IMG/VR virus record: IMGVR_UViG_3300025121_000011
Span: 261,474-325,473 of that record
From: a virus
Reading direction: 5' to 3' (one strand)
DNA: 64,000 nucleotides
Below the pieces are notes generated by a model, which worked only from the letters and a program-made list of their open reading frames with translations, did not search any database and had not been told where the DNA came from. Positions 1 to 64,000 of the stretch are shown here, piece by piece (positions within the stretch are counted from its first letter, which is position 1; the number at the start of each line of letters is the position of its first letter). Both the position numbers and the translations under genes were made by a program.

Positions 1-379
1 CTTGCGAACTTGGCACTGGCACAATACAACCTCTTGCACCGGGAAGGATGAATGCAGTCGAGACGGTTTCTCATGGTATACCATGAGAAAAGAATCTGAA
101 AAGGGAGAGGTGCTATACATGAGTAATCACAAGGCGCTGTAACTCTAAAAAGATCTTCTCCAGAGTAAGAAAAGGACATAGGAGTCCAGAATGATTCGAA
201 AGCATAGTGTCCGTGAAGTTGTAAAGGTCGCAGAAAGCGATTTCATGACGGAAGAGGAGAGGGCATATCGAAGTGATCGGTGGAGCCGGCGAAAGGGGAA
301 GATGAAGGGGAAGGGGAAACAAGAGGATCGCGGGAAAAACCGCGATTTTGATGAAGGGGGGTATTGAGAAGAGACGGGG

Positions 380-410
380 AGGGGCACGGAAATCCGTGCC
401 CTTCCTTTTG
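380..410 (+). terminator. rho-independent terminator
   Basis: GGGGCACGGAAATCCGTGCCC hairpin plus TTCCTTTTG. Confidence 0.5.
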
Positions 411-420
411 ATATATAAGG

Positions 421-456
421 TTGGCATAGAACATGCATTAAGCAAAGACCGTGCCA
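421..456. promoter_or_regulatory. nested-palindrome element (TTGGCA ... TGCATTAAGCA ... TGCCAA)
   Basis: family member 1 of about 16; conserved 13-nt core TTGCATTAAGCAA in either orientation flanked by TGGCA/TGCCA arms. Confidence 0.5.
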
Positions 457-517
457 ACGTGTATACAGATAAGTCTAAAAATATATTCTTCGTAGTAACT
501 AATCGACGGAGGTACCA

Positions 518-889
518 ATGCGAACCATTACGCGTATGTTTCTGATCCAGGGACTGTCAACCGTTGCCGGTGTCAGTGGTTGCACGATTCTGATCTCTGA
601 GATTGCGTTCCTTGAGGGTATCGATCCGATGTCCCTGGTAATCCTGGCGATTACATCAATCGTATCTGGAGGGGCATCTATCATTCTGATCATGACGCTT
701 CCCAAGGCTTCCAAGGTAGAAAGCTCCGCATATGTGGGCGAGGATACGGATGATATTGAAACGGAGGAGATGGCCGATCCTTATGCCTACTGGGATGCCT
801 ATGGTTCCGGAACCACTTACCCGGAAGATCGGGAAGCTATCATCGGTCGCATCGGAAACAATGGAATCGTGGTACGATTCGGAAAGTAA
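518..889 (+). CDS. hypothetical small membrane protein (hydrophobic N-terminal half, acidic C-terminus)
   Basis: ATG ORF with GGAGG SD 7 nt upstream; preceded by palindrome element and promoter-like module. Confidence 0.55.
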   Translation: MRTITRMFLIQGLSTVAGVSGCTILISEIAFLEGIDPMSLVILAITSIVSGGASIILIMTLPKASKVESSAYVGEDTDDIETEEMADPYAYWDAYGSGTTYPEDREAIIGRIGNNGIVVRFGK

Positions 890-916
890 TCTCAAGGGGC
901 TTTGCCCTATTCAATG

Positions 917-952
917 TGGCATAGAACATGCATTAAGCAAAGACTGTGCCAA
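917..952. promoter_or_regulatory. nested-palindrome element
   Basis: TGGCATAGAACATGCATTAAGCAAAGACTGTGCCAA. Confidence 0.5.
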
Positions 953-1040
953 GTCAAACACCGGCGGGAATAAGTTAACTCTAAAAAGATATCTTCCGAA
1001 GTAATGAATAGGTGTAAGGAAACAAAGCAAAGAGGCTCCT

Positions 1041-1724
1041 ATGAAAAGCGCTCACCACTCAAACGAGATCATTGATGAAATGATCGCTACCCGAAGGGAA
1101 TCAAACCCGGAAGAAGTCTGGACACGAGATGTTCCCGCGATTCACCAGAATCGCATTCTCGGAAATAATGTCACCGTGGCGGCGGAAAGTGATGCGGGGC
1201 GTGGTGCTCCGGTTCTTGATCTCTATGGATTGGTTCCAATCTGTGGGGGAGCGATTACCGATGAAGTGCTGATCTCTGTCAAGAGTACGGAAGGAGCCGA
1301 TCGGATCACGGGTAGAACCTGTGTGTTCACTACGGGAACTGAGAGGCACATCAGGGCGATTCTGGCGCAACTCATGAATCCTGACGTTTCAATCCCGGTG
1401 CTTTTCGTGCACCGAAACACCACGAATGGTCAATGGGTACAGACGTCTTTCGATGCCTGCAAAGTGGTCCGGGCCTTGTATAATCTTCAGGGTGAGGGAG
1501 ATTACTGCGAAGATTCTCCTGCGAAGTGGTCGACAGGAAAGCGGGGCGTTCCAATGGTGGTTCGTGTGCGAGAGCAGATCTATAAAGATACCGTCTATTA
1601 CTATCACCAGATTCGGTTCAATATGGCTCCGCTGATCGCCATGGGTTTGGTGCCAGAATGGCGAAAGGTGAATAGCCCGACACTTGAGTTGGACGACGAC
1701 ACCGATACGATCGCGTCAATGTAG
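1041..1724 (+). CDS. hypothetical protein
   Basis: 227-aa ATG ORF, SD AGAGG upstream, promoter module upstream, terminator hairpin downstream (1741-1768). Confidence 0.55.
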   Translation: MKSAHHSNEIIDEMIATRRESNPEEVWTRDVPAIHQNRILGNNVTVAAESDAGRGAPVLDLYGLVPICGGAITDEVLISVKSTEGADRITGRTCVFTTGTERHIRAILAQLMNPDVSIPVLFVHRNTTNGQWVQTSFDACKVVRALYNLQGEGDYCEDSPAKWSTGKRGVPMVVRVREQIYKDTVYYYHQIRFNMAPLIAMGLVPEWRKVNSPTLELDDDTDTIASM

Positions 1725-1783
1725 AATGTAGGTGTAAAGAAAGCCGTCCGGATGGGCGGCTTTTCGTTATTTCATAACTAATG

Positions 1784-1819
1784 TGGTATAAGTATTGCAT
1801 TAAGCAAGTATCATGCCAA
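1784..1819. promoter_or_regulatory. nested-palindrome element (degenerate arms)
   Basis: TGGTATAAGTATTGCATTAAGCAAGTATCATGCCAA. Confidence 0.4.
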
Positions 1820-1905
1820 CGCATGCATCTGGATAACTCTAAAAATATTTTCTGTAGAGTAATAAAGAACTGTGAGTAACCATCGTCTGACATTCGGGAG
1901 GCATA

Positions 1906-2136
1906 ATGTTTGGAATCTACCGTCTGCATTCAGGCCGACCCCGGCTGCATTACCGTGGAACACTTGAACATCTACTGGTAAAGTTGTGCGCCGATTCCAT
2001 GTATGCAAATGCAGCGCCAATGACAAGAGCGCGTGCATGCGGTATCGAGGGGACGATCGATGAAGTTACCGCATTCTTTGCGGCGGGTGGGAAGCGGTGG
2101 GGTGGCGGAGCGTACTACCTTGTTCAAGAGGCTTAA
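1906..2136 (+). CDS. hypothetical small protein
   Basis: 76-aa ORF, SD GGGAGG upstream, module upstream. Confidence 0.4.
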   Translation: MFGIYRLHSGRPRLHYRGTLEHLLVKLCADSMYANAAPMTRARACGIEGTIDEVTAFFAAGGKRWGGGAYYLVQEA

Positions 2137-2190
2137 AGGGTTCATCTCCAAAAATATATCGTCTTAAGTAATAAAGGAACACAGGAGAAG

Positions 2191-2436
2191 ATGATGCTCA
2201 CTTTGCGATATTTCACCCTTCGCGGGGACAAGATCAGCGTGATCAAGGCTGTTCGGTCGTTCACAGGTTTGGGCCTCAGGGAAGTAAAAGATGCTGTCGA
2301 AGATGCGAACCCGGGAAAAGTGATGGCGGATTATGATATCTTCACCATGAAACTTTATTATCCGAAGGAGCAAGAACAAGAGATTCGTAATGTCGCCTGT
2401 ATGTTGATGGATGTAAGTTCCGTGTTTCCCCATTAG
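2191..2436 (+). CDS. ribosomal protein bL12 (L7/L12) C-terminal-domain-like protein
   Basis: KISVIKAVRSFTGLGLREVKDAVEDANPG matches the L7/L12 CTD signature (IKxVRxxTGLGLKEAKDLVE); SD AGGAGA; terminator 2452-2486. Confidence 0.55.
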   Translation: MMLTLRYFTLRGDKISVIKAVRSFTGLGLREVKDAVEDANPGKVMADYDIFTMKLYYPKEQEQEIRNVACMLMDVSSVFPH

Positions 2437-2451
2437 CGCGAAAGAAATAGG

Positions 2452-2486
2452 AAGCCCCGGCGGTTGTTTCGCCGGGGTTTTTCTGT
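2452..2486 (+). terminator. rho-independent terminator
   Basis: CCCCGGCGGTTGTTTCGCCGGGG plus TTTTTCTG. Confidence 0.6.
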
Positions 2487-2496
2487 GTATCACTCT

Positions 2497-2531
2497 TGGC
2501 ACATAACTTGCTTAATGCAAGTGTCATGCCA
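2497..2531. promoter_or_regulatory. nested-palindrome element, core inverted (TTGCTTAATGCAA)
   Basis: same arms, core in opposite orientation. Confidence 0.5.
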
Positions 2532-2557
2532 GCATATAAATAAGTATCTTATGCCGT

Positions 2558-2610
2558 GGCGGCAAAAGAATCACAATAACTCTAAAAAGATATCCTCCGG
2601 AGTAACTAAG
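2558..2610 (+). promoter_or_regulatory. conserved promoter-like module (GGCGGCAAAAG box, TTAAC/ATCAC -35-like, CTCTAAAAAGATATCC, GTAACTAAG)
   Basis: one of about 20 near-identical modules about 40-70 nt upstream of gene starts; this one heads a 520-nt ORF-free transcript. Confidence 0.5.
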
Positions 2611-3133
2611 AGTTGCCAGCACAAAACGAGTAAAAGAAGTAAACGAGGAAAAGAATAAGTACCCGCTGGTCTCTCAAATCTTAGTAACAAAAAGAGGTGC
2701 ATATGCCTGGTTGATAAGGTTCTCACCTAATGTCGTCTAAAACTTTGGTTCCTTAAGTTGAGCGCGACTTCCGAGGCATCGGAAGGAAATACCGGCAAAT
2801 AACGGTTCTATGGTCGCGCCAGGGGGCGGGCCACTAAAAGAATCGTTCGCGCTCAGTCGAGAATAAGCAGGTTAAAGATACTTTTGCGCCGCTCGACAAC
2901 CTACTTCTGTCGATGAAATAACCCGCACACCGCTTTTTACATAGCCGCAACGGAAGGGGCACACCTGTTAGCTTTGCATATCCTAATATTCCATAGGGAT
3001 ATGTGCGGGCTGGAATCAACAGGGAAGTGCGAACCCGGTCAAGGCAAAGAGACGGAAGCCTGTTAGGGTTGATAGAGAGAGATAGGAATAAGATGCCCAA
3101 GGAGACGCGCGCTCCTTGGGTTTCTTTTTGTTT
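2611..3133 (+). ncRNA. candidate ~520-nt non-coding RNA (promoter module to terminator, no ORF)
   Basis: module 2558-2610 followed by an ORF-free GC-rich stretch with many local helices and a strong terminator. Confidence 0.4.
3095..3133 (+). terminator. rho-independent terminator ending the 2611-3133 ORF-free transcript
   Basis: CCCAAGGAGACGCGCGCTCCTTGGG plus TTTCTTTTTGTTT. Confidence 0.6.
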
Positions 3134-3142
3134 AAAAGTAGT

Positions 3143-3179
3143 TTGGCATGAGACTTGCATTAAGCAAAGGCCATGCCAA
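3143..3179. promoter_or_regulatory. nested-palindrome element (8-bp outer arms TTGGCATG/CATGCCAA)
   Basis: TTGGCATGAGACTTGCATTAAGCAAAGGCCATGCCAA. Confidence 0.55.
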
Positions 3180-3216
3180 TGTATATGCGTATGACTAATG
3201 AATGGATAGATATTGT

Positions 3217-3269
3217 GGCGGCAAAAGAATCACAATAACTCTAAAAAGATATCCTCTGGAGTAACTAAG
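3217..3269 (+). promoter_or_regulatory. conserved promoter-like module
   Basis: GGCGGCAAAAGAATCACAATAACTCTAAAAAGATATCCTCTGGAGTAACTAAGG. Confidence 0.5.
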
Positions 3270-3304
3270 GACTGTAAGAACCCTAACCACCAACGAGGTA
3301 CCTC

Positions 3305-3793
3305 ATGCGCCCTATCAAGCTTTCTCGAATCGTCATTCGCAGTGCCACCGTCGTTCGCTCTTGGCTTGAACGATGGAACGATTCCGCCCGTTCCATCTGG
3401 GAAGCTCAGGTTCCTGAGGGCCTTCCTCCGCTGGTTGTTTGCGAGGTTACCGTTCCGGGGGCATCGAAGGATGATGCGGAGAACCCCAATAAGGGGAATG
3501 TGGTAATGCTGGTCCCGACGGAAGAAGTGGACGACATGATGGAGGAGTTGCTTTTGCAGGCCAACGAGGGTCGACCGGCCACGGCGGCGGAGGTTGTCCG
3601 GAAGACGGCCACTTGGATCGATATTGGAACCGAAGACGCACCGAATCTGATTTTTTCGTTCAAGGTTTCTGAGGCTCCTGGCAGTCGAACAATCAAGGTT
3701 GCCGAGAGTGATCTTCCCCTGTTCCTTACCGGTCTCAATCTGAGGTTCAAGTCGTTGATTGTCCAGTGGAATGACGCCCATCCGGACAAGTAG
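3305..3793 (+). CDS. hypothetical protein
   Basis: 162-aa ORF after module 3217-3269; terminator hairpin 3815-3843; overlapping minus ORFs look like GC-rich shadow frames. Confidence 0.55.
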   Translation: MRPIKLSRIVIRSATVVRSWLERWNDSARSIWEAQVPEGLPPLVVCEVTVPGASKDDAENPNKGNVVMLVPTEEVDDMMEELLLQANEGRPATAAEVVRKTATWIDIGTEDAPNLIFSFKVSEAPGSRTIKVAESDLPLFLTGLNLRFKSLIVQWNDAHPDK

Positions 3794-3814
3794 AGAAAGA
3801 AAGAAAGAAAGGAG

Positions 3815-3843
3815 GGAAGGGGCGCATGCGCCCCTTCCCTTTA
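3815..3843 (+). terminator. rho-independent terminator
   Basis: GGAAGGGGCGCATGCGCCCCTTCC plus CTTT. Confidence 0.55.
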
Positions 3844-3898
3844 AACCTGTAGAATGAAGGGCGGATATATCCGTCCTTTTCGTGTATCTTTATTTTAG

Positions 3899-3935
3899 TT
3901 GGTATGGTTCTTGCATTAAGCATATATCATGCCAA
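3899..3935. promoter_or_regulatory. nested-palindrome element
   Basis: core variant GCATTAAGCAT. Confidence 0.45.
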
Positions 3936-3967
3936 CGCATATTATGTTAACACATACACATACCCAT

Positions 3968-4020
3968 GGCGGCAAAAGATTTGCAGTATCTCTAAAAAGA
4001 TATCTGCTGTAGTAACTAAG
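3968..4020 (+). promoter_or_regulatory. conserved promoter-like module
   Basis: GGCGGCAAAAGATTTGCAGTATCTCTAAAAAGATATCTGCTGTAGTAACTAAGG. Confidence 0.5.
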
Positions 4021-4043
4021 GGCTGTGAGAAACCACTAACAGA

Positions 4044-4085
4044 GTTACCCAACAGAGTTACCCAACAGAGTTACCCAACAGAGTG
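4044..4085 (+). repeat. 3x tandem 13-bp direct repeat CAGAGTTACCCAA
   Basis: three perfect copies immediately upstream of the acidic-protein gene RBS. Confidence 0.7.
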
Positions 4086-4093
4086 AGGTTCTT

Positions 4094-4318
4094 ATGGCTT
4101 TTTCTTTTGATGAATACAATAATCGTCCTTATACTTTCATCGCGGATCAAGATGAAGTAGATGACGATTGGTCAGACGACGATGATGATTGGAGCGAACC
4201 CTCTGAAAATGATATGTGGGAATCGTTCCCTGATGATGATGACGACTACACGACGAATGACCCTGACAACGACTATTACATAGAACCCGACTACACGGAA
4301 TCCAATAAGGACTACTGA
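4094..4318 (+). CDS. highly acidic small protein (D/E/W-rich), possible DNA-mimic-type protein
   Basis: 74 aa, about 40% Asp/Glu (DDDWSDDDDDWSEPSENDMWESFPDDDDDY); follows module 3968-4020 and a 3x 13-bp tandem repeat. Confidence 0.5.
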   Translation: MAFSFDEYNNRPYTFIADQDEVDDDWSDDDDDWSEPSENDMWESFPDDDDDYTTNDPDNDYYIEPDYTESNKDY

Positions 4319-4770
4319 TAAGGAATACTGAGGGATTGGACATCATTGGAGCGAGATGTCATGATGGTTCGCTCTACCCATGCCCCTTAAGTGGGTGTTA
4401 CCAACAAGGAGTTAGGAATGTATAAGAATAAGAATAAGAATAACTCTGGACGGGATTTATCCTGTTCACCAGCAGGATAAGCTGCTGGGAGCAAAGTAGG
4501 CCGTGAGAGCTTTGGATACCTTCTGTCTGACAGCAGAGGGCAAACGAAAAAGCAAGCCGAAAAGCTTGGTGTGAGGGATGCGAAGACAGAGACCTGTCAG
4601 GTCTGGTCGTTCACCTAAAACCCTCCCTTGGTCCGCCGTGTGTGCAGATTAACTTAAGAATGCGTGTCCGGATACGCAAACTGAGACACTGATGCGCACA
4701 TAGGGTAAGCGGGCCTATTTTAGTAACTAAAACGGAGAAAGTTAAAACAAAAAAGGAAATAAGCGATTCT

Positions 4771-4862
4771 GCCCTGGGTCTGATACAGTGGGGTTCGTCA
4801 CTTAGAAGGTTCATAACCTCTTGGACGACAACGACTGCCAGACCCAGGGCGTTTCATTGTTT
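4771..4862 (+). terminator. long-stem terminator-like hairpin
   Basis: GCCCTGGGTCTG ... CAGACCCAGGGC enclosing about 50 nt, followed by GTTTCATTGTTT. Confidence 0.45.
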
Positions 4863-4872
4863 AAAGATTACT

Positions 4873-4908
4873 TGGCATGAGACTTGCATTAAGCAAATGT
4901 CATGCCAA
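4873..4908. promoter_or_regulatory. nested-palindrome element
   Basis: TTGGCATGAGACTTGCATTAAGCAAATGTCATGCCAA. Confidence 0.55.
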
Positions 4909-4933
4909 CGCACGTATAAGCATTTTATACTCT

Positions 4934-4985
4934 GGCGGCAAAAGAATAACATCATCTTTAAAAATATATTCTTTGTAGTAACTAA
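4934..4985 (+). promoter_or_regulatory. conserved promoter-like module
   Basis: GGCGGCAAAAGAATAACATCATCTTTAAAAATATATTCTTTGTAGTAACTAA. Confidence 0.5.
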
Positions 4986-5004
4986 CATCTGAAAGGAGGC
5001 TGAG

Positions 5005-5877
5005 ATGGCAATGATTTCCAAAGATGAAATGCTTGCGCGAGTAGTTGACCCTATTCTTGAGGCAATGAAAGAGGGAAAGCTGCTATGGCTTCAAGGATGG
5101 AATGTGGGTGCGGGTGCGGGTCTCCCTTATAACCCGACCAAAGCATCTAATAAGCAAGCGTATCGAGGTGCGGTCAATAACATCTTGATGTGGTTTGCGT
5201 CCGCTGCTAATGGTTGGGGCGACCCTCGTTGGATGGGTTTTGCTCAAGCGAAAACAAAAGGATGGCGAGTTCGGAAGGGGGAGGAGTCGACCCAAATCTA
5301 TGCTCCAATCATGGGTTCGTATCCGATTGAAGAGAACGGCCAAAAGGTTTGGAGAAAATATGTCAAGGGCTTCAACCCTGTTCATGTTTTCAATGCCCAA
5401 CAGGTGGATGGAATCCCCGCGATTGAAAAGGCTGGAACCTTGGATGTCTCCACCGGATATGCTGCCGCAGAGGACATGTATAAGGCTATGAACGTGCAAA
5501 CGATTCATGGCGGTAATGTGGCTGCATATGCATATCAGGTTGACATCATTAGGATGCCGGAACCAGAAATGTTTGTGGGCGCAGATGAATACCACGCTAC
5601 GCGCTTGCATGAAATGGGGCATGCGACGGGGCACCCGTCTCGCATGGATAGAAGGATGTTCGGAACAGGGTTACAGGATTACGCTCAGGAAGAGCTTGTA
5701 GCGGAGTTGTTTGCTGCTTTCGCATGTGCAGACATTGGCGTATCCAAAGCTGAAATGACGCAGAATCATGCAGCATACCTCAAAAGCTGGCATGAGCGTC
5801 TAAGCAGGGAACCAAAAGCATTCATAGATGCCGTATCGGCAGCATGGGAAGCTTTTGAGTTTGTTCGAAAACTGTGA
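5005..5877 (+). CDS. ardC: ArdC-like antirestriction protein (ArdC N-domain plus zincin HExxH domain)
   Basis: N-terminal PYNPTKASNKQAYRGAVNNILMW matches the ArdC-N pattern (P.N..TG..YRG.N...L); C-terminal HEMGHATGH zinc-metalloprotease motif. Confidence 0.7.
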   Translation: MAMISKDEMLARVVDPILEAMKEGKLLWLQGWNVGAGAGLPYNPTKASNKQAYRGAVNNILMWFASAANGWGDPRWMGFAQAKTKGWRVRKGEESTQIYAPIMGSYPIEENGQKVWRKYVKGFNPVHVFNAQQVDGIPAIEKAGTLDVSTGYAAAEDMYKAMNVQTIHGGNVAAYAYQVDIIRMPEPEMFVGADEYHATRLHEMGHATGHPSRMDRRMFGTGLQDYAQEELVAELFAAFACADIGVSKAEMTQNHAAYLKSWHERLSREPKAFIDAVSAAWEAFEFVRKL

Positions 5878-6043
5878 TAGAGATTAATCTGGCAAAGAAG
5901 AGACAAGCGAAGAAGCTTGTTTCTTGCGTGAGATATTTGCATATGCACGCTTTGGAGTTGGTTCTTTTGTTTTTGGTGATAATTGTTTCGATACTGTTTG
6001 TTATCACCAGTTTTTAATAAAATAACGAGGTGCAGGGTTTGAG

Positions 6044-6080
6044 TTGGCACAGTTTTTGCTTAATGCAGTTATCGTGCCAA
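6044..6080. promoter_or_regulatory. nested-palindrome element (inverted core)
   Basis: TTGGCACAGTTTTTGCTTAATGCAGTTATCGTGCCAA; identical copies at 6662 and 7707. Confidence 0.55.
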
Positions 6081-6172
6081 TGCATACACACTAGTTTACT
6101 CTAAACTAGTTTACTCTAAAAAGATATCCTCTGGAGTAACTAATGATTGTAATCCGCTAAGGAGGTGTTTTA

Positions 6173-6607
6173 ATGGCAAAGTTTCTGATCGACTTCCGTG
6201 ATCCACCGAACTCCCTGGTCAAGTGTGTCAAGGCTCTTAAGAAGATTTCCGGAATGAGTTATAGGAGAGCAAAGGACGCCGCGATACTTACTGATCCGAT
6301 CGTTGTGGAGATTCCGATGTTCTCCGAGAACAACGAAATCTCCCAAGGGATGATTAGGACTTGGTTTGCAGAGGAAATCGGTTGGACTATCATGGTTGGA
6401 AGTCCCAAAATGCTTCCCGACCGAACAGGACTCTTCACAATGCACTTTCGGAACGGATCCCGGATGGATTCGGTAAGGATTGAAGTGTTCGAGTTGGTGA
6501 ACGATGGTAGTAGACCTGAGATTGATCGTTATTTCTTTTCCTATAAGGGAGATAGCCGTATGCAGAGCTTTTACAGCACGACCGATGACCACTATCTGAC
6601 GGATTGA
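6173..6607 (+). CDS. hypothetical protein
   Basis: 144-aa ATG ORF, SD AAGGAGG, module upstream, terminator 6616-6650. Confidence 0.55.
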   Translation: MAKFLIDFRDPPNSLVKCVKALKKISGMSYRRAKDAAILTDPIVVEIPMFSENNEISQGMIRTWFAEEIGWTIMVGSPKMLPDRTGLFTMHFRNGSRMDSVRIEVFELVNDGSRPEIDRYFFSYKGDSRMQSFYSTTDDHYLTD

Positions 6608-6615
6608 TACCCGGA

Positions 6616-6650
6616 AGAGCGGGGGCGCTTTGCGCCCCCTGCTCTTGTTT
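6616..6650 (+). terminator. rho-independent terminator
   Basis: AGAGCGGGGGCGCTTTGCGCCCCCTGCTCT plus TGTTT. Confidence 0.6.
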
Positions 6651-6661
6651 ATGTATCTGAG

Positions 6662-6698
6662 TTGGCACAGTTTTTGCTTAATGCAGTTATCGTGCCAA
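6662..6698. promoter_or_regulatory. nested-palindrome element (inverted core)
   Basis: identical to the 6044 copy. Confidence 0.55.
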
Positions 6699-6708
6699 CG
6701 CATATATA

Positions 6709-6760
6709 GGCGGCAAAAGATTAACAGCATCTTTAAAAATATATTCTTTCGAGTAACTAA
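6709..6760 (+). promoter_or_regulatory. conserved promoter-like module
   Basis: GGCGGCAAAAGATTAACAGCATCTTTAAAAATATATTCTTTCGAGTAACTAA. Confidence 0.5.
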
Positions 6761-6777
6761 TAGTTGAAAGGTAAATA

Positions 6778-7647
6778 GTGTGGTGTTCAACAACAGAAAC
6801 CTTTTTGAATATACTAAGGTGTGAAGATTTAAGGATGGATAACCTCAATAGGAGTAACTCAATGTCCAGTTCGTCTTTCGTCACGCTTATGTCTGTTGTT
6901 ATCGACCCCGCTGATCTACCTGCCCTTTTTACCGAGTTGGAGGACACTGCTGATCGTGTATGGTTGTCCCGGACCTGTGTTTGTGACCGATACACAATTA
7001 GGGGCGTGCCAGCAAGGAGGGTCGATGTTGTAATCGAGAACCGTTTGTCGACGACTAACCTTGCTGAGATTGATCCTTGCGAACGAATTGTAATGTCGGT
7101 CGTGGAAAAGGCCGGGCGCTTCGATGGTGCCATTCGTTGGCGTCTGACAGTTCGTGTCGTGCGTAGCATGGACCTTGTGATCCGCGGTGCCGATGGGTGC
7201 GTAATCAATCCGATTCCCGGTGGCCGTCTTGATGTTGAGTTGACATCAAATGGTAAGTATGGGAGTGTTCGCGTGACTCTATCTGACGGTACCGGCATTC
7301 GGTGGGATCAGAGTTTCGTTCGTCTTCGCTCTGACCTCGGTGATTACAGTCCTGCTCGGCTTGTGATGTGGCATGCCAGGAGATACTATGGTTTTCTTTT
7401 AGCCTCTGATGAGGGCTATCAGGAAGTGGTTGCCCTTGCTGATTCTTGGAAGATTCCAGGAGAGGCGTCCACACTTGCGGAAGCGAATCGGGCTGCATCT
7501 CGTGAACTGTACCGTCTTGCCCGTAATGGTGGATGGCGAAAGCTTACACTTAGGGAACGGACAAAGCTCGGTCTTTATGGTGAGGCACAGTGGATTCCTG
7601 AGAAGATCTATGCCCGCGCGCAGATGGAACATCGGATGGTAAGATAG
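6778..7647 (+). CDS. hypothetical protein (start uncertain: GTG 6778, alternative ATG 6835 or 6861)
   Basis: long ORF after module 6709-6760; ATG 6861 has the best SD (TAGGAG); terminator 7664-7696. Confidence 0.5.
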   Translation: MWCSTTETFLNILRCEDLRMDNLNRSNSMSSSSFVTLMSVVIDPADLPALFTELEDTADRVWLSRTCVCDRYTIRGVPARRVDVVIENRLSTTNLAEIDPCERIVMSVVEKAGRFDGAIRWRLTVRVVRSMDLVIRGADGCVINPIPGGRLDVELTSNGKYGSVRVTLSDGTGIRWDQSFVRLRSDLGDYSPARLVMWHARRYYGFLLASDEGYQEVVALADSWKIPGEASTLAEANRAASRELYRLARNGGWRKLTLRERTKLGLYGEAQWIPEKIYARAQMEHRMVR

Positions 7648-7706
7648 CGGTAAAAGAGCAGGGAAGAAACGGGCCTCTTCCGGCCTGTTTCATTTATATG
7701 TCCATG

Positions 7707-7743
7707 TTGGCACAGTTTTTGCTTAATGCAGTTATCGTGCCAA
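7707..7743. promoter_or_regulatory. nested-palindrome element (inverted core)
   Basis: identical to the 6044 copy. Confidence 0.55.
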
Positions 7744-7753
7744 TGCATACACA

Positions 7754-7806
7754 GGCGGCAAAAGATTAACAGCATCTTTAAAAATATATTCTTTCGAGTA
7801 ATATAA
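7754..7806 (+). promoter_or_regulatory. conserved promoter-like module
   Basis: identical core to the 6709 copy. Confidence 0.5.
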
Positions 7807-7843
7807 GTCTGTAAGCATCTACACACTCAAGGGGAGAATACTG

Positions 7844-8032
7844 ATGAAATACTCTGTCTACTCCAGATCAGCGAGGTGGTGGAATGGCAAAAAGTGGGTA
7901 ACCACTATGGAGGCGCTTAGCTTGCCGAAGAATGGTCAACTTTCTTCTGAGCGAGTATTTAAGACGCAAAAAGCGGCTCTTGCTGCGATCACATGTGAAG
8001 ATCTTGATATTAGGATTACCAACCAAGGATAA
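7844..8032 (+). CDS. hypothetical small protein
   Basis: 62-aa ORF, SD GGGGAGA, module upstream. Confidence 0.4.
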   Translation: MKYSVYSRSARWWNGKKWVTTMEALSLPKNGQLSSERVFKTQKAALAAITCEDLDIRITNQG

Positions 8033-8034
8033 AC

Positions 8035-8235
8035 ATGCCCACACACACCACCTGCATAGAACTGATTCGTCGTCCGCATGAAGTGAATGTTCGTCCATGT
8101 GGTGGAACGATGCGAGAGTCGAGTGCGATGATTCCAATCTATGCATCAAATCATAGAGGACATTGTATGCGACCAATCACATACAAACGAAAGACTGTAT
8201 GGAAGTGTGTTCGATGTGGTCATAGTATCGGATGA
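8035..8235 (+). CDS. small Cys-rich (zinc-ribbon-like) protein
   Basis: 66 aa with CxxC...CxxC spacing (CIEL...PCGG...CVRCGH). Confidence 0.4.
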   Translation: MPTHTTCIELIRRPHEVNVRPCGGTMRESSAMIPIYASNHRGHCMRPITYKRKTVWKCVRCGHSIG

Positions 8236-8245
8236 TTCGCCGAAA

Positions 8246-8299
8246 GGCGGCAAAAAGTTAACTTCTCCTCTAAAAATATATTTTCCAAAGTAACTAAGG
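8246..8299 (+). promoter_or_regulatory. conserved promoter-like module
   Basis: GGCGGCAAAAAGTTAACTTCTCCTCTAAAAATATATTTTCCAAAGTAACTAAGGG. Confidence 0.5.
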
Positions 8300-8331
8300 G
8301 CTGTAAGAAATCTTCAAACAGAGGGGCACAC

Positions 8332-8634
8332 ATGCTCTGTCAATATCTGGTTCTCGATCCAGAAAACAACGATGCCACGATTGGAATGGTAAGTGAAGCA
8401 GAAATCTGGATTGTGCGGAATGAATATGATATGTATCACACAGGCATCGCCTTGATTGATAGTGAAGTTCGGGAACGCGTAAGCGTGCAGGAACTTATTA
8501 AAGTGTGCGAGTCTTTGATTGCTTCTTTTAAAAAGACTTCAAACAATAGGGTGTCAGGATTAACACAAATGAGGGATTTTGTTGGTGATTTCAACCATCT
8601 GGCTGAACTGATGAATAAGTTGAAAGTTCTTTAG
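8332..8634 (+). CDS. hypothetical protein
   Basis: 100-aa ORF after module 8246-8299, SD GAGGGG. Confidence 0.5.
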   Translation: MLCQYLVLDPENNDATIGMVSEAEIWIVRNEYDMYHTGIALIDSEVRERVSVQELIKVCESLIASFKKTSNNRVSGLTQMRDFVGDFNHLAELMNKLKVL

Positions 8635-8709
8635 CCAACATTCGTATAACTTTTGATAAACTCTACAACCAAATCCATAACCCAACCAAACCAATAATCA
8701 GAGGTGATA

Positions 8710-9018
8710 ATGATTTCTCGACGCATGGTTCGAAGTCTTTCTCTTAGTCAGGCTGAGAATGTTTACAATGTCTTTGCTGATCGAGCGGACGAACTGCGCT
8801 CAGATGCATTTGATGCGATTTCGGCCATCAAGACTCCTGCTGGTATCAATGGATATACATTGATGGAACTTGTTGACATCGCTCGCGATATGAAGCAAAT
8901 GGAGCAGGCATCTGAGCGTGTGGGTACCGTTATCGACAACTGGGATACCGGTGGGATGCCTCCTCGCGATCCGAAGGGCAAGATGTCGAAGGAGCTTCAG
9001 AGTGAGCCTATCTGGTAA
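8710..9018 (+). CDS. hypothetical protein, paralog of 9620-9994 (shared NWDTGGxPPR C-terminal motif)
   Basis: ATG at 8710 with SD AGAGG (track start 8704 is GTG); C-terminal motif shared with the next gene. Confidence 0.5.
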   Translation: MISRRMVRSLSLSQAENVYNVFADRADELRSDAFDAISAIKTPAGINGYTLMELVDIARDMKQMEQASERVGTVIDNWDTGGMPPRDPKGKMSKELQSEPIW

Positions 9019-9438
9019 TAGAAAGTCGAGTGTATATACGATCGCGAAGGCTTAATGAAATGGTCGTGCTCGTAAATAGGATGTGCTTCAACTGTCAACA
9101 TTAAACCTCCTATCTTTTCCGACTTAAAATAAGAATAACCGCTAATGGACCCCGTTAGTTCCGCACATAGGAGCGAGGGGAAGTGTTGAAAAAGTTAGCG
9201 GGTAAGAGCATTGATAAATCTGCTTGAAAGTAGCTGCCCTGAGAACACCGCGGGAAACAACCGCACCCATAAACATGGGAACGATGCGAACAACGATGCG
9301 GACAGGCAAGTAGATTATCATAAGCTCCCATCATCTTGTTAAGCGAAAAGTGGACCGGATGTGTAGATGGACGGGCACATAGAGTGTAGCCTCTTGATTT
9401 ACCGGAAGCTTGTACAAGTATTAGGTTAAACTCTGAGA

Positions 9439-9468
9439 AGGCGGATGCTAATGTATCCGCTTTCTTCC
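9439..9468 (+). terminator. rho-independent terminator
   Basis: GGCGGATGCTAATGTATCCGC plus TTTCTTCC. Confidence 0.5.
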
Positions 9469-9478
9469 TTATTTGTAT

Positions 9479-9518
9479 TTTGGCACGATTTTTGCATTAT
9501 GCAGTTCTTGTGCCAATG
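9479..9518. promoter_or_regulatory. nested-palindrome element (core variant TTGCATTATGCAG)
   Basis: TTGGCACG ... TGTGCCAA arms. Confidence 0.45.
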
Positions 9519-9526
9519 CATATGCT

Positions 9527-9580
9527 GGCGGCAAAAAGTTAACTTCTCCTCTAAAAATATATTTCCCAAAGTAATTAAGG
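9527..9580 (+). promoter_or_regulatory. conserved promoter-like module
   Basis: near-identical to the 8246 copy. Confidence 0.5.
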
Positions 9581-9619
9581 GCTGTAAGATTCCTAAGAAA
9601 ACAAAAGTAGGAGGATCAA

Positions 9620-9994
9620 ATGATTACTCGGGCAATGCTTCTCGCTCTTCCTCGCCCTGTTGTTCAGACTCTTGGGGACCAGGTTAGTGTAGCGATTGAC
9701 GGTGTGCAGACAAAAGCATTTGAAAATCTGGTTTCGATCACCGGCAAATCTTCACATGATATCACCGCGGATGATCTCATTGCGCTGGCGGCTGCTGGAA
9801 CTAAGCTTCGCACGCTTACACAAGCCGATGAAAGGCTTAGTCTGCTTCTTGGCAACTGGGATACGGGCGGTCGTCCACCTCGAACGCATGGTGATGATAT
9901 GACAGACGACCCCTCATGGGAAGGCGACCCTGAGACGTTCTCGTCGCAGCCAGTAGACTACGAAGGCGAGTGGAGGGCAGGAGTGTGGCGATGA
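9620..9994 (+). CDS. hypothetical protein, paralog of 8710-9018
   Basis: SD AGGAGGA upstream; module 9527-9580 upstream; NWDTGGRPPR motif. Confidence 0.5.
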   Translation: MITRAMLLALPRPVVQTLGDQVSVAIDGVQTKAFENLVSITGKSSHDITADDLIALAAAGTKLRTLTQADERLSLLLGNWDTGGRPPRTHGDDMTDDPSWEGDPETFSSQPVDYEGEWRAGVWR

Positions 9995-10294
9995 AGACAA
10001 ATCGAGACGACAGCCAGAGCGATTACAACTATGATAGCAGACATGATAGCCGACGCCGACGGACGACGGAGGCGACGACGGCAGCACGACGACAGCGACA
10101 GGCCGAAAGAGAGGCGGACGATCGCCGGACGCTGGTCTTGATGATCGGACAGGAGAGATTTGACTCAGATATGGTCTCTACTGTAGAAAAGTAGTGGGAG
10201 TGTGCGTGCTAATGAATGAGTACACAGTGTTTGTTCAGTTTGTAGATGGATAAATCCCGGCGCCCGAACCGTATGCCGGGCAGAAGGAGTAGAT

Positions 10295-10786
10295 ATGATC
10301 ATCGATTGGCCGTGGAATGGCGAAGAGTTGGCGTTTGCCCATCTTCCCAATGAGGTGGTCTACGCGTGTGAATGCGAAAACCGGACGGCGTACTTCGATG
10401 TCGCCGGCATCTGTATTTTGGTTTCTGGCAAATGTGACGTGTATAGGCGTACACCATACCAACTGTTCGTCTGGCGCCCCAATGCCGAAGATGCTGAATG
10501 GTGGCAAGATATATTTCGTCACGGAGTTGAAAACCGACTCCGGGGAGAATCTGATTTTGCCCAGCCCCGGTACATTGATCCCTCTAATCAAGTCGCAGAA
10601 TGGGAAAAGGTTGAATGGCCTATTCCGCGGGAGTGGGTGGCGCATCTACCGCCCCCACTGGTACCTCGCACTTCTGACCCTCAATTTTACGGCGTGTTCG
10701 TCCTTTGTGATGATGAGTGTCACCAGCGCAAACTGTTGGAACGTTTCGCCGGAAATAAGTTTAAATGCCGTGCGTGGAACTTGTAA
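10295..10786 (+). CDS. hypothetical protein
   Basis: 163-aa ORF, SD AAGGAG 8 nt upstream. Confidence 0.5.
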   Translation: MIIDWPWNGEELAFAHLPNEVVYACECENRTAYFDVAGICILVSGKCDVYRRTPYQLFVWRPNAEDAEWWQDIFRHGVENRLRGESDFAQPRYIDPSNQVAEWEKVEWPIPREWVAHLPPPLVPRTSDPQFYGVFVLCDDECHQRKLLERFAGNKFKCRAWNL

Positions 10787-10848
10787 GGAGAAAACATACA
10801 AGTGTTCACTCATCGACTCTGGCGGTAAAAACATTACATGTATATGCA

Positions 10849-10884
10849 TTGGCATAGTTTTTGCTTAATGCATGTATTGTGCCA
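10849..10884. promoter_or_regulatory. nested-palindrome element (inverted core)
   Basis: TTGGCATAGTTTTTGCTTAATGCATGTATTGTGCCACC. Confidence 0.45.
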
Positions 10885-10905
10885 CCACGATTCCAAACAC
10901 CGCCT

Positions 10906-10959
10906 GGCGGCAAAAGATTTACTATAACTCTAAAAATATATTCTTTGCAGTAACTAAGG
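10906..10959 (+). promoter_or_regulatory. conserved promoter-like module
   Basis: GGCGGCAAAAGATTTACTATAACTCTAAAAATATATTCTTTGCAGTAACTAAGG. Confidence 0.5.
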
Positions 10960-10980
10960 ATTACATACAAACATCAAGAG

Positions 10981-11835
10981 ATGAAAAAAATGCCTATTTC
11001 TCATATAACCTCAGAAGAGACCGCAGAAAATATACGAAGGATTTTCACGGATCGTGTTGGCAAGATTCGTGCATCTACTTCGGAACTCTGTGGGTTTGTC
11101 GACTCGCCCGCCAAAACAGCGAAGATGTTTGGATTCAATCTTGAAGATGATCGCATCTATAGCGATGACGAGTGGTATGACCTCTGTGATGTAATATTTT
11201 ACGTCCGAGATATGACAGAGCTATTCAGGCGTACCACGGGCCTTCTCTCTGGTTGTAACTCTGATGCTGCATTGATGCTCTCTTTCTATGAGATCAGACT
11301 CCTGGCCAATATGCTGCGGTCTCCGAAAGTTGCACTGATGGTGCTGGCTTACATTTACAATGGAGCAATCAATCACGAACTTATGGCGATGTCCTATCTC
11401 ACGGAGATTGGAAAGTGCGTAACCGGAACCGTGGATTGTAAGGCCAACGCTTTCGCAGATGCGGCGTACCTCCTTGGGAACCATGCGGCTAAGCTTCTCG
11501 GGAGGAAGATGCCTGATCCGCTGGAGGGGCAGAGCCAGCAGAGCCACAGGTGGGCGAGTGTGGAAGAGATTCGTCAGTATGAAGATCGGATGCATGAGAA
11601 GTTTCTAAACATCACGCATTCTGCTCTCGAAAACCTCGTTGGTGTTAGCGGCCTAAAGGAAGGAGGACGCGTGTTCATCTTCAAGAGTAATGACTTGCCA
11701 GAGTTTTTGTGGGGGAAGAATGGTACAATCCTTGGTAAAGATGGAGATGACAGTTATTGGATTACACTGGCTCATCCTGGTCCCCAGGGTGAGACTGAAT
11801 GGCTGATAGATTATCATTACTTTAGAACGCTGTGA
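10981..11835 (+). CDS. hypothetical protein
   Basis: 284-aa ORF after module 10906-10959; palindromic hairpin downstream at 11858-11879. Confidence 0.55.
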   Translation: MKKMPISHITSEETAENIRRIFTDRVGKIRASTSELCGFVDSPAKTAKMFGFNLEDDRIYSDDEWYDLCDVIFYVRDMTELFRRTTGLLSGCNSDAALMLSFYEIRLLANMLRSPKVALMVLAYIYNGAINHELMAMSYLTEIGKCVTGTVDCKANAFADAAYLLGNHAAKLLGRKMPDPLEGQSQQSHRWASVEEIRQYEDRMHEKFLNITHSALENLVGVSGLKEGGRVFIFKSNDLPEFLWGKNGTILGKDGDDSYWITLAHPGPQGETEWLIDYHYFRTL

Positions 11836-11883
11836 GAACGCTTCCATAGACATTCAAATGTATCTGGGCTCATATGAGCCCAA

Positions 11884-11935
11884 GGCGGTAAAAGATTTAC
11901 AGCATCTCTAAAAATATATTCCTCATAGTAAGTAA
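11884..11935 (+). promoter_or_regulatory. conserved promoter-like module (GGCGGTAAAAG variant)
   Basis: follows palindromic hairpin TGGGCTCATATGAGCCCA. Confidence 0.45.
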
Positions 11936-11992
11936 TAGGCAAATGTTTATAAATCCGCCTCATTAAAGTGAAGCATACATAGGGAGATTATC

Positions 11993-12310
11993 ATGTTTGA
12001 TATTTGTCCAGGTTGTGGTTCTAATCAGAAAGGTGAACCGATTCCCGAGAAACTCAAACATACCGAGGCGTGTGGTGAAGGTCCATACTTCGGAAAAGAA
12101 GGCACCTGTGTAGATCCGGATCATCATTGTTATGGAAAAGAACAGGAGTATTTCTATCGTAGCGTTGGATATTATGCTTGTGATGTTACGTTGTTTTCCT
12201 TCTGTCCGGATTGTAAGATTGCATGGCATCGTTTTCTAAAGGGCGATTACTATTGGTATCTGGCTGCCAGGTACATGCAAGACGAGGGATATAAAGTCCA
12301 TGACGAGTAA
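11993..12310 (+). CDS. Cys-rich zinc-binding protein
   Basis: CPGCGS...C..C...CPDC motifs; SD AGGGAG; module 11884-11935 upstream. Confidence 0.5.
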   Translation: MFDICPGCGSNQKGEPIPEKLKHTEACGEGPYFGKEGTCVDPDHHCYGKEQEYFYRSVGYYACDVTLFSFCPDCKIAWHRFLKGDYYWYLAARYMQDEGYKVHDE

Positions 12311-12372
12311 AATACTGGTCGGATTTGTTCTGGTTGCAGTTGTTTCTGGTCTTATAATGGAGGGAGTGTGTC

Positions 12373-12588
12373 ATGCCTTCTCAAGAAGAACTCCTCGTGA
12401 CTAACGGAACAGTCCAAGTTCAAGCTCGAATATGCGGACATCGCTACATGGTAATGAGCACGCCAGTCCAGTGGTCAACATACATCTGTCGGATTTGCGG
12501 CCTGATGACAGACCTGATGGTTGTGCCTATGGAAATGCGTATTCAACAGGCAAGACTTGAGAAAAGAAACGCGCACAAAGCTCAGTAA
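12373..12588 (+). CDS. small zinc-ribbon protein
   Basis: CGHRYMV...CRICGL; SD GGAGGGAG. Confidence 0.45.
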   Translation: MPSQEELLVTNGTVQVQARICGHRYMVMSTPVQWSTYICRICGLMTDLMVVPMEMRIQQARLEKRNAHKAQ

Positions 12589-12669
12589 TCTCAAAAGCAT
12601 CTTCTGTGTATTGTGCGTTTAGGATTTTCTGGTAGAAATAACTCGTGCGAAAGCATATGGAGACAACTC

Positions 12670-12834
12670 ATGAACTATGGAAGTAAAGCGAACAAAGAAA
12701 GCATCAAAGCTATTGCTGTTGTTTTGGTAATGTTTTTTGGTGTTGCGGGCATCTTGTATGCCAGTTGGACTTGGGCAGAGTTTACATACGGAGATGGCAC
12801 TTGTGCCTTTTCTGATTGTGTAAAACTCAAGTAA
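12670..12834 (+). CDS. small membrane protein (real start probably ATG 12670 inside the track ORF 12613-12834)
   Basis: hydrophobic stretch AIAVVLVMFFGVAGILYASW; SD GGAGA 6 nt before ATG 12670. Confidence 0.35.
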   Translation: MNYGSKANKESIKAIAVVLVMFFGVAGILYASWTWAEFTYGDGTCAFSDCVKLK

Positions 12835-12945
12835 TCAGTCTTTACTAAGAAAAGGTAGGTACATAATCCTGTGGCTCGAACAGCGCTCCGCCGGATTTAT
12901 GCATGCCCGCTATCTTAGTATTTAAAGATTTTTGGTATAATATCT

Positions 12946-12981
12946 TGGCATAATTTTTGCTTAATGCAATATGTATGCCAC
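12946..12981. promoter_or_regulatory. nested-palindrome element (inverted core)
   Basis: TTGGCATAATTTTTGCTTAATGCAATATGTATGCCACC. Confidence 0.45.
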
Positions 12982-12990
12982 CCTTTTCAA

Positions 12991-13045
12991 GGCGGCAAAA
13001 ACTTAACTATAACTCTAAAAATATATCTGTTAGAGTAAGTATTAT
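12991..13045 (+). promoter_or_regulatory. conserved promoter-like module
   Basis: GGCGGCAAAAACTTAACTATAACTCTAAAAATATATCTGTTAGAGTAAG. Confidence 0.45.
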
Positions 13046-13062
13046 ACAAAGGAGAGATTCAA

Positions 13063-13343
13063 TGATTACTGCATATTTTATTTATTGTTCTACTGGTTGC
13101 TCATGCTGTTCGTATGACAACCATTTCAGCGGGCCTTTTTCTACGCGAGAGATTGCAGAGAAGATGAGGCAGGAGTTTATTGATGGTAGGAAGTTGTCCA
13201 GCCAGTTTTCTGTAGCTGGCAGATACTTAATCGAGGAAGAAGAAGCTGAACAGCTTTTAGATGGAAGGCTGATTATCAATGATCGAGTTTTTCCTGGATG
13301 GGCTGATGACGATGGGTGGAAAGAGGCATTCAAAGAGTGGTAA
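13063..13343 (+). CDS. hypothetical protein (track ORF 12957 trimmed to the SD-supported ATG)
   Basis: AAGGAGAG SD then ATG 13063; the upstream part of the track ORF overlaps the palindrome and promoter module. Confidence 0.45.
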
Positions 13344-13358
13344 TCGGAGGATTGTTCG

Positions 13359-13571
13359 ATGGGTAAGAAGATTAAGCATAGTGGTCAAAACACTGAAGAA
13401 GTAGATCGAGCTACTGCTCAGCGAGGCCAAGATCGCAAAACTCATTTTAAGGAAGGCGGATCAACTGAGGAGTGGACCGGAACCCATCGGGTTCATGATT
13501 CCCGTCCTCGTGGTTCGCGAAACCGAAGAGATTTGAGAGAACAAGCCATTCGTGAGAGCGCAGAGGAGTAG
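13359..13571 (+). CDS. small basic protein
   Basis: 70 aa, Arg/Lys-rich; SD GGAGG upstream. Confidence 0.4.
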   Translation: MGKKIKHSGQNTEEVDRATAQRGQDRKTHFKEGGSTEEWTGTHRVHDSRPRGSRNRRDLREQAIRESAEE

Positions 13572-13573
13572 TC

Positions 13574-13843
13574 ATGAAAGACGCGAGCATTATCAGGCTG
13601 AAGAAAGAACTTGAAATGCTTGCGCGCAGGCGGCATGCATTGGAAGGGCATCGACTTCTTGCAAATGTTTTAGAAAGCATTAGACGATATGAAGATGAAA
13701 CAGGAGATGTAGTGAGATGTTCCCTTGAATTTGTCGCTGAGCAAGATCAAGATTCTGTACGGCATGAATGGATTGGTGGCGGATTTAAGGCTGAGCCCCA
13801 ATGGTATCTGCAAAAGAATCATGTTGTTTTAGAAGAGATATGA
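13574..13843 (+). CDS. hypothetical protein
   Basis: SD AGAGGAG; operon-like packing with neighbours. Confidence 0.45.
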   Translation: MKDASIIRLKKELEMLARRRHALEGHRLLANVLESIRRYEDETGDVVRCSLEFVAEQDQDSVRHEWIGGGFKAEPQWYLQKNHVVLEEI

Positions 13844-13845
13844 GC

Positions 13846-14082
13846 ATGCAAGTACAAGTAGCTCTACCCAAAACAGAGGAAGAGATTCTCGCCTATCTTC
13901 AGGGATTGCAACCTGGAGAGAGAGTGAGAGAAACTGGTAATTCTATGACAAATCAAGAAGGCGATGTCTCCATCAATGGACGTGGAAGCGTCTGTGTACT
14001 TTGGGATCCATTTGAAGATGGGAACCGGATGGGGACATCTATAACTTATGGCACACGAAGAGTGTCTGATCTAGAGGAATAG
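13846..14082 (+). CDS. hypothetical protein (internal ATG of track ORF 13801)
   Basis: ATG 13846 directly after the stop of the previous gene. Confidence 0.4.
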   Translation: MQVQVALPKTEEEILAYLQGLQPGERVRETGNSMTNQEGDVSINGRGSVCVLWDPFEDGNRMGTSITYGTRRVSDLEE

Positions 14083-14119
14083 TATGTGATCGCAATAAAT
14101 TAGAGTTAAAATGTTCGCA

Positions 14120-14178
14120 GGCGGCAAAAACTTAACTGCATCTCTAAAAAAATATTCTACATAGTAATATAGGGCTGT
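14120..14178 (+). promoter_or_regulatory. conserved promoter-like module heading a 940-nt ORF-free transcript
   Basis: GGCGGCAAAAACTTAACTGCATCTCTAAAAAAATATTCTACATAGTAATATAGGG. Confidence 0.5.
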
Positions 14179-15118
14179 GAGAGGAGCTAACTTGAAGGGC
14201 TAAAGAGTTTGTGGTGATGATAGTGTTAGTTGAGTTAACTTCTTTCACAGGACCTGGAGACTTCTCGGAAATATTTAAGATGGTATCATAACCGACTGGC
14301 AGGGAGCCGCACGGCAACAAAGGGCGTTCACCTTAGGGTGGGGGTCTGCCAAAATGATCAAGCCAAGCCTTGCAGGTAGGAGTGACCGGCGAAACTCCCG
14401 TAACCTGAGTAGGAGAATGGCAAGACGTGAGGGACATGCAGTCGACCCTTAGGGATACGATAATCCCCATTTTTTAACATCGTTACAAATAAGTGTTTAT
14501 TGAGTTTCACCAGTATCTCGGATAAAGGCGATGTTAAAGTTAAAACTGGTACTTGTTCTTAGCGGATCCCCGGCTCCGCGTTTGCCCAGAGGAAAGCCGA
14601 GAGACGTATAGTTTCTAACGGGTAGGCAGCATCGCAAGAGTGCCTGATAAAAAGAGGTTATCGGTGGTTGGCTTAGAGGCAGCCATCCTTAATGAGTGAG
14701 ACGATTGCCCCAAGGCGCAAAATGTCGGTAAGTGGTAACAGCTATGCCGATGATGTACCGGGGATAAACAGGGAAAGTGAAAGGCACCCCGTAACTGGTA
14801 AGGCCAATCTTCTCTTCAGCGTAATAGCACGCCGATATAATCTCTTTTAGGTAGGTCCACATGGAATAGCCAAGCGCTATGGGATCGAATATTATCGCAT
14901 TTGGGAATGGTACTCTCCCGCTGGTTGTACCACCTTCTTAAGCGTCAGACATTTACAATGCATAATGCCGGTTAATTTTGCCGGTTAAAGTTGTGAATGT
15001 AGAAAACACTTGTATATATAAGAACACAAGCAGTGACGTAAGTCTGTGATGATTCTATGCAGACACTCTATCATAAATTATAAAAGATGCGCAGCTTTAA
15101 AGCTGCGCATCTTCATTT
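14179..15118 (+). ncRNA. candidate ~940-nt non-coding RNA (promoter module to terminator, no ORF of 60 aa or more on either strand)
   Basis: module 14120-14178 immediately upstream; strong terminator at the end; GC-rich with many stem-forming segments. Confidence 0.45.
15083..15118 (+). terminator. rho-independent terminator ending the 14179-15118 ORF-free transcript
   Basis: AGATGCGCAGCTTTAAAGCTGCGCATCT plus TCATTT. Confidence 0.6.
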
Positions 15119-15123
15119 ATGTG

Positions 15124-15160
15124 TTGGCACAGGAAATGCATTATGCAAAAATCATGCCAG
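15124..15160. promoter_or_regulatory. nested-palindrome element (core variant TGCATTATGCAA)
   Basis: TTGGCACAGGAAATGCATTATGCAAAAATCATGCCAG. Confidence 0.45.
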
Positions 15161-15187
15161 TTAATTATTGTGCAAAAATCAACGTCT

Positions 15188-15248
15188 CCGGCGGCAAAAA
15201 CTTAACTTCTCTTCTAAAAAAATATTCTATAGAGTAACATAGGGCTGT
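15188..15248 (+). promoter_or_regulatory. conserved promoter-like module
   Basis: GGCGGCAAAAACTTAACTTCTCTTCTAAAAAAATATTCTATAGAGTAACATAGGG. Confidence 0.5.
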
Positions 15249-15260
15249 AGGAGAAACCAA

Positions 15261-15506
15261 ATGCCTTCCATCGATTATTCGGTATATATGAGGACCAGGT
15301 TACTGGACAAGGTAACCATGGCACAGCTGATAAAGGTTTGTAAAGATCGACAAGATCTGACCGTTACTCAGGAAGGTGACGATATCTTTCGTGTCTATCT
15401 TGATGTTCCAGGAAATCTGAACGCTGTTAGGATTTTGGAAGCGATTCATCGCGCAGATCGTTGGTGGGATGTAGCTTATGATCTTCGTTTCATGAAAAGC
15501 CTATAA
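15261..15506 (+). CDS. hypothetical protein
   Basis: after module 15188-15248; SD GGAGAAA. Confidence 0.45.
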   Translation: MPSIDYSVYMRTRLLDKVTMAQLIKVCKDRQDLTVTQEGDDIFRVYLDVPGNLNAVRILEAIHRADRWWDVAYDLRFMKSL

Positions 15507-15530
15507 TACAATCTTGTATCAGGAGGAAAG

Positions 15531-15791
15531 ATGAAATTTCTTTCAAGTCTTTTCAACAAGCTTTTTGGTCGTCCTGCCGCTGAAATGTATCTTCATCGAA
15601 TGACGACGGCTATCTTGGATGAAGAGTTACAAGCGATGAATTATCGGGCTTGTCTTGAACATTCCGGTATGGATATTGATACATTCTGTGAGAAAAACAA
15701 GTGTAGTCGTCAATCAATCATCAACGGATGGACGAGAGTATACGGTTCTCCTCCTTCATGGATGAATAAATCTGATTTCATTGGAGAATAA
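15531..15791 (+). CDS. hypothetical protein
   Basis: SD AGGAGGAAAG. Confidence 0.45.
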   Translation: MKFLSSLFNKLFGRPAAEMYLHRMTTAILDEELQAMNYRACLEHSGMDIDTFCEKNKCSRQSIINGWTRVYGSPPSWMNKSDFIGE

Positions 15792-15795
15792 TCAC

Positions 15796-16164
15796 ATGAC
15801 AATTCCAAAGCCGAATTATACCGACATTAGGCGTCAAAGGGAAGCGTTGGAGCTTGCTGTTAAACTCCGAAGGCAAAGAGAGGCGGACGAGCTTAAAGCC
15901 GGTCTTGAAAGACAGGAAGCGGAAAGAAACAATGAGTGCTTTGAAGAGCGTGTGCGTTGCGCCATTCAGGAGGGTATTGGAGACGCAATCACAAGAGGGG
16001 TTCCGACCTTCCATGTTCGAGTTGGAAATGTTGATCCCCTTAGTCTTATAGATCTGGCAAACTGGGGACATCAGATTACCTGCTATGGATTTAGGGTGTG
16101 CTTTTCGGCTCTCGATAAATGTAACCCTCCAAATGGAGTTGTGTTTACAGTTTCTGTTGAATAA
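15796..16164 (+). CDS. hypothetical protein
   Basis: ATG 15796 with SD GGAGAA (track start 15781 is TTG). Confidence 0.45.
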   Translation: MTIPKPNYTDIRRQREALELAVKLRRQREADELKAGLERQEAERNNECFEERVRCAIQEGIGDAITRGVPTFHVRVGNVDPLSLIDLANWGHQITCYGFRVCFSALDKCNPPNGVVFTVSVE

Positions 16165-16187
16165 ATATAAATGGAGATAGACAAATC

Positions 16188-16565
16188 ATGCCTGATTCTT
16201 TGGATCTTGCCCTACAACAGATTCGCGACACTTTATGTGTAAGCGGGGATACACATCCCCTTTCACTGGATATCACATTTCAACTTGAAGTAGAGCGCGG
16301 AAATAAAGTTGAGGATAATGATTGGACTATTACATCTCTGGGTGTAGTTGAGGTTTCTTTGCCGCTTAACCGCTTTCTTTGCGGCAAGATGAGTCGTCCA
16401 GACTGGATGACAGAAAGCCAATGGCAAGCATTTGCCATAGTTCAATACGAAACAACCGAAGATCCAGAGTTCAGAGAAAGTTTAGATCATGCTCTGAATT
16501 CTCTTCTCTCAGAACCACACACAGAAGAAGAAGTTTCAAAGTTTCTTGCAACATTTAACCAATAG
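16188..16565 (+). CDS. hypothetical acidic protein
   Basis: SD ATGGAGATAG upstream. Confidence 0.5.
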   Translation: MPDSLDLALQQIRDTLCVSGDTHPLSLDITFQLEVERGNKVEDNDWTITSLGVVEVSLPLNRFLCGKMSRPDWMTESQWQAFAIVQYETTEDPEFRESLDHALNSLLSEPHTEEEVSKFLATFNQ

Positions 16566-16750
16566 GGGTTTTATCATGGTCAAGGTTCTTGTATCAATCT
16601 GTTTCGGGTTTTGTCTTGGTGTGGCTACTTGTGTCTTTGCAAGTGAGGTGGTTTCTTCACAAGTTCACAAGGTGGATGCGGCTGTGACCGCATATCAGAA
16701 GTAAGGAGTCCGAAGAGTAACAGCAGTCGTCTATACATGTATGTAAGTAT

Positions 16751-16835
16751 GGGGGCGTGGCGGAAAGGCAGACGCGTCAGACTTAAAATCTGGTGAGCTT
16801 AGCTCGTGTGGGTTCAAGTCCCACCGCCCCTACCA
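16751..16835 (+). tRNA. tRNA-Leu (anticodon TAA), class II with long variable arm, CCA encoded
   Basis: acceptor GGGGGCG/CGCCCCT(t), anticodon loop CTTAAAA, T-arm GTGGG-TTCAAGT-CCCAC, ACCA tail. Confidence 0.7.
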
Positions 16836-16864
16836 TTTTAACTTTAACTTTATCTGAGGTGTTC

Positions 16865-17104
16865 ATGAATCCTTATATCCTTTGTCCTGAATTGAACAAG
16901 TTGAACAACTATTACAAGAATGATTTCTATAAGAATGATCTCTCTTCTATTGTTATTGTTGGTTCCGTAGTCACACTGAATAGTGGTGGGCCGAAAATGA
17001 CGGTCGCCTCTATCTATAGAGGTAAAAATGTTGTTTGCACTTGGTTTGATGGTGAATATAAGACGTGGTACGGAGTTGTATCGATGCTTACTGTGGTAAA
17101 GTAG
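16865..17104 (+). CDS. hypothetical protein
   Basis: ATG 16865 with SD TGAGGTG just after the tRNA; track start 16793 lies inside the tRNA. Confidence 0.45.
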   Translation: MNPYILCPELNKLNNYYKNDFYKNDLSSIVIVGSVVTLNSGGPKMTVASIYRGKNVVCTWFDGEYKTWYGVVSMLTVVK

Positions 17105-17140
17105 ATTTACTTCAAAGCCTTCTTTATAAAGTCTTCTTTA

Positions 17141-17174
17141 TATAGATAACCGCTTAAGCGGTTATCTATATTTG
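17141..17174 (+). terminator. perfect 30-bp palindrome hairpin terminator-like element
   Basis: TATAGATAACCGCTTAAGCGGTTATCTATA plus TTTG. Confidence 0.5.
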
Positions 17175-17199
17175 CGTTTACATACTAATCGCAAAGCCC

Positions 17200-17258
17200 G
17201 GCGGCAAAAGATTTGCAGCATCTCTAAAAAAATATCTTCTATAGTAATACAGAGGTGT
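17200..17258 (+). promoter_or_regulatory. conserved promoter-like module
   Basis: GGCGGCAAAAGATTTGCAGCATCTCTAAAAAAATATCTTCTATAGTAATACAGAGG. Confidence 0.5.
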
Positions 17259-17363
17259 AACCAAGTCGGAGAAGTCCTCCCAATTACATTAATATTACGG
17301 TTACGGGGTTTGGAGTTTTTCACCTCACGAAAGACCAACATTTTTCAAAGGAGGAATCAAATC

Positions 17364-17711
17364 ATGGATTCGGAACAGTTTGTCAAGGCAGGTGGTCGTT
17401 TTCTTCATTACCGAAGTTCTGCTCAACGTAGAATTACGGTGGCATATCGAGTGGAAAATGGGAATATTCTCTATGGGGCGGAGATTCATCAACCAGATGG
17501 TCCGGATGATTGCTGGATAAGGAAACAGGCAAATTATCGAGCTTTGTATCGGCTGATTAGCCAGCCGGTGACTATTCCTGATGGGAATATGACAAATACC
17601 GAGAGGCATAGTTATATCCGAAGTGCTCTTATCAAGTTTGGGTGTTGCCAAAGAGAAGTTCTTTCTGTCAATAAAAATATCGCCGGGAAGGACTTGAAGA
17701 GAAGGGTTTGA
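17364..17711 (+). CDS. hypothetical protein
   Basis: SD AAAGGAGGAA then ATG 17364; track start 17172 lies inside the promoter module. Confidence 0.5.
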   Translation: MDSEQFVKAGGRFLHYRSSAQRRITVAYRVENGNILYGAEIHQPDGPDDCWIRKQANYRALYRLISQPVTIPDGNMTNTERHSYIRSALIKFGCCQREVLSVNKNIAGKDLKRRV

Positions 17712-26641: not shown

Positions 26642-26998
26642 ATGGATAAAGCTTTAGAGGATAAATTTCTAGAAATTATTGAACAGATTCAAAATCTTCT
26701 TTCCAAAATTGATTTTAATACTGGTTCTAGACTTGTAAATGTTCTATATCCTGATGGCATCTGGAATAAAGATGGTAAACATTTAAGCCTTCAGACTGGA
26801 GAAATGCCAAGAGTTGGCGATCATATCAATCTTTATGTGGATGGATCGTGGCAAACCTTCCGCGTGGCAGATAAGATATTTGCTCCGGGTTGTACTCCTC
26901 ACCTTAGTCTCCATTTGACTTATCCTAATGATTCAGTAATTAAAGTACAAGCAAGACAAGAAGCGGAAGCAGAGAGGTTTATGAGTAGTCATGGGTAA
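26642..26998 (+). CDS. hypothetical protein
   Basis: SD AAGGAGGG. Confidence 0.5.
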   Translation: MDKALEDKFLEIIEQIQNLLSKIDFNTGSRLVNVLYPDGIWNKDGKHLSLQTGEMPRVGDHINLYVDGSWQTFRVADKIFAPGCTPHLSLHLTYPNDSVIKVQARQEAEAERFMSSHG

Positions 26999-27347
26999 TC
27001 TTTGTAAAACCGGAAAGGCTCGACAAATCGTATATGATGCTATTAAATATGTTCGAGAAACGGGCGAATCTAAGTGGGTTACGTTTGGGAAAAAACGTAT
27101 AAAGATTTATAGAGATAAAGGCTCCGCATACACAAACTCAGAACCTCCTGATAGTTTTGAGTTTGTTGGAAACGAACCTTGCGGCTGGCATCTTGTTAAA
27201 CATCATGGACGTGTAATTTTGACTGATGTTTATTCAAAGGATTATACATGGTGCTATCCCCCGGGCTCAAAAACCGCTTGTGTTATTCGACAAAAAGATC
27301 TATTAGCATATGTCCATCAAATTTATGACCGTAACTCGGAAGATTAA
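26991..27347 (+). CDS. hypothetical protein
   Basis: overlaps the previous stop (ATGA coupling). Confidence 0.5.
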   Translation: MGNLCKTGKARQIVYDAIKYVRETGESKWVTFGKKRIKIYRDKGSAYTNSEPPDSFEFVGNEPCGWHLVKHHGRVILTDVYSKDYTWCYPPGSKTACVIRQKDLLAYVHQIYDRNSED

Positions 27348-27788
27348 AATGCAAACTTAAAATGCAAACTCACGCTAAACCATATTTACCTGAAAGGTTT
27401 TAGCTGAGTGTTGTTCTGTTTTTATAGATGCACTTCCAATCATTGGCGTTACCAATTCGTGAATATAGGAGTTCCTTGTGATAACTTATAACTTTCCAAT
27501 TATCTTTAAAATTCCAAGTGAAGACGGAACAATCAACATGGAAATTTCGCCAAAAACCGTCGCCACAGCTATAGCGAGATCAAATTATGGATCTAAAAGT
27601 GTTTTAGAAGCATTAATCGAAGAAAGGATCAAGAAATGATTGAAGATTACATTTCGCGACATCAATCAAATTTGGATCCGGGTGATGATAATGATTTTAA
27701 ATTTTATAAAATTGCAATCCATAGAAATACTGCCAAACTAAAAGAACTGTTAGGCGATGGTTGGTTTTAAACTGGAGTTAAATATATA

Positions 27789-28007
27789 ATGAATACATCA
27801 GATCACAAACAGTTACTTGAAACAATTTCCAGATTACTTGAAGAGTTTGAAACAAAACATTCTACGGTGATTGGATGCTTTTTAGACTTAGAAACCGGAG
27901 AAAGATCTCCAGACAGTATCATTTCTCAATCTTTATGGTATGAATGGGGCGGAAAAGCGTTTAATCCATGCCCTAGTTGGAGATTAGAAAAGGTTCGCAA
28001 GGCATAA
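27789..28007 (+). CDS. hypothetical small protein
   Basis: ORF in a packed operon. Confidence 0.4.
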   Translation: MNTSDHKQLLETISRLLEEFETKHSTVIGCFLDLETGERSPDSIISQSLWYEWGGKAFNPCPSWRLEKVRKA

Positions 28008-28025
28008 CGCGTTTCGAGGTATATT

Positions 28026-28316
28026 ATGCCGTCTGTTACTATTACGTTCAAACCTGTTTCAAATAAAAAATTCAGAGTTGCGCCAAAAGCAATTCATTCA
28101 GAAGTTGTAACAGCGCTTTGTGCTATGCTGAAACAAGAAATAAATGAAGCAGAAAGGGAAGGGCGATTACCAGAATTTGTTTCGGGATATTGTGGATACT
28201 TACCACTTGTTCCAATTAAAGATTACGAAATTCACGACAAATCGATCCCAAAAGAATCAGAGTGGATTGATGATTCAGATACATTTGAAATGGAAATTAT
28301 CAATGGAGATTTATAG
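28026..28316 (+). CDS. hypothetical protein
   Basis: SD-like GAGG upstream. Confidence 0.45.
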   Translation: MPSVTITFKPVSNKKFRVAPKAIHSEVVTALCAMLKQEINEAEREGRLPEFVSGYCGYLPLVPIKDYEIHDKSIPKESEWIDDSDTFEMEIINGDL

Positions 28317-28568
28317 ATGGGTAAGTTTAAACAAGTAACGGAAACGAATCACAAACTTGAAATCCAAATTTTAGATGAAAACGGACAACTTACAAAATTA
28401 GCTTTCGATCTAATTCGGCAAGGTCTTCGTAACTATATGGAAGATGCTTGGGATGATCATCATCGCTCAGCCGTTATAATTCCAGAGAACGCAGAATACG
28501 CCCTTCAAATCATTGAACCGGATGATAATGATTCTACAAAACTTGTTATCACATGGCATACAAAATGA
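28317..28568 (+). CDS. hypothetical protein
   Basis: start abuts the previous stop. Confidence 0.45.
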   Translation: MGKFKQVTETNHKLEIQILDENGQLTKLAFDLIRQGLRNYMEDAWDDHHRSAVIIPENAEYALQIIEPDDNDSTKLVITWHTK

Positions 28569-28837
28569 GTTATGCATTCGAACATCTGTTTTTTCAGTGA
28601 AGCATTTGGTATATAGGAAAGGTTAATAACCTGGAATAAACAGTTACATAGAATTTATTAAGGCTGACAGCAATGTTATTTTGCATGAAGCTAATTGACT
28701 TTGTTGTTAGCCTTAAGTGGTTAACAGCAGTTACCGCTGGTGTAAAAACCCTTACGGGGATTCTACTACTTTGATCTCGTGTCACACTAATTTTTTTTAA
28801 TAAAATTTTAAAAAAGTTTGGTGGGGCTGTTTTTTGT

Positions 28838-28870
28838 TTAGCTTAAAAAGATAATCATCTGTATAATAAT
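28838..28870 (+). promoter_or_regulatory. sigma70-like promoter (-10 TATAAT)
   Basis: TTAGCT, 18 nt spacer, TATAAT, about 60 nt upstream of the operon starting at 28927. Confidence 0.35.
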
Positions 28871-28926
28871 GGATTGTGTAGCTCGCCTATGTGTGAGTTG
28901 AGTTTTAACTTGAGGGACCAATAATA

Positions 28927-29130
28927 ATGTTACAACCAGGACCCGCCATTTGGCGCACCGATGTTTATGATGTCGATGTAGAAATCGTTAGATATCTCGG
29001 TACTACAGATGGGGTGCGTTATTATATGATCCGTAATGATTCTGGCGAAACAGGTGTGCCAGAAACTGAGTTGATTGTTAAAAAACAAAATATAATTTTT
29101 GATTGGGCAGATATCTTTTTCCATGGATGA
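28927..29130 (+). CDS. hypothetical small protein
   Basis: SD GAGGGA; sigma70-like promoter about 60 nt upstream. Confidence 0.4.
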   Translation: MLQPGPAIWRTDVYDVDVEIVRYLGTTDGVRYYMIRNDSGETGVPETELIVKKQNIIFDWADIFFHG

Positions 29131-29605
29131 AATGATGAAATTAATCATGTGGAGAATTTTGGTTCCGGCCTATGGTCGTCAAGAATCATTTTCTTATGAA
29201 CATTATAAGGCGTGGGTGAATTACGTTCACTCTATTGCTGGAGGGTTTACAGTTTCTCAGGGAGTTAAGGGTCAATGGACATCTCCTGATGGAATCATCT
29301 TTCGAGATAGAATGATTCCAGTGGACATTCTTTGTAGTCGAAAACAGATTAAAAAGATTATTGATTTTACTCTTGTTCATTATAAACAAAAAGCCGTCTT
29401 GGCTTATAAGATTAGTGAAGAAGCTATCATTAGATACAGTGAAGAAGTTCCTGTTGAGCCTGTTGCGGTTGTGAAGCCTCTTCTGTTGCATGATTATTCT
29501 TATCAATTTGCTCCTGGATGGTATAAGTGTAATTTGTGTGGTCACGAAGTTCATTATAAAAATTATAATTATGTTTATCCCGAGCGTTGTCCCGGACCGG
29601 AGTAA
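29123..29605 (+). CDS. hypothetical protein with C-terminal CxxC...C motif
   Basis: ATG 29123 overlapping the previous stop; track start 29099 is TTG. Confidence 0.5.
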   Translation: MDEMMKLIMWRILVPAYGRQESFSYEHYKAWVNYVHSIAGGFTVSQGVKGQWTSPDGIIFRDRMIPVDILCSRKQIKKIIDFTLVHYKQKAVLAYKISEEAIIRYSEEVPVEPVAVVKPLLLHDYSYQFAPGWYKCNLCGHEVHYKNYNYVYPERCPGPE

Positions 29606-29610
29606 AATTT

Positions 29611-30069
29611 ATGGGAAATCATGCACTTAGACGACAAACTTCTATGGCTCTTAGAGCGGCAGGTTTGCCGCATAAACTTTATCGCGGGAAGAGTCGTGTC
29701 GCATGGAAATATCTACATGCGAAGACTCTTAGAAATATGATTAAGGAAGCGGATCGTCGTGTTGGAGACTTAATTAATGATTGCGATGGATTTAATCATC
29801 GCATTACAAAGGTGAATGTTTCCTATGGTTGGAATGGTGTTCTAATGTTTAATGCATATAATTTGGAAGATAAACATTGGTCTTGTGGTTGTTCTGGTCG
29901 GTCGGATGATTCAAAGACTGTTGAGCAGATTGTTGCATTTTTTAACGTTACAGATCAACAGGTTGTTGAGATGGGTGATTGGTGGACTGAAAATGATCAG
30001 AGGTTGCTTGATAAAATTAAAGCAGGCGAGCCAATCTGTGATAAGGATGGGATTAAACTTCCGTTATAA
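29611..30069 (+). CDS. hypothetical protein
   Basis: ATG 29611 (track start 29587 is TTG). Confidence 0.5.
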   Translation: MGNHALRRQTSMALRAAGLPHKLYRGKSRVAWKYLHAKTLRNMIKEADRRVGDLINDCDGFNHRITKVNVSYGWNGVLMFNAYNLEDKHWSCGCSGRSDDSKTVEQIVAFFNVTDQQVVEMGDWWTENDQRLLDKIKAGEPICDKDGIKLPL

Positions 30070-30101
30070 ATAAAAAAGATGATGTAAATATAAGGAGTAA
30101 G

Positions 30102-30629
30102 ATGAGTAATCTTGTAGCAGATAAAGCAGCGCGGGGTCGGAAGCATTGTCCCAAGTGTGATAAGTATCCGGGAGTTCGTAGCAATACTTGTCCTAATTGT
30201 GGATATTTATTTGTGGTGTCTGAAAAACCCAAAGAGTCAGATTCGATTAAAATCAAAATTAAAATAGCGAAAGATATTAGTGTGGATGATGAAACTTCTC
30301 AGGATACTTCGTCAAGAGATAAAGAAGAAGTTAAAAAGATATCTGCACCGGGTTATATTCAGGGACAGGATTACGTTTTGATTCCTGCCGGCAAATGTCC
30401 TGTTTCTTTGGATGGACAAAGTATTAATGAGATTAGAGTCTGGATGAAGGCGGTTAGAGATGTTTATAATCAAGGATATTTATCCACGGAGGCTCTTTGT
30501 TATTGGGTTAGAAATTTTTATCCATTCTTTTATTTAAAAGATGGTAAGGTTGTAGCTGATGACACTGGAGATAAAATTCGAGCGATCATTGAAAGGCTTG
30601 ATGGATCAATTATTTTAGAAAAGGAGTGA
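30102..30629 (+). CDS. zinc-ribbon-containing protein
   Basis: CPKCDK...CPNCGY N-terminal zinc ribbon; SD AAGGAG. Confidence 0.5.
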   Translation: MSNLVADKAARGRKHCPKCDKYPGVRSNTCPNCGYLFVVSEKPKESDSIKIKIKIAKDISVDDETSQDTSSRDKEEVKKISAPGYIQGQDYVLIPAGKCPVSLDGQSINEIRVWMKAVRDVYNQGYLSTEALCYWVRNFYPFFYLKDGKVVADDTGDKIRAIIERLDGSIILEKE

Positions 30630-30633
30630 AATT

Positions 30634-31176
30634 ATGTTTGGAAAGAAAAAATATGGTTGGTTTAGTGCAAGGGCTGCTGAAGCTTGTGGTACGTTCGCGT
30701 ATCACAATATAAGTGGTGAGGTAATCACCGTTACCGTTGTTGGTTCTAATCCGTTTTCCCCTTCAAGTTTTTGGGGAGATGAAGTTTTTATTGGAGAAGT
30801 TTTTGGATATGTAGCAAGTAACTTGAAGCTTAGCTTTTTTGATAAAAATTTGATTTATAAGGAGTCTAAAACGATTAGTAATTATGTGATCGGTAGTCCT
30901 AATCTTAACTCTTCAGATCACTTTGATTATGATAAATTTATCAATTGTGAAATTCCAAAATATATTGGTGTGGATCCGGTTAGGTCGGAGGATCTTTCTT
31001 CATTGGATTTTTCTCCATATGAACAGCATCAAATTTGTGGAGATTTTCGTTTGATTTCAAATCCAAATGATGGATGCGGTGGAGTAAGAAAGTGGGTTAG
31101 CCTTGCAGCTATTCGTTCAGAGGGAGTGTCTGGCGCGTTTTATGACGCGGATATGATGTTTGATCCAACTGAATAA
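30634..31176 (+). CDS. hypothetical protein
   Basis: SD AAGGAGTG. Confidence 0.5.
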   Translation: MFGKKKYGWFSARAAEACGTFAYHNISGEVITVTVVGSNPFSPSSFWGDEVFIGEVFGYVASNLKLSFFDKNLIYKESKTISNYVIGSPNLNSSDHFDYDKFINCEIPKYIGVDPVRSEDLSSLDFSPYEQHQICGDFRLISNPNDGCGGVRKWVSLAAIRSEGVSGAFYDADMMFDPTE

Positions 31177-31212
31177 ATTGATTCATAAAATATAAATAAT
31201 CAGGAGGTTATC

Positions 31213-31536
31213 TTGTATAAGAAAACCGTATTTCATTTTGAGCAACCGTTTTGTAGTTGTAATGTTTTAGATCTTGCTTGGGGTATGGTGGCTGTAAATG
31301 GCGCGCCGTGTATGTCTTTTCAATGTAGGACTTGTGCAACCGCAATTACAATTCCGTTACCAAAACTAAATGCGGGATTTGAATTTAGTTTTAAAGCAGA
31401 AGGAGTTACGGTTAAGGGTGAGGAAAGGGAGATTCCAAATCCAGAGATTATTAAGGAACCGAAAGATAGTGGATTGGTTGTCATTGGTAATGTAACGTAT
31501 GGACCATGGGCGGGTGTTGAAATCCCTGAAGAATAA
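31213..31536 (+). CDS. hypothetical Cys-rich protein (TTG start)
   Basis: SD CAGGAGG 6 nt before TTG. Confidence 0.4.
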   Translation: MYKKTVFHFEQPFCSCNVLDLAWGMVAVNGAPCMSFQCRTCATAITIPLPKLNAGFEFSFKAEGVTVKGEEREIPNPEIIKEPKDSGLVVIGNVTYGPWAGVEIPEE

Positions 31537-31565
31537 TATAAACAATTTAATTAAAAGAGGTGCTT

Positions 31566-32453
31566 ATGAATATGAGTAAGATGATTCTTGTGATGATTGG
31601 CGTTGGTATGTTTTCCGGTTGTGTGATTCCGCCGGGAACCGTGGCGATTGAAACCTCTGTATGTGGCGATATGCCTGACGCAGAACGATATACTGTAGTT
31701 CGCAGTGGTCGGGTTTGGTCTGGACCATGTACCGAAATTTATACTCTGCCAACTCGCGAGCAGCGAGCGGTGTGGACTTTAGATCCTACGGATGGTTCTC
31801 CCAATGATGAGAGTATTACTTTTGCGGGAGTAGATGGACAGCCAGTTAATGCGGATATCGGTATTTCATATTCTATTGGAGTTGACGATTCCAGTATCAT
31901 TGCAATGATTAGGACTTATGGCCCTGATCTTGAAAGTACAATCGACTCTAAGGTTCGAGATTATGTTCGAGATTCGCTTAATGCATGCGCCAGCGAGAAT
32001 AATCGAACGGTGCAGGATCTTTATGGTGTATTTAAGACTGAGACTGTAGCTTGTGCTCAGGAGCGAACTCAAAAGGAATTTGGGCCAAACGGTTTGGTGA
32101 TTAATCGACTGACGCTCAATTCAGAAATTAGACTTCCTGCGAAGATTAAGCAAGCAATGGAAATGGCTCAGGCTGCAACTCAGGAAGCAGATCGAGTTAG
32201 TCGAGAGGTCCAAATGACTGAGGCAGAGGCTCGTAAACAGCTTGTATCTGCTCAGGCTGACGCTGATTCTCTGCGAATTAGATCTGAATCTGAGGCTGAA
32301 GCAAACCGGATTATTACTCAGTCTCTGACAAAGGAAGTGTTGGAGCTTCGCAGGTTGGAGGTAGAAGAGGCTTTGATTGGAAAATGGAATGGTTCCGTTC
32401 CCACTACTGTTTTGAGTGGTGAAAGTAATATGCTATATAATATTGGCAAGTAA
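31566..32453 (+). CDS. SPFH/band-7 (HflC/prohibitin-like) domain lipoprotein
   Basis: signal peptide with lipobox (GMFSGC); coiled Ala/Glu-rich region typical of SPFH proteins; SD AAGAGGTG. Confidence 0.6.
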   Translation: MNMSKMILVMIGVGMFSGCVIPPGTVAIETSVCGDMPDAERYTVVRSGRVWSGPCTEIYTLPTREQRAVWTLDPTDGSPNDESITFAGVDGQPVNADIGISYSIGVDDSSIIAMIRTYGPDLESTIDSKVRDYVRDSLNACASENNRTVQDLYGVFKTETVACAQERTQKEFGPNGLVINRLTLNSEIRLPAKIKQAMEMAQAATQEADRVSREVQMTEAEARKQLVSAQADADSLRIRSESEAEANRIITQSLTKEVLELRRLEVEEALIGKWNGSVPTTVLSGESNMLYNIGK

Positions 32454-32463
32454 AGGAGATTTT

Positions 32464-32727
32464 ATGGTCTTGGGCATTAGTGGTTTGCTTCTTATTATTG
32501 TAATCGTAATGCTTGTTTTGGGAATAACAATGATTGTGCCCAAGACTATACTTCTTTATAGTTCATGGAGTTATGATAATAAAATTAAGAAGTTGAAATT
32601 AGAACAAGAAAAGATACACACCAGAGCGTTAGAGGAGTTGGCTATAAATGCACAGCTATCTAACGACTGGTGTAATGTGCGTTCAGATAAAGCGAATAAA
32701 CAAGAAGAATTTAAAGAAAAGATTTAA
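32464..32727 (+). CDS. small membrane protein
   Basis: N-terminal TM (LLLIIVIVMLVLGITMIV); SD AAGGAGA. Confidence 0.45.
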   Translation: MVLGISGLLLIIVIVMLVLGITMIVPKTILLYSSWSYDNKIKKLKLEQEKIHTRALEELAINAQLSNDWCNVRSDKANKQEEFKEKI

Positions 32728-32736
32728 GGATTGATT

Positions 32737-33099
32737 ATGCATTACGTGTTATGGATTGATGATGAACCAGCCAGATATAATCTTCTTTGTGGGGATTTTT
32801 CTGATACACTTTTTATCTTTGCATGTGGTGTAAAGCAAATCAATCATTATCTTAATCATGCAAAAATTAAATGGGATTTGATTTTATTGGACCATGATAT
32901 GGGAAGTGCCATTAATGGGATGGAGGTTTGTAAAAAATTTTTGGGAGAAAGAGGATTTAGAGTTGCTTGTGTTAGTAATAATACACCAAGGCGATTGGAT
33001 ATGATTGCTTATTTAAAAGAGTATGCCGTTCCGGTATATGACATTTCAGTAACTGATACGAATTTTTCTGCAAAAATAATTCAATTGTTAACCTTATAA
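32737..33099 (+). CDS. CheY-like receiver (REC) domain-like protein
   Basis: VLWIDDEP ... DLILLDHDMG pattern resembling REC acidic pocket and phospho-Asp motifs. Confidence 0.35.
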   Translation: MHYVLWIDDEPARYNLLCGDFSDTLFIFACGVKQINHYLNHAKIKWDLILLDHDMGSAINGMEVCKKFLGERGFRVACVSNNTPRRLDMIAYLKEYAVPVYDISVTDTNFSAKIIQLLTL

Positions 33100-33183
33100 T
33101 ATATGAGATGCTATAGGAACAAACGCACTCAATTCTCAGGATATTTATAAGGTTCTATTTAAAAAAGAATAATGGAGGGAGTG

Positions 33184-33405
33184 ATGGATCTTAAAGTTAA
33201 AACTATTCATGCAAAGAGTTTGATTTACGGTGCTGCGTTTAAGGCTATGTATTGGACGTTAGGAAAAGAAGATGAGATTACGCGATATACATTAGAGGTT
33301 TATCGCAAAACTCGTAGGCAAATTCCGGGTTGGAAAGATCCTAAGACTGGCCGGTCTACACGTTACGGTGCTAATGAGGCATATGAATCTACTCGAAAAG
33401 ATTAA
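33184..33405 (+). CDS. hypothetical small protein
   Basis: SD GGAGGGAG. Confidence 0.4.
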   Translation: MDLKVKTIHAKSLIYGAAFKAMYWTLGKEDEITRYTLEVYRKTRRQIPGWKDPKTGRSTRYGANEAYESTRKD

Positions 33406-33406
33406 A

Positions 33407-33769
33407 ATGAATTATAAGAAAGCAATTATATGTTTACCGGAAGAGCATATTGTGCTTCGTGACGTATCAGTAAAATCAACTGAAATTGAAGGGTTGATTA
33501 TGATAACCGGGCAGAGGAAAATTGTAGCAGAAGAAAGGTTGGCGAGTAAATTTCAAATCAAAGTAGAAGTGCAAAGATCTAAGTGGTCAATATGGCGGCT
33601 GTTTGGATTTCAGACTTATTTTAAGTATGAAATAAATTTGCCAAGTGATTGGAATGCAAAATATAGTTGTTATGTTGATGATTATATTTGCATCAGATAT
33701 GAATATATTACAAAAAGCTACATCGTATCTATATATTCTACACAGATTTTCTTTGAAGAAGTTGTCTAA
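33407..33769 (+). CDS. hypothetical protein
   Basis: ATG 33407 overlapping the previous stop. Confidence 0.4.
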   Translation: MNYKKAIICLPEEHIVLRDVSVKSTEIEGLIMITGQRKIVAEERLASKFQIKVEVQRSKWSIWRLFGFQTYFKYEINLPSDWNAKYSCYVDDYICIRYEYITKSYIVSIYSTQIFFEEVV

Positions 33770-34130
33770 GTTTTACCTATTCCAACTGAATTGCGAGAGC
33801 GAAAAAGAGTGGATTGATTTTTATTATGGTTTATCAGTCCTCCTTCATATTTAGTTATATAATTGCTTATACGGTTGTTTTAGATGTTTTGTCTATATTT
33901 AAATAGCAATATACAAAAGATATACGTCTAAGAAAAGTTTGAATTAAGTAAAAATATTTAGATAGCGATAAAATTCAGTATCTGTTGAGTTTGTTAGAGA
34001 AATTTATACACAAATTGATGAAGTTAATATCATTGGGTATTATTCTTCTTATGATGTTATTCATGTTGATGTTAACCGATGAACAGAAGAAATCGGTGAT
34101 ATATAATATGGATGCAATTGGAGGTTGGAA

Positions 34131-34631
34131 ATGATCTCATCAAGAGATTTGATTCTTTTTATTAATCCTCCAAAATATTTATCCGTATTGATTGCTTATA
34201 CAGTTGCCGCAGATGTTCTGCCTATATTTGAAAAGCATTTTCCGAAGGATTTGAGACCGAGAAAAGCTGTTGAAGCGTCTAAGATGTATTTGGATGGATA
34301 TGCGGTTGATGCTGCTGCTTATGTTGATGCTCCTTCTGCTCATTATGCTCCTTCTGCTCATTATGCTGCTGTTGCTGTTAATGCTGCTGATGCTTATGCT
34401 GCTGCTAATGCTGCTGCTAATGCTGTTTATTTTACGGCCAAAGATTCTTCCGAAGAACACATCTTTAACCTAATTTTATCTCTGCTTCCTCAGATGATCG
34501 ATTATGCTGTTGAAAATCAAGTTAAGTTATTCACCGGGTCTGGAGACTTCTCAGAAATATTTGAGATGTTAACCGATGAACAGAAGAAGCTGGTGATATA
34601 CAATATGGATGTAATTGGGAATTGGAAATGA
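34131..34631 (+). CDS. tandem-array protein 1: conserved N/C domains with hypervariable Ala/Tyr/Asn-rich core
   Basis: ATG 34131 (SD GGAGG); ends about 90% identical at DNA level to copies 2 and 3; core built of GCT-rich degenerate repeats. Confidence 0.6.
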   Translation: MISSRDLILFINPPKYLSVLIAYTVAADVLPIFEKHFPKDLRPRKAVEASKMYLDGYAVDAAAYVDAPSAHYAPSAHYAAVAVNAADAYAAANAAANAVYFTAKDSSEEHIFNLILSLLPQMIDYAVENQVKLFTGSGDFSEIFEMLTDEQKKLVIYNMDVIGNWK

Positions 34632-35185
34632 TTTCATCAAAAGATTTGGTTTTATTCATTAATCCTCCTAAATATTTATCCGTATTGATTGCTTATACAG
34701 TTGCCGCAGATGTTCTGCCTATATTTGAAAAGCATTTTCCGAAGGATTTGAGACCGAGAAAAGCTGTTGAAGCGTCTAAGATGTATTTGGATGGATATGC
34801 GGTTGATTCTGCTACCGCTGTTAATGCTGCTAATGCTGCTGCTAATGCTGCTTATGCTGCTGTTAATACTGCTGCTAATGCTGCTGCTAATGCTGCTGCT
34901 TATGCTGCTGCTTATGCTGCTGCTTATGCTGTTTATTATGTTGATGCTACTGATGTTGCTGCTAATGCTGCTTATGCTGCTTGTTATGCAGCCAAAGCCT
35001 CTTCCGAAGAACACATCTTTAATCTTATTCTATCTCTGCTTCCTCAGATGATCAATTATGCTGTTGAAAATCAAATCAAGTTGTTCACCGGACCTGGAGA
35101 TTTCTCAGAGATATTTGAGATGTTAACCGATGAACAGAAGAAGCTGGTGATATACAATATGGATGTAATTGGGAATTGGAAATGA
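34628..35185 (+). CDS. tandem-array protein 2 (hypervariable core)
   Basis: ATGA start/stop overlap with copy 1; core differs in length and sequence. Confidence 0.6.
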   Translation: MISSKDLVLFINPPKYLSVLIAYTVAADVLPIFEKHFPKDLRPRKAVEASKMYLDGYAVDSATAVNAANAAANAAYAAVNTAANAAANAAAYAAAYAAAYAVYYVDATDVAANAAYAACYAAKASSEEHIFNLILSLLPQMINYAVENQIKLFTGPGDFSEIFEMLTDEQKKLVIYNMDVIGNWK

Positions 35186-35691
35186 TTTCATCAAAAGATT
35201 TGGTTTTATTCATTAATCCTCCTAAATATTTATCTGTATTGATTGCTTATACAGTTGCCGCAGATGTTCTGCCTATATTTGAAGAGAAGTATCCGAAGGA
35301 TTTAAGACCGAGAAAAGCTGTTGAAGTTGCTAAGATGTATTTGGAAGGATATGCTGCTGATGCTTATGATGCTGCTATTTATTATGTTACTGATGCTGCT
35401 TATGCTATTGATGCCACTGTTTATGCTGCTAATGCTGCTTATTATGCTGCTTATGCTGCTTATGCTGTTACTTATAATTCTGATGCTGCCTATGCCGCTT
35501 ATTATGCAGCTAAAGCTTCTTCCGAAGAACACATCTTCAACCTGATTTTATCTCTGCTTCCTCAGATGATCAATTATGCTGTTGAAAATCAAATTAAGTT
35601 ATTCACAGGACCCGGAGATTTCTCAGGAATATTTGAGATGTTAACCGATGAACAGAAGAAGCTGGTGATATTCAATATGGATGTAATTTAA
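35182..35691 (+). CDS. tandem-array protein 3 (hypervariable core)
   Basis: ATGA overlap with copy 2; same conserved ends. Confidence 0.6.
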   Translation: MISSKDLVLFINPPKYLSVLIAYTVAADVLPIFEEKYPKDLRPRKAVEVAKMYLEGYAADAYDAAIYYVTDAAYAIDATVYAANAAYYAAYAAYAVTYNSDAAYAAYYAAKASSEEHIFNLILSLLPQMINYAVENQIKLFTGPGDFSGIFEMLTDEQKKLVIFNMDVI

Positions 35692-35721
35692 ACAATAATC
35701 TGAACAATAGAGGATAATGAT

Positions 35722-36687
35722 ATGAAGCTTGAAGAAATTGGTTTTTATAGTTTGCACGATGAGCGAGCCAAAAATACTTCGTCCTCTTCTCCTATGCAAC
35801 GATGCGAAGTTTTAATTACGGAGGATTGCAATTTTAGTTGTCCTTATTGCAAGATGAAGAAGAATAGTTCTTATCTTTCTTTTGAAGATGCAAAAACCCT
35901 TATTGATTATTGGGCAGATGATGGATTAGTTAATATTCGATTCTCCGGAGGAGAGCCGACTATGAATCCGTATCTTTATCAGATGGTAGAATATGCTAAG
36001 AGTCGCGAGATTAAACGGATAGCTATTTCTACCAATGGCTCCATGGTAACCGAGGTTTATCACGATCTGGTTCAAGCGGGAGTAAATGACTTCTCTATTT
36101 CACTTGATGCTTGTTGTGCATCTGATGGAGATATTATGGCAGGTGGTGTTGAGGGCTCTTTTAATAGGGTGATTGAAAATATCAAATATTTGTCAGCAAG
36201 AACATATGTTACGGTAGGAGTTGTTATTACTCATGAGAATGTTTCTAATGTGGCGAATATTGTTCGTTTTGCTCATGAACTTGGAGTTGCGGATATTCGC
36301 TTGATTTCTGCTGCACAATATAATGTTCTTTTAAAAGGAGTAGAGGATATCGATCCACAGATACTTGAGGCTCACCCGATTCTTAAGTATCGAGTTAATA
36401 ATATTTTAGCCGGCCATAATGTGCGCGGTATGAAAGATTGTGATTCTCATACTTGTTATTTAATTCAGGACGATTCTGTGGTAGTTAATGGGAAGCATTA
36501 TCCTTGTGTTATTCATATGAGGGAAAGTGGTAAACCAATTGGAAAGATTGGACCAAATATGCGACAGGAAAGAATTGCTTGGATGAAAAATCATGATCCT
36601 CATGATGACCCGATATGCAGATCGAATTGCTTGGATATTTGTATTCTATACTCTAATAAGGTAAGATCATTTCACAAGGACATTTAA
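35722..36687 (+). CDS. radical SAM enzyme with C-terminal Cys-rich SPASM/twitch-like domain (MoaA/PqqE/anSME-like)
   Basis: CNFSCPYC (CxxxCxxC) motif, GGEPTMNP and ISTNGS radical-SAM motifs, C-terminal cluster of about 7 Cys. Confidence 0.7.
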   Translation: MKLEEIGFYSLHDERAKNTSSSSPMQRCEVLITEDCNFSCPYCKMKKNSSYLSFEDAKTLIDYWADDGLVNIRFSGGEPTMNPYLYQMVEYAKSREIKRIAISTNGSMVTEVYHDLVQAGVNDFSISLDACCASDGDIMAGGVEGSFNRVIENIKYLSARTYVTVGVVITHENVSNVANIVRFAHELGVADIRLISAAQYNVLLKGVEDIDPQILEAHPILKYRVNNILAGHNVRGMKDCDSHTCYLIQDDSVVVNGKHYPCVIHMRESGKPIGKIGPNMRQERIAWMKNHDPHDDPICRSNCLDICILYSNKVRSFHKDI

Positions 36688-36724
36688 ACTAGTTAAACAT
36701 AAAAACTAAAAATATGAGGTAATA

Positions 36725-37813
36725 ATGCGATTTATTCATTTTCCAAAAATTGGTCAATTCAAGGATGCTATTCATTCGATTCGTCAACGAGGCGCTTATG
36801 TAGGTAGAGATGTTAATGGCGATATTATTTATGATAGTTCTATTTTGATGCCAAAAATTACATTCATTGGTTCTGTTAAAATGCATGGTACTAATTCTGC
36901 TGTATCTTTTCATCGTATGGAAGGAGTGAGGCAGGCTCAATCTAGGAATAAGATTTTATCTATAGAATCAGATAACAATGGATTTTGTAGATTTACAGAG
37001 TCTATTCCCGAAGATGTTTGGGATTTTCTTTTTAATTCTCTATTATCTCCACTAATTACTGAGCCATATCTTTTTGGACGAGTAACGGTTTTTGGAGAAT
37101 GGATTGGTCCCGGTGTTCAGGGTGGTGAAATTGGTATTAAATATCTTCCGAATAAAATCTTTGTAGTGTTCGGAGTATATGTTGGGGAGCGTGATGAATT
37201 AGAAGATAAAACTCCCACCGGATACTTTGTTCCTCTTTGTGATATTCCATCTTTCAATGATGAATCTTATCATCTGAATGATAATAGAATTTATTTAATT
37301 ACTGATTTAGCTCCAACTTTCAAAATAGAAGTCGATTGTAATTATCCAGAAATTTCTAGGAATAAGTTGGTCGAATTAACTATGCAAGTTGAAGCTAAGT
37401 GCCCAGTCGCCAATTACTTTGGAATTGAAGGAACGGGAGAGGGCATCGTATGGTGCTCAATTACGGAAGGGTGGATGGGTCCAGATTTTTGGTTTAAGAC
37501 CAAGGGAGAAAAGCATTCCGCTTCAAAGATAAAAAAGATAGCCGAAGTAGATGTAACAAAGGTAGAGGGAGTAATTGCGTTTTTAGAAGAGACTCTAACT
37601 GAAGTTAGATTGAATCAAGCTTTGGAATACTTAAAAGAAAAAGAGATGCCTATCGATCGAAGTAGCACAGGCGAGTTTGTTCGGTGGATGATCAATGACG
37701 TTACTACTGAAGAGGCTATAATGATGGAAGCCTCAGGACTTACAGTAAAAGAAGTTGGTCCCAAATTAGGCACAGCCGCCAGGCAGTGGTTTTTTAATCA
37801 ACTTAATAAGTAG
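36725..37813 (+). CDS. ATP-dependent RNA ligase, Rnl2-like
   Basis: motif I KMHGTN (T4 Rnl2 KIHGTN), motif IV GEGIVW, motif V FWFKTKG. Confidence 0.7.
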   Translation: MRFIHFPKIGQFKDAIHSIRQRGAYVGRDVNGDIIYDSSILMPKITFIGSVKMHGTNSAVSFHRMEGVRQAQSRNKILSIESDNNGFCRFTESIPEDVWDFLFNSLLSPLITEPYLFGRVTVFGEWIGPGVQGGEIGIKYLPNKIFVVFGVYVGERDELEDKTPTGYFVPLCDIPSFNDESYHLNDNRIYLITDLAPTFKIEVDCNYPEISRNKLVELTMQVEAKCPVANYFGIEGTGEGIVWCSITEGWMGPDFWFKTKGEKHSASKIKKIAEVDVTKVEGVIAFLEETLTEVRLNQALEYLKEKEMPIDRSSTGEFVRWMINDVTTEEAIMMEASGLTVKEVGPKLGTAARQWFFNQLNK

Positions 37814-37816
37814 GAG

Positions 37817-38062
37817 ATGTCCATGTCTTTTACATTTGTTAATGTACTTTTCATTCTCTTTATTTATATGATAGTTTTTGGTTATCCACTTCGTGGTATA
37901 ATTTTATTATTTTTATGGATAATAGATTGTTTTCCAGAAACAAAACATGATCGTTTGTTAATAATTTCTTCATGTATACTTCCAGTATTTGGAGAGTGTG
38001 TGGTTCTTTGGTTCTTAATTAAGCAAATGATTAAGTGGATAAAGGAGGGAAAAGGTGATTAA
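37817..38062 (+). CDS. small membrane protein
   Basis: two hydrophobic helices; SD TAGGAG. Confidence 0.4.
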   Translation: MSMSFTFVNVLFILFIYMIVFGYPLRGIILLFLWIIDCFPETKHDRLLIISSCILPVFGECVVLWFLIKQMIKWIKEGKGD

Positions 38063-38381
38063 AATTAACGGTAAAACATTTTTTACAACTAATATTTCAA
38101 ATGTTTCTATTCGTAATAATGAAATATATATCGACGGAAAGTTGGTAGGCGATAGTAAAGATGCAGAACAGGGTATTCTTACTGTCAAGATTGAGGGTAA
38201 TTTGGTTAGCTTAATTTGTGATGCAACAGTAGAAGTAACAGGCAATGTAAATGGTAGCATTAGCGCTGGTAACTCTGTTTACTGTGGTAATGTTAATGGA
38301 AATGTTAATTGTGGAAATTCTGCTCATTGTAATAATATTGAAGGCAATGTAACTGCTGGAAATTCGGTTCATAAATTATAA
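38055..38381 (+). CDS. protein with Gly-Asn repeat motifs (GNVNGS / GNSVxCGN repeats)
   Basis: GTG start with SD AAAGGAGGG; terminator 38499-38522 downstream. Confidence 0.45.
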   Translation: MIKINGKTFFTTNISNVSIRNNEIYIDGKLVGDSKDAEQGILTVKIEGNLVSLICDATVEVTGNVNGSISAGNSVYCGNVNGNVNCGNSAHCNNIEGNVTAGNSVHKL

Positions 38382-38498
38382 AGAATTGATTCTTGTAATA
38401 AAATTTATGTAGTCGAAAAGATTATTATCTTAGAAAAAAAAGTATCAAGATAATGTATCGATATAAAGCCACGGGATTGCTTTGATTTAGCGTAAGGA

Positions 38499-38522
38499 TG
38501 GCGGACTCAGGTCCGCTATTTG
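38499..38522 (+). terminator. rho-independent terminator
   Basis: GGCGGACTCAGGTCCGCT plus ATTTGG. Confidence 0.45.
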
Positions 38523-38547
38523 GCGCATTGGTTGTCATGGATTAATA

Positions 38548-38578
38548 GAGGTGATAATTGTATAATAAAAGTTTTATT
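38548..38578 (+). promoter_or_regulatory. sigma70-like promoter with extended -10 (TGTATAAT)
   Basis: TTGTATAAT about 100 nt upstream of the Hen1-like gene. Confidence 0.35.
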
Positions 38579-38676
38579 GATCTTAGTAAAGATAAGTCAA
38601 TGAATTGTAGCTAAGGTTTTATTATTTTGATTCGAAAATCGATTGTTCAATACTCAGGATAGAAAGGGAAATAATA

Positions 38677-40038
38677 ATGATTATACGATTTACATCGACC
38701 AATCCAAACGCACTTGATATTCTTAAAAAGAATCCAGAAAGTTTTTCAGGTATTCAATTGAGAAGTCATAAAAATGGTGTGGCTATAGGTAGGATTATTT
38801 CCGCAAAGATTCCTATTGAATATCATATGATCTTTCAAGATACTAAATATAGTTACTCTCAGGATTCCTCTAATCAGATTGATTTTCAAAGTTATTGCAA
38901 TCCTCGTGCAGCACTTGGTTTAATTGGAGAGTTACTCCGGCACGTATTAGTATCAGATCAAGATTGGCGGGATACAGATATTCCATGGCTTAACTCTACA
39001 ATTGGAGAAGTTGATACAAGAGACTTTAACCACACTATTATAGTAGATAATTTATATGCAGATGGTTTTAACTTAGATGGAGGGCTGGTTTTAGAAAAGT
39101 ATTTTAAGGAGATTTCTCTAAAAAGAAATGGTCAGAATCAGTTTGAGCTAAAGATAGATGTCTGTCGAGATACAATACATTATACCATTAATTTATTGGC
39201 TTTTGTATGTATGTATTTGGCGGCAACTAATAAACAGCCTTGGTATCTTAACCGAGATATAGCATCAAAATACATTAGAGTTTTAGAAAATATTGGTGAC
39301 GTGCCATATTTTATTTTATATCTTTTTGCCCGTTCCTGTCTTCCATCGGAAGAATTATTTAATGAATTCGCTCCTCGATTGGAGAATATTTTTTACAGCT
39401 ATGATGATCGAGCAAATGATCTAACTATGGTATATGGAAATACTCAATCAATGAGATTGCGAAGTATTTCTGATTTGCTTTTAACTAATGATAAAATTTT
39501 TTCTAACATTATAGAAATTGGTTGTGGCGATGGAGATTATCCTCGCCGATTAGCAAAGAAGTTGAATAATGGATTAAGTTGGTGGTCATATGATATTGAA
39601 GATCATAGTTATCTTAATCGTAAAATTCCAGAAATGATGGGAAAATTAGCAACATTTAAATTTACTCAAGAGTGGGATCAAATTCCTTTATTGGATAACC
39701 CTATAGTATTGTTAGTAGAAGTAATTGAGCATATGTCGGTTGAAGAAGCGATAGAATTAATCTGTCGAATTTTAGATAAGCACTCTCCGACACAATTAAT
39801 TATTACTACTCCAAATAGGACATTTAATAATTATTATCGGTTTGATCCCGAAGATGATGGATTTAGACACAGCGATCACAATTTTGAAATGACTCAGGAG
39901 CAATTTAAAGAATATATTCTTAGTATCATTAAATTGCTCCCATATGATGCATCCTTTTTCGGAATTGGTGATCGAATTGATGCAGATTATACTACTCAAG
40001 GAGTGGTATTAACTCGTAAAGATCCTGGGTCAAGCTAA
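38677..40038 (+). CDS. hen1: Hen1-like RNA 3'-terminal 2'-O-methyltransferase (bacterial Hen1 architecture)
   Basis: 453 aa; C-terminal SAM motif I IEIGCGDG, metal-binding EVIEH (ExxEH) and H 46-49 aa downstream as in Hen1 methyltransferases; N-terminal ~270 aa non-MTase domain; extended -10 promoter upstream. Confidence 0.6.
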   Translation: MIIRFTSTNPNALDILKKNPESFSGIQLRSHKNGVAIGRIISAKIPIEYHMIFQDTKYSYSQDSSNQIDFQSYCNPRAALGLIGELLRHVLVSDQDWRDTDIPWLNSTIGEVDTRDFNHTIIVDNLYADGFNLDGGLVLEKYFKEISLKRNGQNQFELKIDVCRDTIHYTINLLAFVCMYLAATNKQPWYLNRDIASKYIRVLENIGDVPYFILYLFARSCLPSEELFNEFAPRLENIFYSYDDRANDLTMVYGNTQSMRLRSISDLLLTNDKIFSNIIEIGCGDGDYPRRLAKKLNNGLSWWSYDIEDHSYLNRKIPEMMGKLATFKFTQEWDQIPLLDNPIVLLVEVIEHMSVEEAIELICRILDKHSPTQLIITTPNRTFNNYYRFDPEDDGFRHSDHNFEMTQEQFKEYILSIIKLLPYDASFFGIGDRIDADYTTQGVVLTRKDPGSS

Positions 40039-40496
40039 TGTGGGGCATTAGTCGTAAAGATTCTAGCCCATGTAATGTAGTACCACCACTTTTTATTAAA
40101 TATTTAGATTATTTAGTGAGAGATGGACAATTATATTATATGAAGAGAAATTCTATAAGTCCATCTGTAATGATTCCAGATTCAGCTTACAGTTGGGGCT
40201 GGGATAATGCCGGGAATTATGGATTTGTTTGGCGCGGACCTAATGCCTATGAAGGGAATTTGCCATCCGATTTAGCTGGAATATTTCCACTGTGGGATAT
40301 AATTTGGTCTTTTGCTTATCGTTATGAAAGACATCTTGTAGCAGAACAGAATTGGAATGCAACTCAAAGAGAATACTTTTATATCCTTCCTGATAGATTT
40401 TTGGAATTAGAAGAAATAAGAGAGTTATGCGAACAAAATCTTTGGGTTGAGGCCGCTTCTTTATATGAGGTTAAGAAAAAAATATGGTGCGATTAA
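40038..40496 (+). CDS. hypothetical protein
   Basis: coupled to the Hen1-like gene (stop/start overlap). Confidence 0.5.
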   Translation: MWGISRKDSSPCNVVPPLFIKYLDYLVRDGQLYYMKRNSISPSVMIPDSAYSWGWDNAGNYGFVWRGPNAYEGNLPSDLAGIFPLWDIIWSFAYRYERHLVAEQNWNATQREYFYILPDRFLELEEIRELCEQNLWVEAASLYEVKKKIWCD

Positions 40497-40684
40497 CTTT
40501 GAAATTTCCAAATATTACTGCTGATATTTTAGAGGAAAAGTTAAAGGATGCTGTTGAAAAATTTACATTATCCGCAGAGTATTCTGATGGCGAAGTAATC
40601 ATTATTGGATCAAAAGAGGCAATTCATATAATTCAAAAGGCATATAAAATACAACAGATGCTTTCATCTATGACAGTCAATTAG
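40484..40684 (+). CDS. hypothetical small protein
   Basis: 66-aa ORF in the operon. Confidence 0.35.
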   Translation: MVRLTLKFPNITADILEEKLKDAVEKFTLSAEYSDGEVIIIGSKEAIHIIQKAYKIQQMLSSMTVN

Positions 40685-40694
40685 TGAGGCTTGC

Positions 40695-41105
40695 ATGTCT
40701 GATTATGAGTTTGAATCAAATAGTTTGTTAAATGCTCTTCAACACATTGATTGGGATAAGTTAGTTCTTAATAAAAATTCAGGTATGGCACGTTTGCTTA
40801 CTGGAAGAGATGATTCTATTCCACTTAATAAAATACAAGTGAAGATTGTGTATTCAGATTATAATCCGGTTGGATGGGCTTGGGTTTTTCCATATATTGA
40901 TTATGATGGCCGTCGGCGCCTCGGATTTATGATTTTTATTCAAAGAGAATATCGTCGCAAAGGCTTGGGATCTAAATTGTTAGATTGGGGTCGAAACATT
41001 GCACGTCAAAAGCACATTAAATTTATTGTATATCCATGGGATAAAAAAGGACATTTGTTTTTTGAATCAGCCGGAATAACAAGTAGAAACAAAGGGGACT
41101 GGTAA
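40695..41105 (+). CDS. GNAT-family N-acetyltransferase
   Basis: QREYRRKGLGSKLLDW matches the GNAT motif A (Q/RxxGxG/A). Confidence 0.55.
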   Translation: MSDYEFESNSLLNALQHIDWDKLVLNKNSGMARLLTGRDDSIPLNKIQVKIVYSDYNPVGWAWVFPYIDYDGRRRLGFMIFIQREYRRKGLGSKLLDWGRNIARQKHIKFIVYPWDKKGHLFFESAGITSRNKGDW

Positions 41106-42331
41106 TGGGTAAACGATATTTAACTGAAAAAGAAGAGGGGCGTATTCGTCGAGCTATTAAGCAGAAGATTCAGTTTTTTTCGCCTACTATCTCTCCAGCT
41201 CCAAAAGATATGACTCGTAGAGAGATTGAAAGCATTCGTTCTGCAATCATGATTTATCATGAAGCTGGTATGAAAGGTGTTGTTATTCAACCAAAGTATA
41301 TGGGTTCTTATTGTGATATTTATTTGCATCGAGATCTTGATAAGACTAAATTTTATTCTCGTCGTGGTTATGAAGTTAGACTTGATTTTGAAATCTTGAT
41401 TCAAGCAGTTAAATATTTGCATAATAAGTTTTTTTCCGATGAGTGTGAAATTAATTTTAAAGATGCAGAATTAATCATTATTCAATCCGAGCTTATGCCT
41501 TGGCATGCTTTAGGTGGAGGATTAATTGAGCGAGATTTTGGAGGGTATGAAATCTCTCACCGTATTCACCAAAGGTATTTTGCATCTACTGGCATTAAAA
41601 AAGATGTAGAGTCTTTAACAGAAGATCCGATTTATCGTCAATTTTTAGAAGATAAGTGTGTTATGGATCGTAAGACACTTCTTAAAAAGTATCCAATGCA
41701 TATTGCTTCTCAATATGAAGCTTTAGAAGCTCTTGCTTTTCCAGATGTAGAACAGTATCTTCAAGATATTGAAGTTTATTCCGAACAGCTTTCTCTATAT
41801 GGTTCGGCAGGAGAATTGCATTTTAAACCTTTTAATATTTTAAAGATTGTATATTGTGATGGGCGGGAGGTAATTCCTGGTGATCATAAATTTGGATTTT
41901 TATCAGTGAGATTAAATCAAGAAGAAAATCCAATGTTTGAAATCGATTTCTCAACACCAGAATTGGATAAACAAATCGATTTAGCTTATAAATTCTTTAA
42001 TACATTAACTGATGATAAAAAGATGGAGGGAGTAATTATCAAGCCGATTGGGATATGGAATCCTGATGTTGCACCAATGTTTAAGGTTCGAAATAATAAT
42101 TACTTACAAATGATTTATGGTGTCAATTTTCAGCGTGAGTATGATTATTATCTTAATAAACGAAGCATTGGTGGAAAAGTAAGGGCTTCTAAAAACCAAT
42201 GGAATATTGCACAAGAAATTATTAAAATTCCTATGACGGAAATTAGTGATGACAATGTTAATTACACCAAATTAATTCGTGGTAGAATTTATGAAGAAGA
42301 TTATGAGAGGTTGTTAGATTCTAGATTATAA
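41105..42331 (+). CDS. nucleotidyltransferase-superfamily polynucleotide ligase-like protein (second RNA/DNA ligase)
   Basis: QPKYMGS (KxxG motif-I-like), EGVIIKP (motif IV), MFKVRN (motif V). Confidence 0.5.
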   Translation: MGKRYLTEKEEGRIRRAIKQKIQFFSPTISPAPKDMTRREIESIRSAIMIYHEAGMKGVVIQPKYMGSYCDIYLHRDLDKTKFYSRRGYEVRLDFEILIQAVKYLHNKFFSDECEINFKDAELIIIQSELMPWHALGGGLIERDFGGYEISHRIHQRYFASTGIKKDVESLTEDPIYRQFLEDKCVMDRKTLLKKYPMHIASQYEALEALAFPDVEQYLQDIEVYSEQLSLYGSAGELHFKPFNILKIVYCDGREVIPGDHKFGFLSVRLNQEENPMFEIDFSTPELDKQIDLAYKFFNTLTDDKKMEGVIIKPIGIWNPDVAPMFKVRNNNYLQMIYGVNFQREYDYYLNKRSIGGKVRASKNQWNIAQEIIKIPMTEISDDNVNYTKLIRGRIYEEDYERLLDSRL

Positions 42332-42347
42332 ACAAAAGGTGGTGTAG

Positions 42348-42842
42348 ATGTCTTCTGGTCATGATTCTCAATTGCAAGATGTATTAAGACTTTATGGTTA
42401 TAAATGTTTTTGGTGCAGAACTGATATAGTCAGGGTTTCTTCTTATAGAAAGATGTCTTCGCATGAAAAATCTAAATATAGGGTTGCTACGATAGATCAT
42501 CTTCTTCCGCAATCTTTTGCTGGCACCAATAATTTAAAAAATTTACGACCATCTTGTACTGATTGTAATGGGGCGCGAGGTAATGGTTGGCATAAAGATG
42601 AGGCAGAAGTTTTCCCAAGTTGTCCATTATTGCAAAAGTTAGAGAAGGAAAAGAAAAATCTCAATATTAAACTTAGTTTTCCGGATTCTACAAAGTGGCA
42701 TGCTAAGTGGGGTTCTCGTTTGAGATATACAATTCTTCCTTATGTATCGAAACAGGAGGGAGAAGATACGGAGATTAAACTGGATTTAATTTCCGAAGAA
42801 ATGAATCTGGAGATTCTTAATGAAGGCTCTGAATTGGATTAA
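42348..42842 (+). CDS. HNH endonuclease
   Basis: CFWC ... IDHLLPQSFAGTNNLKNLRPSCTDCN HNH motif. Confidence 0.6.
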   Translation: MSSGHDSQLQDVLRLYGYKCFWCRTDIVRVSSYRKMSSHEKSKYRVATIDHLLPQSFAGTNNLKNLRPSCTDCNGARGNGWHKDEAEVFPSCPLLQKLEKEKKNLNIKLSFPDSTKWHAKWGSRLRYTILPYVSKQEGEDTEIKLDLISEEMNLEILNEGSELD

Positions 42843-43062
42843 AGTTATTAAAGCAGAAGAAAATGATGATGAAACTTTTTATCAACTTCGTAAGTTAATT
42901 CGTGTTTCAGATATTCGTGATATAGATGAGTTAACTTATGAAAATGATGATGGAGAATCTGAGTTTTCTGGATGTTTAATTAATTTTTATGATGGAGACT
43001 CCATTAGAGTCTTTGATTCTTATGAGGAGCTTTACGAAAGTTTAGAAGGAGTTTTAAAATGA
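42820..43062 (+). CDS. hypothetical small acidic protein
   Basis: ORF overlapping the previous stop. Confidence 0.4.
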   Translation: MKALNWIKVIKAEENDDETFYQLRKLIRVSDIRDIDELTYENDDGESEFSGCLINFYDGDSIRVFDSYEELYESLEGVLK

Positions 43063-43598
43063 CGCCAATTTTAGTATTGCTTATTATGATGTTTATTCAA
43101 ATAGGATTTGGAATAATTTGGTCTATACTGAAATATAAAAAGAATACGAAAAATAGCGGTTCTCTTGAATCTGAAGTAGAATTTTTGGAAAAGAAGATTA
43201 ATGAACTTAATAAATATAATTCAAAGTTAGAAAAAAAAGTTACGTCTCAGTTAGATTCCTTGAATAAATTCGTAGAAGCTTCAAAAACTCAGACGGTTAA
43301 GTATGTAAACCCAAAAATTGAAGAACTTGAAGATAAACCCCATTTGTTTACTTATAGAGGAAGTATTGTAAAGAATTTAAAGATAATGGAAGAAGATTTA
43401 AAATCTTTATCAAATGGCGGGCGATGCAAGGTTGAGTTAACGGTTAAGGTGATTGGAGGATGGAAAGCTCACCTTATGAAGACTTGGACTTGTCCAAAGA
43501 CTGAGCACAGATATGATATATTATCAGAGCATATAAAAATATCTCCTTATAGAGGCACAGCAGATCAGATTATAAGTGAGATAAAAGGAGTCTGTTAG
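43059..43598 (+). CDS. hypothetical protein with N-terminal TM and coiled-coil
   Basis: ATGA overlap; hydrophobic N-terminus. Confidence 0.45.
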   Translation: MTPILVLLIMMFIQIGFGIIWSILKYKKNTKNSGSLESEVEFLEKKINELNKYNSKLEKKVTSQLDSLNKFVEASKTQTVKYVNPKIEELEDKPHLFTYRGSIVKNLKIMEEDLKSLSNGGRCKVELTVKVIGGWKAHLMKTWTCPKTEHRYDILSEHIKISPYRGTADQIISEIKGVC

Positions 43599-44204
43599 AT
43601 CCGTTTTGGGGTCTCGCTAAAGATGGTGAATATATTTTTGATTATCCAATCATATTTGAAGTCGGCGTATATCTTGATACTTCTAATAGGATTGCTCCTG
43701 AAGTACATGAGGTTCAAATTGCAATTCCAGTTGTCACAGTAGAAATTGTAGAGAAGCCAATTTTCATAGAGGTGGAACCAGAATCTACTCTTGATATGCA
43801 GGAGGTCAAAGATCTAATTGCCTCGCAATTAGAAGTTGAGCTATCTCTGTTAGATGCTTCTAAGAAGAAAAATTTAGCATCACATTCAGGCATTAGGACT
43901 ATTGGAGGCTGAAGTTGGTGTCAATATTGATGATACTTGTTGATTTAGCAGAGTTACGGACTAATGTTGACTTGTCATGCAGTTCTTATCGTATAAGACT
44001 TGGGTGTTCTAATGGCAATAGATGGGCGAAGTTGAGGCAAATTATCTCAACTTCGCCCAAAGGCGGCAAAAACTTGGCAGTGCAATTACTACTAAGTTTA
44101 GTTATTGTCTTATTAAAAAAAATGCCGTCGTAATACATGGGCATAAAGAACAAGATAACCAAAACCCTTAGCTGGAAGTATATTGACTTTACTCGGAGGA
44201 AATC

Positions 44205-44549
44205 ATGGGTGACCGTATTAAATTTGATTGGGTGACAGGAAAAACCTGTAATGTTTCAGAACTTGAACGAGATATCGATGAGTATCTTAGGGATAATGCT
44301 GGAGCGTCAAATATTGTTAAGCTAAGGACCGCCACAGAAGGTGGAAAGAATTTTACTACACCTCGAAAGACTATTGTAGAGGCGAAAGTTAGAATTCCAA
44401 TTTTTCAAGGTGTTCGTCGATTTAAAAAGCTTGAAATTAAAACTGACGAACAGATTGCGGAAGAAAAGAAACTTGCTGAAAATGAAGCGAGGTTAGTTGA
44501 GCGTCGTCGTCAACGTGCGGAAAGAGTTCTCATGGAGAAGGCTGGATAA
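44205..44549 (+). CDS. hypothetical protein
   Basis: SD GGAGGAAA. Confidence 0.45.
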   Translation: MGDRIKFDWVTGKTCNVSELERDIDEYLRDNAGASNIVKLRTATEGGKNFTTPRKTIVEAKVRIPIFQGVRRFKKLEIKTDEQIAEEKKLAENEARLVERRRQRAERVLMEKAG

Positions 44550-44610
44550 TCATAAATAATAGACCACTTTAATTAAAGTAGTAAATTTATAAAATTTTTC
44601 GGAGGAAACC

Positions 44611-44955
44611 ATGATTGACACTAATGAAGTTATTATTAAAACTGAGATTGGAACCTTTGCTCTTGTTCGGGATATGGAGCGATTTGAGCGATATTGGATT
44701 ACTCGTGATGGACGGTGTCCCGGTGCGCTAAAAAACGATAATATCGGGATGGTTGTTCCAGCTATATTTAGTATGGAACTTTATGCCATGGCTTTGGAAG
44801 AGGGATATTCTGTAGATTCTTTGTCTACACCTAAGCGTCCGATCAAGGAACATACTTCTAATCCGCGTGAGGCAAAGGCCCCGTCTGGTAAGCTGAAGAT
44901 TAAGATTTCTATGAAGCCTCGTATTGTAACTCGTGGTGAAGCCATTATTAATTAG
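44611..44955 (+). CDS. hypothetical protein
   Basis: SD GGAGGAAACC. Confidence 0.45.
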   Translation: MIDTNEVIIKTEIGTFALVRDMERFERYWITRDGRCPGALKNDNIGMVVPAIFSMELYAMALEEGYSVDSLSTPKRPIKEHTSNPREAKAPSGKLKIKISMKPRIVTRGEAIIN

Positions 44956-44993
44956 TTTAATGCATAGTGCTCAACCTATGATAAGAGGTTAAT

Positions 44994-45554
44994 ATGATTG
45001 ATGTTGAGGCTTTGTATTTAGAGATAAATGCTGCGCATTTTAAAAATAGTCTACCCGCGGATCTTCCAATCGAATGGAATTATAGTTTGCGCACAACAGC
45101 GGGAAGGTGTCATTATAGAGGCATAGGTTATAGAGTTTCCCCAACCAAGATTGATCTAAATCCACGATTGTTAGATTCTGATGAAAAAATTAGAAACACT
45201 TTAACTCATGAGATGGTGCATGCCTGGTTGATGCTTGATACCGGAGAGTATCATGGTCATGATGTATTTTTTCAACGGAAGATGGATGAAATTGTAGGAT
45301 ACAAGTGTTCACACACGTATCATCAGTATGATGTTTCTGATTTGCAGGAGGTGCGAGGTATTGAATATCATTGTCCGAAGCACGGAGTTGTTGGCCATAG
45401 AGCCAGAATGCCTCGTGCATATGATCTTAATCGCTATGTCTGCGATTACTGTGGTAGCAGAATTGAGTTTGTGGATACGCGACCTCCGACTTCTGCTGCT
45501 GCATCTCGTAAACAAAAGTCGGGAAAATTATCTATTAAGATACGACTTAAATGA
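44994..45554 (+). CDS. SprT-like zinc metalloprotease domain protein with C-terminal zinc ribbon
   Basis: TLTHEMVHAW (HExxH) SprT signature; CPKHG ... CDYCG. Confidence 0.6.
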   Translation: MIDVEALYLEINAAHFKNSLPADLPIEWNYSLRTTAGRCHYRGIGYRVSPTKIDLNPRLLDSDEKIRNTLTHEMVHAWLMLDTGEYHGHDVFFQRKMDEIVGYKCSHTYHQYDVSDLQEVRGIEYHCPKHGVVGHRARMPRAYDLNRYVCDYCGSRIEFVDTRPPTSAAASRKQKSGKLSIKIRLK

Positions 45555-45566
45555 GTCTAAATTAAA

Positions 45567-46271
45567 ATGATTTGGTATATTGGAGATGTTCATTGTCGAG
45601 TTAAAGATATTAAAAAAATCGCCAATGATGCAGAATCGTCTTGTAATCCTCCTGCTGTGTTAATTCAAGTTGGAGATTTCGGATGTTTTTGGCCAAATTA
45701 TACAAAAGAAATGGATGCCTGGATCCATGCCCGCGCGTTAACGCGGGAATGGTCTATTCCAATTATTACATGCGGAGGAAATCACGATAATTGGAATTTA
45801 TTTCTAAAGCTAGAATCAGAAAGTGATGCAGATTTACTAGAGATTATTCCAGATTCTGGAATTTTTTATGCTCGTCGTGGGTCTGTAATAGATATTGGCG
45901 GCATATCTCACGGATTTTTAGGTGGAGCATTTTCAACAAATCAGTCTTCTCTTATAGAAAACATAGATTGGTGGCGTCGTGAGGAACCAAATCGAGAAGA
46001 GTTCGACAGATTTTATCAAAATCTTTTAACATATCATCCAGATACAATCATTACGCATGAAGCTCCACGCTGTGTTTCTTATGATAGAATAGGAAGAAAT
46101 TCAAATACCACAGTTAGGATGTTGGATAATTTGTTTTGGATGGCAATGAAAGATGGATATCAACCGAAACGACATTACTACGGACATCATCATATATTAG
46201 AAAAAAGAAAAATAGCTGGAACAAAATTTTTCTGTTGTGGATACCACGGGGAATATTGGATTCGAGATTAG
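45567..46271 (+). CDS. calcineurin-like metallophosphoesterase
   Basis: GDVHC, GDFG and GGNHDNW metallophosphoesterase motifs. Confidence 0.65.
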   Translation: MIWYIGDVHCRVKDIKKIANDAESSCNPPAVLIQVGDFGCFWPNYTKEMDAWIHARALTREWSIPIITCGGNHDNWNLFLKLESESDADLLEIIPDSGIFYARRGSVIDIGGISHGFLGGAFSTNQSSLIENIDWWRREEPNREEFDRFYQNLLTYHPDTIITHEAPRCVSYDRIGRNSNTTVRMLDNLFWMAMKDGYQPKRHYYGHHHILEKRKIAGTKFFCCGYHGEYWIRD

Positions 46272-46292
46272 ATTTAAAAAGGAGGCAACTAA

Positions 46293-46475
46293 TGGGCGTG
46301 TGGTATCTATGCTGTTTGGCTATCATAAATATTTATCTAATAAAAATATGTTATGATGTAATCCCAAAAGCAAGAAACTTTGGTGAAAAGTTTCGGGCCT
46401 GGGTTGGGCTCGTGGCAAATATTTTTGCTTTAATTGTTTCTGTTATATTTTTAGTGACATACCTAACTATCTAGG
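46293..46475 (+). CDS. small membrane protein
   Basis: SD AAGGAGG then ATG 46293; 60 aa with two hydrophobic helices (track ORF 46136 is an over-extension). Confidence 0.4.
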
Positions 46476-46485
46476 AGGGTTTAAA

Positions 46486-46725
46486 ATGTTGGGGTATTTA
46501 ATTTTCTGGATTGTTTCTAGAATTATTATATTTATTCTAATTTCAAAAAAATTCTATATTTCAAGAAATACAGAGTTGCCATCTGTTGTATGCTTTCTGT
46601 CTATACCTATTGTTGGTGAAATGGTTGTAATTCTAGAAGTTTTATTTTTTACATATGACATCCTTATTCCACGTATTATGATGCGGGTTGGTGGTGTTTG
46701 TAACAATCTCACAAGGAAAAAATAA
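46486..46725 (+). CDS. small membrane protein
   Basis: SD GGAGGG; hydrophobic. Confidence 0.4.
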   Translation: MLGYLIFWIVSRIIIFILISKKFYISRNTELPSVVCFLSIPIVGEMVVILEVLFFTYDILIPRIMMRVGGVCNNLTRKK

Positions 46726-46919
46726 TGGAATTTATTATTCTATATATTCTTAATAGTCCCGCTGGACTTGTTGTGGTTACCGCCATTATGTTATGGGGGT
46801 TGTATGTGGTGGCGGGTATGGGTATGCGTGCATATCGAGATAATGATTTGGCGACAGGCTTATCATCATTATTGGCGATTTTAATGTATCTTTGTTGTTT
46901 TGGCAGCTTTATTCTATAA
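46725..46919 (+). CDS. small membrane protein
   Basis: ATG overlapping the previous stop; 2 TM. Confidence 0.4.
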   Translation: MEFIILYILNSPAGLVVVTAIMLWGLYVVAGMGMRAYRDNDLATGLSSLLAILMYLCCFGSFIL

Positions 46920-46931
46920 TAGGATATTATA

Positions 46932-47201
46932 ATGTCTACACCGGCTATTATTTATTTAGTGCTTGTTATAATGCAACTCTTTTATATGTGGGTTAGGTAT
47001 TGTCTTGATGTAAATGTAGATGCTCCAGTCGATACGTTGTCGATCATTATGATTTGTTTGTTATTGCTTTGGGGAGGGTTTTTCGATCCTCCTCATAAAG
47101 AGGTTGATTGTTCTACAGATGATGTTGTTGTGGCAATTCCAAATGGTTATCATCTGGAAAAGATTCAAACTAACATAAAAGATTTAGACTCGGGAATTTA
47201 A
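46932..47201 (+). CDS. small membrane protein
   Basis: SD TAGGATA; hydrophobic N-terminus. Confidence 0.4.
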   Translation: MSTPAIIYLVLVIMQLFYMWVRYCLDVNVDAPVDTLSIIMICLLLLWGGFFDPPHKEVDCSTDDVVVAIPNGYHLEKIQTNIKDLDSGI

Positions 47202-47335
47202 AGGTATCTAGGTTTATAGTAACTTATAAAAATATATCTCACGGTAAACTTAAATAGAATAATATAGGATTATTATATCTCAGTGGAAGCTGAGAATTTT
47301 GTATTTTAATAAACTAAATATAGGAGATATTACAG

Positions 47336-47868
47336 TGGATAAATATGATGATATGGCCGGATTACCACTTTGGAGTATCCCAAAATCTTCGTCTGAGACT
47401 CGTTTGCAGTTTATTAAGGATTCTGAAAAAGATTTATCTGATATTAAATCGATAGATCTAAGAACTCAGGATGGAGTAAAGCTGTTTCATCAAACGATGA
47501 ATAAATTTGGTTTTCAATTTACTGAAGGCACAAAGGAAGATGAGAAAATTCTCAAGATTCAACAGGATAATGCTTGTATTATCATGGAGAGTTTAATTGA
47601 GGCAGCAAAGATTGGAAAAGAGGGACAAACAGTTTTAATAGCTACATATCAAAAGGATGTTTTATACGGATTATGTTTTGACTTAGAAAATAAAAGAGTA
47701 TATAAAACATCGGTTAAGATTGATATGACTAAGTATACCAATCAAGATGCTGTTTTGAAAGAAATCTCAGATCTTACAATTGGGTTAACACTTGAAGCAT
47801 GGGCAAAGCAACAGAATGCTGTTATTGCTTGGGATGCTGTAAGTATTTTATGCGGTTGTGCTTTTTAA
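47336..47868 (+). CDS. hypothetical protein (GTG 47336 with SD TAGGAGA; track start 47299 is TTG)
   Basis: SD-supported start; ends before the DNA ligase gene. Confidence 0.45.
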
Positions 47869-47881
47869 AAGGAAAAAATAA

Positions 47882-49057
47882 ATGACTACATCACTTGAAG
47901 ATCTTACCACTGCATTACCAACTTTATATGCTTTAGACAGCAGCGGACGTATCAAGGTCTGGTCCGTTAGCATATGCATACATTTGGATCAATCCGCTAC
48001 ATATACAGTAATTCACGGGCTTTTAGATGGAAAGAAACAGAGAAGCCCGCGCAAAATTACCAGCGGGAAAAATATTGGGAAAGCTAATGAAACTTCCCCA
48101 TATGCTCAAGCGTTATCAGAAGCTCAAAGCAAATGGAAAAAACAGATTGACAAGGGATATGTAGAAGATGTGAATAACATTCCTGTCTGCACAGAGGTAG
48201 AATATTTTCTTCCGATGCTTGCTCAAAAATATACTGAGCGTAGTAAGCACATGAAATATCCTGCGTATGTGCAGCCAAAGTTCGATGGTTATCGAGCACT
48301 TAGTCGAAGAATCGGTAAGCAAGTTGTTCTATGGTCTAGAACCGGGAAGCCATTTTTTACCCTGGATATTATCGTTTCTGAATTAGAATCGATAATAAGT
48401 TCAAATGAATGTTTAGATGGGGAAGTTTATAGGCATGACTGGAGAAGTCCATCTAATGAGCCCGACTTTCAAAGAGTTTCTTCGGCAATTAAAAAGAGAA
48501 AGGCAGATACAGATTTGTTAGAATATCATGTTTATGATCGTCCAATTCCAGAGAAGCCTGAAGCCTCATTCTATGAGCGGTTTTATAAACCAGCGTTCAT
48601 TGACGGCACTTTAGTTGGCAGTGACCATGTTAAAATTGTCCCCACTGCATTGGTGGCATCAGAAGAAGAAATGATGCTTCTTTTTAATCAATGGGTCAGT
48701 GAAGACCTTCCGTATGAAGGTGCTATCGTTAGAAATGCTTCTGGTGTATATGGATTTGACACCAGAAGCAATGATCTTCTGAAGGTAAAGGATTTTCAAG
48801 AAGAAGAGTATGAAATCATTGGAGCTAAAGAAGGTACCGGAAAAGACGAGGGTACTGCAATCTTCTTATGTAAGATGAAGGATGGTACAGAATTTGATAG
48901 TCGTCCGGTAGGCTCTTATGAGCAGAGAGCAGAATATTTAACTAACATTAGTAAATATATAGGCAGATATCTTCGGGTAAGATTTAATGGTCTGTCTAAT
49001 CTTGGGGTTCCACGCTTTAATCGTGGCGTAGGTATCAGAGAAGAATGGGATATGTAA
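47882..49057 (+). CDS. ATP-dependent DNA ligase
   Basis: motif I KFDGYRAL (KxDGxR), motif IV EGAIVR, motif V DLLKVK. Confidence 0.75.
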   Translation: MTTSLEDLTTALPTLYALDSSGRIKVWSVSICIHLDQSATYTVIHGLLDGKKQRSPRKITSGKNIGKANETSPYAQALSEAQSKWKKQIDKGYVEDVNNIPVCTEVEYFLPMLAQKYTERSKHMKYPAYVQPKFDGYRALSRRIGKQVVLWSRTGKPFFTLDIIVSELESIISSNECLDGEVYRHDWRSPSNEPDFQRVSSAIKKRKADTDLLEYHVYDRPIPEKPEASFYERFYKPAFIDGTLVGSDHVKIVPTALVASEEEMMLLFNQWVSEDLPYEGAIVRNASGVYGFDTRSNDLLKVKDFQEEEYEIIGAKEGTGKDEGTAIFLCKMKDGTEFDSRPVGSYEQRAEYLTNISKYIGRYLRVRFNGLSNLGVPRFNRGVGIREEWDM

Positions 49058-49374
49058 TGTATAGCATAGTAATTTTATTGTTTGGCTTTTGTGTTATGAT
49101 GCTTTTGATAAAACTTGGCATGTTGAGTAGTGTGCATGATCTTGATCGCACTAATAAGCTTCTTAAGATTGCTAAGAATCAATTAAAAGAATTATTTGAA
49201 GCAGAACAGATTTTAGGAAGAGCTCTCGGATATCCCACGTATGATCCTGTTTTATTTCCAGATGCAGATGGCGATGTTTGTACTGGTGAAAACACTGTAG
49301 TAACTTTGGCATTGGAAGCAGCGGACTTAATTGCAAATTTGGATACAACTGACAAAGTATTAGTGGAGATTTAA
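49045..49374 (+). CDS. hypothetical protein with N-terminal TM
   Basis: overlaps the ligase gene end. Confidence 0.4.
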   Translation: MGYVMYSIVILLFGFCVMMLLIKLGMLSSVHDLDRTNKLLKIAKNQLKELFEAEQILGRALGYPTYDPVLFPDADGDVCTGENTVVTLALEAADLIANLDTTDKVLVEI

Positions 49375-49874
49375 TGATTTTTTATATTGGTACATATAAT
49401 GATGGAGTTGTAAAACATGAGGGCTGTGAAAACTTAAAGGAGGCAGTAAGATTTTTCTCTAGAGATGTTATGGGTCATACTTTAAATAGTATTACAGATT
49501 ATAATTACAATTTGTTATGGTCTATAGATGGAGGATACAAACCCTATCAGAGTAGCTCCATTAGGGCTATTGATGAGGTAGAAGTATCTCATATTATAGA
49601 TTATCTAAAAAATTCAGAAGAGGAATTATTTACCTTCTTAGTTGAAGACTCTAAGTTAAAGACAAAAGGGTATCGAACTGGTGCAAGCTTTACTTTTGAA
49701 GATGGAGTGTTTGTGTTAAAAGATTCAGAAATGCAACCACGTAAAATGATTAAGATTTCAATAGACGTAGTTGATATTATGAAACATAGGTTCAATGCTG
49801 AATACTTATGTGAGAATTGTAATAGGAGCATGCTAGATATGGAAGATCCAACCGGATTTTGTAATTCAATTTAA
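49374..49874 (+). CDS. hypothetical protein
   Basis: ATGA coupling. Confidence 0.45.
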   Translation: MIFYIGTYNDGVVKHEGCENLKEAVRFFSRDVMGHTLNSITDYNYNLLWSIDGGYKPYQSSSIRAIDEVEVSHIIDYLKNSEEELFTFLVEDSKLKTKGYRTGASFTFEDGVFVLKDSEMQPRKMIKISIDVVDIMKHRFNAEYLCENCNRSMLDMEDPTGFCNSI

Positions 49875-49888
49875 AAGAGATATTTAAT

Positions 49889-50332
49889 ATGAACTCCTAT
49901 CAGCGAAGAAAAAATCGTCGTTTTTTTAGCAAACTAATTAAAGCCCATCAAAATGGGCGACGAGGTAATTGGGCTTACTCTAGGGGCGGTAAGAAATATG
50001 ATTGTGAAGTATTTTTTGGTGTAGATAGAATAAGTTTATTATCAAAAGATAGGCGAAGTGTAGTTGTAACTTGGACACCCTCTTTCCCCATGCAGATACG
50101 AAGTTTAAAGTTTTTAGAAGAATATTATGGAGAGGATTCTGAGCTGAGATTCTTTCCTGCCTTTAGATTAAAAAATACCGATTATGTTATTATTCCGGGA
50201 TTGCTAAAGGGTTCTATACAGTGGATCTCCCTCCCATTATTAAGAAATGCTTCTTTTGATGAAGTATTTAATGTTCTGACTAGTGCTCAGAAGAAGGAAA
50301 TCATTTGGGTTTTTGATATACTTAGAGGATAG
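49889..50332 (+). CDS. hypothetical basic protein
   Basis: ORF in the operon. Confidence 0.45.
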   Translation: MNSYQRRKNRRFFSKLIKAHQNGRRGNWAYSRGGKKYDCEVFFGVDRISLLSKDRRSVVVTWTPSFPMQIRSLKFLEEYYGEDSELRFFPAFRLKNTDYVIIPGLLKGSIQWISLPLLRNASFDEVFNVLTSAQKKEIIWVFDILRG

Positions 50333-50336
50333 TGTA

Positions 50337-51158
50337 ATGAAAAAAATTGCAATAATTGGAGATATTCATGGTCGTTTAGATATGTTGATGAAAATGCATC
50401 TGAAAATCAGAGATGCATATGGAGATTTACAATTATATTCAACAGGTGATTTAATTGATCGAGGACCTGATGCCAGTGGTGTGATACAATATTGTATTGA
50501 TAATAATGTAAAGGCTGTTAGAGGCAATCATGATGATTGGCTTAGACAATTATGTGTAAATTATACATTTGACTCTCTTTCTATGCACGAGGTAATGGGA
50601 GGTAGATATACCGCCGTCTCTTATGGAGTTCAATCGGCAATTGTAGGGGAAAATAATAGGGAGATTGCCGAAGACCTTTTTAAAAAGGTTCCTACTTCAC
50701 ATAAGAATTGGTTATCTGCACTACCTATTTATTGTAAAATAGTAATGGATTCTGGAGAAGTTTATTGGATAACGCATGCGGGTTTAACAATCCCTATGGC
50801 AAACGATTTAACAGATGGTTTGTCAAAAGTTTCTGACGATATGCTTATGGCTAGCATTAATACTCCTGATCTTATTGAAACCTTTATATGGACTCGGCCA
50901 AATTTTCCAAAAATATTTGATGAGTCTACACCAGTTAAAAAAAGTACGCATGGCAACAATCTATACCATTTTAAAAATGGAGCTATTCAGGTATTTGGTC
51001 ATAGCGTAACTGGATATCCAGTTATAGATAAACATTATATCGCAATTGATACTGGATGTGGAACACTTAAACGGGAGAAGTTAACCGCAGTTGTTTTACC
51101 AGATAATGTATTTATTACAGTGGACGATTTTGAATTGAGTGGAGATCAGAGCAAATGA
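50337..51158 (+). CDS. PPP-family (lambda-phosphatase-like) Ser/Thr or polynucleotide phosphatase
   Basis: GDIHG, GDLIDRG and GNHD motifs at PPP spacing. Confidence 0.65.
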   Translation: MKKIAIIGDIHGRLDMLMKMHLKIRDAYGDLQLYSTGDLIDRGPDASGVIQYCIDNNVKAVRGNHDDWLRQLCVNYTFDSLSMHEVMGGRYTAVSYGVQSAIVGENNREIAEDLFKKVPTSHKNWLSALPIYCKIVMDSGEVYWITHAGLTIPMANDLTDGLSKVSDDMLMASINTPDLIETFIWTRPNFPKIFDESTPVKKSTHGNNLYHFKNGAIQVFGHSVTGYPVIDKHYIAIDTGCGTLKREKLTAVVLPDNVFITVDDFELSGDQSK

Positions 51159-51622
51159 AAAAGTGGGTAATTTTAGTTTCACAAGTGGTGTTAGGAAAAT
51201 CAAAAGCTCCAGAGAAATCTCCTAGCAAAGGGCCAAAGTGGTCTAGACACAAACCTTATCCATATTCTGATTCCTGGGAAGATCATAAAATTTTATATTC
51301 TAAAAGCTTTTCCGCTACAGAAGAAGATGCCAAAGCTGAAGCAGAAAGAGTTAATGCTGCGATGTTTAATACTTATATTATGGGTATGGGAAAGACGGAT
51401 AATTGTTGTGTTAAAGAATATAAAGTGATTTTGCATAATGCATCTGATGATGTATCTTTGGATATGGGCGGAACACTTAAAGCGAATGCTGGACAGCTAT
51501 GGCCTAATGAGAGTGGTTCATTTGTTTCAAGTGGGCAACTCAAAAATTGGGGAGTCATTCCGTATGATCCATCAAATGCATTATACAAAATTTTACTTGA
51601 TAAGCAGAGAAAAATTACATGA
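51155..51622 (+). CDS. hypothetical protein
   Basis: ATGA coupling. Confidence 0.45.
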   Translation: MKKWVILVSQVVLGKSKAPEKSPSKGPKWSRHKPYPYSDSWEDHKILYSKSFSATEEDAKAEAERVNAAMFNTYIMGMGKTDNCCVKEYKVILHNASDDVSLDMGGTLKANAGQLWPNESGSFVSSGQLKNWGVIPYDPSNALYKILLDKQRKIT

Positions 51623-52323
51623 AGCCATCCAATAAGTCTAGATGCTATATTCCATCCTCTTATTCAAAAATAAGGGTACAAGGTGCTAGTATAGAATTTG
51701 ACTCTTGTATTAAAGATTTGGAGATGATTTTATCTTTGACAATGGATGGTAAAATTAAGTGGCATAGGTTCGCTTTTTATCGAAAGAAACAAGATGTCGA
51801 AAGAACATATGCCAGAATTGGAGCCGTTAAAGATAAAGTTGAAATGACAAGTATCAGTCTAAATCATGTTGGCTCAAATAGAGACGGCAGATTCTTCTCT
51901 AATAAGAATCTTGATAAAATATCTGAATTTCAAACATGCAGTGGTAAGTTGAAGAAACAAAGTCGTGTGCTTACAAAGCAACTTAATAAAGAACGAAAGT
52001 CTTTAGCTAAGACTGCTATAACACACTGGAAATCAGTTAAGAAGTTTTGCATTAGGACAAGTAATTTTGTAATAGTATTAGAAGATCATAAAAATGAAAA
52101 TGTATTTGCACATTTTTATATCAGAACTATGGGTTCTTTTTTTAGCGATGATGATACATATGATAATATGGATTTTAAATATCCATATTTATCATTAACA
52201 GATGATGACTGTCCAAGTTTAATTACATTAATAATGATACTCAAAGGTGGTCAAGCGCTGGTTGATAATGAATTTGAGAATTCAATGTATGACAATATGT
52301 ATATATTAAACAGCTGTTTTTGA
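51619..52323 (+). CDS. hypothetical protein
   Basis: ATGA coupling. Confidence 0.45.
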   Translation: MKPSNKSRCYIPSSYSKIRVQGASIEFDSCIKDLEMILSLTMDGKIKWHRFAFYRKKQDVERTYARIGAVKDKVEMTSISLNHVGSNRDGRFFSNKNLDKISEFQTCSGKLKKQSRVLTKQLNKERKSLAKTAITHWKSVKKFCIRTSNFVIVLEDHKNENVFAHFYIRTMGSFFSDDDTYDNMDFKYPYLSLTDDDCPSLITLIMILKGGQALVDNEFENSMYDNMYILNSCF

Positions 52324-52467
52324 TTCTAAAATAGAATTTACAGTTTGATGGCGGCAAAAACTTGATAACCAATTTATCCATACGATAAAGTTTTAACTTA
52401 TTTAAATATATTTCAAAGTAAGAATGCGTTATGGAGATGAACATTTGCTTTAACCAAAGAGATAATC

Positions 52468-52842
52468 ATGACGCCGAGACTTTTTACGAAAGCAAAAACC
52501 CTTGCCTTGTCTAATGGGCATGACTATCATTTGGTTGCAATCTTGCAGAGAAGGAAACAGATTATAAGAGTCGGTACGAATTCGTACAAGACTCATCCAA
52601 AATACCCGAGGTATTATAGAACTGGTCCAAAACTGGTTTATCATCTTCATGCAGAAATGGCTGTTCTAAGATTTGCCCAGCCTGGAGATAAAATATTGGT
52701 GTTGAGATTTAAAGCAGACGGATCACTTTCCATGGGGAGGCCCTGTATTGAATGTCAAAAACATATTAAGGCAGCGGGGATTAGAGAGGTGGAATATTCT
52801 GATTGGGATGGAAATATTGTAAGGCTCGAAGATGTAGAGTAA
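52468..52842 (+). CDS. cytidine/deoxycytidylate deaminase-fold protein
   Basis: HAE ... PCIEC (H[AC]E ... PCxxC zinc-deaminase signature); degenerate promoter module upstream (52340-52440). Confidence 0.55.
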   Translation: MTPRLFTKAKTLALSNGHDYHLVAILQRRKQIIRVGTNSYKTHPKYPRYYRTGPKLVYHLHAEMAVLRFAQPGDKILVLRFKADGSLSMGRPCIECQKHIKAAGIREVEYSDWDGNIVRLEDVE

Positions 52843-52987
52843 AATTTATTGTAAAAAAAAATCTAAAGTAGTAAGATGGTGTAGGGTGGTATGCAAATGG
52901 TTAAGTAGTTAGTTTGATAAGCTGGTGCCTTCATAGTATATGAGTTTAAATCTTATTTGTCCCTACCATTAAATGATATTTGATAAA

Positions 52988-53362
52988 TCATTTTAAATGT
53001 AAATTGAAATGGGTTTGTCTGTGACAATTAGCGCACAGTAAGATACATTTATCAAGTTCAGTTTTGATCTTATCAAGTTTGGTGCCTTTATAATTAGATA
53101 TGGAGAAGTCTTTTTGAATTGGATTTCTATGGTGAAATTCTAAGGCGGCATCGCAAGTATTGTATCCGCATTCTTGACAATTACCACCAAGATATTCAAT
53201 AGCTTCATGTTTTAATTTTCCAAAACAATCGATTCTAATGTTGTTCCAACAACTCCTACAATAGGAATAGGAGCGACCGTCACTTTTTATATAGAAATCC
53301 TTAATGAGAAGTACCTGTTCACATTTTGTACAATATCTGGTGTTACCTGGTTCTTTTAACAC
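52988..53362 (-). CDS. HNH homing endonuclease
   Basis: N-terminal Cys-rich zinc finger plus EFHHRNP ... LLCANCHR. Confidence 0.6.
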   Translation of the reverse strand: MLKEPGNTRYCTKCEQVLLIKDFYIKSDGRSYSYCRSCWNNIRIDCFGKLKHEAIEYLGGNCQECGYNTCDAALEFHHRNPIQKDFSISNYKGTKLDKIKTELDKCILLCANCHRQTHFNLHLK

Positions 53363-53518
53363 TTTGGTATTGTGGCCACCAAATGGTGAACATTCTAAAC
53401 AATATTTCCGCGATTGGAGGTTTTTAGTCTTTCCATCGATGTTAATTGAAAATGGAAAGAGTTTGTTGCATTTTTTTGCAAAGTTTTGGCATGTGGCTGT
53501 CTCCTGAAGATACGATAT

Positions 53519-53556
53519 GGACCCTTAGCTCAGTTGGTTAGAGCGTTCGCCTTAAC
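53519..53556 (+). pseudogene. 5' fragment of a tRNA (acceptor, D-arm, 5' anticodon stem and half loop only)
   Basis: GGACCCTTAGCTCAGTTGGTTAGAGCGTTCGCCTTAA then no matching 3' half; an HNH gene follows on the other strand. Confidence 0.4.
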
Positions 53557-53558
53557 TA

Positions 53559-53984
53559 TTAAGAATCTTCTGAAACTATTTTCCTAGAATTGAATGTTCT
53601 TATTCTGTGGCAGTTAGCGCAAACTAATTCGCATTTTGAAATTTCGTTTGACAGTCTTGCTAAAGATACTCCTTTGTTTCGAGCAATACTAATATTAAAT
53701 TCCTTATTTTTAAGGTGGTCAAAATCCATCACATAAGTTGGGTATGTGATACCACAATCAGTACATGGAGCGTCTTTTGCCTTTGCAATTACATCTAGTA
53801 TAGATTGTTCTCTAATACTTTTCCTCTTTCGATAAGCATCTTTGTTAGATTGATAATGAGCTTTACTCATAATCTTATTGCACTCTCGACATCGATTATG
53901 ACGCTTGTTTAAAGATTTGTTTTCAAATGGGAAATCAGTAAGTAATAGGGTTTCGTGACATACATTACATTCTTTGGTAAGCAT
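53559..53984 (-). CDS. HNH homing endonuclease
   Basis: CNVCHE ... CRECN zinc finger plus DFDHLKNK ... LVCANCHR. Confidence 0.6.
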   Translation of the reverse strand: MLTKECNVCHETLLLTDFPFENKSLNKRHNRCRECNKIMSKAHYQSNKDAYRKRKSIREQSILDVIAKAKDAPCTDCGITYPTYVMDFDHLKNKEFNISIARNKGVSLARLSNEISKCELVCANCHRIRTFNSRKIVSEDS

Positions 53985-54037
53985 AAATCCTCCGTATAAT
54001 TTATGCTTATAAATTAGTAGATTCTTTAGTAAATTTT

Positions 54038-54114
54038 AGGGCCATAACTCAATTGGTTAGAGTGTCGCTCTCATAAAGCGAATGTTCTGAGTTCGAGTCT
54101 CAGTGGCCCTACCA
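54038..54114 (+). tRNA. tRNA with CAT anticodon (initiator/elongator Met or Ile2 lysidine-type), CCA encoded
   Basis: acceptor AGGGCCA/TGGCCCT, D-arm ACTCAATTGGTTAGAGT, anticodon loop CTCATAA, T-arm CTGAG-TTCGAGT-CTCAG, ACCA. Confidence 0.7.
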
Positions 54115-54261
54115 TTTTAATCTTAAATAATAAAGCCTTGTTGAGTCGCTAAAATCTGGGTTGGCTTCCCAGCTTCCCAGCTCCTCGCTCTGGAGTAGGT
54201 ACGAGTCAAAGAGAATGCCTGCCCGGGTTTCCCCCGGCTGGGAGCCGGATTAAGTTCTCAT

Positions 54262-54350
54262 AGTAGTGTGATGGTCCTATTCACTACATTCCTGGAACAA
54301 ATAGTTTAATTGGGAGAACATTGACGAAAGGTGTGGGTTCGAGTCCTGCT
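54262..54350 (+). ncRNA. tRNA-like element lacking a canonical anticodon arm (Y-RNA-like / tRNA-mimic candidate), preceded by hairpin GTAGTG...CACTAC
   Basis: D-arm-like GTTTAATTGGGAGAAC and T-arm GTGGG-TTCGAGT-CCTGC only 13 nt apart; similar in architecture to the 54605 element. Confidence 0.35.
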
Positions 54351-54389
54351 TTGATTTTTTATATTAATCTTAAAATCGCGAGGAGTAAT

Positions 54390-54602
54390 ATGACTGTATT
54401 TCTTGTTGTAAAAGATTACAATCGTGAGTGTCCAAAGGACATAATTATGTCAGCCTTTTATAATAAAGAGGATGCCAAGACTTTTATGAAAAATACTTTT
54501 GAAGAGATATGTAATTGTCCTGATCGGCAGACTGATGAAGATGAATTGGGATGTTTCAGATGTTGCTTGTGGATTGGTATTGATTCGATAGAGGTAAAAT
54601 AA
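54390..54602 (+). CDS. hypothetical small Cys-containing protein
   Basis: ATG 54390 with SD GAGGAG; track start 54321 lies inside the tRNA-like element. Confidence 0.35.
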   Translation: MTVFLVVKDYNRECPKDIIMSAFYNKEDAKTFMKNTFEEICNCPDRQTDEDELGCFRCCLWIGIDSIEVK

Positions 54603-54604
54603 CA

Positions 54605-54690
54605 TAGTGATCATCCTATTCATTACATATTAATGGGCCAAATAGTTCAAGTGGGAGAATATCGTCGCGAGAAGATGTAGGTTCAAATCC
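54605..54690 (+). ncRNA. tRNA-like element lacking a canonical anticodon arm (second copy)
   Basis: D-arm-like GTTCAAGTGGGAGAAT and T-arm GTAGG-TTCAAAT-CCTAC 15 nt apart; similar upstream hairpin. Confidence 0.35.
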
Positions 54691-54814
54691 TACTTTGAGC
54701 CCCCAATTTCATATTCATAGTTTGGGTACATTCAGCATAAATTTTTTTTACCATATAAAAACAAATCGTACCCAGTGATTTAATCCTGGCTTTTGCCATT
54801 TAATGAGGTGTTTA

Positions 54815-55030
54815 ATGTGGAAGAATATTTTGGTTATGCTAATGCTTATGGGTTGCCCTACTGTTGAATCAGTTTCTGATGATGCAGCAGTAGTGGATGA
54901 TGCAGTAGTAGTTGAGACTCCGGTAGTTCAGTCTGATGCAGCAGTTGATGCGACTGTTACTACTCCGGTAGTTGATGAAAATGATGTTACTGCTGATGTT
55001 GTAGAAAATGTTCCAGTTGCAACTGAGTAA
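54815..55030 (+). CDS. small secreted/lipoprotein-like acidic repeat protein
   Basis: signal peptide ending GCP; Val/Asp/Ala-rich repeats. Confidence 0.35.
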   Translation: MWKNILVMLMLMGCPTVESVSDDAAVVDDAVVVETPVVQSDAAVDATVTTPVVDENDVTADVVENVPVATE

Positions 55031-55196
55031 ATAGGGAATAGGCATCACGGTCGCCTTTAAGTACGCCGTCATAGGTAAGTTTAGTTTTGGGTTGATAACT
55101 ATATTTAAGCAAACCTTAAACAGTTCATAATTTTAAGAAGAGATTTCTTATTATTCACAAATGAATGAGCCAATGATTGTGTCAGTTGGCATCGGT

Positions 55197-55279
55197 GCGG
55201 AGTATACAAGTGGTCAAAGTAGAGGCGCTCATAACGCTTTGCTATAGCTTCATGGGTTCGAATCCCATTTCCGCTCCCA
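55197..55279 (+). tRNA. tRNA-like with CAT anticodon (second CAT tRNA; acceptor stem imperfect)
   Basis: anticodon arm AGGCG-CTCATAA-CGCTT, T-arm ATGGG-TTCGAAT-CCCAT, 3' TTTCCGC t CCA; acceptor pairs 6 of 7. Confidence 0.5.
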
Positions 55280-55289
55280 ATGCTTGCAC

Positions 55290-55673
55290 GAATATAGGTT
55301 CCGGTCGAAACACCTACAAAGTTTCGTAAAATCCTGTGAGTTTAGCCATCTGTAACCAACCAGGTCGGGTCAGGATTAAGCAACCGCAAGCGGGTCATGC
55401 TAATATATTCTCATAACCTTTAGAAGTAGGATCGGAAAGAAATCCGGTAGGCAAGGTCGACTTACCCTGGTAAACTTCTTAAAGTGCTGCACTGGAATAA
55501 AAAGCATACAGTTGGGTGATTGTCCTAGTCCCAACATCTTTAAGCCTTAACAGTTGGAGTTCTGTTTTTCATGAGTAAGCAGTGTCGGAGATTTAATTTA
55601 TTAAATCAATGACTAGGCTGAAAGTCGCTTTGCTGAATTTGATGATGCTTGTGTCAAAAGTATCTGATCTGAA
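55290..55673 (+). ncRNA. structured RNA candidate with group-I-intron-like conserved elements
   Basis: no ORF; AAATCCGGTAGGCAAGGTC (55439-55457) resembles the group I Q element AAUCCGCAGCCAAGUCC; TCAATGACTAGGCTGAAAGTC resembles the R/P7 region. Confidence 0.3.
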
Positions 55674-55775
55674 AGCTTCAGACTTGATTGAATGCGAAAG
55701 TCATGGTTCTTAATTGACACTCCCCATGACAGTTAGTAAATCCAAGAGACGGTTAGGTTCGAATCCTAGGAGGCT
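55674..55775 (+). ncRNA. expanded tRNA-like element (acceptor AAGCTTC/GAGGCTT, T-arm TTAGG-TTCGAAT-CCTAG, internal 7-bp hairpin)
   Basis: 7-bp acceptor complementarity and canonical T-loop but about 102 nt long with no D-arm or anticodon arm. Confidence 0.3.
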
Positions 55776-55782
55776 TATTATT

Positions 55783-56130
55783 ATGAAAAAGCAAAAGGGT
55801 TGGATTATTATTGGTTTAAAACGAAACGGAGATTATGTTGGTTACATTGAAAATTCTTTTTCAATGGGACGCAGTTTAGAACGGGTTTTAGTTTTTCGTC
55901 CAAATCCTCTTTCTGAAAAAGAACATCCAAATAAGAGTGCTGTAGATAATGCTCGTTCACATTTAGCAAAACTTCAGGCTCTTGATGACCACACTGAGTG
56001 GTGGTTGTATCGAGTTGGTTCTTGTACTTGTCCCGTCAAAATTGATTGGGGTTCTTTATACGAAGAATATCGAGGAAGTACAAGAGTAAGTAATTTTAAC
56101 TGGAGAAATCTTAAATTCAGTCGGAAATAG
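55783..56130 (+). CDS. hypothetical protein
   Basis: SD TAGGAGG then ATG 55783. Confidence 0.4.
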   Translation: MKKQKGWIIIGLKRNGDYVGYIENSFSMGRSLERVLVFRPNPLSEKEHPNKSAVDNARSHLAKLQALDDHTEWWLYRVGSCTCPVKIDWGSLYEEYRGSTRVSNFNWRNLKFSRK

Positions 56131-56162
56131 AAGTATATTATTTGTTACCTGAGGGGATTTAA

Positions 56163-56393
56163 ATGTCTGTGCCGAATGTAATTCAAAAGGCTTTTGATCT
56201 TGATGAGAGGATTATTGCCGTGGCTTGGGATAAGATTGAGCCAGTGCTGATTTTATCTAAACCATGGCTCGAAAGTGCCGAAGAGGAGATGGTTCAAGAA
56301 GAGTTTTTAAGGCAAAGTGAAACATATCTATTATTTGATGAACTATGGCGATTTTTTGAAGATTGTGAATCAACTAGATATGATAGAGAATAG
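56163..56393 (+). CDS. hypothetical small acidic protein
   Basis: SD GAGGGGA. Confidence 0.35.
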   Translation: MSVPNVIQKAFDLDERIIAVAWDKIEPVLILSKPWLESAEEEMVQEEFLRQSETYLLFDELWRFFEDCESTRYDRE

Positions 56394-56405
56394 TTTTTGT
56401 TTTGA

Positions 56406-56560
56406 TGCCATGTAGCAAAGTAGGTAAATGCAAGTGTGGACTAAGCCAATATGGATGGTCTTGTAATCGAGAGAACAAGTTCCGGGATCATGGTGAAACC
56501 CATTGTTATTATTTAGCCCGACGAATAATGACGCGCTGGTTCGAGTCCAGCCATGGCAAC
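56406..56560 (+). ncRNA. tRNA-like element with a ~100-nt expanded central region (perfect 7-bp acceptor TGCCATG/CATGGCA)
   Basis: D-arm GCAAAGTAGGTAAATGC, T-arm GCTGG-TTCGAGT-CCAGC, acceptor 7/7, no canonical anticodon arm. Confidence 0.4.
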
Positions 56561-56568
56561 TATTTTTT

Positions 56569-56681
56569 GCGGAATAGTGTAGTAGGGAGCACGCGTATAA
56601 TGTATCTTGATAAAGATGTATACAGCAATCAAACAAATCCATTGGGTGGACGAAGTATAGGTTCGAGTCCTATTTCTGCAA
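56569..56681 (+). ncRNA. tRNA-like element with expanded central region (acceptor TGCGGAA/TTCTGCA)
   Basis: D-arm GTGTAGTAGGGAGCAC, T-arm ATAGG-TTCGAGT-CCTAT, acceptor 7/7 with one G-U; 113 nt. Confidence 0.4.
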
Positions 56682-56723
56682 CTATTTGAGAAGACATAAC
56701 ACTTAACAAAAGGAGATAATTAA

Positions 56724-56975
56724 ATGAAGAATTTTATGATTATTTTGGCAGCACTGTTTGCTTTTGGATGTGCAGAATCTAAGGTGATTAATGGTGTGGA
56801 GTATGAGCCATGTGGATTGCTGGATGACTCAGACTGTAAGGATCCTTCTATTCGTTATGAAGCTAACATTGGAAATGTCATCTGGGGAGTTATTTTGGTT
56901 GAGACTGTGGTTGTTCCGATTTGGCTTTTTGGGTTTGAGCTTTATGAGCCAACTTATGCAAAGCCGATCAAGTAA
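56724..56975 (+). CDS. small lipoprotein/secreted protein
   Basis: signal peptide with AFGCAES lipobox; SD AAGGAGA. Confidence 0.4.
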   Translation: MKNFMIILAALFAFGCAESKVINGVEYEPCGLLDDSDCKDPSIRYEANIGNVIWGVILVETVVVPIWLFGFELYEPTYAKPIK

Positions 56976-57051
56976 GTAAAAATAATATAAAAATCTTTTG
57001 ATTATTTTTAAAACGTAGCGTATGCTAAATGTAGCAATCAATTAAATTTAT

Positions 57052-57130
57052 GCCTCTGTAGCTCAGGATTGAGAGTGCCTGGCGTTTCGCTGGGAGGGTC
57101 GTTAGGTTAAAGTCTTAACCGGAGGCACCA
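57052..57130 (+). tRNA. tRNA-like (possible TTT anticodon; non-canonical T-loop TTAAAGT), CCA encoded
   Basis: acceptor GCCTCTG/CGGAGGC plus ACCA, D-arm GCTCAGGATTGAGAGT, anticodon region CCTGG-CGTTTCG-CTGGG. Confidence 0.45.
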
Positions 57131-57230
57131 TACAGGTTTGAGGGGAACGCGAAGAGATAGTCCTTAACGTAAGTATTCTATCGTGAGATAGAGTAGCCTA
57201 CTACAATCATTTTATATAGATGTCATTTAT

Positions 57231-57319
57231 ATTTGAATAGCTTAGTGTCAAAGCGTTTGCGGCCTACTTCTTCGGATTCAAAAGCCGTAAAAGTCATAGG
57301 TTAGATTCCTATTTCAAAT
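57231..57319 (+). ncRNA. tRNA-like element with extended anticodon-region helix (acceptor ATTTGAA/TTCAAAT)
   Basis: 7/7 acceptor pairing, D-arm GCTTAGTGTCAAAGC, T-arm ATAGG-TTAGATT-CCTAT, 7-bp central helix with 19-nt loop. Confidence 0.35.
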
Positions 57320-57566
57320 ACTATTTAAACTATAGGTTCACGGAACACACTCTTTCACGGTGGTTACTCACTTTAAATTGAAATATTTTTAGGTCTATAG
57401 TTTAAATTTTTAAGGGATGCAATCAGCAATTAAATTTTTCTTTATGTAAAAACAAATCGCACCCTGATTTTTTTAGGATACAAACAGCAAATAAACATTC
57501 AACTTGTTTTTGAAAAACGTTTAATTGTATCCTGTTTATTATTAGTAGTAGCATTAAGGTGATAAT

Positions 57567-57857
57567 ATGATTCAAGCTATGACTGTATTGACAGCAGAAC
57601 CGCATCCTAATGCGGATAGATTAAAAGTCTATACTCTACGTGCAAGTTATGATGAGCCAATTCTTCAGGTGTGTGCTAATCTAACCAATGTTTATAGTGT
57701 TGGTAATGTTGTAGCTGTTTGTTTAATTGGTCATGCATATGATGGTATGGTTATCAAATCCCGGAAGGTGCGTGGGGTTCTGTCTCAAGGAATGATGATT
57801 GGTACTACAAAGGCTGTTTCAGGTTCTGATGTTACTGATTCATTTGTGATTGTGTAA
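57567..57857 (+). CDS. tRNA-binding domain protein (Myf/CsaA/Trbp111-like OB fold)
   Basis: VLTAEPHPNADRLKVYTL ... VCANLTNV ... GNVVAVCLIG matches the tRNA-binding domain pattern (V.PHPNADKL.VC.VD ... VCGA.N ... G..V.VA). Confidence 0.55.
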   Translation: MIQAMTVLTAEPHPNADRLKVYTLRASYDEPILQVCANLTNVYSVGNVVAVCLIGHAYDGMVIKSRKVRGVLSQGMMIGTTKAVSGSDVTDSFVIV

Positions 57858-58039
57858 AATATATAATTTAAAGTAATCTTCTTATGAATATTGTTAATTT
57901 GTTTTTGTTTGGGTGCAACCAGCAAACTAAATAATTCAGGCTACTATTCTAAATTGCACCCAGCTTTTAATTTTTACTTATAAATATATAATCAGAAGTA
58001 ACTATCCTATGAAATTAAAAACATACCAGGAGGTATGCC

Positions 58040-58648
58040 ATGTTAAGGATGGTTGGGCCCAAAATTCCTATGGATATTTATGTGGCGGCTTCTGGTGGAC
58101 CAGACAGCATGGCTGTCTTGGATTTTCTTATTCGTGGTGGTCGTAAAATTACAGTTTTACATTTTGATCATGGGACTAAACATGGAGAAGATGCTAGAGA
58201 GTTTATTAGGGAGTATTGTCAGTCGAGAGATATTAAACTGATTATTGGAAATGAGATTAGAGAGCGAGACTCTAACGAGTCTATGGAAGAATATTGGCGT
58301 GATATGCGATATCAGTTTCTTGATCAGTATTCAGATAAGCCAATTGTCATGGCACATAATCTTGATGATCAGGTGATGAGTTGGGTATTTACTTCTTTGA
58401 ATGGATTGCCAAAACTTATTCCTTATAACAGAAGGAACGTTATCCGTCCTTTCATTGTAACTTCTAAGCAGAATATGATTGATTGGTGTGAGCGAAATGG
58501 GGTTCCGTATTTAACGGACCCAAGTAATGATGATACAAGATATATGAGAAATTTTATTAGAAAAGAAATTCTTCCTTCAGCTTTAGTTGTTAATCCAGGA
58601 TTATATAAAGTAATCTTAAAGAAGATTTTAAGAAATTTTGAAGGATAA
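58040..58648 (+). CDS. tilS: TilS-like PP-loop ATPase (tRNA(Ile)-lysidine synthetase catalytic domain)
   Basis: PP-loop SGGPDS followed by VLHFDHGTKHGEDAREFIREYC, matching the TilS pattern SGGxDS ... HxxHGxR ... ED..FV..C; 202 aa, so N-terminal domain only. Confidence 0.6.
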   Translation: MLRMVGPKIPMDIYVAASGGPDSMAVLDFLIRGGRKITVLHFDHGTKHGEDAREFIREYCQSRDIKLIIGNEIRERDSNESMEEYWRDMRYQFLDQYSDKPIVMAHNLDDQVMSWVFTSLNGLPKLIPYNRRNVIRPFIVTSKQNMIDWCERNGVPYLTDPSNDDTRYMRNFIRKEILPSALVVNPGLYKVILKKILRNFEG

Positions 58649-58708
58649 ATAATTATATTTTGGATATATGCAGCAATTAAATCACAAACTATCCAGTAGA
58701 GGTGAAAT

Positions 58709-60160
58709 ATGAGTTTTGTAGACGCAATGACTTCTAATGATATGCTTACAGAAAATGGTGCCGTTACTCACAGCACCTCAGGAAAAGCAATTATGGATAT
58801 GTTTTTCCAGATCGGTGGTATGCGTGGCCATAGTGGTGAAGATGTAATTTCTTTATTTACTAAGGCTCTTGGAGAAGATCCTTTAACGGCAATGAAGATC
58901 TTGTTTTATAACCGCGATATTCGTGGTGGACAAGGAGAGCGGCAAACTTTTCGTTATATTATGTCTTATCTTGCTCAGTATCATCCGGAGCTTATTCGAA
59001 AGAATATGCATTTGATTCCGGAATACGGTCGGTGGGATGATATGTTTGTGTTTGTTGGAACCGGATTGGAGAATGATGCTTTTGCTTTAATTCGCACTGC
59101 ATTGCATGAGCAAAACGGTTTAGCCGCAAAGTGGTGTCCTCGTTTGAAGTCTTCTAAAAAGATTTTAGCAGCAAAACTGTGTGCATATCTTGGAATGACT
59201 CCGAAGCAATATCGTCAAACGCTTGCGAGACTTACCAAGGTTGTTGAAACTCCAATGTGCGCTAATCAGTGGGAAGATATTAACTTTAGTCAGGTCCCTT
59301 CGGTAGCAATGAAAAATTATCGCAAGTCATTTGCGAGACATACTCCCAACGAGTGGGAACAGTATCTTGCTGCTTTAGAAAAGGGCGACCCGGCTGTTAA
59401 GATTAATGCAAGCGCTATTTTCCCACATGACATTATCAAACAGTGGGTTGCTGGTTCAGTCGGTTATTATAGGGTTACATCTCCAGATCGTCAAGAGATT
59501 CGCGCAGCCGAAGCACAGTGGAATGCTTTGCCTGATTATATGGGTGAGAATTCTGGAAAGGTATTGGTTATGGCCGATGTTTCGGGTTCTATGTATTCTG
59601 GTTTAAATCCCAGTTTAGCTCCAATTCAGGCTTCCGTTTCTTTGGCGCTGTATTGTGCCGAACGATGTAAGGGGCCTTTTAAGAATTTTTACATGAGTTT
59701 TTCTGGAAATCCAGAATTTGTAAAGGTTCAAGGAAGTAATATTTACGAAAAAGTTATTAATATCAACAATAAAAATGTTGGATATAACACTGATATTAAT
59801 CGTGCTTTTGCGGTATTGTTGAGTCGCGCAAAGCAGCACTCTGTTTCACAGGCCGACATGCAAGAAACTTTATTGATTCTTTCAGATATGCAATTTGATT
59901 GCAGCGAAATTAGTGGAAAGACTAATTTTGAAACGATTCGAGATCAGTACCGTGCATCTGGTTATCAACTTCCTCAGATTGTTTTTTGGAATTTGAATTC
60001 TAAGGGTGGTGTTCCGGTAAAAATAACTGATGATGGAGTAGCTTTAGTGTCCGGGTTTAGCCCAAGTATTCTTACTGCAATCCTGGGTGGAGAAGTATCG
60101 CCCATGGCAGTTTTGAATAGGGCAATTCATAGTGGACGATATGATGCGGTAACTCTTTGA
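58709..60160 (+). CDS. vWA-domain protein, possibly Ro60/TROVE-like (DUF2828-type)
   Basis: C-terminal vWA MIDAS motif VLVMADVSGSM; N-terminus MSFVDAMTSNDMLTENGAVTHSTSGKA ... resembles the phage/bacterial TROVE-related DUF2828 family from memory; terminator 60260-60301. Confidence 0.5.
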   Translation: MSFVDAMTSNDMLTENGAVTHSTSGKAIMDMFFQIGGMRGHSGEDVISLFTKALGEDPLTAMKILFYNRDIRGGQGERQTFRYIMSYLAQYHPELIRKNMHLIPEYGRWDDMFVFVGTGLENDAFALIRTALHEQNGLAAKWCPRLKSSKKILAAKLCAYLGMTPKQYRQTLARLTKVVETPMCANQWEDINFSQVPSVAMKNYRKSFARHTPNEWEQYLAALEKGDPAVKINASAIFPHDIIKQWVAGSVGYYRVTSPDRQEIRAAEAQWNALPDYMGENSGKVLVMADVSGSMYSGLNPSLAPIQASVSLALYCAERCKGPFKNFYMSFSGNPEFVKVQGSNIYEKVININNKNVGYNTDINRAFAVLLSRAKQHSVSQADMQETLLILSDMQFDCSEISGKTNFETIRDQYRASGYQLPQIVFWNLNSKGGVPVKITDDGVALVSGFSPSILTAILGGEVSPMAVLNRAIHSGRYDAVTL

Positions 60161-60259
60161 TAAGGGATTGATGTTTATTGAATAAGTTTTAAGGATACAT
60201 TAACAGCAAAACAAAAGACTACATGATGCAATTAATTAGGTCTTCGGATCGGAATTAAT

Positions 60260-60301
60260 ATGAGTGGCGGCGGGAAGGCATGACGCCACTCATTAAAAAA
60301 A
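60260..60301 (+). terminator. rho-independent terminator
   Basis: ATGAGTGGCG ... CGCCACTCAT (10-bp stem) plus TTAAAAAAA. Confidence 0.55.
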
Positions 60302-60352
60302 TAAATAGATGTCTATGTATCCTGATTTTAATATTTTTATATAGAGGAATTA

Positions 60353-60988
60353 ATGCGAATTTGCACCTCAAATCCCGGCAAGGTATCTGAGTTTGGAGGG
60401 CTTCTCGCACCTCTAGATATTAACCTAGATGTGTCTGGAGATTACGATATTCCAGAAACCGGTATAACTTTTGCAGATAACTCGCGAGAAAAAATTCTGG
60501 GTTATGCCAAGCATTATTCTGGAGAATGGTTATTGGCAGATGATTCTGGATTAGTAATTCCAGCTTTAAATAATTTGCCAGGCCCATTTAGCGCGCGATT
60601 TAGTGATCTTGATCTTGATACGTTAATGATTGTATCAAGTGGAGATGATCGAGAAGTAATTGATTTAAAAAATAACAATCGTGTATTAGAGTTACTTAGT
60701 AATATTCCTCACGATAATCGTGGAGCTTACTTTGTGGCTTGTATTACTGTTTTAAATCCAGATGGAAAAGTTTCTTTCCAAGTAGAACGCAGAGCGTATG
60801 GTTATATTTCCAAAGAACTTCGTGGGAAAAATGGATTTGGATATGATCCTCTTTTCATTTCAGATAATAGCTTTGGCAAAACATGGGCAGAAATTGATAA
60901 GGCTAGAAAGTCTTTAATCAGTCATCGATCTAAAGCTATTTGGGATTTCTTGGCTTGGATCTGCTCTACATCTGAGGTTATTTCATGA
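60353..60988 (+). CDS. Ham1/RdgB-family non-canonical purine NTP pyrophosphatase (ITPase)
   Basis: N-terminal ICTSNPGKVSEF matches the Ham1 ATGNxGKxxE motif. Confidence 0.65.
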   Translation: MRICTSNPGKVSEFGGLLAPLDINLDVSGDYDIPETGITFADNSREKILGYAKHYSGEWLLADDSGLVIPALNNLPGPFSARFSDLDLDTLMIVSSGDDREVIDLKNNNRVLELLSNIPHDNRGAYFVACITVLNPDGKVSFQVERRAYGYISKELRGKNGFGYDPLFISDNSFGKTWAEIDKARKSLISHRSKAIWDFLAWICSTSEVIS

Positions 60989-61028
60989 GTATTCAGTTTA
61001 CAATTAATGTCGTAGTAACTCGGTTTTA

Positions 61029-61613
61029 ATGATGGAATCAATACTTTTGCATTTTGATTCGGTTATAAATTCAATTAAGATTGGAATGCCAACAGGTAGG
61101 CTCCGTGTGCCAGATATAATTTCTGTGCTTGGCGTCGAACCACCTAAGAGAATTGGGCGTGAATTGTTTCTTGCAAGTGGGCGATTTGTTTATTTTTATT
61201 CTAGAACAAAAGTTTATCCACAAATGGTTGCCATGAATGATCTTGATGTGGCCTTTGTTGGGTCGGACGCCTTAGAGGCTGGTCCTTATGCTCAACAGTG
61301 TAATGTTGTTTGGTCAGAGCTACAGCAAGGCGTAAGAGTAGTCCTGGCTGGCTCTACACAAATCTCTAAGGGTAAGCTGCTCCGAGTAGTTACCCCATTT
61401 CCAGAATGGGCTCAGAAGGTCATTGGCGAGCTAGGAATTCCTCATACGATTTACGCAGTAACGGGCGGATCAGAGGGTTTGGTTGCTCATGGTTTGGCTG
61501 ATGCCGTATTTGATATTGTTGAGACTGGAGAAACATTAAGAGATAATGGATTGGAAATTTTAATGGATTTCGGACAACTTCATACATGCTGTATTGTTAA
61601 GAGTAAGCCATGA
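61029..61613 (+). CDS. hisG: ATP phosphoribosyltransferase HisG-like (short form)
   Basis: GRL and DVAFVGSDALEAG resemble HisG hinge/PRPP regions (D.P.LV..G.VDLGI.G.D.L.E). Confidence 0.55.
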   Translation: MMESILLHFDSVINSIKIGMPTGRLRVPDIISVLGVEPPKRIGRELFLASGRFVYFYSRTKVYPQMVAMNDLDVAFVGSDALEAGPYAQQCNVVWSELQQGVRVVLAGSTQISKGKLLRVVTPFPEWAQKVIGELGIPHTIYAVTGGSEGLVAHGLADAVFDIVETGETLRDNGLEILMDFGQLHTCCIVKSKP

Positions 61614-62494
61614 TTGAACTAGATTCTATGACGATGGATACATTTCGCCAACAACCATTAGTAGTAGAAGGTGAAAGCAAAGAAATTAGAGAGCATCCAG
61701 AAGATCCAGAAAAAGTATTAATTTGGTTAAAGCCCACAATCTATAGCTTCACAGAAAATCGTTGTGCTTGGGTCGAAGGATCAAATCTTTTGAGAGCAAG
61801 AGCTATGAAAATCATTGTTCCTTTATTGCAAAGTAAAGGAATAGATCATGCTTATCAAGATATTTCCGATGTAACTGGTTTGATTTCGGCCAGAAAAATC
61901 CATCCGTCAGAAGACCCAAATGTAGAGGTAATCGTAAAGAGATTTAATAGTGGCACATCTTATCATCGTTATTATGGAATGGCGGCTAAGCCAACGAGGG
62001 GATCTCATAAGTTATGGCCCGGGGAAGTTGTTGGAAAGTATGAGCCATATCGTGGACCAAAGATTAGGTTTGACTGGAGGAATCCATTCTGGATTCCAGA
62101 ATTAGTAATGAAGCTTCGTAAGACTAATCCGTTACTTCCAGCGGAAGTTTATAAGTGGCCTGATGAATTGCGTCAAGGCATTATGATGCGTGATGAAGTC
62201 TTGGGAGAGGATTTTGCTTCCGAGCTAATTGATACAAAGCAAGCTAGGAAAACTGCTCTATGGACATATGCAGTTTTACAAAATTATATGGGTGAAAGAA
62301 ATATCGTTATATATGATATGTGTTTGTTTATTACATCAGATGGTAAAACTGTATATGGTGAAATCAATCAAGACTCTGGACGATTTAGACATTTAGATTA
62401 TGGAATGTTGGATAAGGATGTCTGGAGAGCAGGAGGCTCCATTGGAGATGTTTTAGAAAAATGGCAGATGCTAACTGTTATGTTACAAGAATAA
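61610..62494 (+). CDS. SAICAR synthetase (PurC)-like protein
   Basis: LVVEGESKEI ... KPTIYSFTENRCAWVEGSNLLRARAM ... GIDHAY ... VEVIVKRFNSGT tracks E. coli PurC LYRGKAKTVY ... [21 protein letters not shown] ... GIPTQM ... VECVVRNRAAGS. Confidence 0.55.
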   Translation: MIELDSMTMDTFRQQPLVVEGESKEIREHPEDPEKVLIWLKPTIYSFTENRCAWVEGSNLLRARAMKIIVPLLQSKGIDHAYQDISDVTGLISARKIHPSEDPNVEVIVKRFNSGTSYHRYYGMAAKPTRGSHKLWPGEVVGKYEPYRGPKIRFDWRNPFWIPELVMKLRKTNPLLPAEVYKWPDELRQGIMMRDEVLGEDFASELIDTKQARKTALWTYAVLQNYMGERNIVIYDMCLFITSDGKTVYGEINQDSGRFRHLDYGMLDKDVWRAGGSIGDVLEKWQMLTVMLQE

Positions 62495-62514
62495 TGACAG
62501 AAGGTTTGTGAAAT

Positions 62515-63762
62515 ATGATTATACCAAGTATTGATATTCAGGGCGGCAAAGTAGTTCAGCTTATTGAGGGCAGGGAGTTAGCATTAACTGTAGATGTTCC
62601 ATACGCTTTAGCTGAAAAGTTTTCTCGCGTTGGAGAGTTTGCTGTTATAGATTTAGACGCTGCTATGGGTTTGGGTAATAATCGAGAGATTGTAGAATCT
62701 TTAGTAAGAAAATATCCAGTTAGAGTTGGTGGTGGTATTAGGAATATATCAGATGCATTATATTGGTTAAATGCCGGGGCGTCAAAGATTATTATTGGAA
62801 CCGCCGCTGTTCCAAATTTTATTTCACAACTTCCTCGTGATCGAATTATTGTAGCTTTAGATTCTTATAATGACGATGTTGTTATAAATGGTTGGACTAC
62901 AAGAACTGGACGTAATGTTGCCCAAGCTATGCAAGATGTTTTACCATATACATCTGGATTCTTAATTACTTTTGTAGAGAAAGAAGGAAGGTTAGATGGC
63001 ACAAACTTAGACAGGACTAAGTTTTTAGTTGATGCCGCAAATGGTGCGCGCATCACTTTTGCAGGAGGAATTACAACTGCTAATGATATAGCATATCTAG
63101 ATTCTATTGGTGCCGATTCGCAGGTCGGAATGGCTCTTTACACTGGAAAGCTTTTATTATCGGAAGGGTTCGCTTCTGTTTTGAAAAGTGATCGAAGCGA
63201 TGGACTTTGGCCAACAGTTGTTCAAGATGAATCTGGAGTATTAGGTTTAGTATATTCAAATCAAGAAAGTCTTCATACATCAATTGAATCTGGTGAAGGT
63301 GTATATTGGTCAAGAAGAACCGGTTTATGGAAGAAGGGAAACTTTTCTGGCAATACACAATCAATAGTAAATATTAAAGTAGATTGTGATCGAGATGCTT
63401 TGCTTTTTACAGTAAAGCAGCATGGTGAGGGATTCTGTCATACCGGTTCTTATCAATGTTTTAATTCAATGGATGCACTATTTGAACTTGAACAAACATT
63501 AGAGCGCAAGAAACATTCTAATGATTTAGAATCTTATACATATAACTTATTTGAGCAATCAAATATCTTAAGAAATAAGATCATGGAAGAGGCGGCTGAA
63601 TTATGTGACGCCCATAGTAATAGTGAGGTTATTCATGAGGCGGCAGATCTGATATATTTTATGATGACTTATCTTTCTTTACATGATGTAACTTTAGCTG
63701 ATATTAAGAAAGAAATTAAACGTCGGTCATTAGTGATTGCAAGAAGGAAAAGTAAAGAGTGA
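62515..63762 (+). CDS. hisAIE: HisA-HisI-HisE fusion protein (ProFAR isomerase, PR-AMP cyclohydrolase, PR-ATP pyrophosphatase)
   Basis: N-terminal MIIPSIDIQGGKVVQL (HisA MIIPALDLIDGTVVRL); middle DCDRDALLFTVKQHGEGFCHTGSYQCF (HisI); C-terminal SYTYNLF ... EEAAEL ... EAADLIYF (HisE). Confidence 0.7.
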   Translation: MIIPSIDIQGGKVVQLIEGRELALTVDVPYALAEKFSRVGEFAVIDLDAAMGLGNNREIVESLVRKYPVRVGGGIRNISDALYWLNAGASKIIIGTAAVPNFISQLPRDRIIVALDSYNDDVVINGWTTRTGRNVAQAMQDVLPYTSGFLITFVEKEGRLDGTNLDRTKFLVDAANGARITFAGGITTANDIAYLDSIGADSQVGMALYTGKLLLSEGFASVLKSDRSDGLWPTVVQDESGVLGLVYSNQESLHTSIESGEGVYWSRRTGLWKKGNFSGNTQSIVNIKVDCDRDALLFTVKQHGEGFCHTGSYQCFNSMDALFELEQTLERKKHSNDLESYTYNLFEQSNILRNKIMEEAAELCDAHSNSEVIHEAADLIYFMMTYLSLHDVTLADIKKEIKRRSLVIARRKSKE

Positions 63763-63816
63763 CCAAGCCTTCCGAGGTTAGCTAAATTCTTTTGTTTCAA
63801 ATATTGGAGAAATCTT

Positions 63817-64000
63817 ATGAATAGCAGCGTGTTATATGCTCCAAGTCTTATTAGATTAGTGCGAGTTTTAAACTCGCAAACCAGTTCTTATAACTATATT
63901 GATATGACAAAAGATAAGTGGGCGGAGCAAGGATATGTTGAGTGGAGTACTAGGTTAAGACTATTACAGTATAATAAAAAGTCTAGATGGTGTGGGCCAA
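63817..64000 (+). CDS. hypothetical protein (5' partial, runs off the window)
   Basis: ATG 63817 with SD TGGAGA; open to the window end. Confidence 0.3.
   Translation, partial: MNSSVLYAPSLIRLVRVLNSQTSSYNYIDMTKDKWAEQGYVEWSTRLRLLQYNKKSRWCGP

What the first reader, a model, noticed from the sequence alone, without database searches (positions are those of the whole stretch)
61029..63762. Partial histidine-pathway block (HisG, HisA-HisI-HisE fusion) with a PurC-like gene in a phage context
Three consecutive co-oriented genes encode a HisG-like ATP phosphoribosyltransferase, a SAICAR-synthetase (PurC)-like protein, and a single polypeptide fusing HisA, HisI and HisE signature blocks. That covers the four steps from PRPP plus ATP to PRFAR. 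No HisB/C/D is visible, the window ends at 64 kb, and a Ham1 ITPase lies immediately upstream. A phage has no obvious need for histidine. The first half of the pathway releases AICAR (ZMP) when completed by HisFH, and PurC makes SAICAR, the direct precursor of AICAR. The block could therefore be a purine-precursor/ZMP-generating or nucleotide-modification route, not amino-acid synthesis. Such an arrangement is not a described phage auxiliary metabolic module.
Basis: partly seen in the sequence, partly recalled or inferred. Interest (0 to 1): 0.7.

Follow-up and report, generated by a model that had tools for sequence, protein, structure and literature searches.

The report
Viral histidine-branch pathway for modified purine
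A 333-kb phage carries a four-gene cassette that runs the first steps of histidine synthesis and then hands the product to a disabled purine-synthesis enzyme. This is the logic bacteria use to make the adenosine-deaminase inhibitors coformycin and pentostatin, and the same cassette recurs in megaphages, giant viruses, ultra-small parasitic bacteria and predatory bacteria.

Summary
Window 60353-63762 holds four tightly packed, co-oriented genes: Ham1 ITPase, a short HisG, a PurC-fold protein ("PurCl") and a HisA-HisI-HisE fusion. The contig is a 333-kb phage, and 10 kb further downstream holds no hisB/C/D/F/H.

It is not a stray his operon. PurCl belongs to a small, tightly conserved family (399 clusters among 1.84 billion proteins). 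Its genes sit beside, or are fused to, HisG, HisA-I-E, Ham1 and a mini thymidylate-kinase-like kinase. This holds in Lak megaphages, giant-virus MAGs, CPR bacteria, DPANN archaea, Myxococcota and Bdellovibrionota.

PurCl keeps PurC's ribotide-binding residues but lacks both Mg-ATP ligands (E. coli E179, D191). It is therefore unlikely to be a SAICAR synthetase.

The best-supported reading is that ATP or dATP plus PRPP is converted to PRFAR, which PurCl then consumes as CofB/PenC do in coformycin/pentostatin synthesis. The product would be a ring-expanded purine nucleotide. Ham1 is an integral accessory.

In a phage this could block adenine-nucleotide deaminase defences (RADAR, Cad1, Kongming). 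That role is inferred, not shown. No reductase was found, and orthology to CofB/PenC could not be tested. I found no description of the cassette in phages in the literature I could search.

The parts
60353..60988 (+). Ham1/RdgB-type non-canonical purine NTP pyrophosphatase (211 aa). It is part of the conserved cassette.
   Evidence: Pfam Ham1p_like, E 9.8e-44. The ADDSGL, FGYDP and SHR motifs are kept against solved ITPases. A Ham1 gene lies next to PurCl in 34 of 78 PurCl loci and is fused to it in 3 more. Fusion examples are L022, L023, L024, P0124, P0125 and P0128.
61029..61613 (+). Short-form, divergent ATP phosphoribosyltransferase (HisG-like, 194 aa). It has no C-terminal histidine-sensing domain.
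   Evidence: Pfam HisG, E 6.5e-20. TIGR00070 scores 69 bits, below its cutoff of 75.75. The best PDB hits are the short HisG of HisG-HisZ complexes 1z7m and 1usy. The conserved block EGLVAHGLADAVFDIVETGETL is visible in the translation.
61610..62494 (+). PurCl: a SAICAR-synthetase-fold protein of a distinct family, and the hub of the cassette. Proposed PRFAR-consuming enzyme.
   Evidence: Borderline Pfam SAICAR_synt hit. The AF2 model matches solved PurC structures. The family alignment A1 has 70 invariant columns. The family motif D-x-C-[LFY]-F replaces PurC's DFKLEFG, and G-E-I replaces A-D-E-I.
62515..63153 (+). HisA domain (ProFAR isomerase), residues 1-213 of the 415-aa fusion protein.
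   Evidence: PF00977, E 9.4e-40. TIGR00007 (hisA) scores 151.7 bits against 41.5 bits for TIGR00735 (hisF).
63247..63465 (+). HisI domain (PR-AMP cyclohydrolase), residues 245-317.
   Evidence: PF01502, E 3.9e-27. The DCDRDALLFTV...CHTGSYQCF block is visible in the translation.
63484..63726 (+). HisE domain (PR-ATP pyrophosphohydrolase), residues 324-404. The protein ends at 63762.
   Evidence: PF01503, E 1.9e-15. TIGR03188 scores 63.5 bits, above its cutoff of 42.7.

Best explanation
The four genes 60353-63762 form one self-contained pathway that branches off the histidine route.

Proposed steps:
1. The short HisG, which lacks a feedback domain, condenses PRPP with ATP or dATP.
2. The HisE, HisI and HisA domains of the fusion protein convert the product to PRFAR, or to its 2'-deoxy form.
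3. The PurC-fold protein PurCl has lost the ligase metal site. It does not make SAICAR but consumes PRFAR. The most likely chemistry is that of CofB/PenC in coformycin/pentostatin synthesis: ring closure onto the carboxamide with loss of ammonia, giving an 8-oxo-1,3-diazepine ("ring-expanded inosine") nucleotide.
4. Ham1 is an accessory of the same pathway, and elsewhere a mini TMK-like kinase is too. Ham1 either removes (d)ITP or product triphosphates, or serves as the pyrophosphatase for a non-standard PR-NTP.

In the phage, the product would act as a transition-state-type inhibitor of adenine-nucleotide deaminases. Ham1 would destroy (d)ITP. Together they would blunt deaminase-based immunity such as RADAR RdrB, Cad1 and Kongming KomA.

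What is shown and what is inferred:
- Shown: domain content, the fold, and the conserved linkage and fusions.
- Inferred: the substrate of PurCl.
- Inferred by analogy: the product.
- Hypothesis: the anti-defence role.
For: 1. Functional linkage. Among 78 non-duplicate loci with a PurCl homolog, HisG lies within 5 kb or is fused in 38, HisA/I/E in 19, Ham1 in 37 and the mini-kinase in 37.

2. Fusion proteins join the domains in many combinations:
- PurCl-Ham1-HisG (P0124)
- HisG-PurCl-Ham1 (P0125)
- HisA-HisI-HisE-HisG-PurCl (P0152, P0200)
- kinase-PurCl-HisA-HisI-HisE-HisG (L080 7227-10913; P0204 and P0230 are similar, with incomplete Pfam hits)
- HisG-kinase-PurCl in giant-virus MAGs (L073, L075)

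3. The same cassette occurs in lineages with no his operon nearby: CPR, DPANN, Myxococcota and Bdellovibrionota.

4. The enzymes look catalytically competent.
- The HisA-I-E fusion is 52-56% identical to the fusion found in complete his operons.
- The HisG block is intact.
- The Ham1 catalytic motif is intact.

5. PurCl has the PurC fold. It keeps counterparts of the CAIR-binding residues: K110, T116, R258, K269, D270 and R273 against E. coli R94, S100, R199, K211, D212 and R215. It has no acidic counterpart of the Mg ligands E179 and D191 in any clade. The E. coli residue roles are from my own knowledge of Ginder et al. 2006.

6. Precedent. In pentostatin synthesis, PenA (a HisG homolog) takes dATP/ATP + PRPP, then HisI, HisE and HisA act, then PenC (a SAICAR-synthetase homolog), then PenB (PMC11611020; PMC12648386). 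AdeA, AdeC and AdeK follow the same pattern in adechlorin (PMC13055916). From memory of Ren et al., PNAS 2020 (not held): CofB converts PRFAR to 8-ketocoformycin-5'-phosphate without a phosphorylated intermediate.

7. HisG + PurCl + Ham1 occur without HisA-I-E where a host his operon can supply those steps: Lak phages, the P0012 phage and a Leptospiraceae MAG. The pen cluster is built the same way.

8. The neighbours in the window are counter-defence and repair genes: ArdC, Pnkp/Hen1-type RNA repair, ligases and tRNAs.

9. Deaminase defences that make ITP or dITP are documented (PMC9994260, PMC11645235, bioRxiv 2024.12.20.629578).
Against: - No short-chain dehydrogenase or other reductase (the CofA/PenB step) appears among the conserved neighbours, in any fusion protein examined, or in the 74 kb seen of this phage. 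The end product would then be the 8-oxo compound. From memory, that compound is a far weaker adenosine-deaminase inhibitor than the alcohol.
- Orthology of PurCl to CofB/PenC/AdeA was not shown. No reference sequence was available. The GTDB scan with the family's motifs returned no actinomycete, and neither did a search from the Bradyrhizobium-type branch.
- In CPR genomes the cassette lies among housekeeping genes (CCA-adding enzyme, FtsW, MurG, an aaRS), and adenylosuccinate synthetase sits beside or inside it in at least four annotated loci. That fits primary purine metabolism better than an inhibitor.
- One Saccharibacteria subgroup has kinase-PurCl-Ham1 with no HisG or HisA-I-E within 8 kb.
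- A pathway holding both an NMP-type kinase and an NTP pyrophosphatase has no settled logic.
- The mini-kinase was not found in this phage's visible 74 kb.
- No experiment links any of this to defence.
Confidence: 0.45

Rival explanations
1. Purine salvage or interconversion. The cassette converts adenine nucleotides, through ring opening, into AICAR/ZMP or directly into IMP. This would balance A and G pools in organisms and viruses that live on scavenged nucleotides. PurCl would be a new PRFAR-cleaving or ring-reclosing enzyme, and Ham1 and the kinase would tidy the inosine and Z-nucleotide pools. This is.
For: - The carriers are CPR, DPANN, predatory bacteria, phages and giant viruses.
- In CPR the neighbours are housekeeping genes.
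- Adenylosuccinate synthetase lies beside or inside the cassette in L019, L027 and L064 and L017.
- Ham1 and TMK-like kinases are nucleotide-pool enzymes.
- PurCl retains residues that bind an aminoimidazole ribotide.
Against: - No hisF/hisH, purH or purB is linked to the cassette.
- HisA is kept even in the all-in-one fusion proteins. A simple deamination route would not need it.
- The route would spend PRPP and two pyrophosphate bonds to do what a deaminase does for free.
- No PurC-fold enzyme is known to carry out such a reaction.
Confidence: 0.2
2. A route to a new nucleotide-derived metabolite of another kind. Possibilities are a modified base for DNA or RNA, a cofactor-like dinucleotide, or a signalling or toxic nucleotide. 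In this reading the kinase activates the PurCl product and Ham1 protects the producer.
For: - The kinase is fused to PurCl in 11 loci.
- The Lak cluster adds a CoaD-like nucleotidyltransferase and an RNA ligase.
- The window has TilS-like and tRNA-binding genes just upstream.
- A Bradyrhizobium branch of PurCl sits with a P450-like protein, an aminotransferase-like protein and a transporter (assignments read from the sequences, no domain search run).
- No reductase is present, so the product need not be coformycin-like.
Against: - A kinase and Ham1 in one chain would cycle the same nucleotide.
- No polymerase, transferase or glycosylase is conserved with the cassette.
- The cassette also occurs in cellular genomes among housekeeping genes.
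Confidence: 0.2
3. An ordinary auxiliary metabolic gene set that boosts host histidine synthesis, or a fragment of a host his operon picked up by chance.
For: - The HisA-I-E protein is 52-56% identical to the fusion used in complete his operons.
- HisG catalyses the committed, feedback-controlled step of the histidine pathway.
Against: - No hisB/C/D/F/H lies in the 60 kb upstream or 10 kb downstream.
- HisG is the short, divergent type and not the long HisG of those operons.
- The same Ham1-HisG-PurCl set recurs, and is fused, in lineages without his operons nearby.
Confidence: 0.03

Closest known systems
Pentostatin / coformycin / adechlorin biosynthetic clusters of actinomycetes (PenA-PenC-PenB; CofA-CofB; AdeA-AdeC-AdeK)
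   Same: A dedicated HisG homolog and a SAICAR-synthetase homolog work with HisE, HisI and HisA on ATP/dATP + PRPP, branching from histidine synthesis at PRFAR (PMC11611020, PMC12648386, PMC13055916). As in the pen cluster, some carriers hold only HisG + PurCl and could borrow HisI/E/A from the host: Lak phages, the P0012 phage and a Leptospiraceae MAG.
   Different: - No short-chain dehydrogenase is present.
- Ham1 and a mini TMK-like kinase are linked instead.
- There is no companion 'protégé' nucleoside pathway.
- The carriers are viruses, CPR, DPANN and predatory bacteria, not actinomycetes or fungi.
- In CPR the context is housekeeping.
- Orthology of PurCl to PenC/CofB is unproven.
Canonical SAICAR synthetase PurC
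   Same: The fold is the same (Foldseek TM about 0.8 on the target). The ribotide-binding motifs around LDKDxxR and RxxH/W are retained.
   Different: - The sequence match is only borderline, and no NCBIfam model matches.
- The Mg-ATP ligands E179 and D191 and the lysine K177 are absent from the whole family.
- The gene never sits with pur genes other than purA.
- It is linked to his genes instead.
Histidine operon hisG-C-B-H-F-(A-I-E)-D of Planctomycetota, Phycisphaerae, Rhodospirillaceae and others
   Same: It has the same HisA-HisI-HisE triple fusion, at 52-56% identity.
   Different: Those operons have the long HisG with HisG_C, plus HisB, HisC, HisD, HisF and HisH, and neither PurCl nor Ham1. 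The phage has none of the later enzymes.
Cordyceps Cns3 (nucleoside/nucleotide kinase domain fused to a HisG domain; pentostatin as protector of cordycepin). Cited from my own knowledge of Xia et al. 2017, which is listed in PMC12648386.
   Same: A kinase is fused to HisG, as in the giant-virus HisG-kinase-PurCl proteins and in L082.
   Different: Cns3 is fungal. I know of no PurC-fold partner fused to it. Its kinase domain is assigned to the cordycepin branch.
Phage counter-measures against nucleotide-based immunity (for example T5 Dmp, which depletes dAMP against Kongming)
   Same: It would act on the same axis: adenine-nucleotide deamination and dITP signalling (bioRxiv 2024.12.20.629578).
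   Different: Those are single enzymes acting on pools or signals. Here a multi-enzyme pathway would synthesise a small-molecule inhibitor. This is not demonstrated.

Membership tests
Histidine biosynthesis operon | The later enzymes HisF/HisH, HisB, HisC and HisD are present with HisG, HisA and HisIE. | tested here: not met
   None lies in the window or in the 10 kb downstream. A Pfam scan of 68 further ORFs found none. About 260 kb of the 333-kb genome was not seen.
Histidine biosynthesis operon | HisG carries a histidine-sensing C-terminal domain, or has a HisZ partner. | tested here: not met
   The protein is 194 aa with no HisG_C hit. No HisZ or tRNA-synt_His-type family appears among the other ORFs scanned.
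Canonical SAICAR synthetase (PurC) | Passes the curated family models. | tested here: inconclusive
   Pfam scores 21.8 bits against a cutoff of 20, over the C-terminal third only. No NCBIfam model matches.
Canonical SAICAR synthetase (PurC) | Has the Mg-ATP ligands of the ligase site (E. coli E179 in DFKLEFG and D191 in GDEFSPD). | tested here: not met
   The family has D-x-C-L-F and G-E-I at these places, with no acidic residue, in every clade. Numbering was checked on the E. coli sequence recalled from memory.
Canonical SAICAR synthetase (PurC) | Has the SAICAR-synthetase fold. | tested here: met
   The AF2 model has pLDDT 83. Foldseek gives E 3e-12 and TM about 0.8 on the target against 2yzl, 2ywv and 4fe2.
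Pentostatin/coformycin-type pathway | A dedicated HisG homolog and a PurC-superfamily homolog are encoded together. | tested here: met
   The two genes are adjacent and overlap by 4 bp in the window. They are linked or fused in 38 of 78 loci.
Pentostatin/coformycin-type pathway | HisE, HisI and HisA activities are available to make PRFAR. | tested here: met
   All three are encoded in the cassette as one protein, with strong model scores and 52-56% identity to his-operon enzymes. Activity itself was not assayed.
Pentostatin/coformycin-type pathway | An NAD(P)H-dependent short-chain dehydrogenase (PenB/CofA) reduces the 8-oxo intermediate. | tested here: not met
   No adh_short or other reductase appears in the window plus 10 kb, among the conserved neighbours, or in the fusion proteins.
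Pentostatin/coformycin-type pathway | The PurC homolog is orthologous to CofB/PenC/AdeA. | not testable with these tools
   No reference sequence or structure was reachable. Scans seeded with PurCl motifs returned no actinomycete.
Pentostatin/coformycin-type pathway | The product is a 1,3-diazepine nucleoside or nucleotide that inhibits adenosine or AMP deaminase. | not testable with these tools
   This needs biochemistry.
Ham1/RdgB ITPase (active housekeeping type, as opposed to the Kongming KomB sensor type) | The family model matches and the catalytic aspartate is retained. Defensive KomB-type proteins carry histidine there. | tested here: met
   Pfam E 1e-43. ADDSGL aligns with ADDSGL of a solved dITP/XTP pyrophosphatase. 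The KomB feature is taken from bioRxiv 2024.12.20.629578. Which aspartate is catalytic is from my own knowledge.
Known anti-phage defence systems (PADLOC) | Any cassette protein matches a defence-system model. | tested here: not met
   No hit for any of the four proteins.

The most novel reading that the evidence does not exclude
Jumbo phages, Lak megaphages, giant viruses of eukaryotes, CPR/DPANN episymbionts and predatory bacteria share a dedicated pathway of up to seven domains: HisG, HisE, HisI, HisA, PurCl, Ham1 and a mini-kinase. The pathway would synthesise a ring-expanded purine nucleotide, a coformycin- or pentostatin-phosphate-like transition-state analogue. That compound would shut down the victim's adenine-nucleotide deaminases, and Ham1 would erase (d)ITP. 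In a phage this would be a virus-made small-molecule drug against deaminase-based immunity (RADAR, Cad1, Kongming).
Probability: 0.25. Interest if true: 0.92.

Novelty: new variant of a known kind. Interest (0 to 1): 0.78.

Why it matters
**For virology.** If the chemistry is as proposed, viruses and obligate parasites carry a complete biosynthetic route to a nucleotide-analogue enzyme inhibitor. Routes of this kind are known only from antibiotic-producing actinomycetes and a fungus. That would add small-molecule synthesis to the phage counter-defence repertoire, which so far consists mainly of proteins, sponges and degrading enzymes.

**For enzymology.**
- It would give deaminase-based immunity a natural antagonist.
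- It would offer compact single-chain versions of the whole pathway for making pentostatin-like compounds, for example the 999-1337-aa fusion proteins.

**If the product is something else.** The comparative result still stands. A small family of PurC-fold proteins without the ligase site is tied to HisG, HisA-I-E, Ham1 and a mini-kinase across viruses and three kinds of parasitic or predatory cells. That defines an uncharacterised branch of nucleotide metabolism with a directly testable substrate, PRFAR.

Tried and rejected
- **Ordinary his operon or host island.** Rejected. No later his genes are present, HisG is the short type, and the cassette recurs elsewhere.
- **Alternative genetic code** for the ORF-poor first 28 kb. 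Recoding TAG, TGA or TAA in turn gives no clear gain. The region is instead full of small genes behind a repeated element.
- **Rfam.** It found only tRNAs in the window.
- **Promoter and terminator scan** around the cassette. Counts match chance.
- **PADLOC.** No hit for the four cassette proteins.
- **PHROGs.** No hit for HisG, PurCl or HisA-I-E.
- **Linking PurCl to CofB/PenC directly.**
  - The coformycin paper is not held, and the term '8-ketocoformycin' is absent from the library.
  - The PDB has no CofB.
  - The AlphaFold-database fold library was unavailable.
  - A homolog search from the Bradyrhizobium-type branch reached no actinomycete.
- **Search for the reductase.** No SDR appears in the conserved neighbours or in 74 kb of this phage. 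An unannotated protein with cysteine motifs that look Fe-S-like lies next to PurCl in the Leptospiraceae MAG (L085 7961-8683). It has no Pfam family and no counterpart seen elsewhere.
- **Search for the mini-kinase in this phage.** Not found. The CoaE-type kinase 6.6 kb downstream is a standard dephospho-CoA kinase and is probably unrelated.
- **HisA or HisF.** I asked whether the fused barrel might be HisF, because of its place in his operons. The model scores say HisA.


Full report
**1. What is in the sequence**

Window 60353-63762 carries four co-oriented genes separated by 40 bp, a 4-bp overlap and 20 bp.
- Ham1: Pfam E 1e-43.
- A 194-aa HisG: E 6.5e-20, with no HisG_C domain. It scores below the equivalog cutoff.
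- A 294-aa protein with only a borderline SAICAR_synt hit: E 1.8e-4, and no NCBIfam hit.
- A 415-aa chain with His_biosynth, PRA-CH and PRA-PH: E 9e-40, 4e-27 and 2e-15. Its barrel scores as HisA (152 bits) and not HisF (41 bits).

HisG is closest to the short, HisZ-dependent forms 1z7m and 1usy. Ham1 keeps the ADDSGL motif of active ITPases.

**2. Context**

The identical HisA-I-E protein lies on 22 contigs. The longest is 333,139 bp and none exceeds 1 Mb. The PurC-like protein has a longest contig of 336,356 bp.

The 10 kb beyond the window end holds small unknown genes, an AAA ATPase, a CoaE-type kinase, a gp30.3-like protein and a nucleoside deoxyribosyltransferase-like protein. It holds no his gene.

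The window itself carries:
- ArdC, an RNA ligase, a Hen1 N-terminal domain protein, a PNKP-type ligase, a DNA ligase and two metallophosphoesterases;
- a TilS-N-like PP-loop protein and a tRNA-binding protein;
- eight tRNA hits.

A Pfam scan of 68 further ORFs found no reductase, no HisZ and no later his enzyme. This is a jumbo phage. The cassette sits among counter-defence and repair genes.

**3. The PurC-like protein ("PurCl") defines a distinct family**

Its relatives are 45-71% identical and mostly unnamed. Many lie on contigs of 0.2-0.66 Mb, including Lak megaphages. An alignment of 17 members has 70 invariant columns.

A profile search of 1.84 billion representative proteins found only 399 clusters at E ≤ 1e-3, and 168 at E ≤ 1e-30.

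The AlphaFold model (pLDDT 83, pTM 0.80) matches solved SAICAR synthetases, with TM about 0.8 on the target and 13-21% identity. Nothing else matches comparably.

Profile-to-PDB alignments give two motif correspondences:
- PurC's DFK(L/I)EFG corresponds to D-(L/M)-C-L-F in the family.
- PurC's ADEISPD corresponds to G-E-I-x-x-D.

On E. coli PurC numbering (sequence recalled from memory, 237 aa), these are the positions of K177, E179 and D191. From my knowledge of the E. coli structure work, E179 and D191 hold the Mg ions of the ATP site.

No clade of the family has an acidic residue at either place. Counterparts of R94, S100, R199, K211, D212 and R215, which contact the ribotide, are kept. PurCl therefore looks like a PurC-fold protein that still binds an aminoimidazole-carboxamide ribotide but cannot carry out the ATP-dependent ligation.

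**4. The cassette is conserved far beyond this phage**

- In two bacterial MAGs the neighbours of PurCl are HisA-I-E, Ham1 and HisG.
- A scan of one genome per GTDB species gave 59 loci. They come from CPR bacteria (Saccharibacteria, Uhrbacteria, Falkowbacteria, Parcubacteria, Peribacteria), Woesearchaeota, Myxococcota, Bdellovibrionota, Oligoflexia, Planctomycetia, Acidobacteriota and a Herpetosiphon. A more distant branch occurs in Bradyrhizobium, Devosia and a Nostocales strain.
- A scan of IMG/VR gave Lak-like megaphages, giant-virus MAGs and other large contigs.

Over 78 non-duplicate loci, the following lie within 5 kb on the same strand, or are fused to PurCl:

| Partner | Loci | Of which fused |
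|---|---|---|
| HisG | 38 | 7 |
| HisA/I/E | 19 | 1 |
| Ham1 | 37 | 3 |
| Mini TMK-like kinase (~125 aa) | 37 | 11 |

Fusion proteins join the domains in many orders:
- PurCl-Ham1-kinase
- PurCl-Ham1-HisG
- HisG-PurCl-Ham1
- HisG-kinase-PurCl, in giant-virus MAGs
- HisA-HisI-HisE-HisG-PurCl
- kinase-PurCl-HisA-HisI-HisE-HisG, in one 1228-aa chain

This is strong comparative evidence for a single pathway with PurCl as its hub.

**5. Which parts are special**

The HisA-HisI-HisE fusion is not. Its closest relatives (52-56% identity) sit in complete operons of the form hisG(long)-C-B-H-F-(A-I-E)-D. This argues that the phage protein is a working enzyme making PRFAR.

The cassette-specific parts are the short or divergent HisG, PurCl, Ham1 and the kinase.

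Several carriers have only those parts:
- Lak phages have HisG, kinase, Ham1, a CoaD-like nucleotidyltransferase and PurCl, and no detectable HisA-I-E.
- A 276-511-kb phage group has PurCl-Ham1-HisG.
- A Leptospiraceae MAG has Ham1-HisG-PurCl. Its PurCl is 67% identical to the phage's.

Where a host his operon exists, HisE, HisI and HisA can be borrowed. Where it does not, as in CPR or a self-sufficient phage, they are encoded in the cassette.

**6. Mechanism**

The layout matches a known case. In pentostatin synthesis, PenA (a HisG homolog) condenses dATP/ATP with PRPP. HisI, HisE and HisA process the product. PenC (a SAICAR-synthetase homolog) then builds the diazepine ring, and PenB (a dehydrogenase) finishes (PMC11611020; PMC12648386). 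Adechlorin clusters recruit AdeA (PurC-like), AdeC (HisG-like) and AdeK (HisA-like) (PMC13055916).

From memory of Ren et al., PNAS 2020, which I could not open: CofB converts PRFAR to 8-ketocoformycin-5'-phosphate by cyclisation onto the carboxamide. It releases ammonia and erythronate-4-phosphate, and ATP acts only as an activator.

A PurC-fold protein that binds the ribotide but lacks the ligase metal site fits that chemistry. I therefore propose that the phage cassette turns ATP or dATP plus PRPP into an 8-oxo-diazepine nucleotide.

The kinase resembles deoxynucleotide kinases, and PenA is reported to use dATP. This hints at a deoxy route starting from dAMP. It is no more than a hint.

Ham1 could have any of three roles:
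- clearing (d)ITP;
- keeping the product at the monophosphate level;
- acting as the pyrophosphatase for a non-standard PR-NTP.

**7. Possible role in the phage**

Several defence systems deaminate adenine nucleotides:
- RADAR RdrB (PMC9994260).
- Cad1 of type III CRISPR (PMC11645235).
- Kongming, in which KomA deaminates dAMP and dITP then triggers NAD+ loss. An inactive Ham1-like protein senses the dITP (bioRxiv 2024.12.20.629578).

A coformycin- or pentostatin-phosphate-like nucleotide together with an active ITPase would hit both the enzyme and its product. The counter-defence neighbourhood of the cassette fits this reading. It remains a hypothesis.

**8. What speaks against the proposal**

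- No reductase is linked anywhere.
- PurCl could not be shown to be an ortholog of CofB/PenC, and actinomycetes were not reached from it.
- In CPR the cassette lies among housekeeping genes, and adenylosuccinate synthetase sits beside or inside it. This favours a role in ordinary purine metabolism.
- One Saccharibacteria subgroup has kinase-PurCl-Ham1 with no HisG or HisA-I-E nearby.
- A Bradyrhizobium branch sits in a quite different, natural-product-like setting.

I therefore rate the steps separately:

| Claim | Confidence |
|---|---|
| The genes form a conserved pathway that is not histidine synthesis | about 0.9 |
| PRFAR is the PurCl substrate | about 0.7 |
| Coformycin-type chemistry | about 0.45 |
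| Anti-deaminase role in the phage | about 0.25 |

**9. Novelty**

- PHROGs has no family for HisG, PurCl or HisA-I-E, and PADLOC has none for the four cassette proteins.
- Full-text searches found no paper linking coformycin or pentostatin to phages, giant viruses, Saccharibacteria or Bdellovibrio.
- A jumbo-phage comparative review and the Lak paper mention none of these genes.

Within the limits of that library the cassette is undescribed. I class it as a new variant of a known kind: the HisG plus PurC-homolog branch pathway, in new carriers, with new accessory enzymes and without the known last step.

Noticed in passing
window 120-23732 (examples 3140-3271, 6651-6763, 7696-7808, 10838-10960): About 15-20 copies of a composite intergenic element, all in one orientation and 0.5-2.6 kb apart. 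It starts with a ~35-bp palindrome, TTGGCAY-N6-TGCWTWAWGCA-N6-RTGCCAA. Each half resembles a sigma-54 -24/-12 box. The pattern TGGYAYNNNNNNTGCW has 31 matches against 0.95 expected. Next come GGCGGCAAAAG...CTCTAAAAAKATAT...GTAACTAAGGR and a small ORF. It is probably a phage-specific terminator/promoter/leader unit for a block of small genes.
   Followed up: partly
window 1-28000: This region has higher GC (0.43-0.48, against 0.33-0.39 elsewhere) and few long ORFs. Reassigning TAG, TGA or TAA in turn does not repair it. It looks like many short genes and not a recoded region.
   Followed up: partly
window 35722-51158: An RNA/DNA repair cluster: radical SAM protein, RNA ligase, Hen1 N-terminal domain protein, PNKP-type ligase, DNA ligase and two metallophosphoesterases. 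It resembles a Pnkp/Hen1 tRNA-repair set, as used against anticodon nucleases.
   Followed up: partly
window 54038-58648: Two tRNAs with a CAT anticodon (54038, 55196) lie near a protein that has only the N-terminal domain of TilS (58040-58648) and a small tRNA-binding protein (57567-57857). The phage may bring its own tRNA-Ile2 and lysidine synthetase. Rfam finds 8 tRNA-like hits where ARAGORN finds 4, including long ones at 56568-56681 and 57231-57320.
   Followed up: no
L011 9532-9879, L017 9511-9921, L040 9454-9843, L003 6324-6785 and others: A family of very small (~125-150 aa) thymidylate-kinase-like P-loop proteins. The motifs are DGNDGTGKST, DRGIPT and EKYHT..DL..YR. It is encoded directly after Ham1 in CPR, DPANN and Myxococcota cassettes and in Lak phages, and it is fused to PurCl in 11 loci. 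It was not found in the visible part of this phage.
   Followed up: partly
L080 7227-10913; L073 6555-8963; P0152, P0200, P0204, P0230: Single polypeptides of about 800-1337 aa carry most or all of the pathway. Examples are kinase-PurCl-HisA-HisI-HisE-HisG on a 481-kb viral contig and HisG-kinase-PurCl in giant-virus MAGs.
   Followed up: partly
L043-L048, L051, L059 (Bradyrhizobium), L050 (Nostocales): A distant PurCl branch (31-34% identity, same D-I-C-F-F motif) has no his genes, Ham1 or kinase nearby. In Bradyrhizobium it sits with a ~413-aa protein that looks like a cytochrome P450, an aminotransferase-like protein and a multi-pass membrane protein that may be a transporter. These assignments were read from the sequences, with no domain search. 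The setting looks like a natural-product cluster.
   Followed up: no
L019 6667-7938, L027 6660-7961, L064 8263-9678, L017 4679-6019: Adenylosuccinate synthetase (PurA) lies inside or beside the cassette in several CPR genomes. It could be simple purine-gene clustering, a next enzyme acting on an IMP-like product, or a resistant target copy.
   Followed up: no
L025, L029, L030, L031, L036, L039 (Saccharibacteria): A variant layout: TMK-like kinase - PurCl - (second kinase) - short Ham1, among pentose-phosphate and glycolysis genes. No HisG or HisA-I-E lies within 8 kb. No explanation above accounts for it.
   Followed up: partly
L003 4564-8789 (Lak-B2 MK250021.1 141110-145335): The Lak megaphage version of the cluster reads RNA ligase, an unknown 150-aa protein, HisG-like, mini-kinase, Ham1, a CoaD-like (cytidylyltransferase-family) nucleotidyltransferase and PurCl. 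The extra nucleotidyltransferase might join the product to AMP.
   Followed up: no
L085 5425-8683 (Leptospiraceae MAG JACKPC010000005.1): A bacterial chromosome locus, next to TonB/ExbBD genes, has Ham1-HisG-PurCl with PurCl 67% identical to the phage's. This is a possible clue to the phage's host lineage or the gene's source. The next gene encodes a 240-aa cysteine-rich protein whose motifs look Fe-S-like. It has no Pfam family.
   Followed up: no
L086-L090: In several phyla the normal histidine operon is hisG-C-B-H-F-(A-I-E)-D, with HisA, HisI and HisE as one protein. L086 lacks hisC and hisD in this arrangement.
   Followed up: yes
window and L001, ORFs listed: Among the otherwise unknown ORFs are three Imm5-like immunity-type proteins, an SprT-like protease, a GNAT acetyltransferase, a cREC_REC domain protein, an HNH endonuclease, a bactofilin-like protein and a cytidine/dCMP deaminase domain protein. 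The scan reports counts only, so their positions were not resolved.
   Followed up: no
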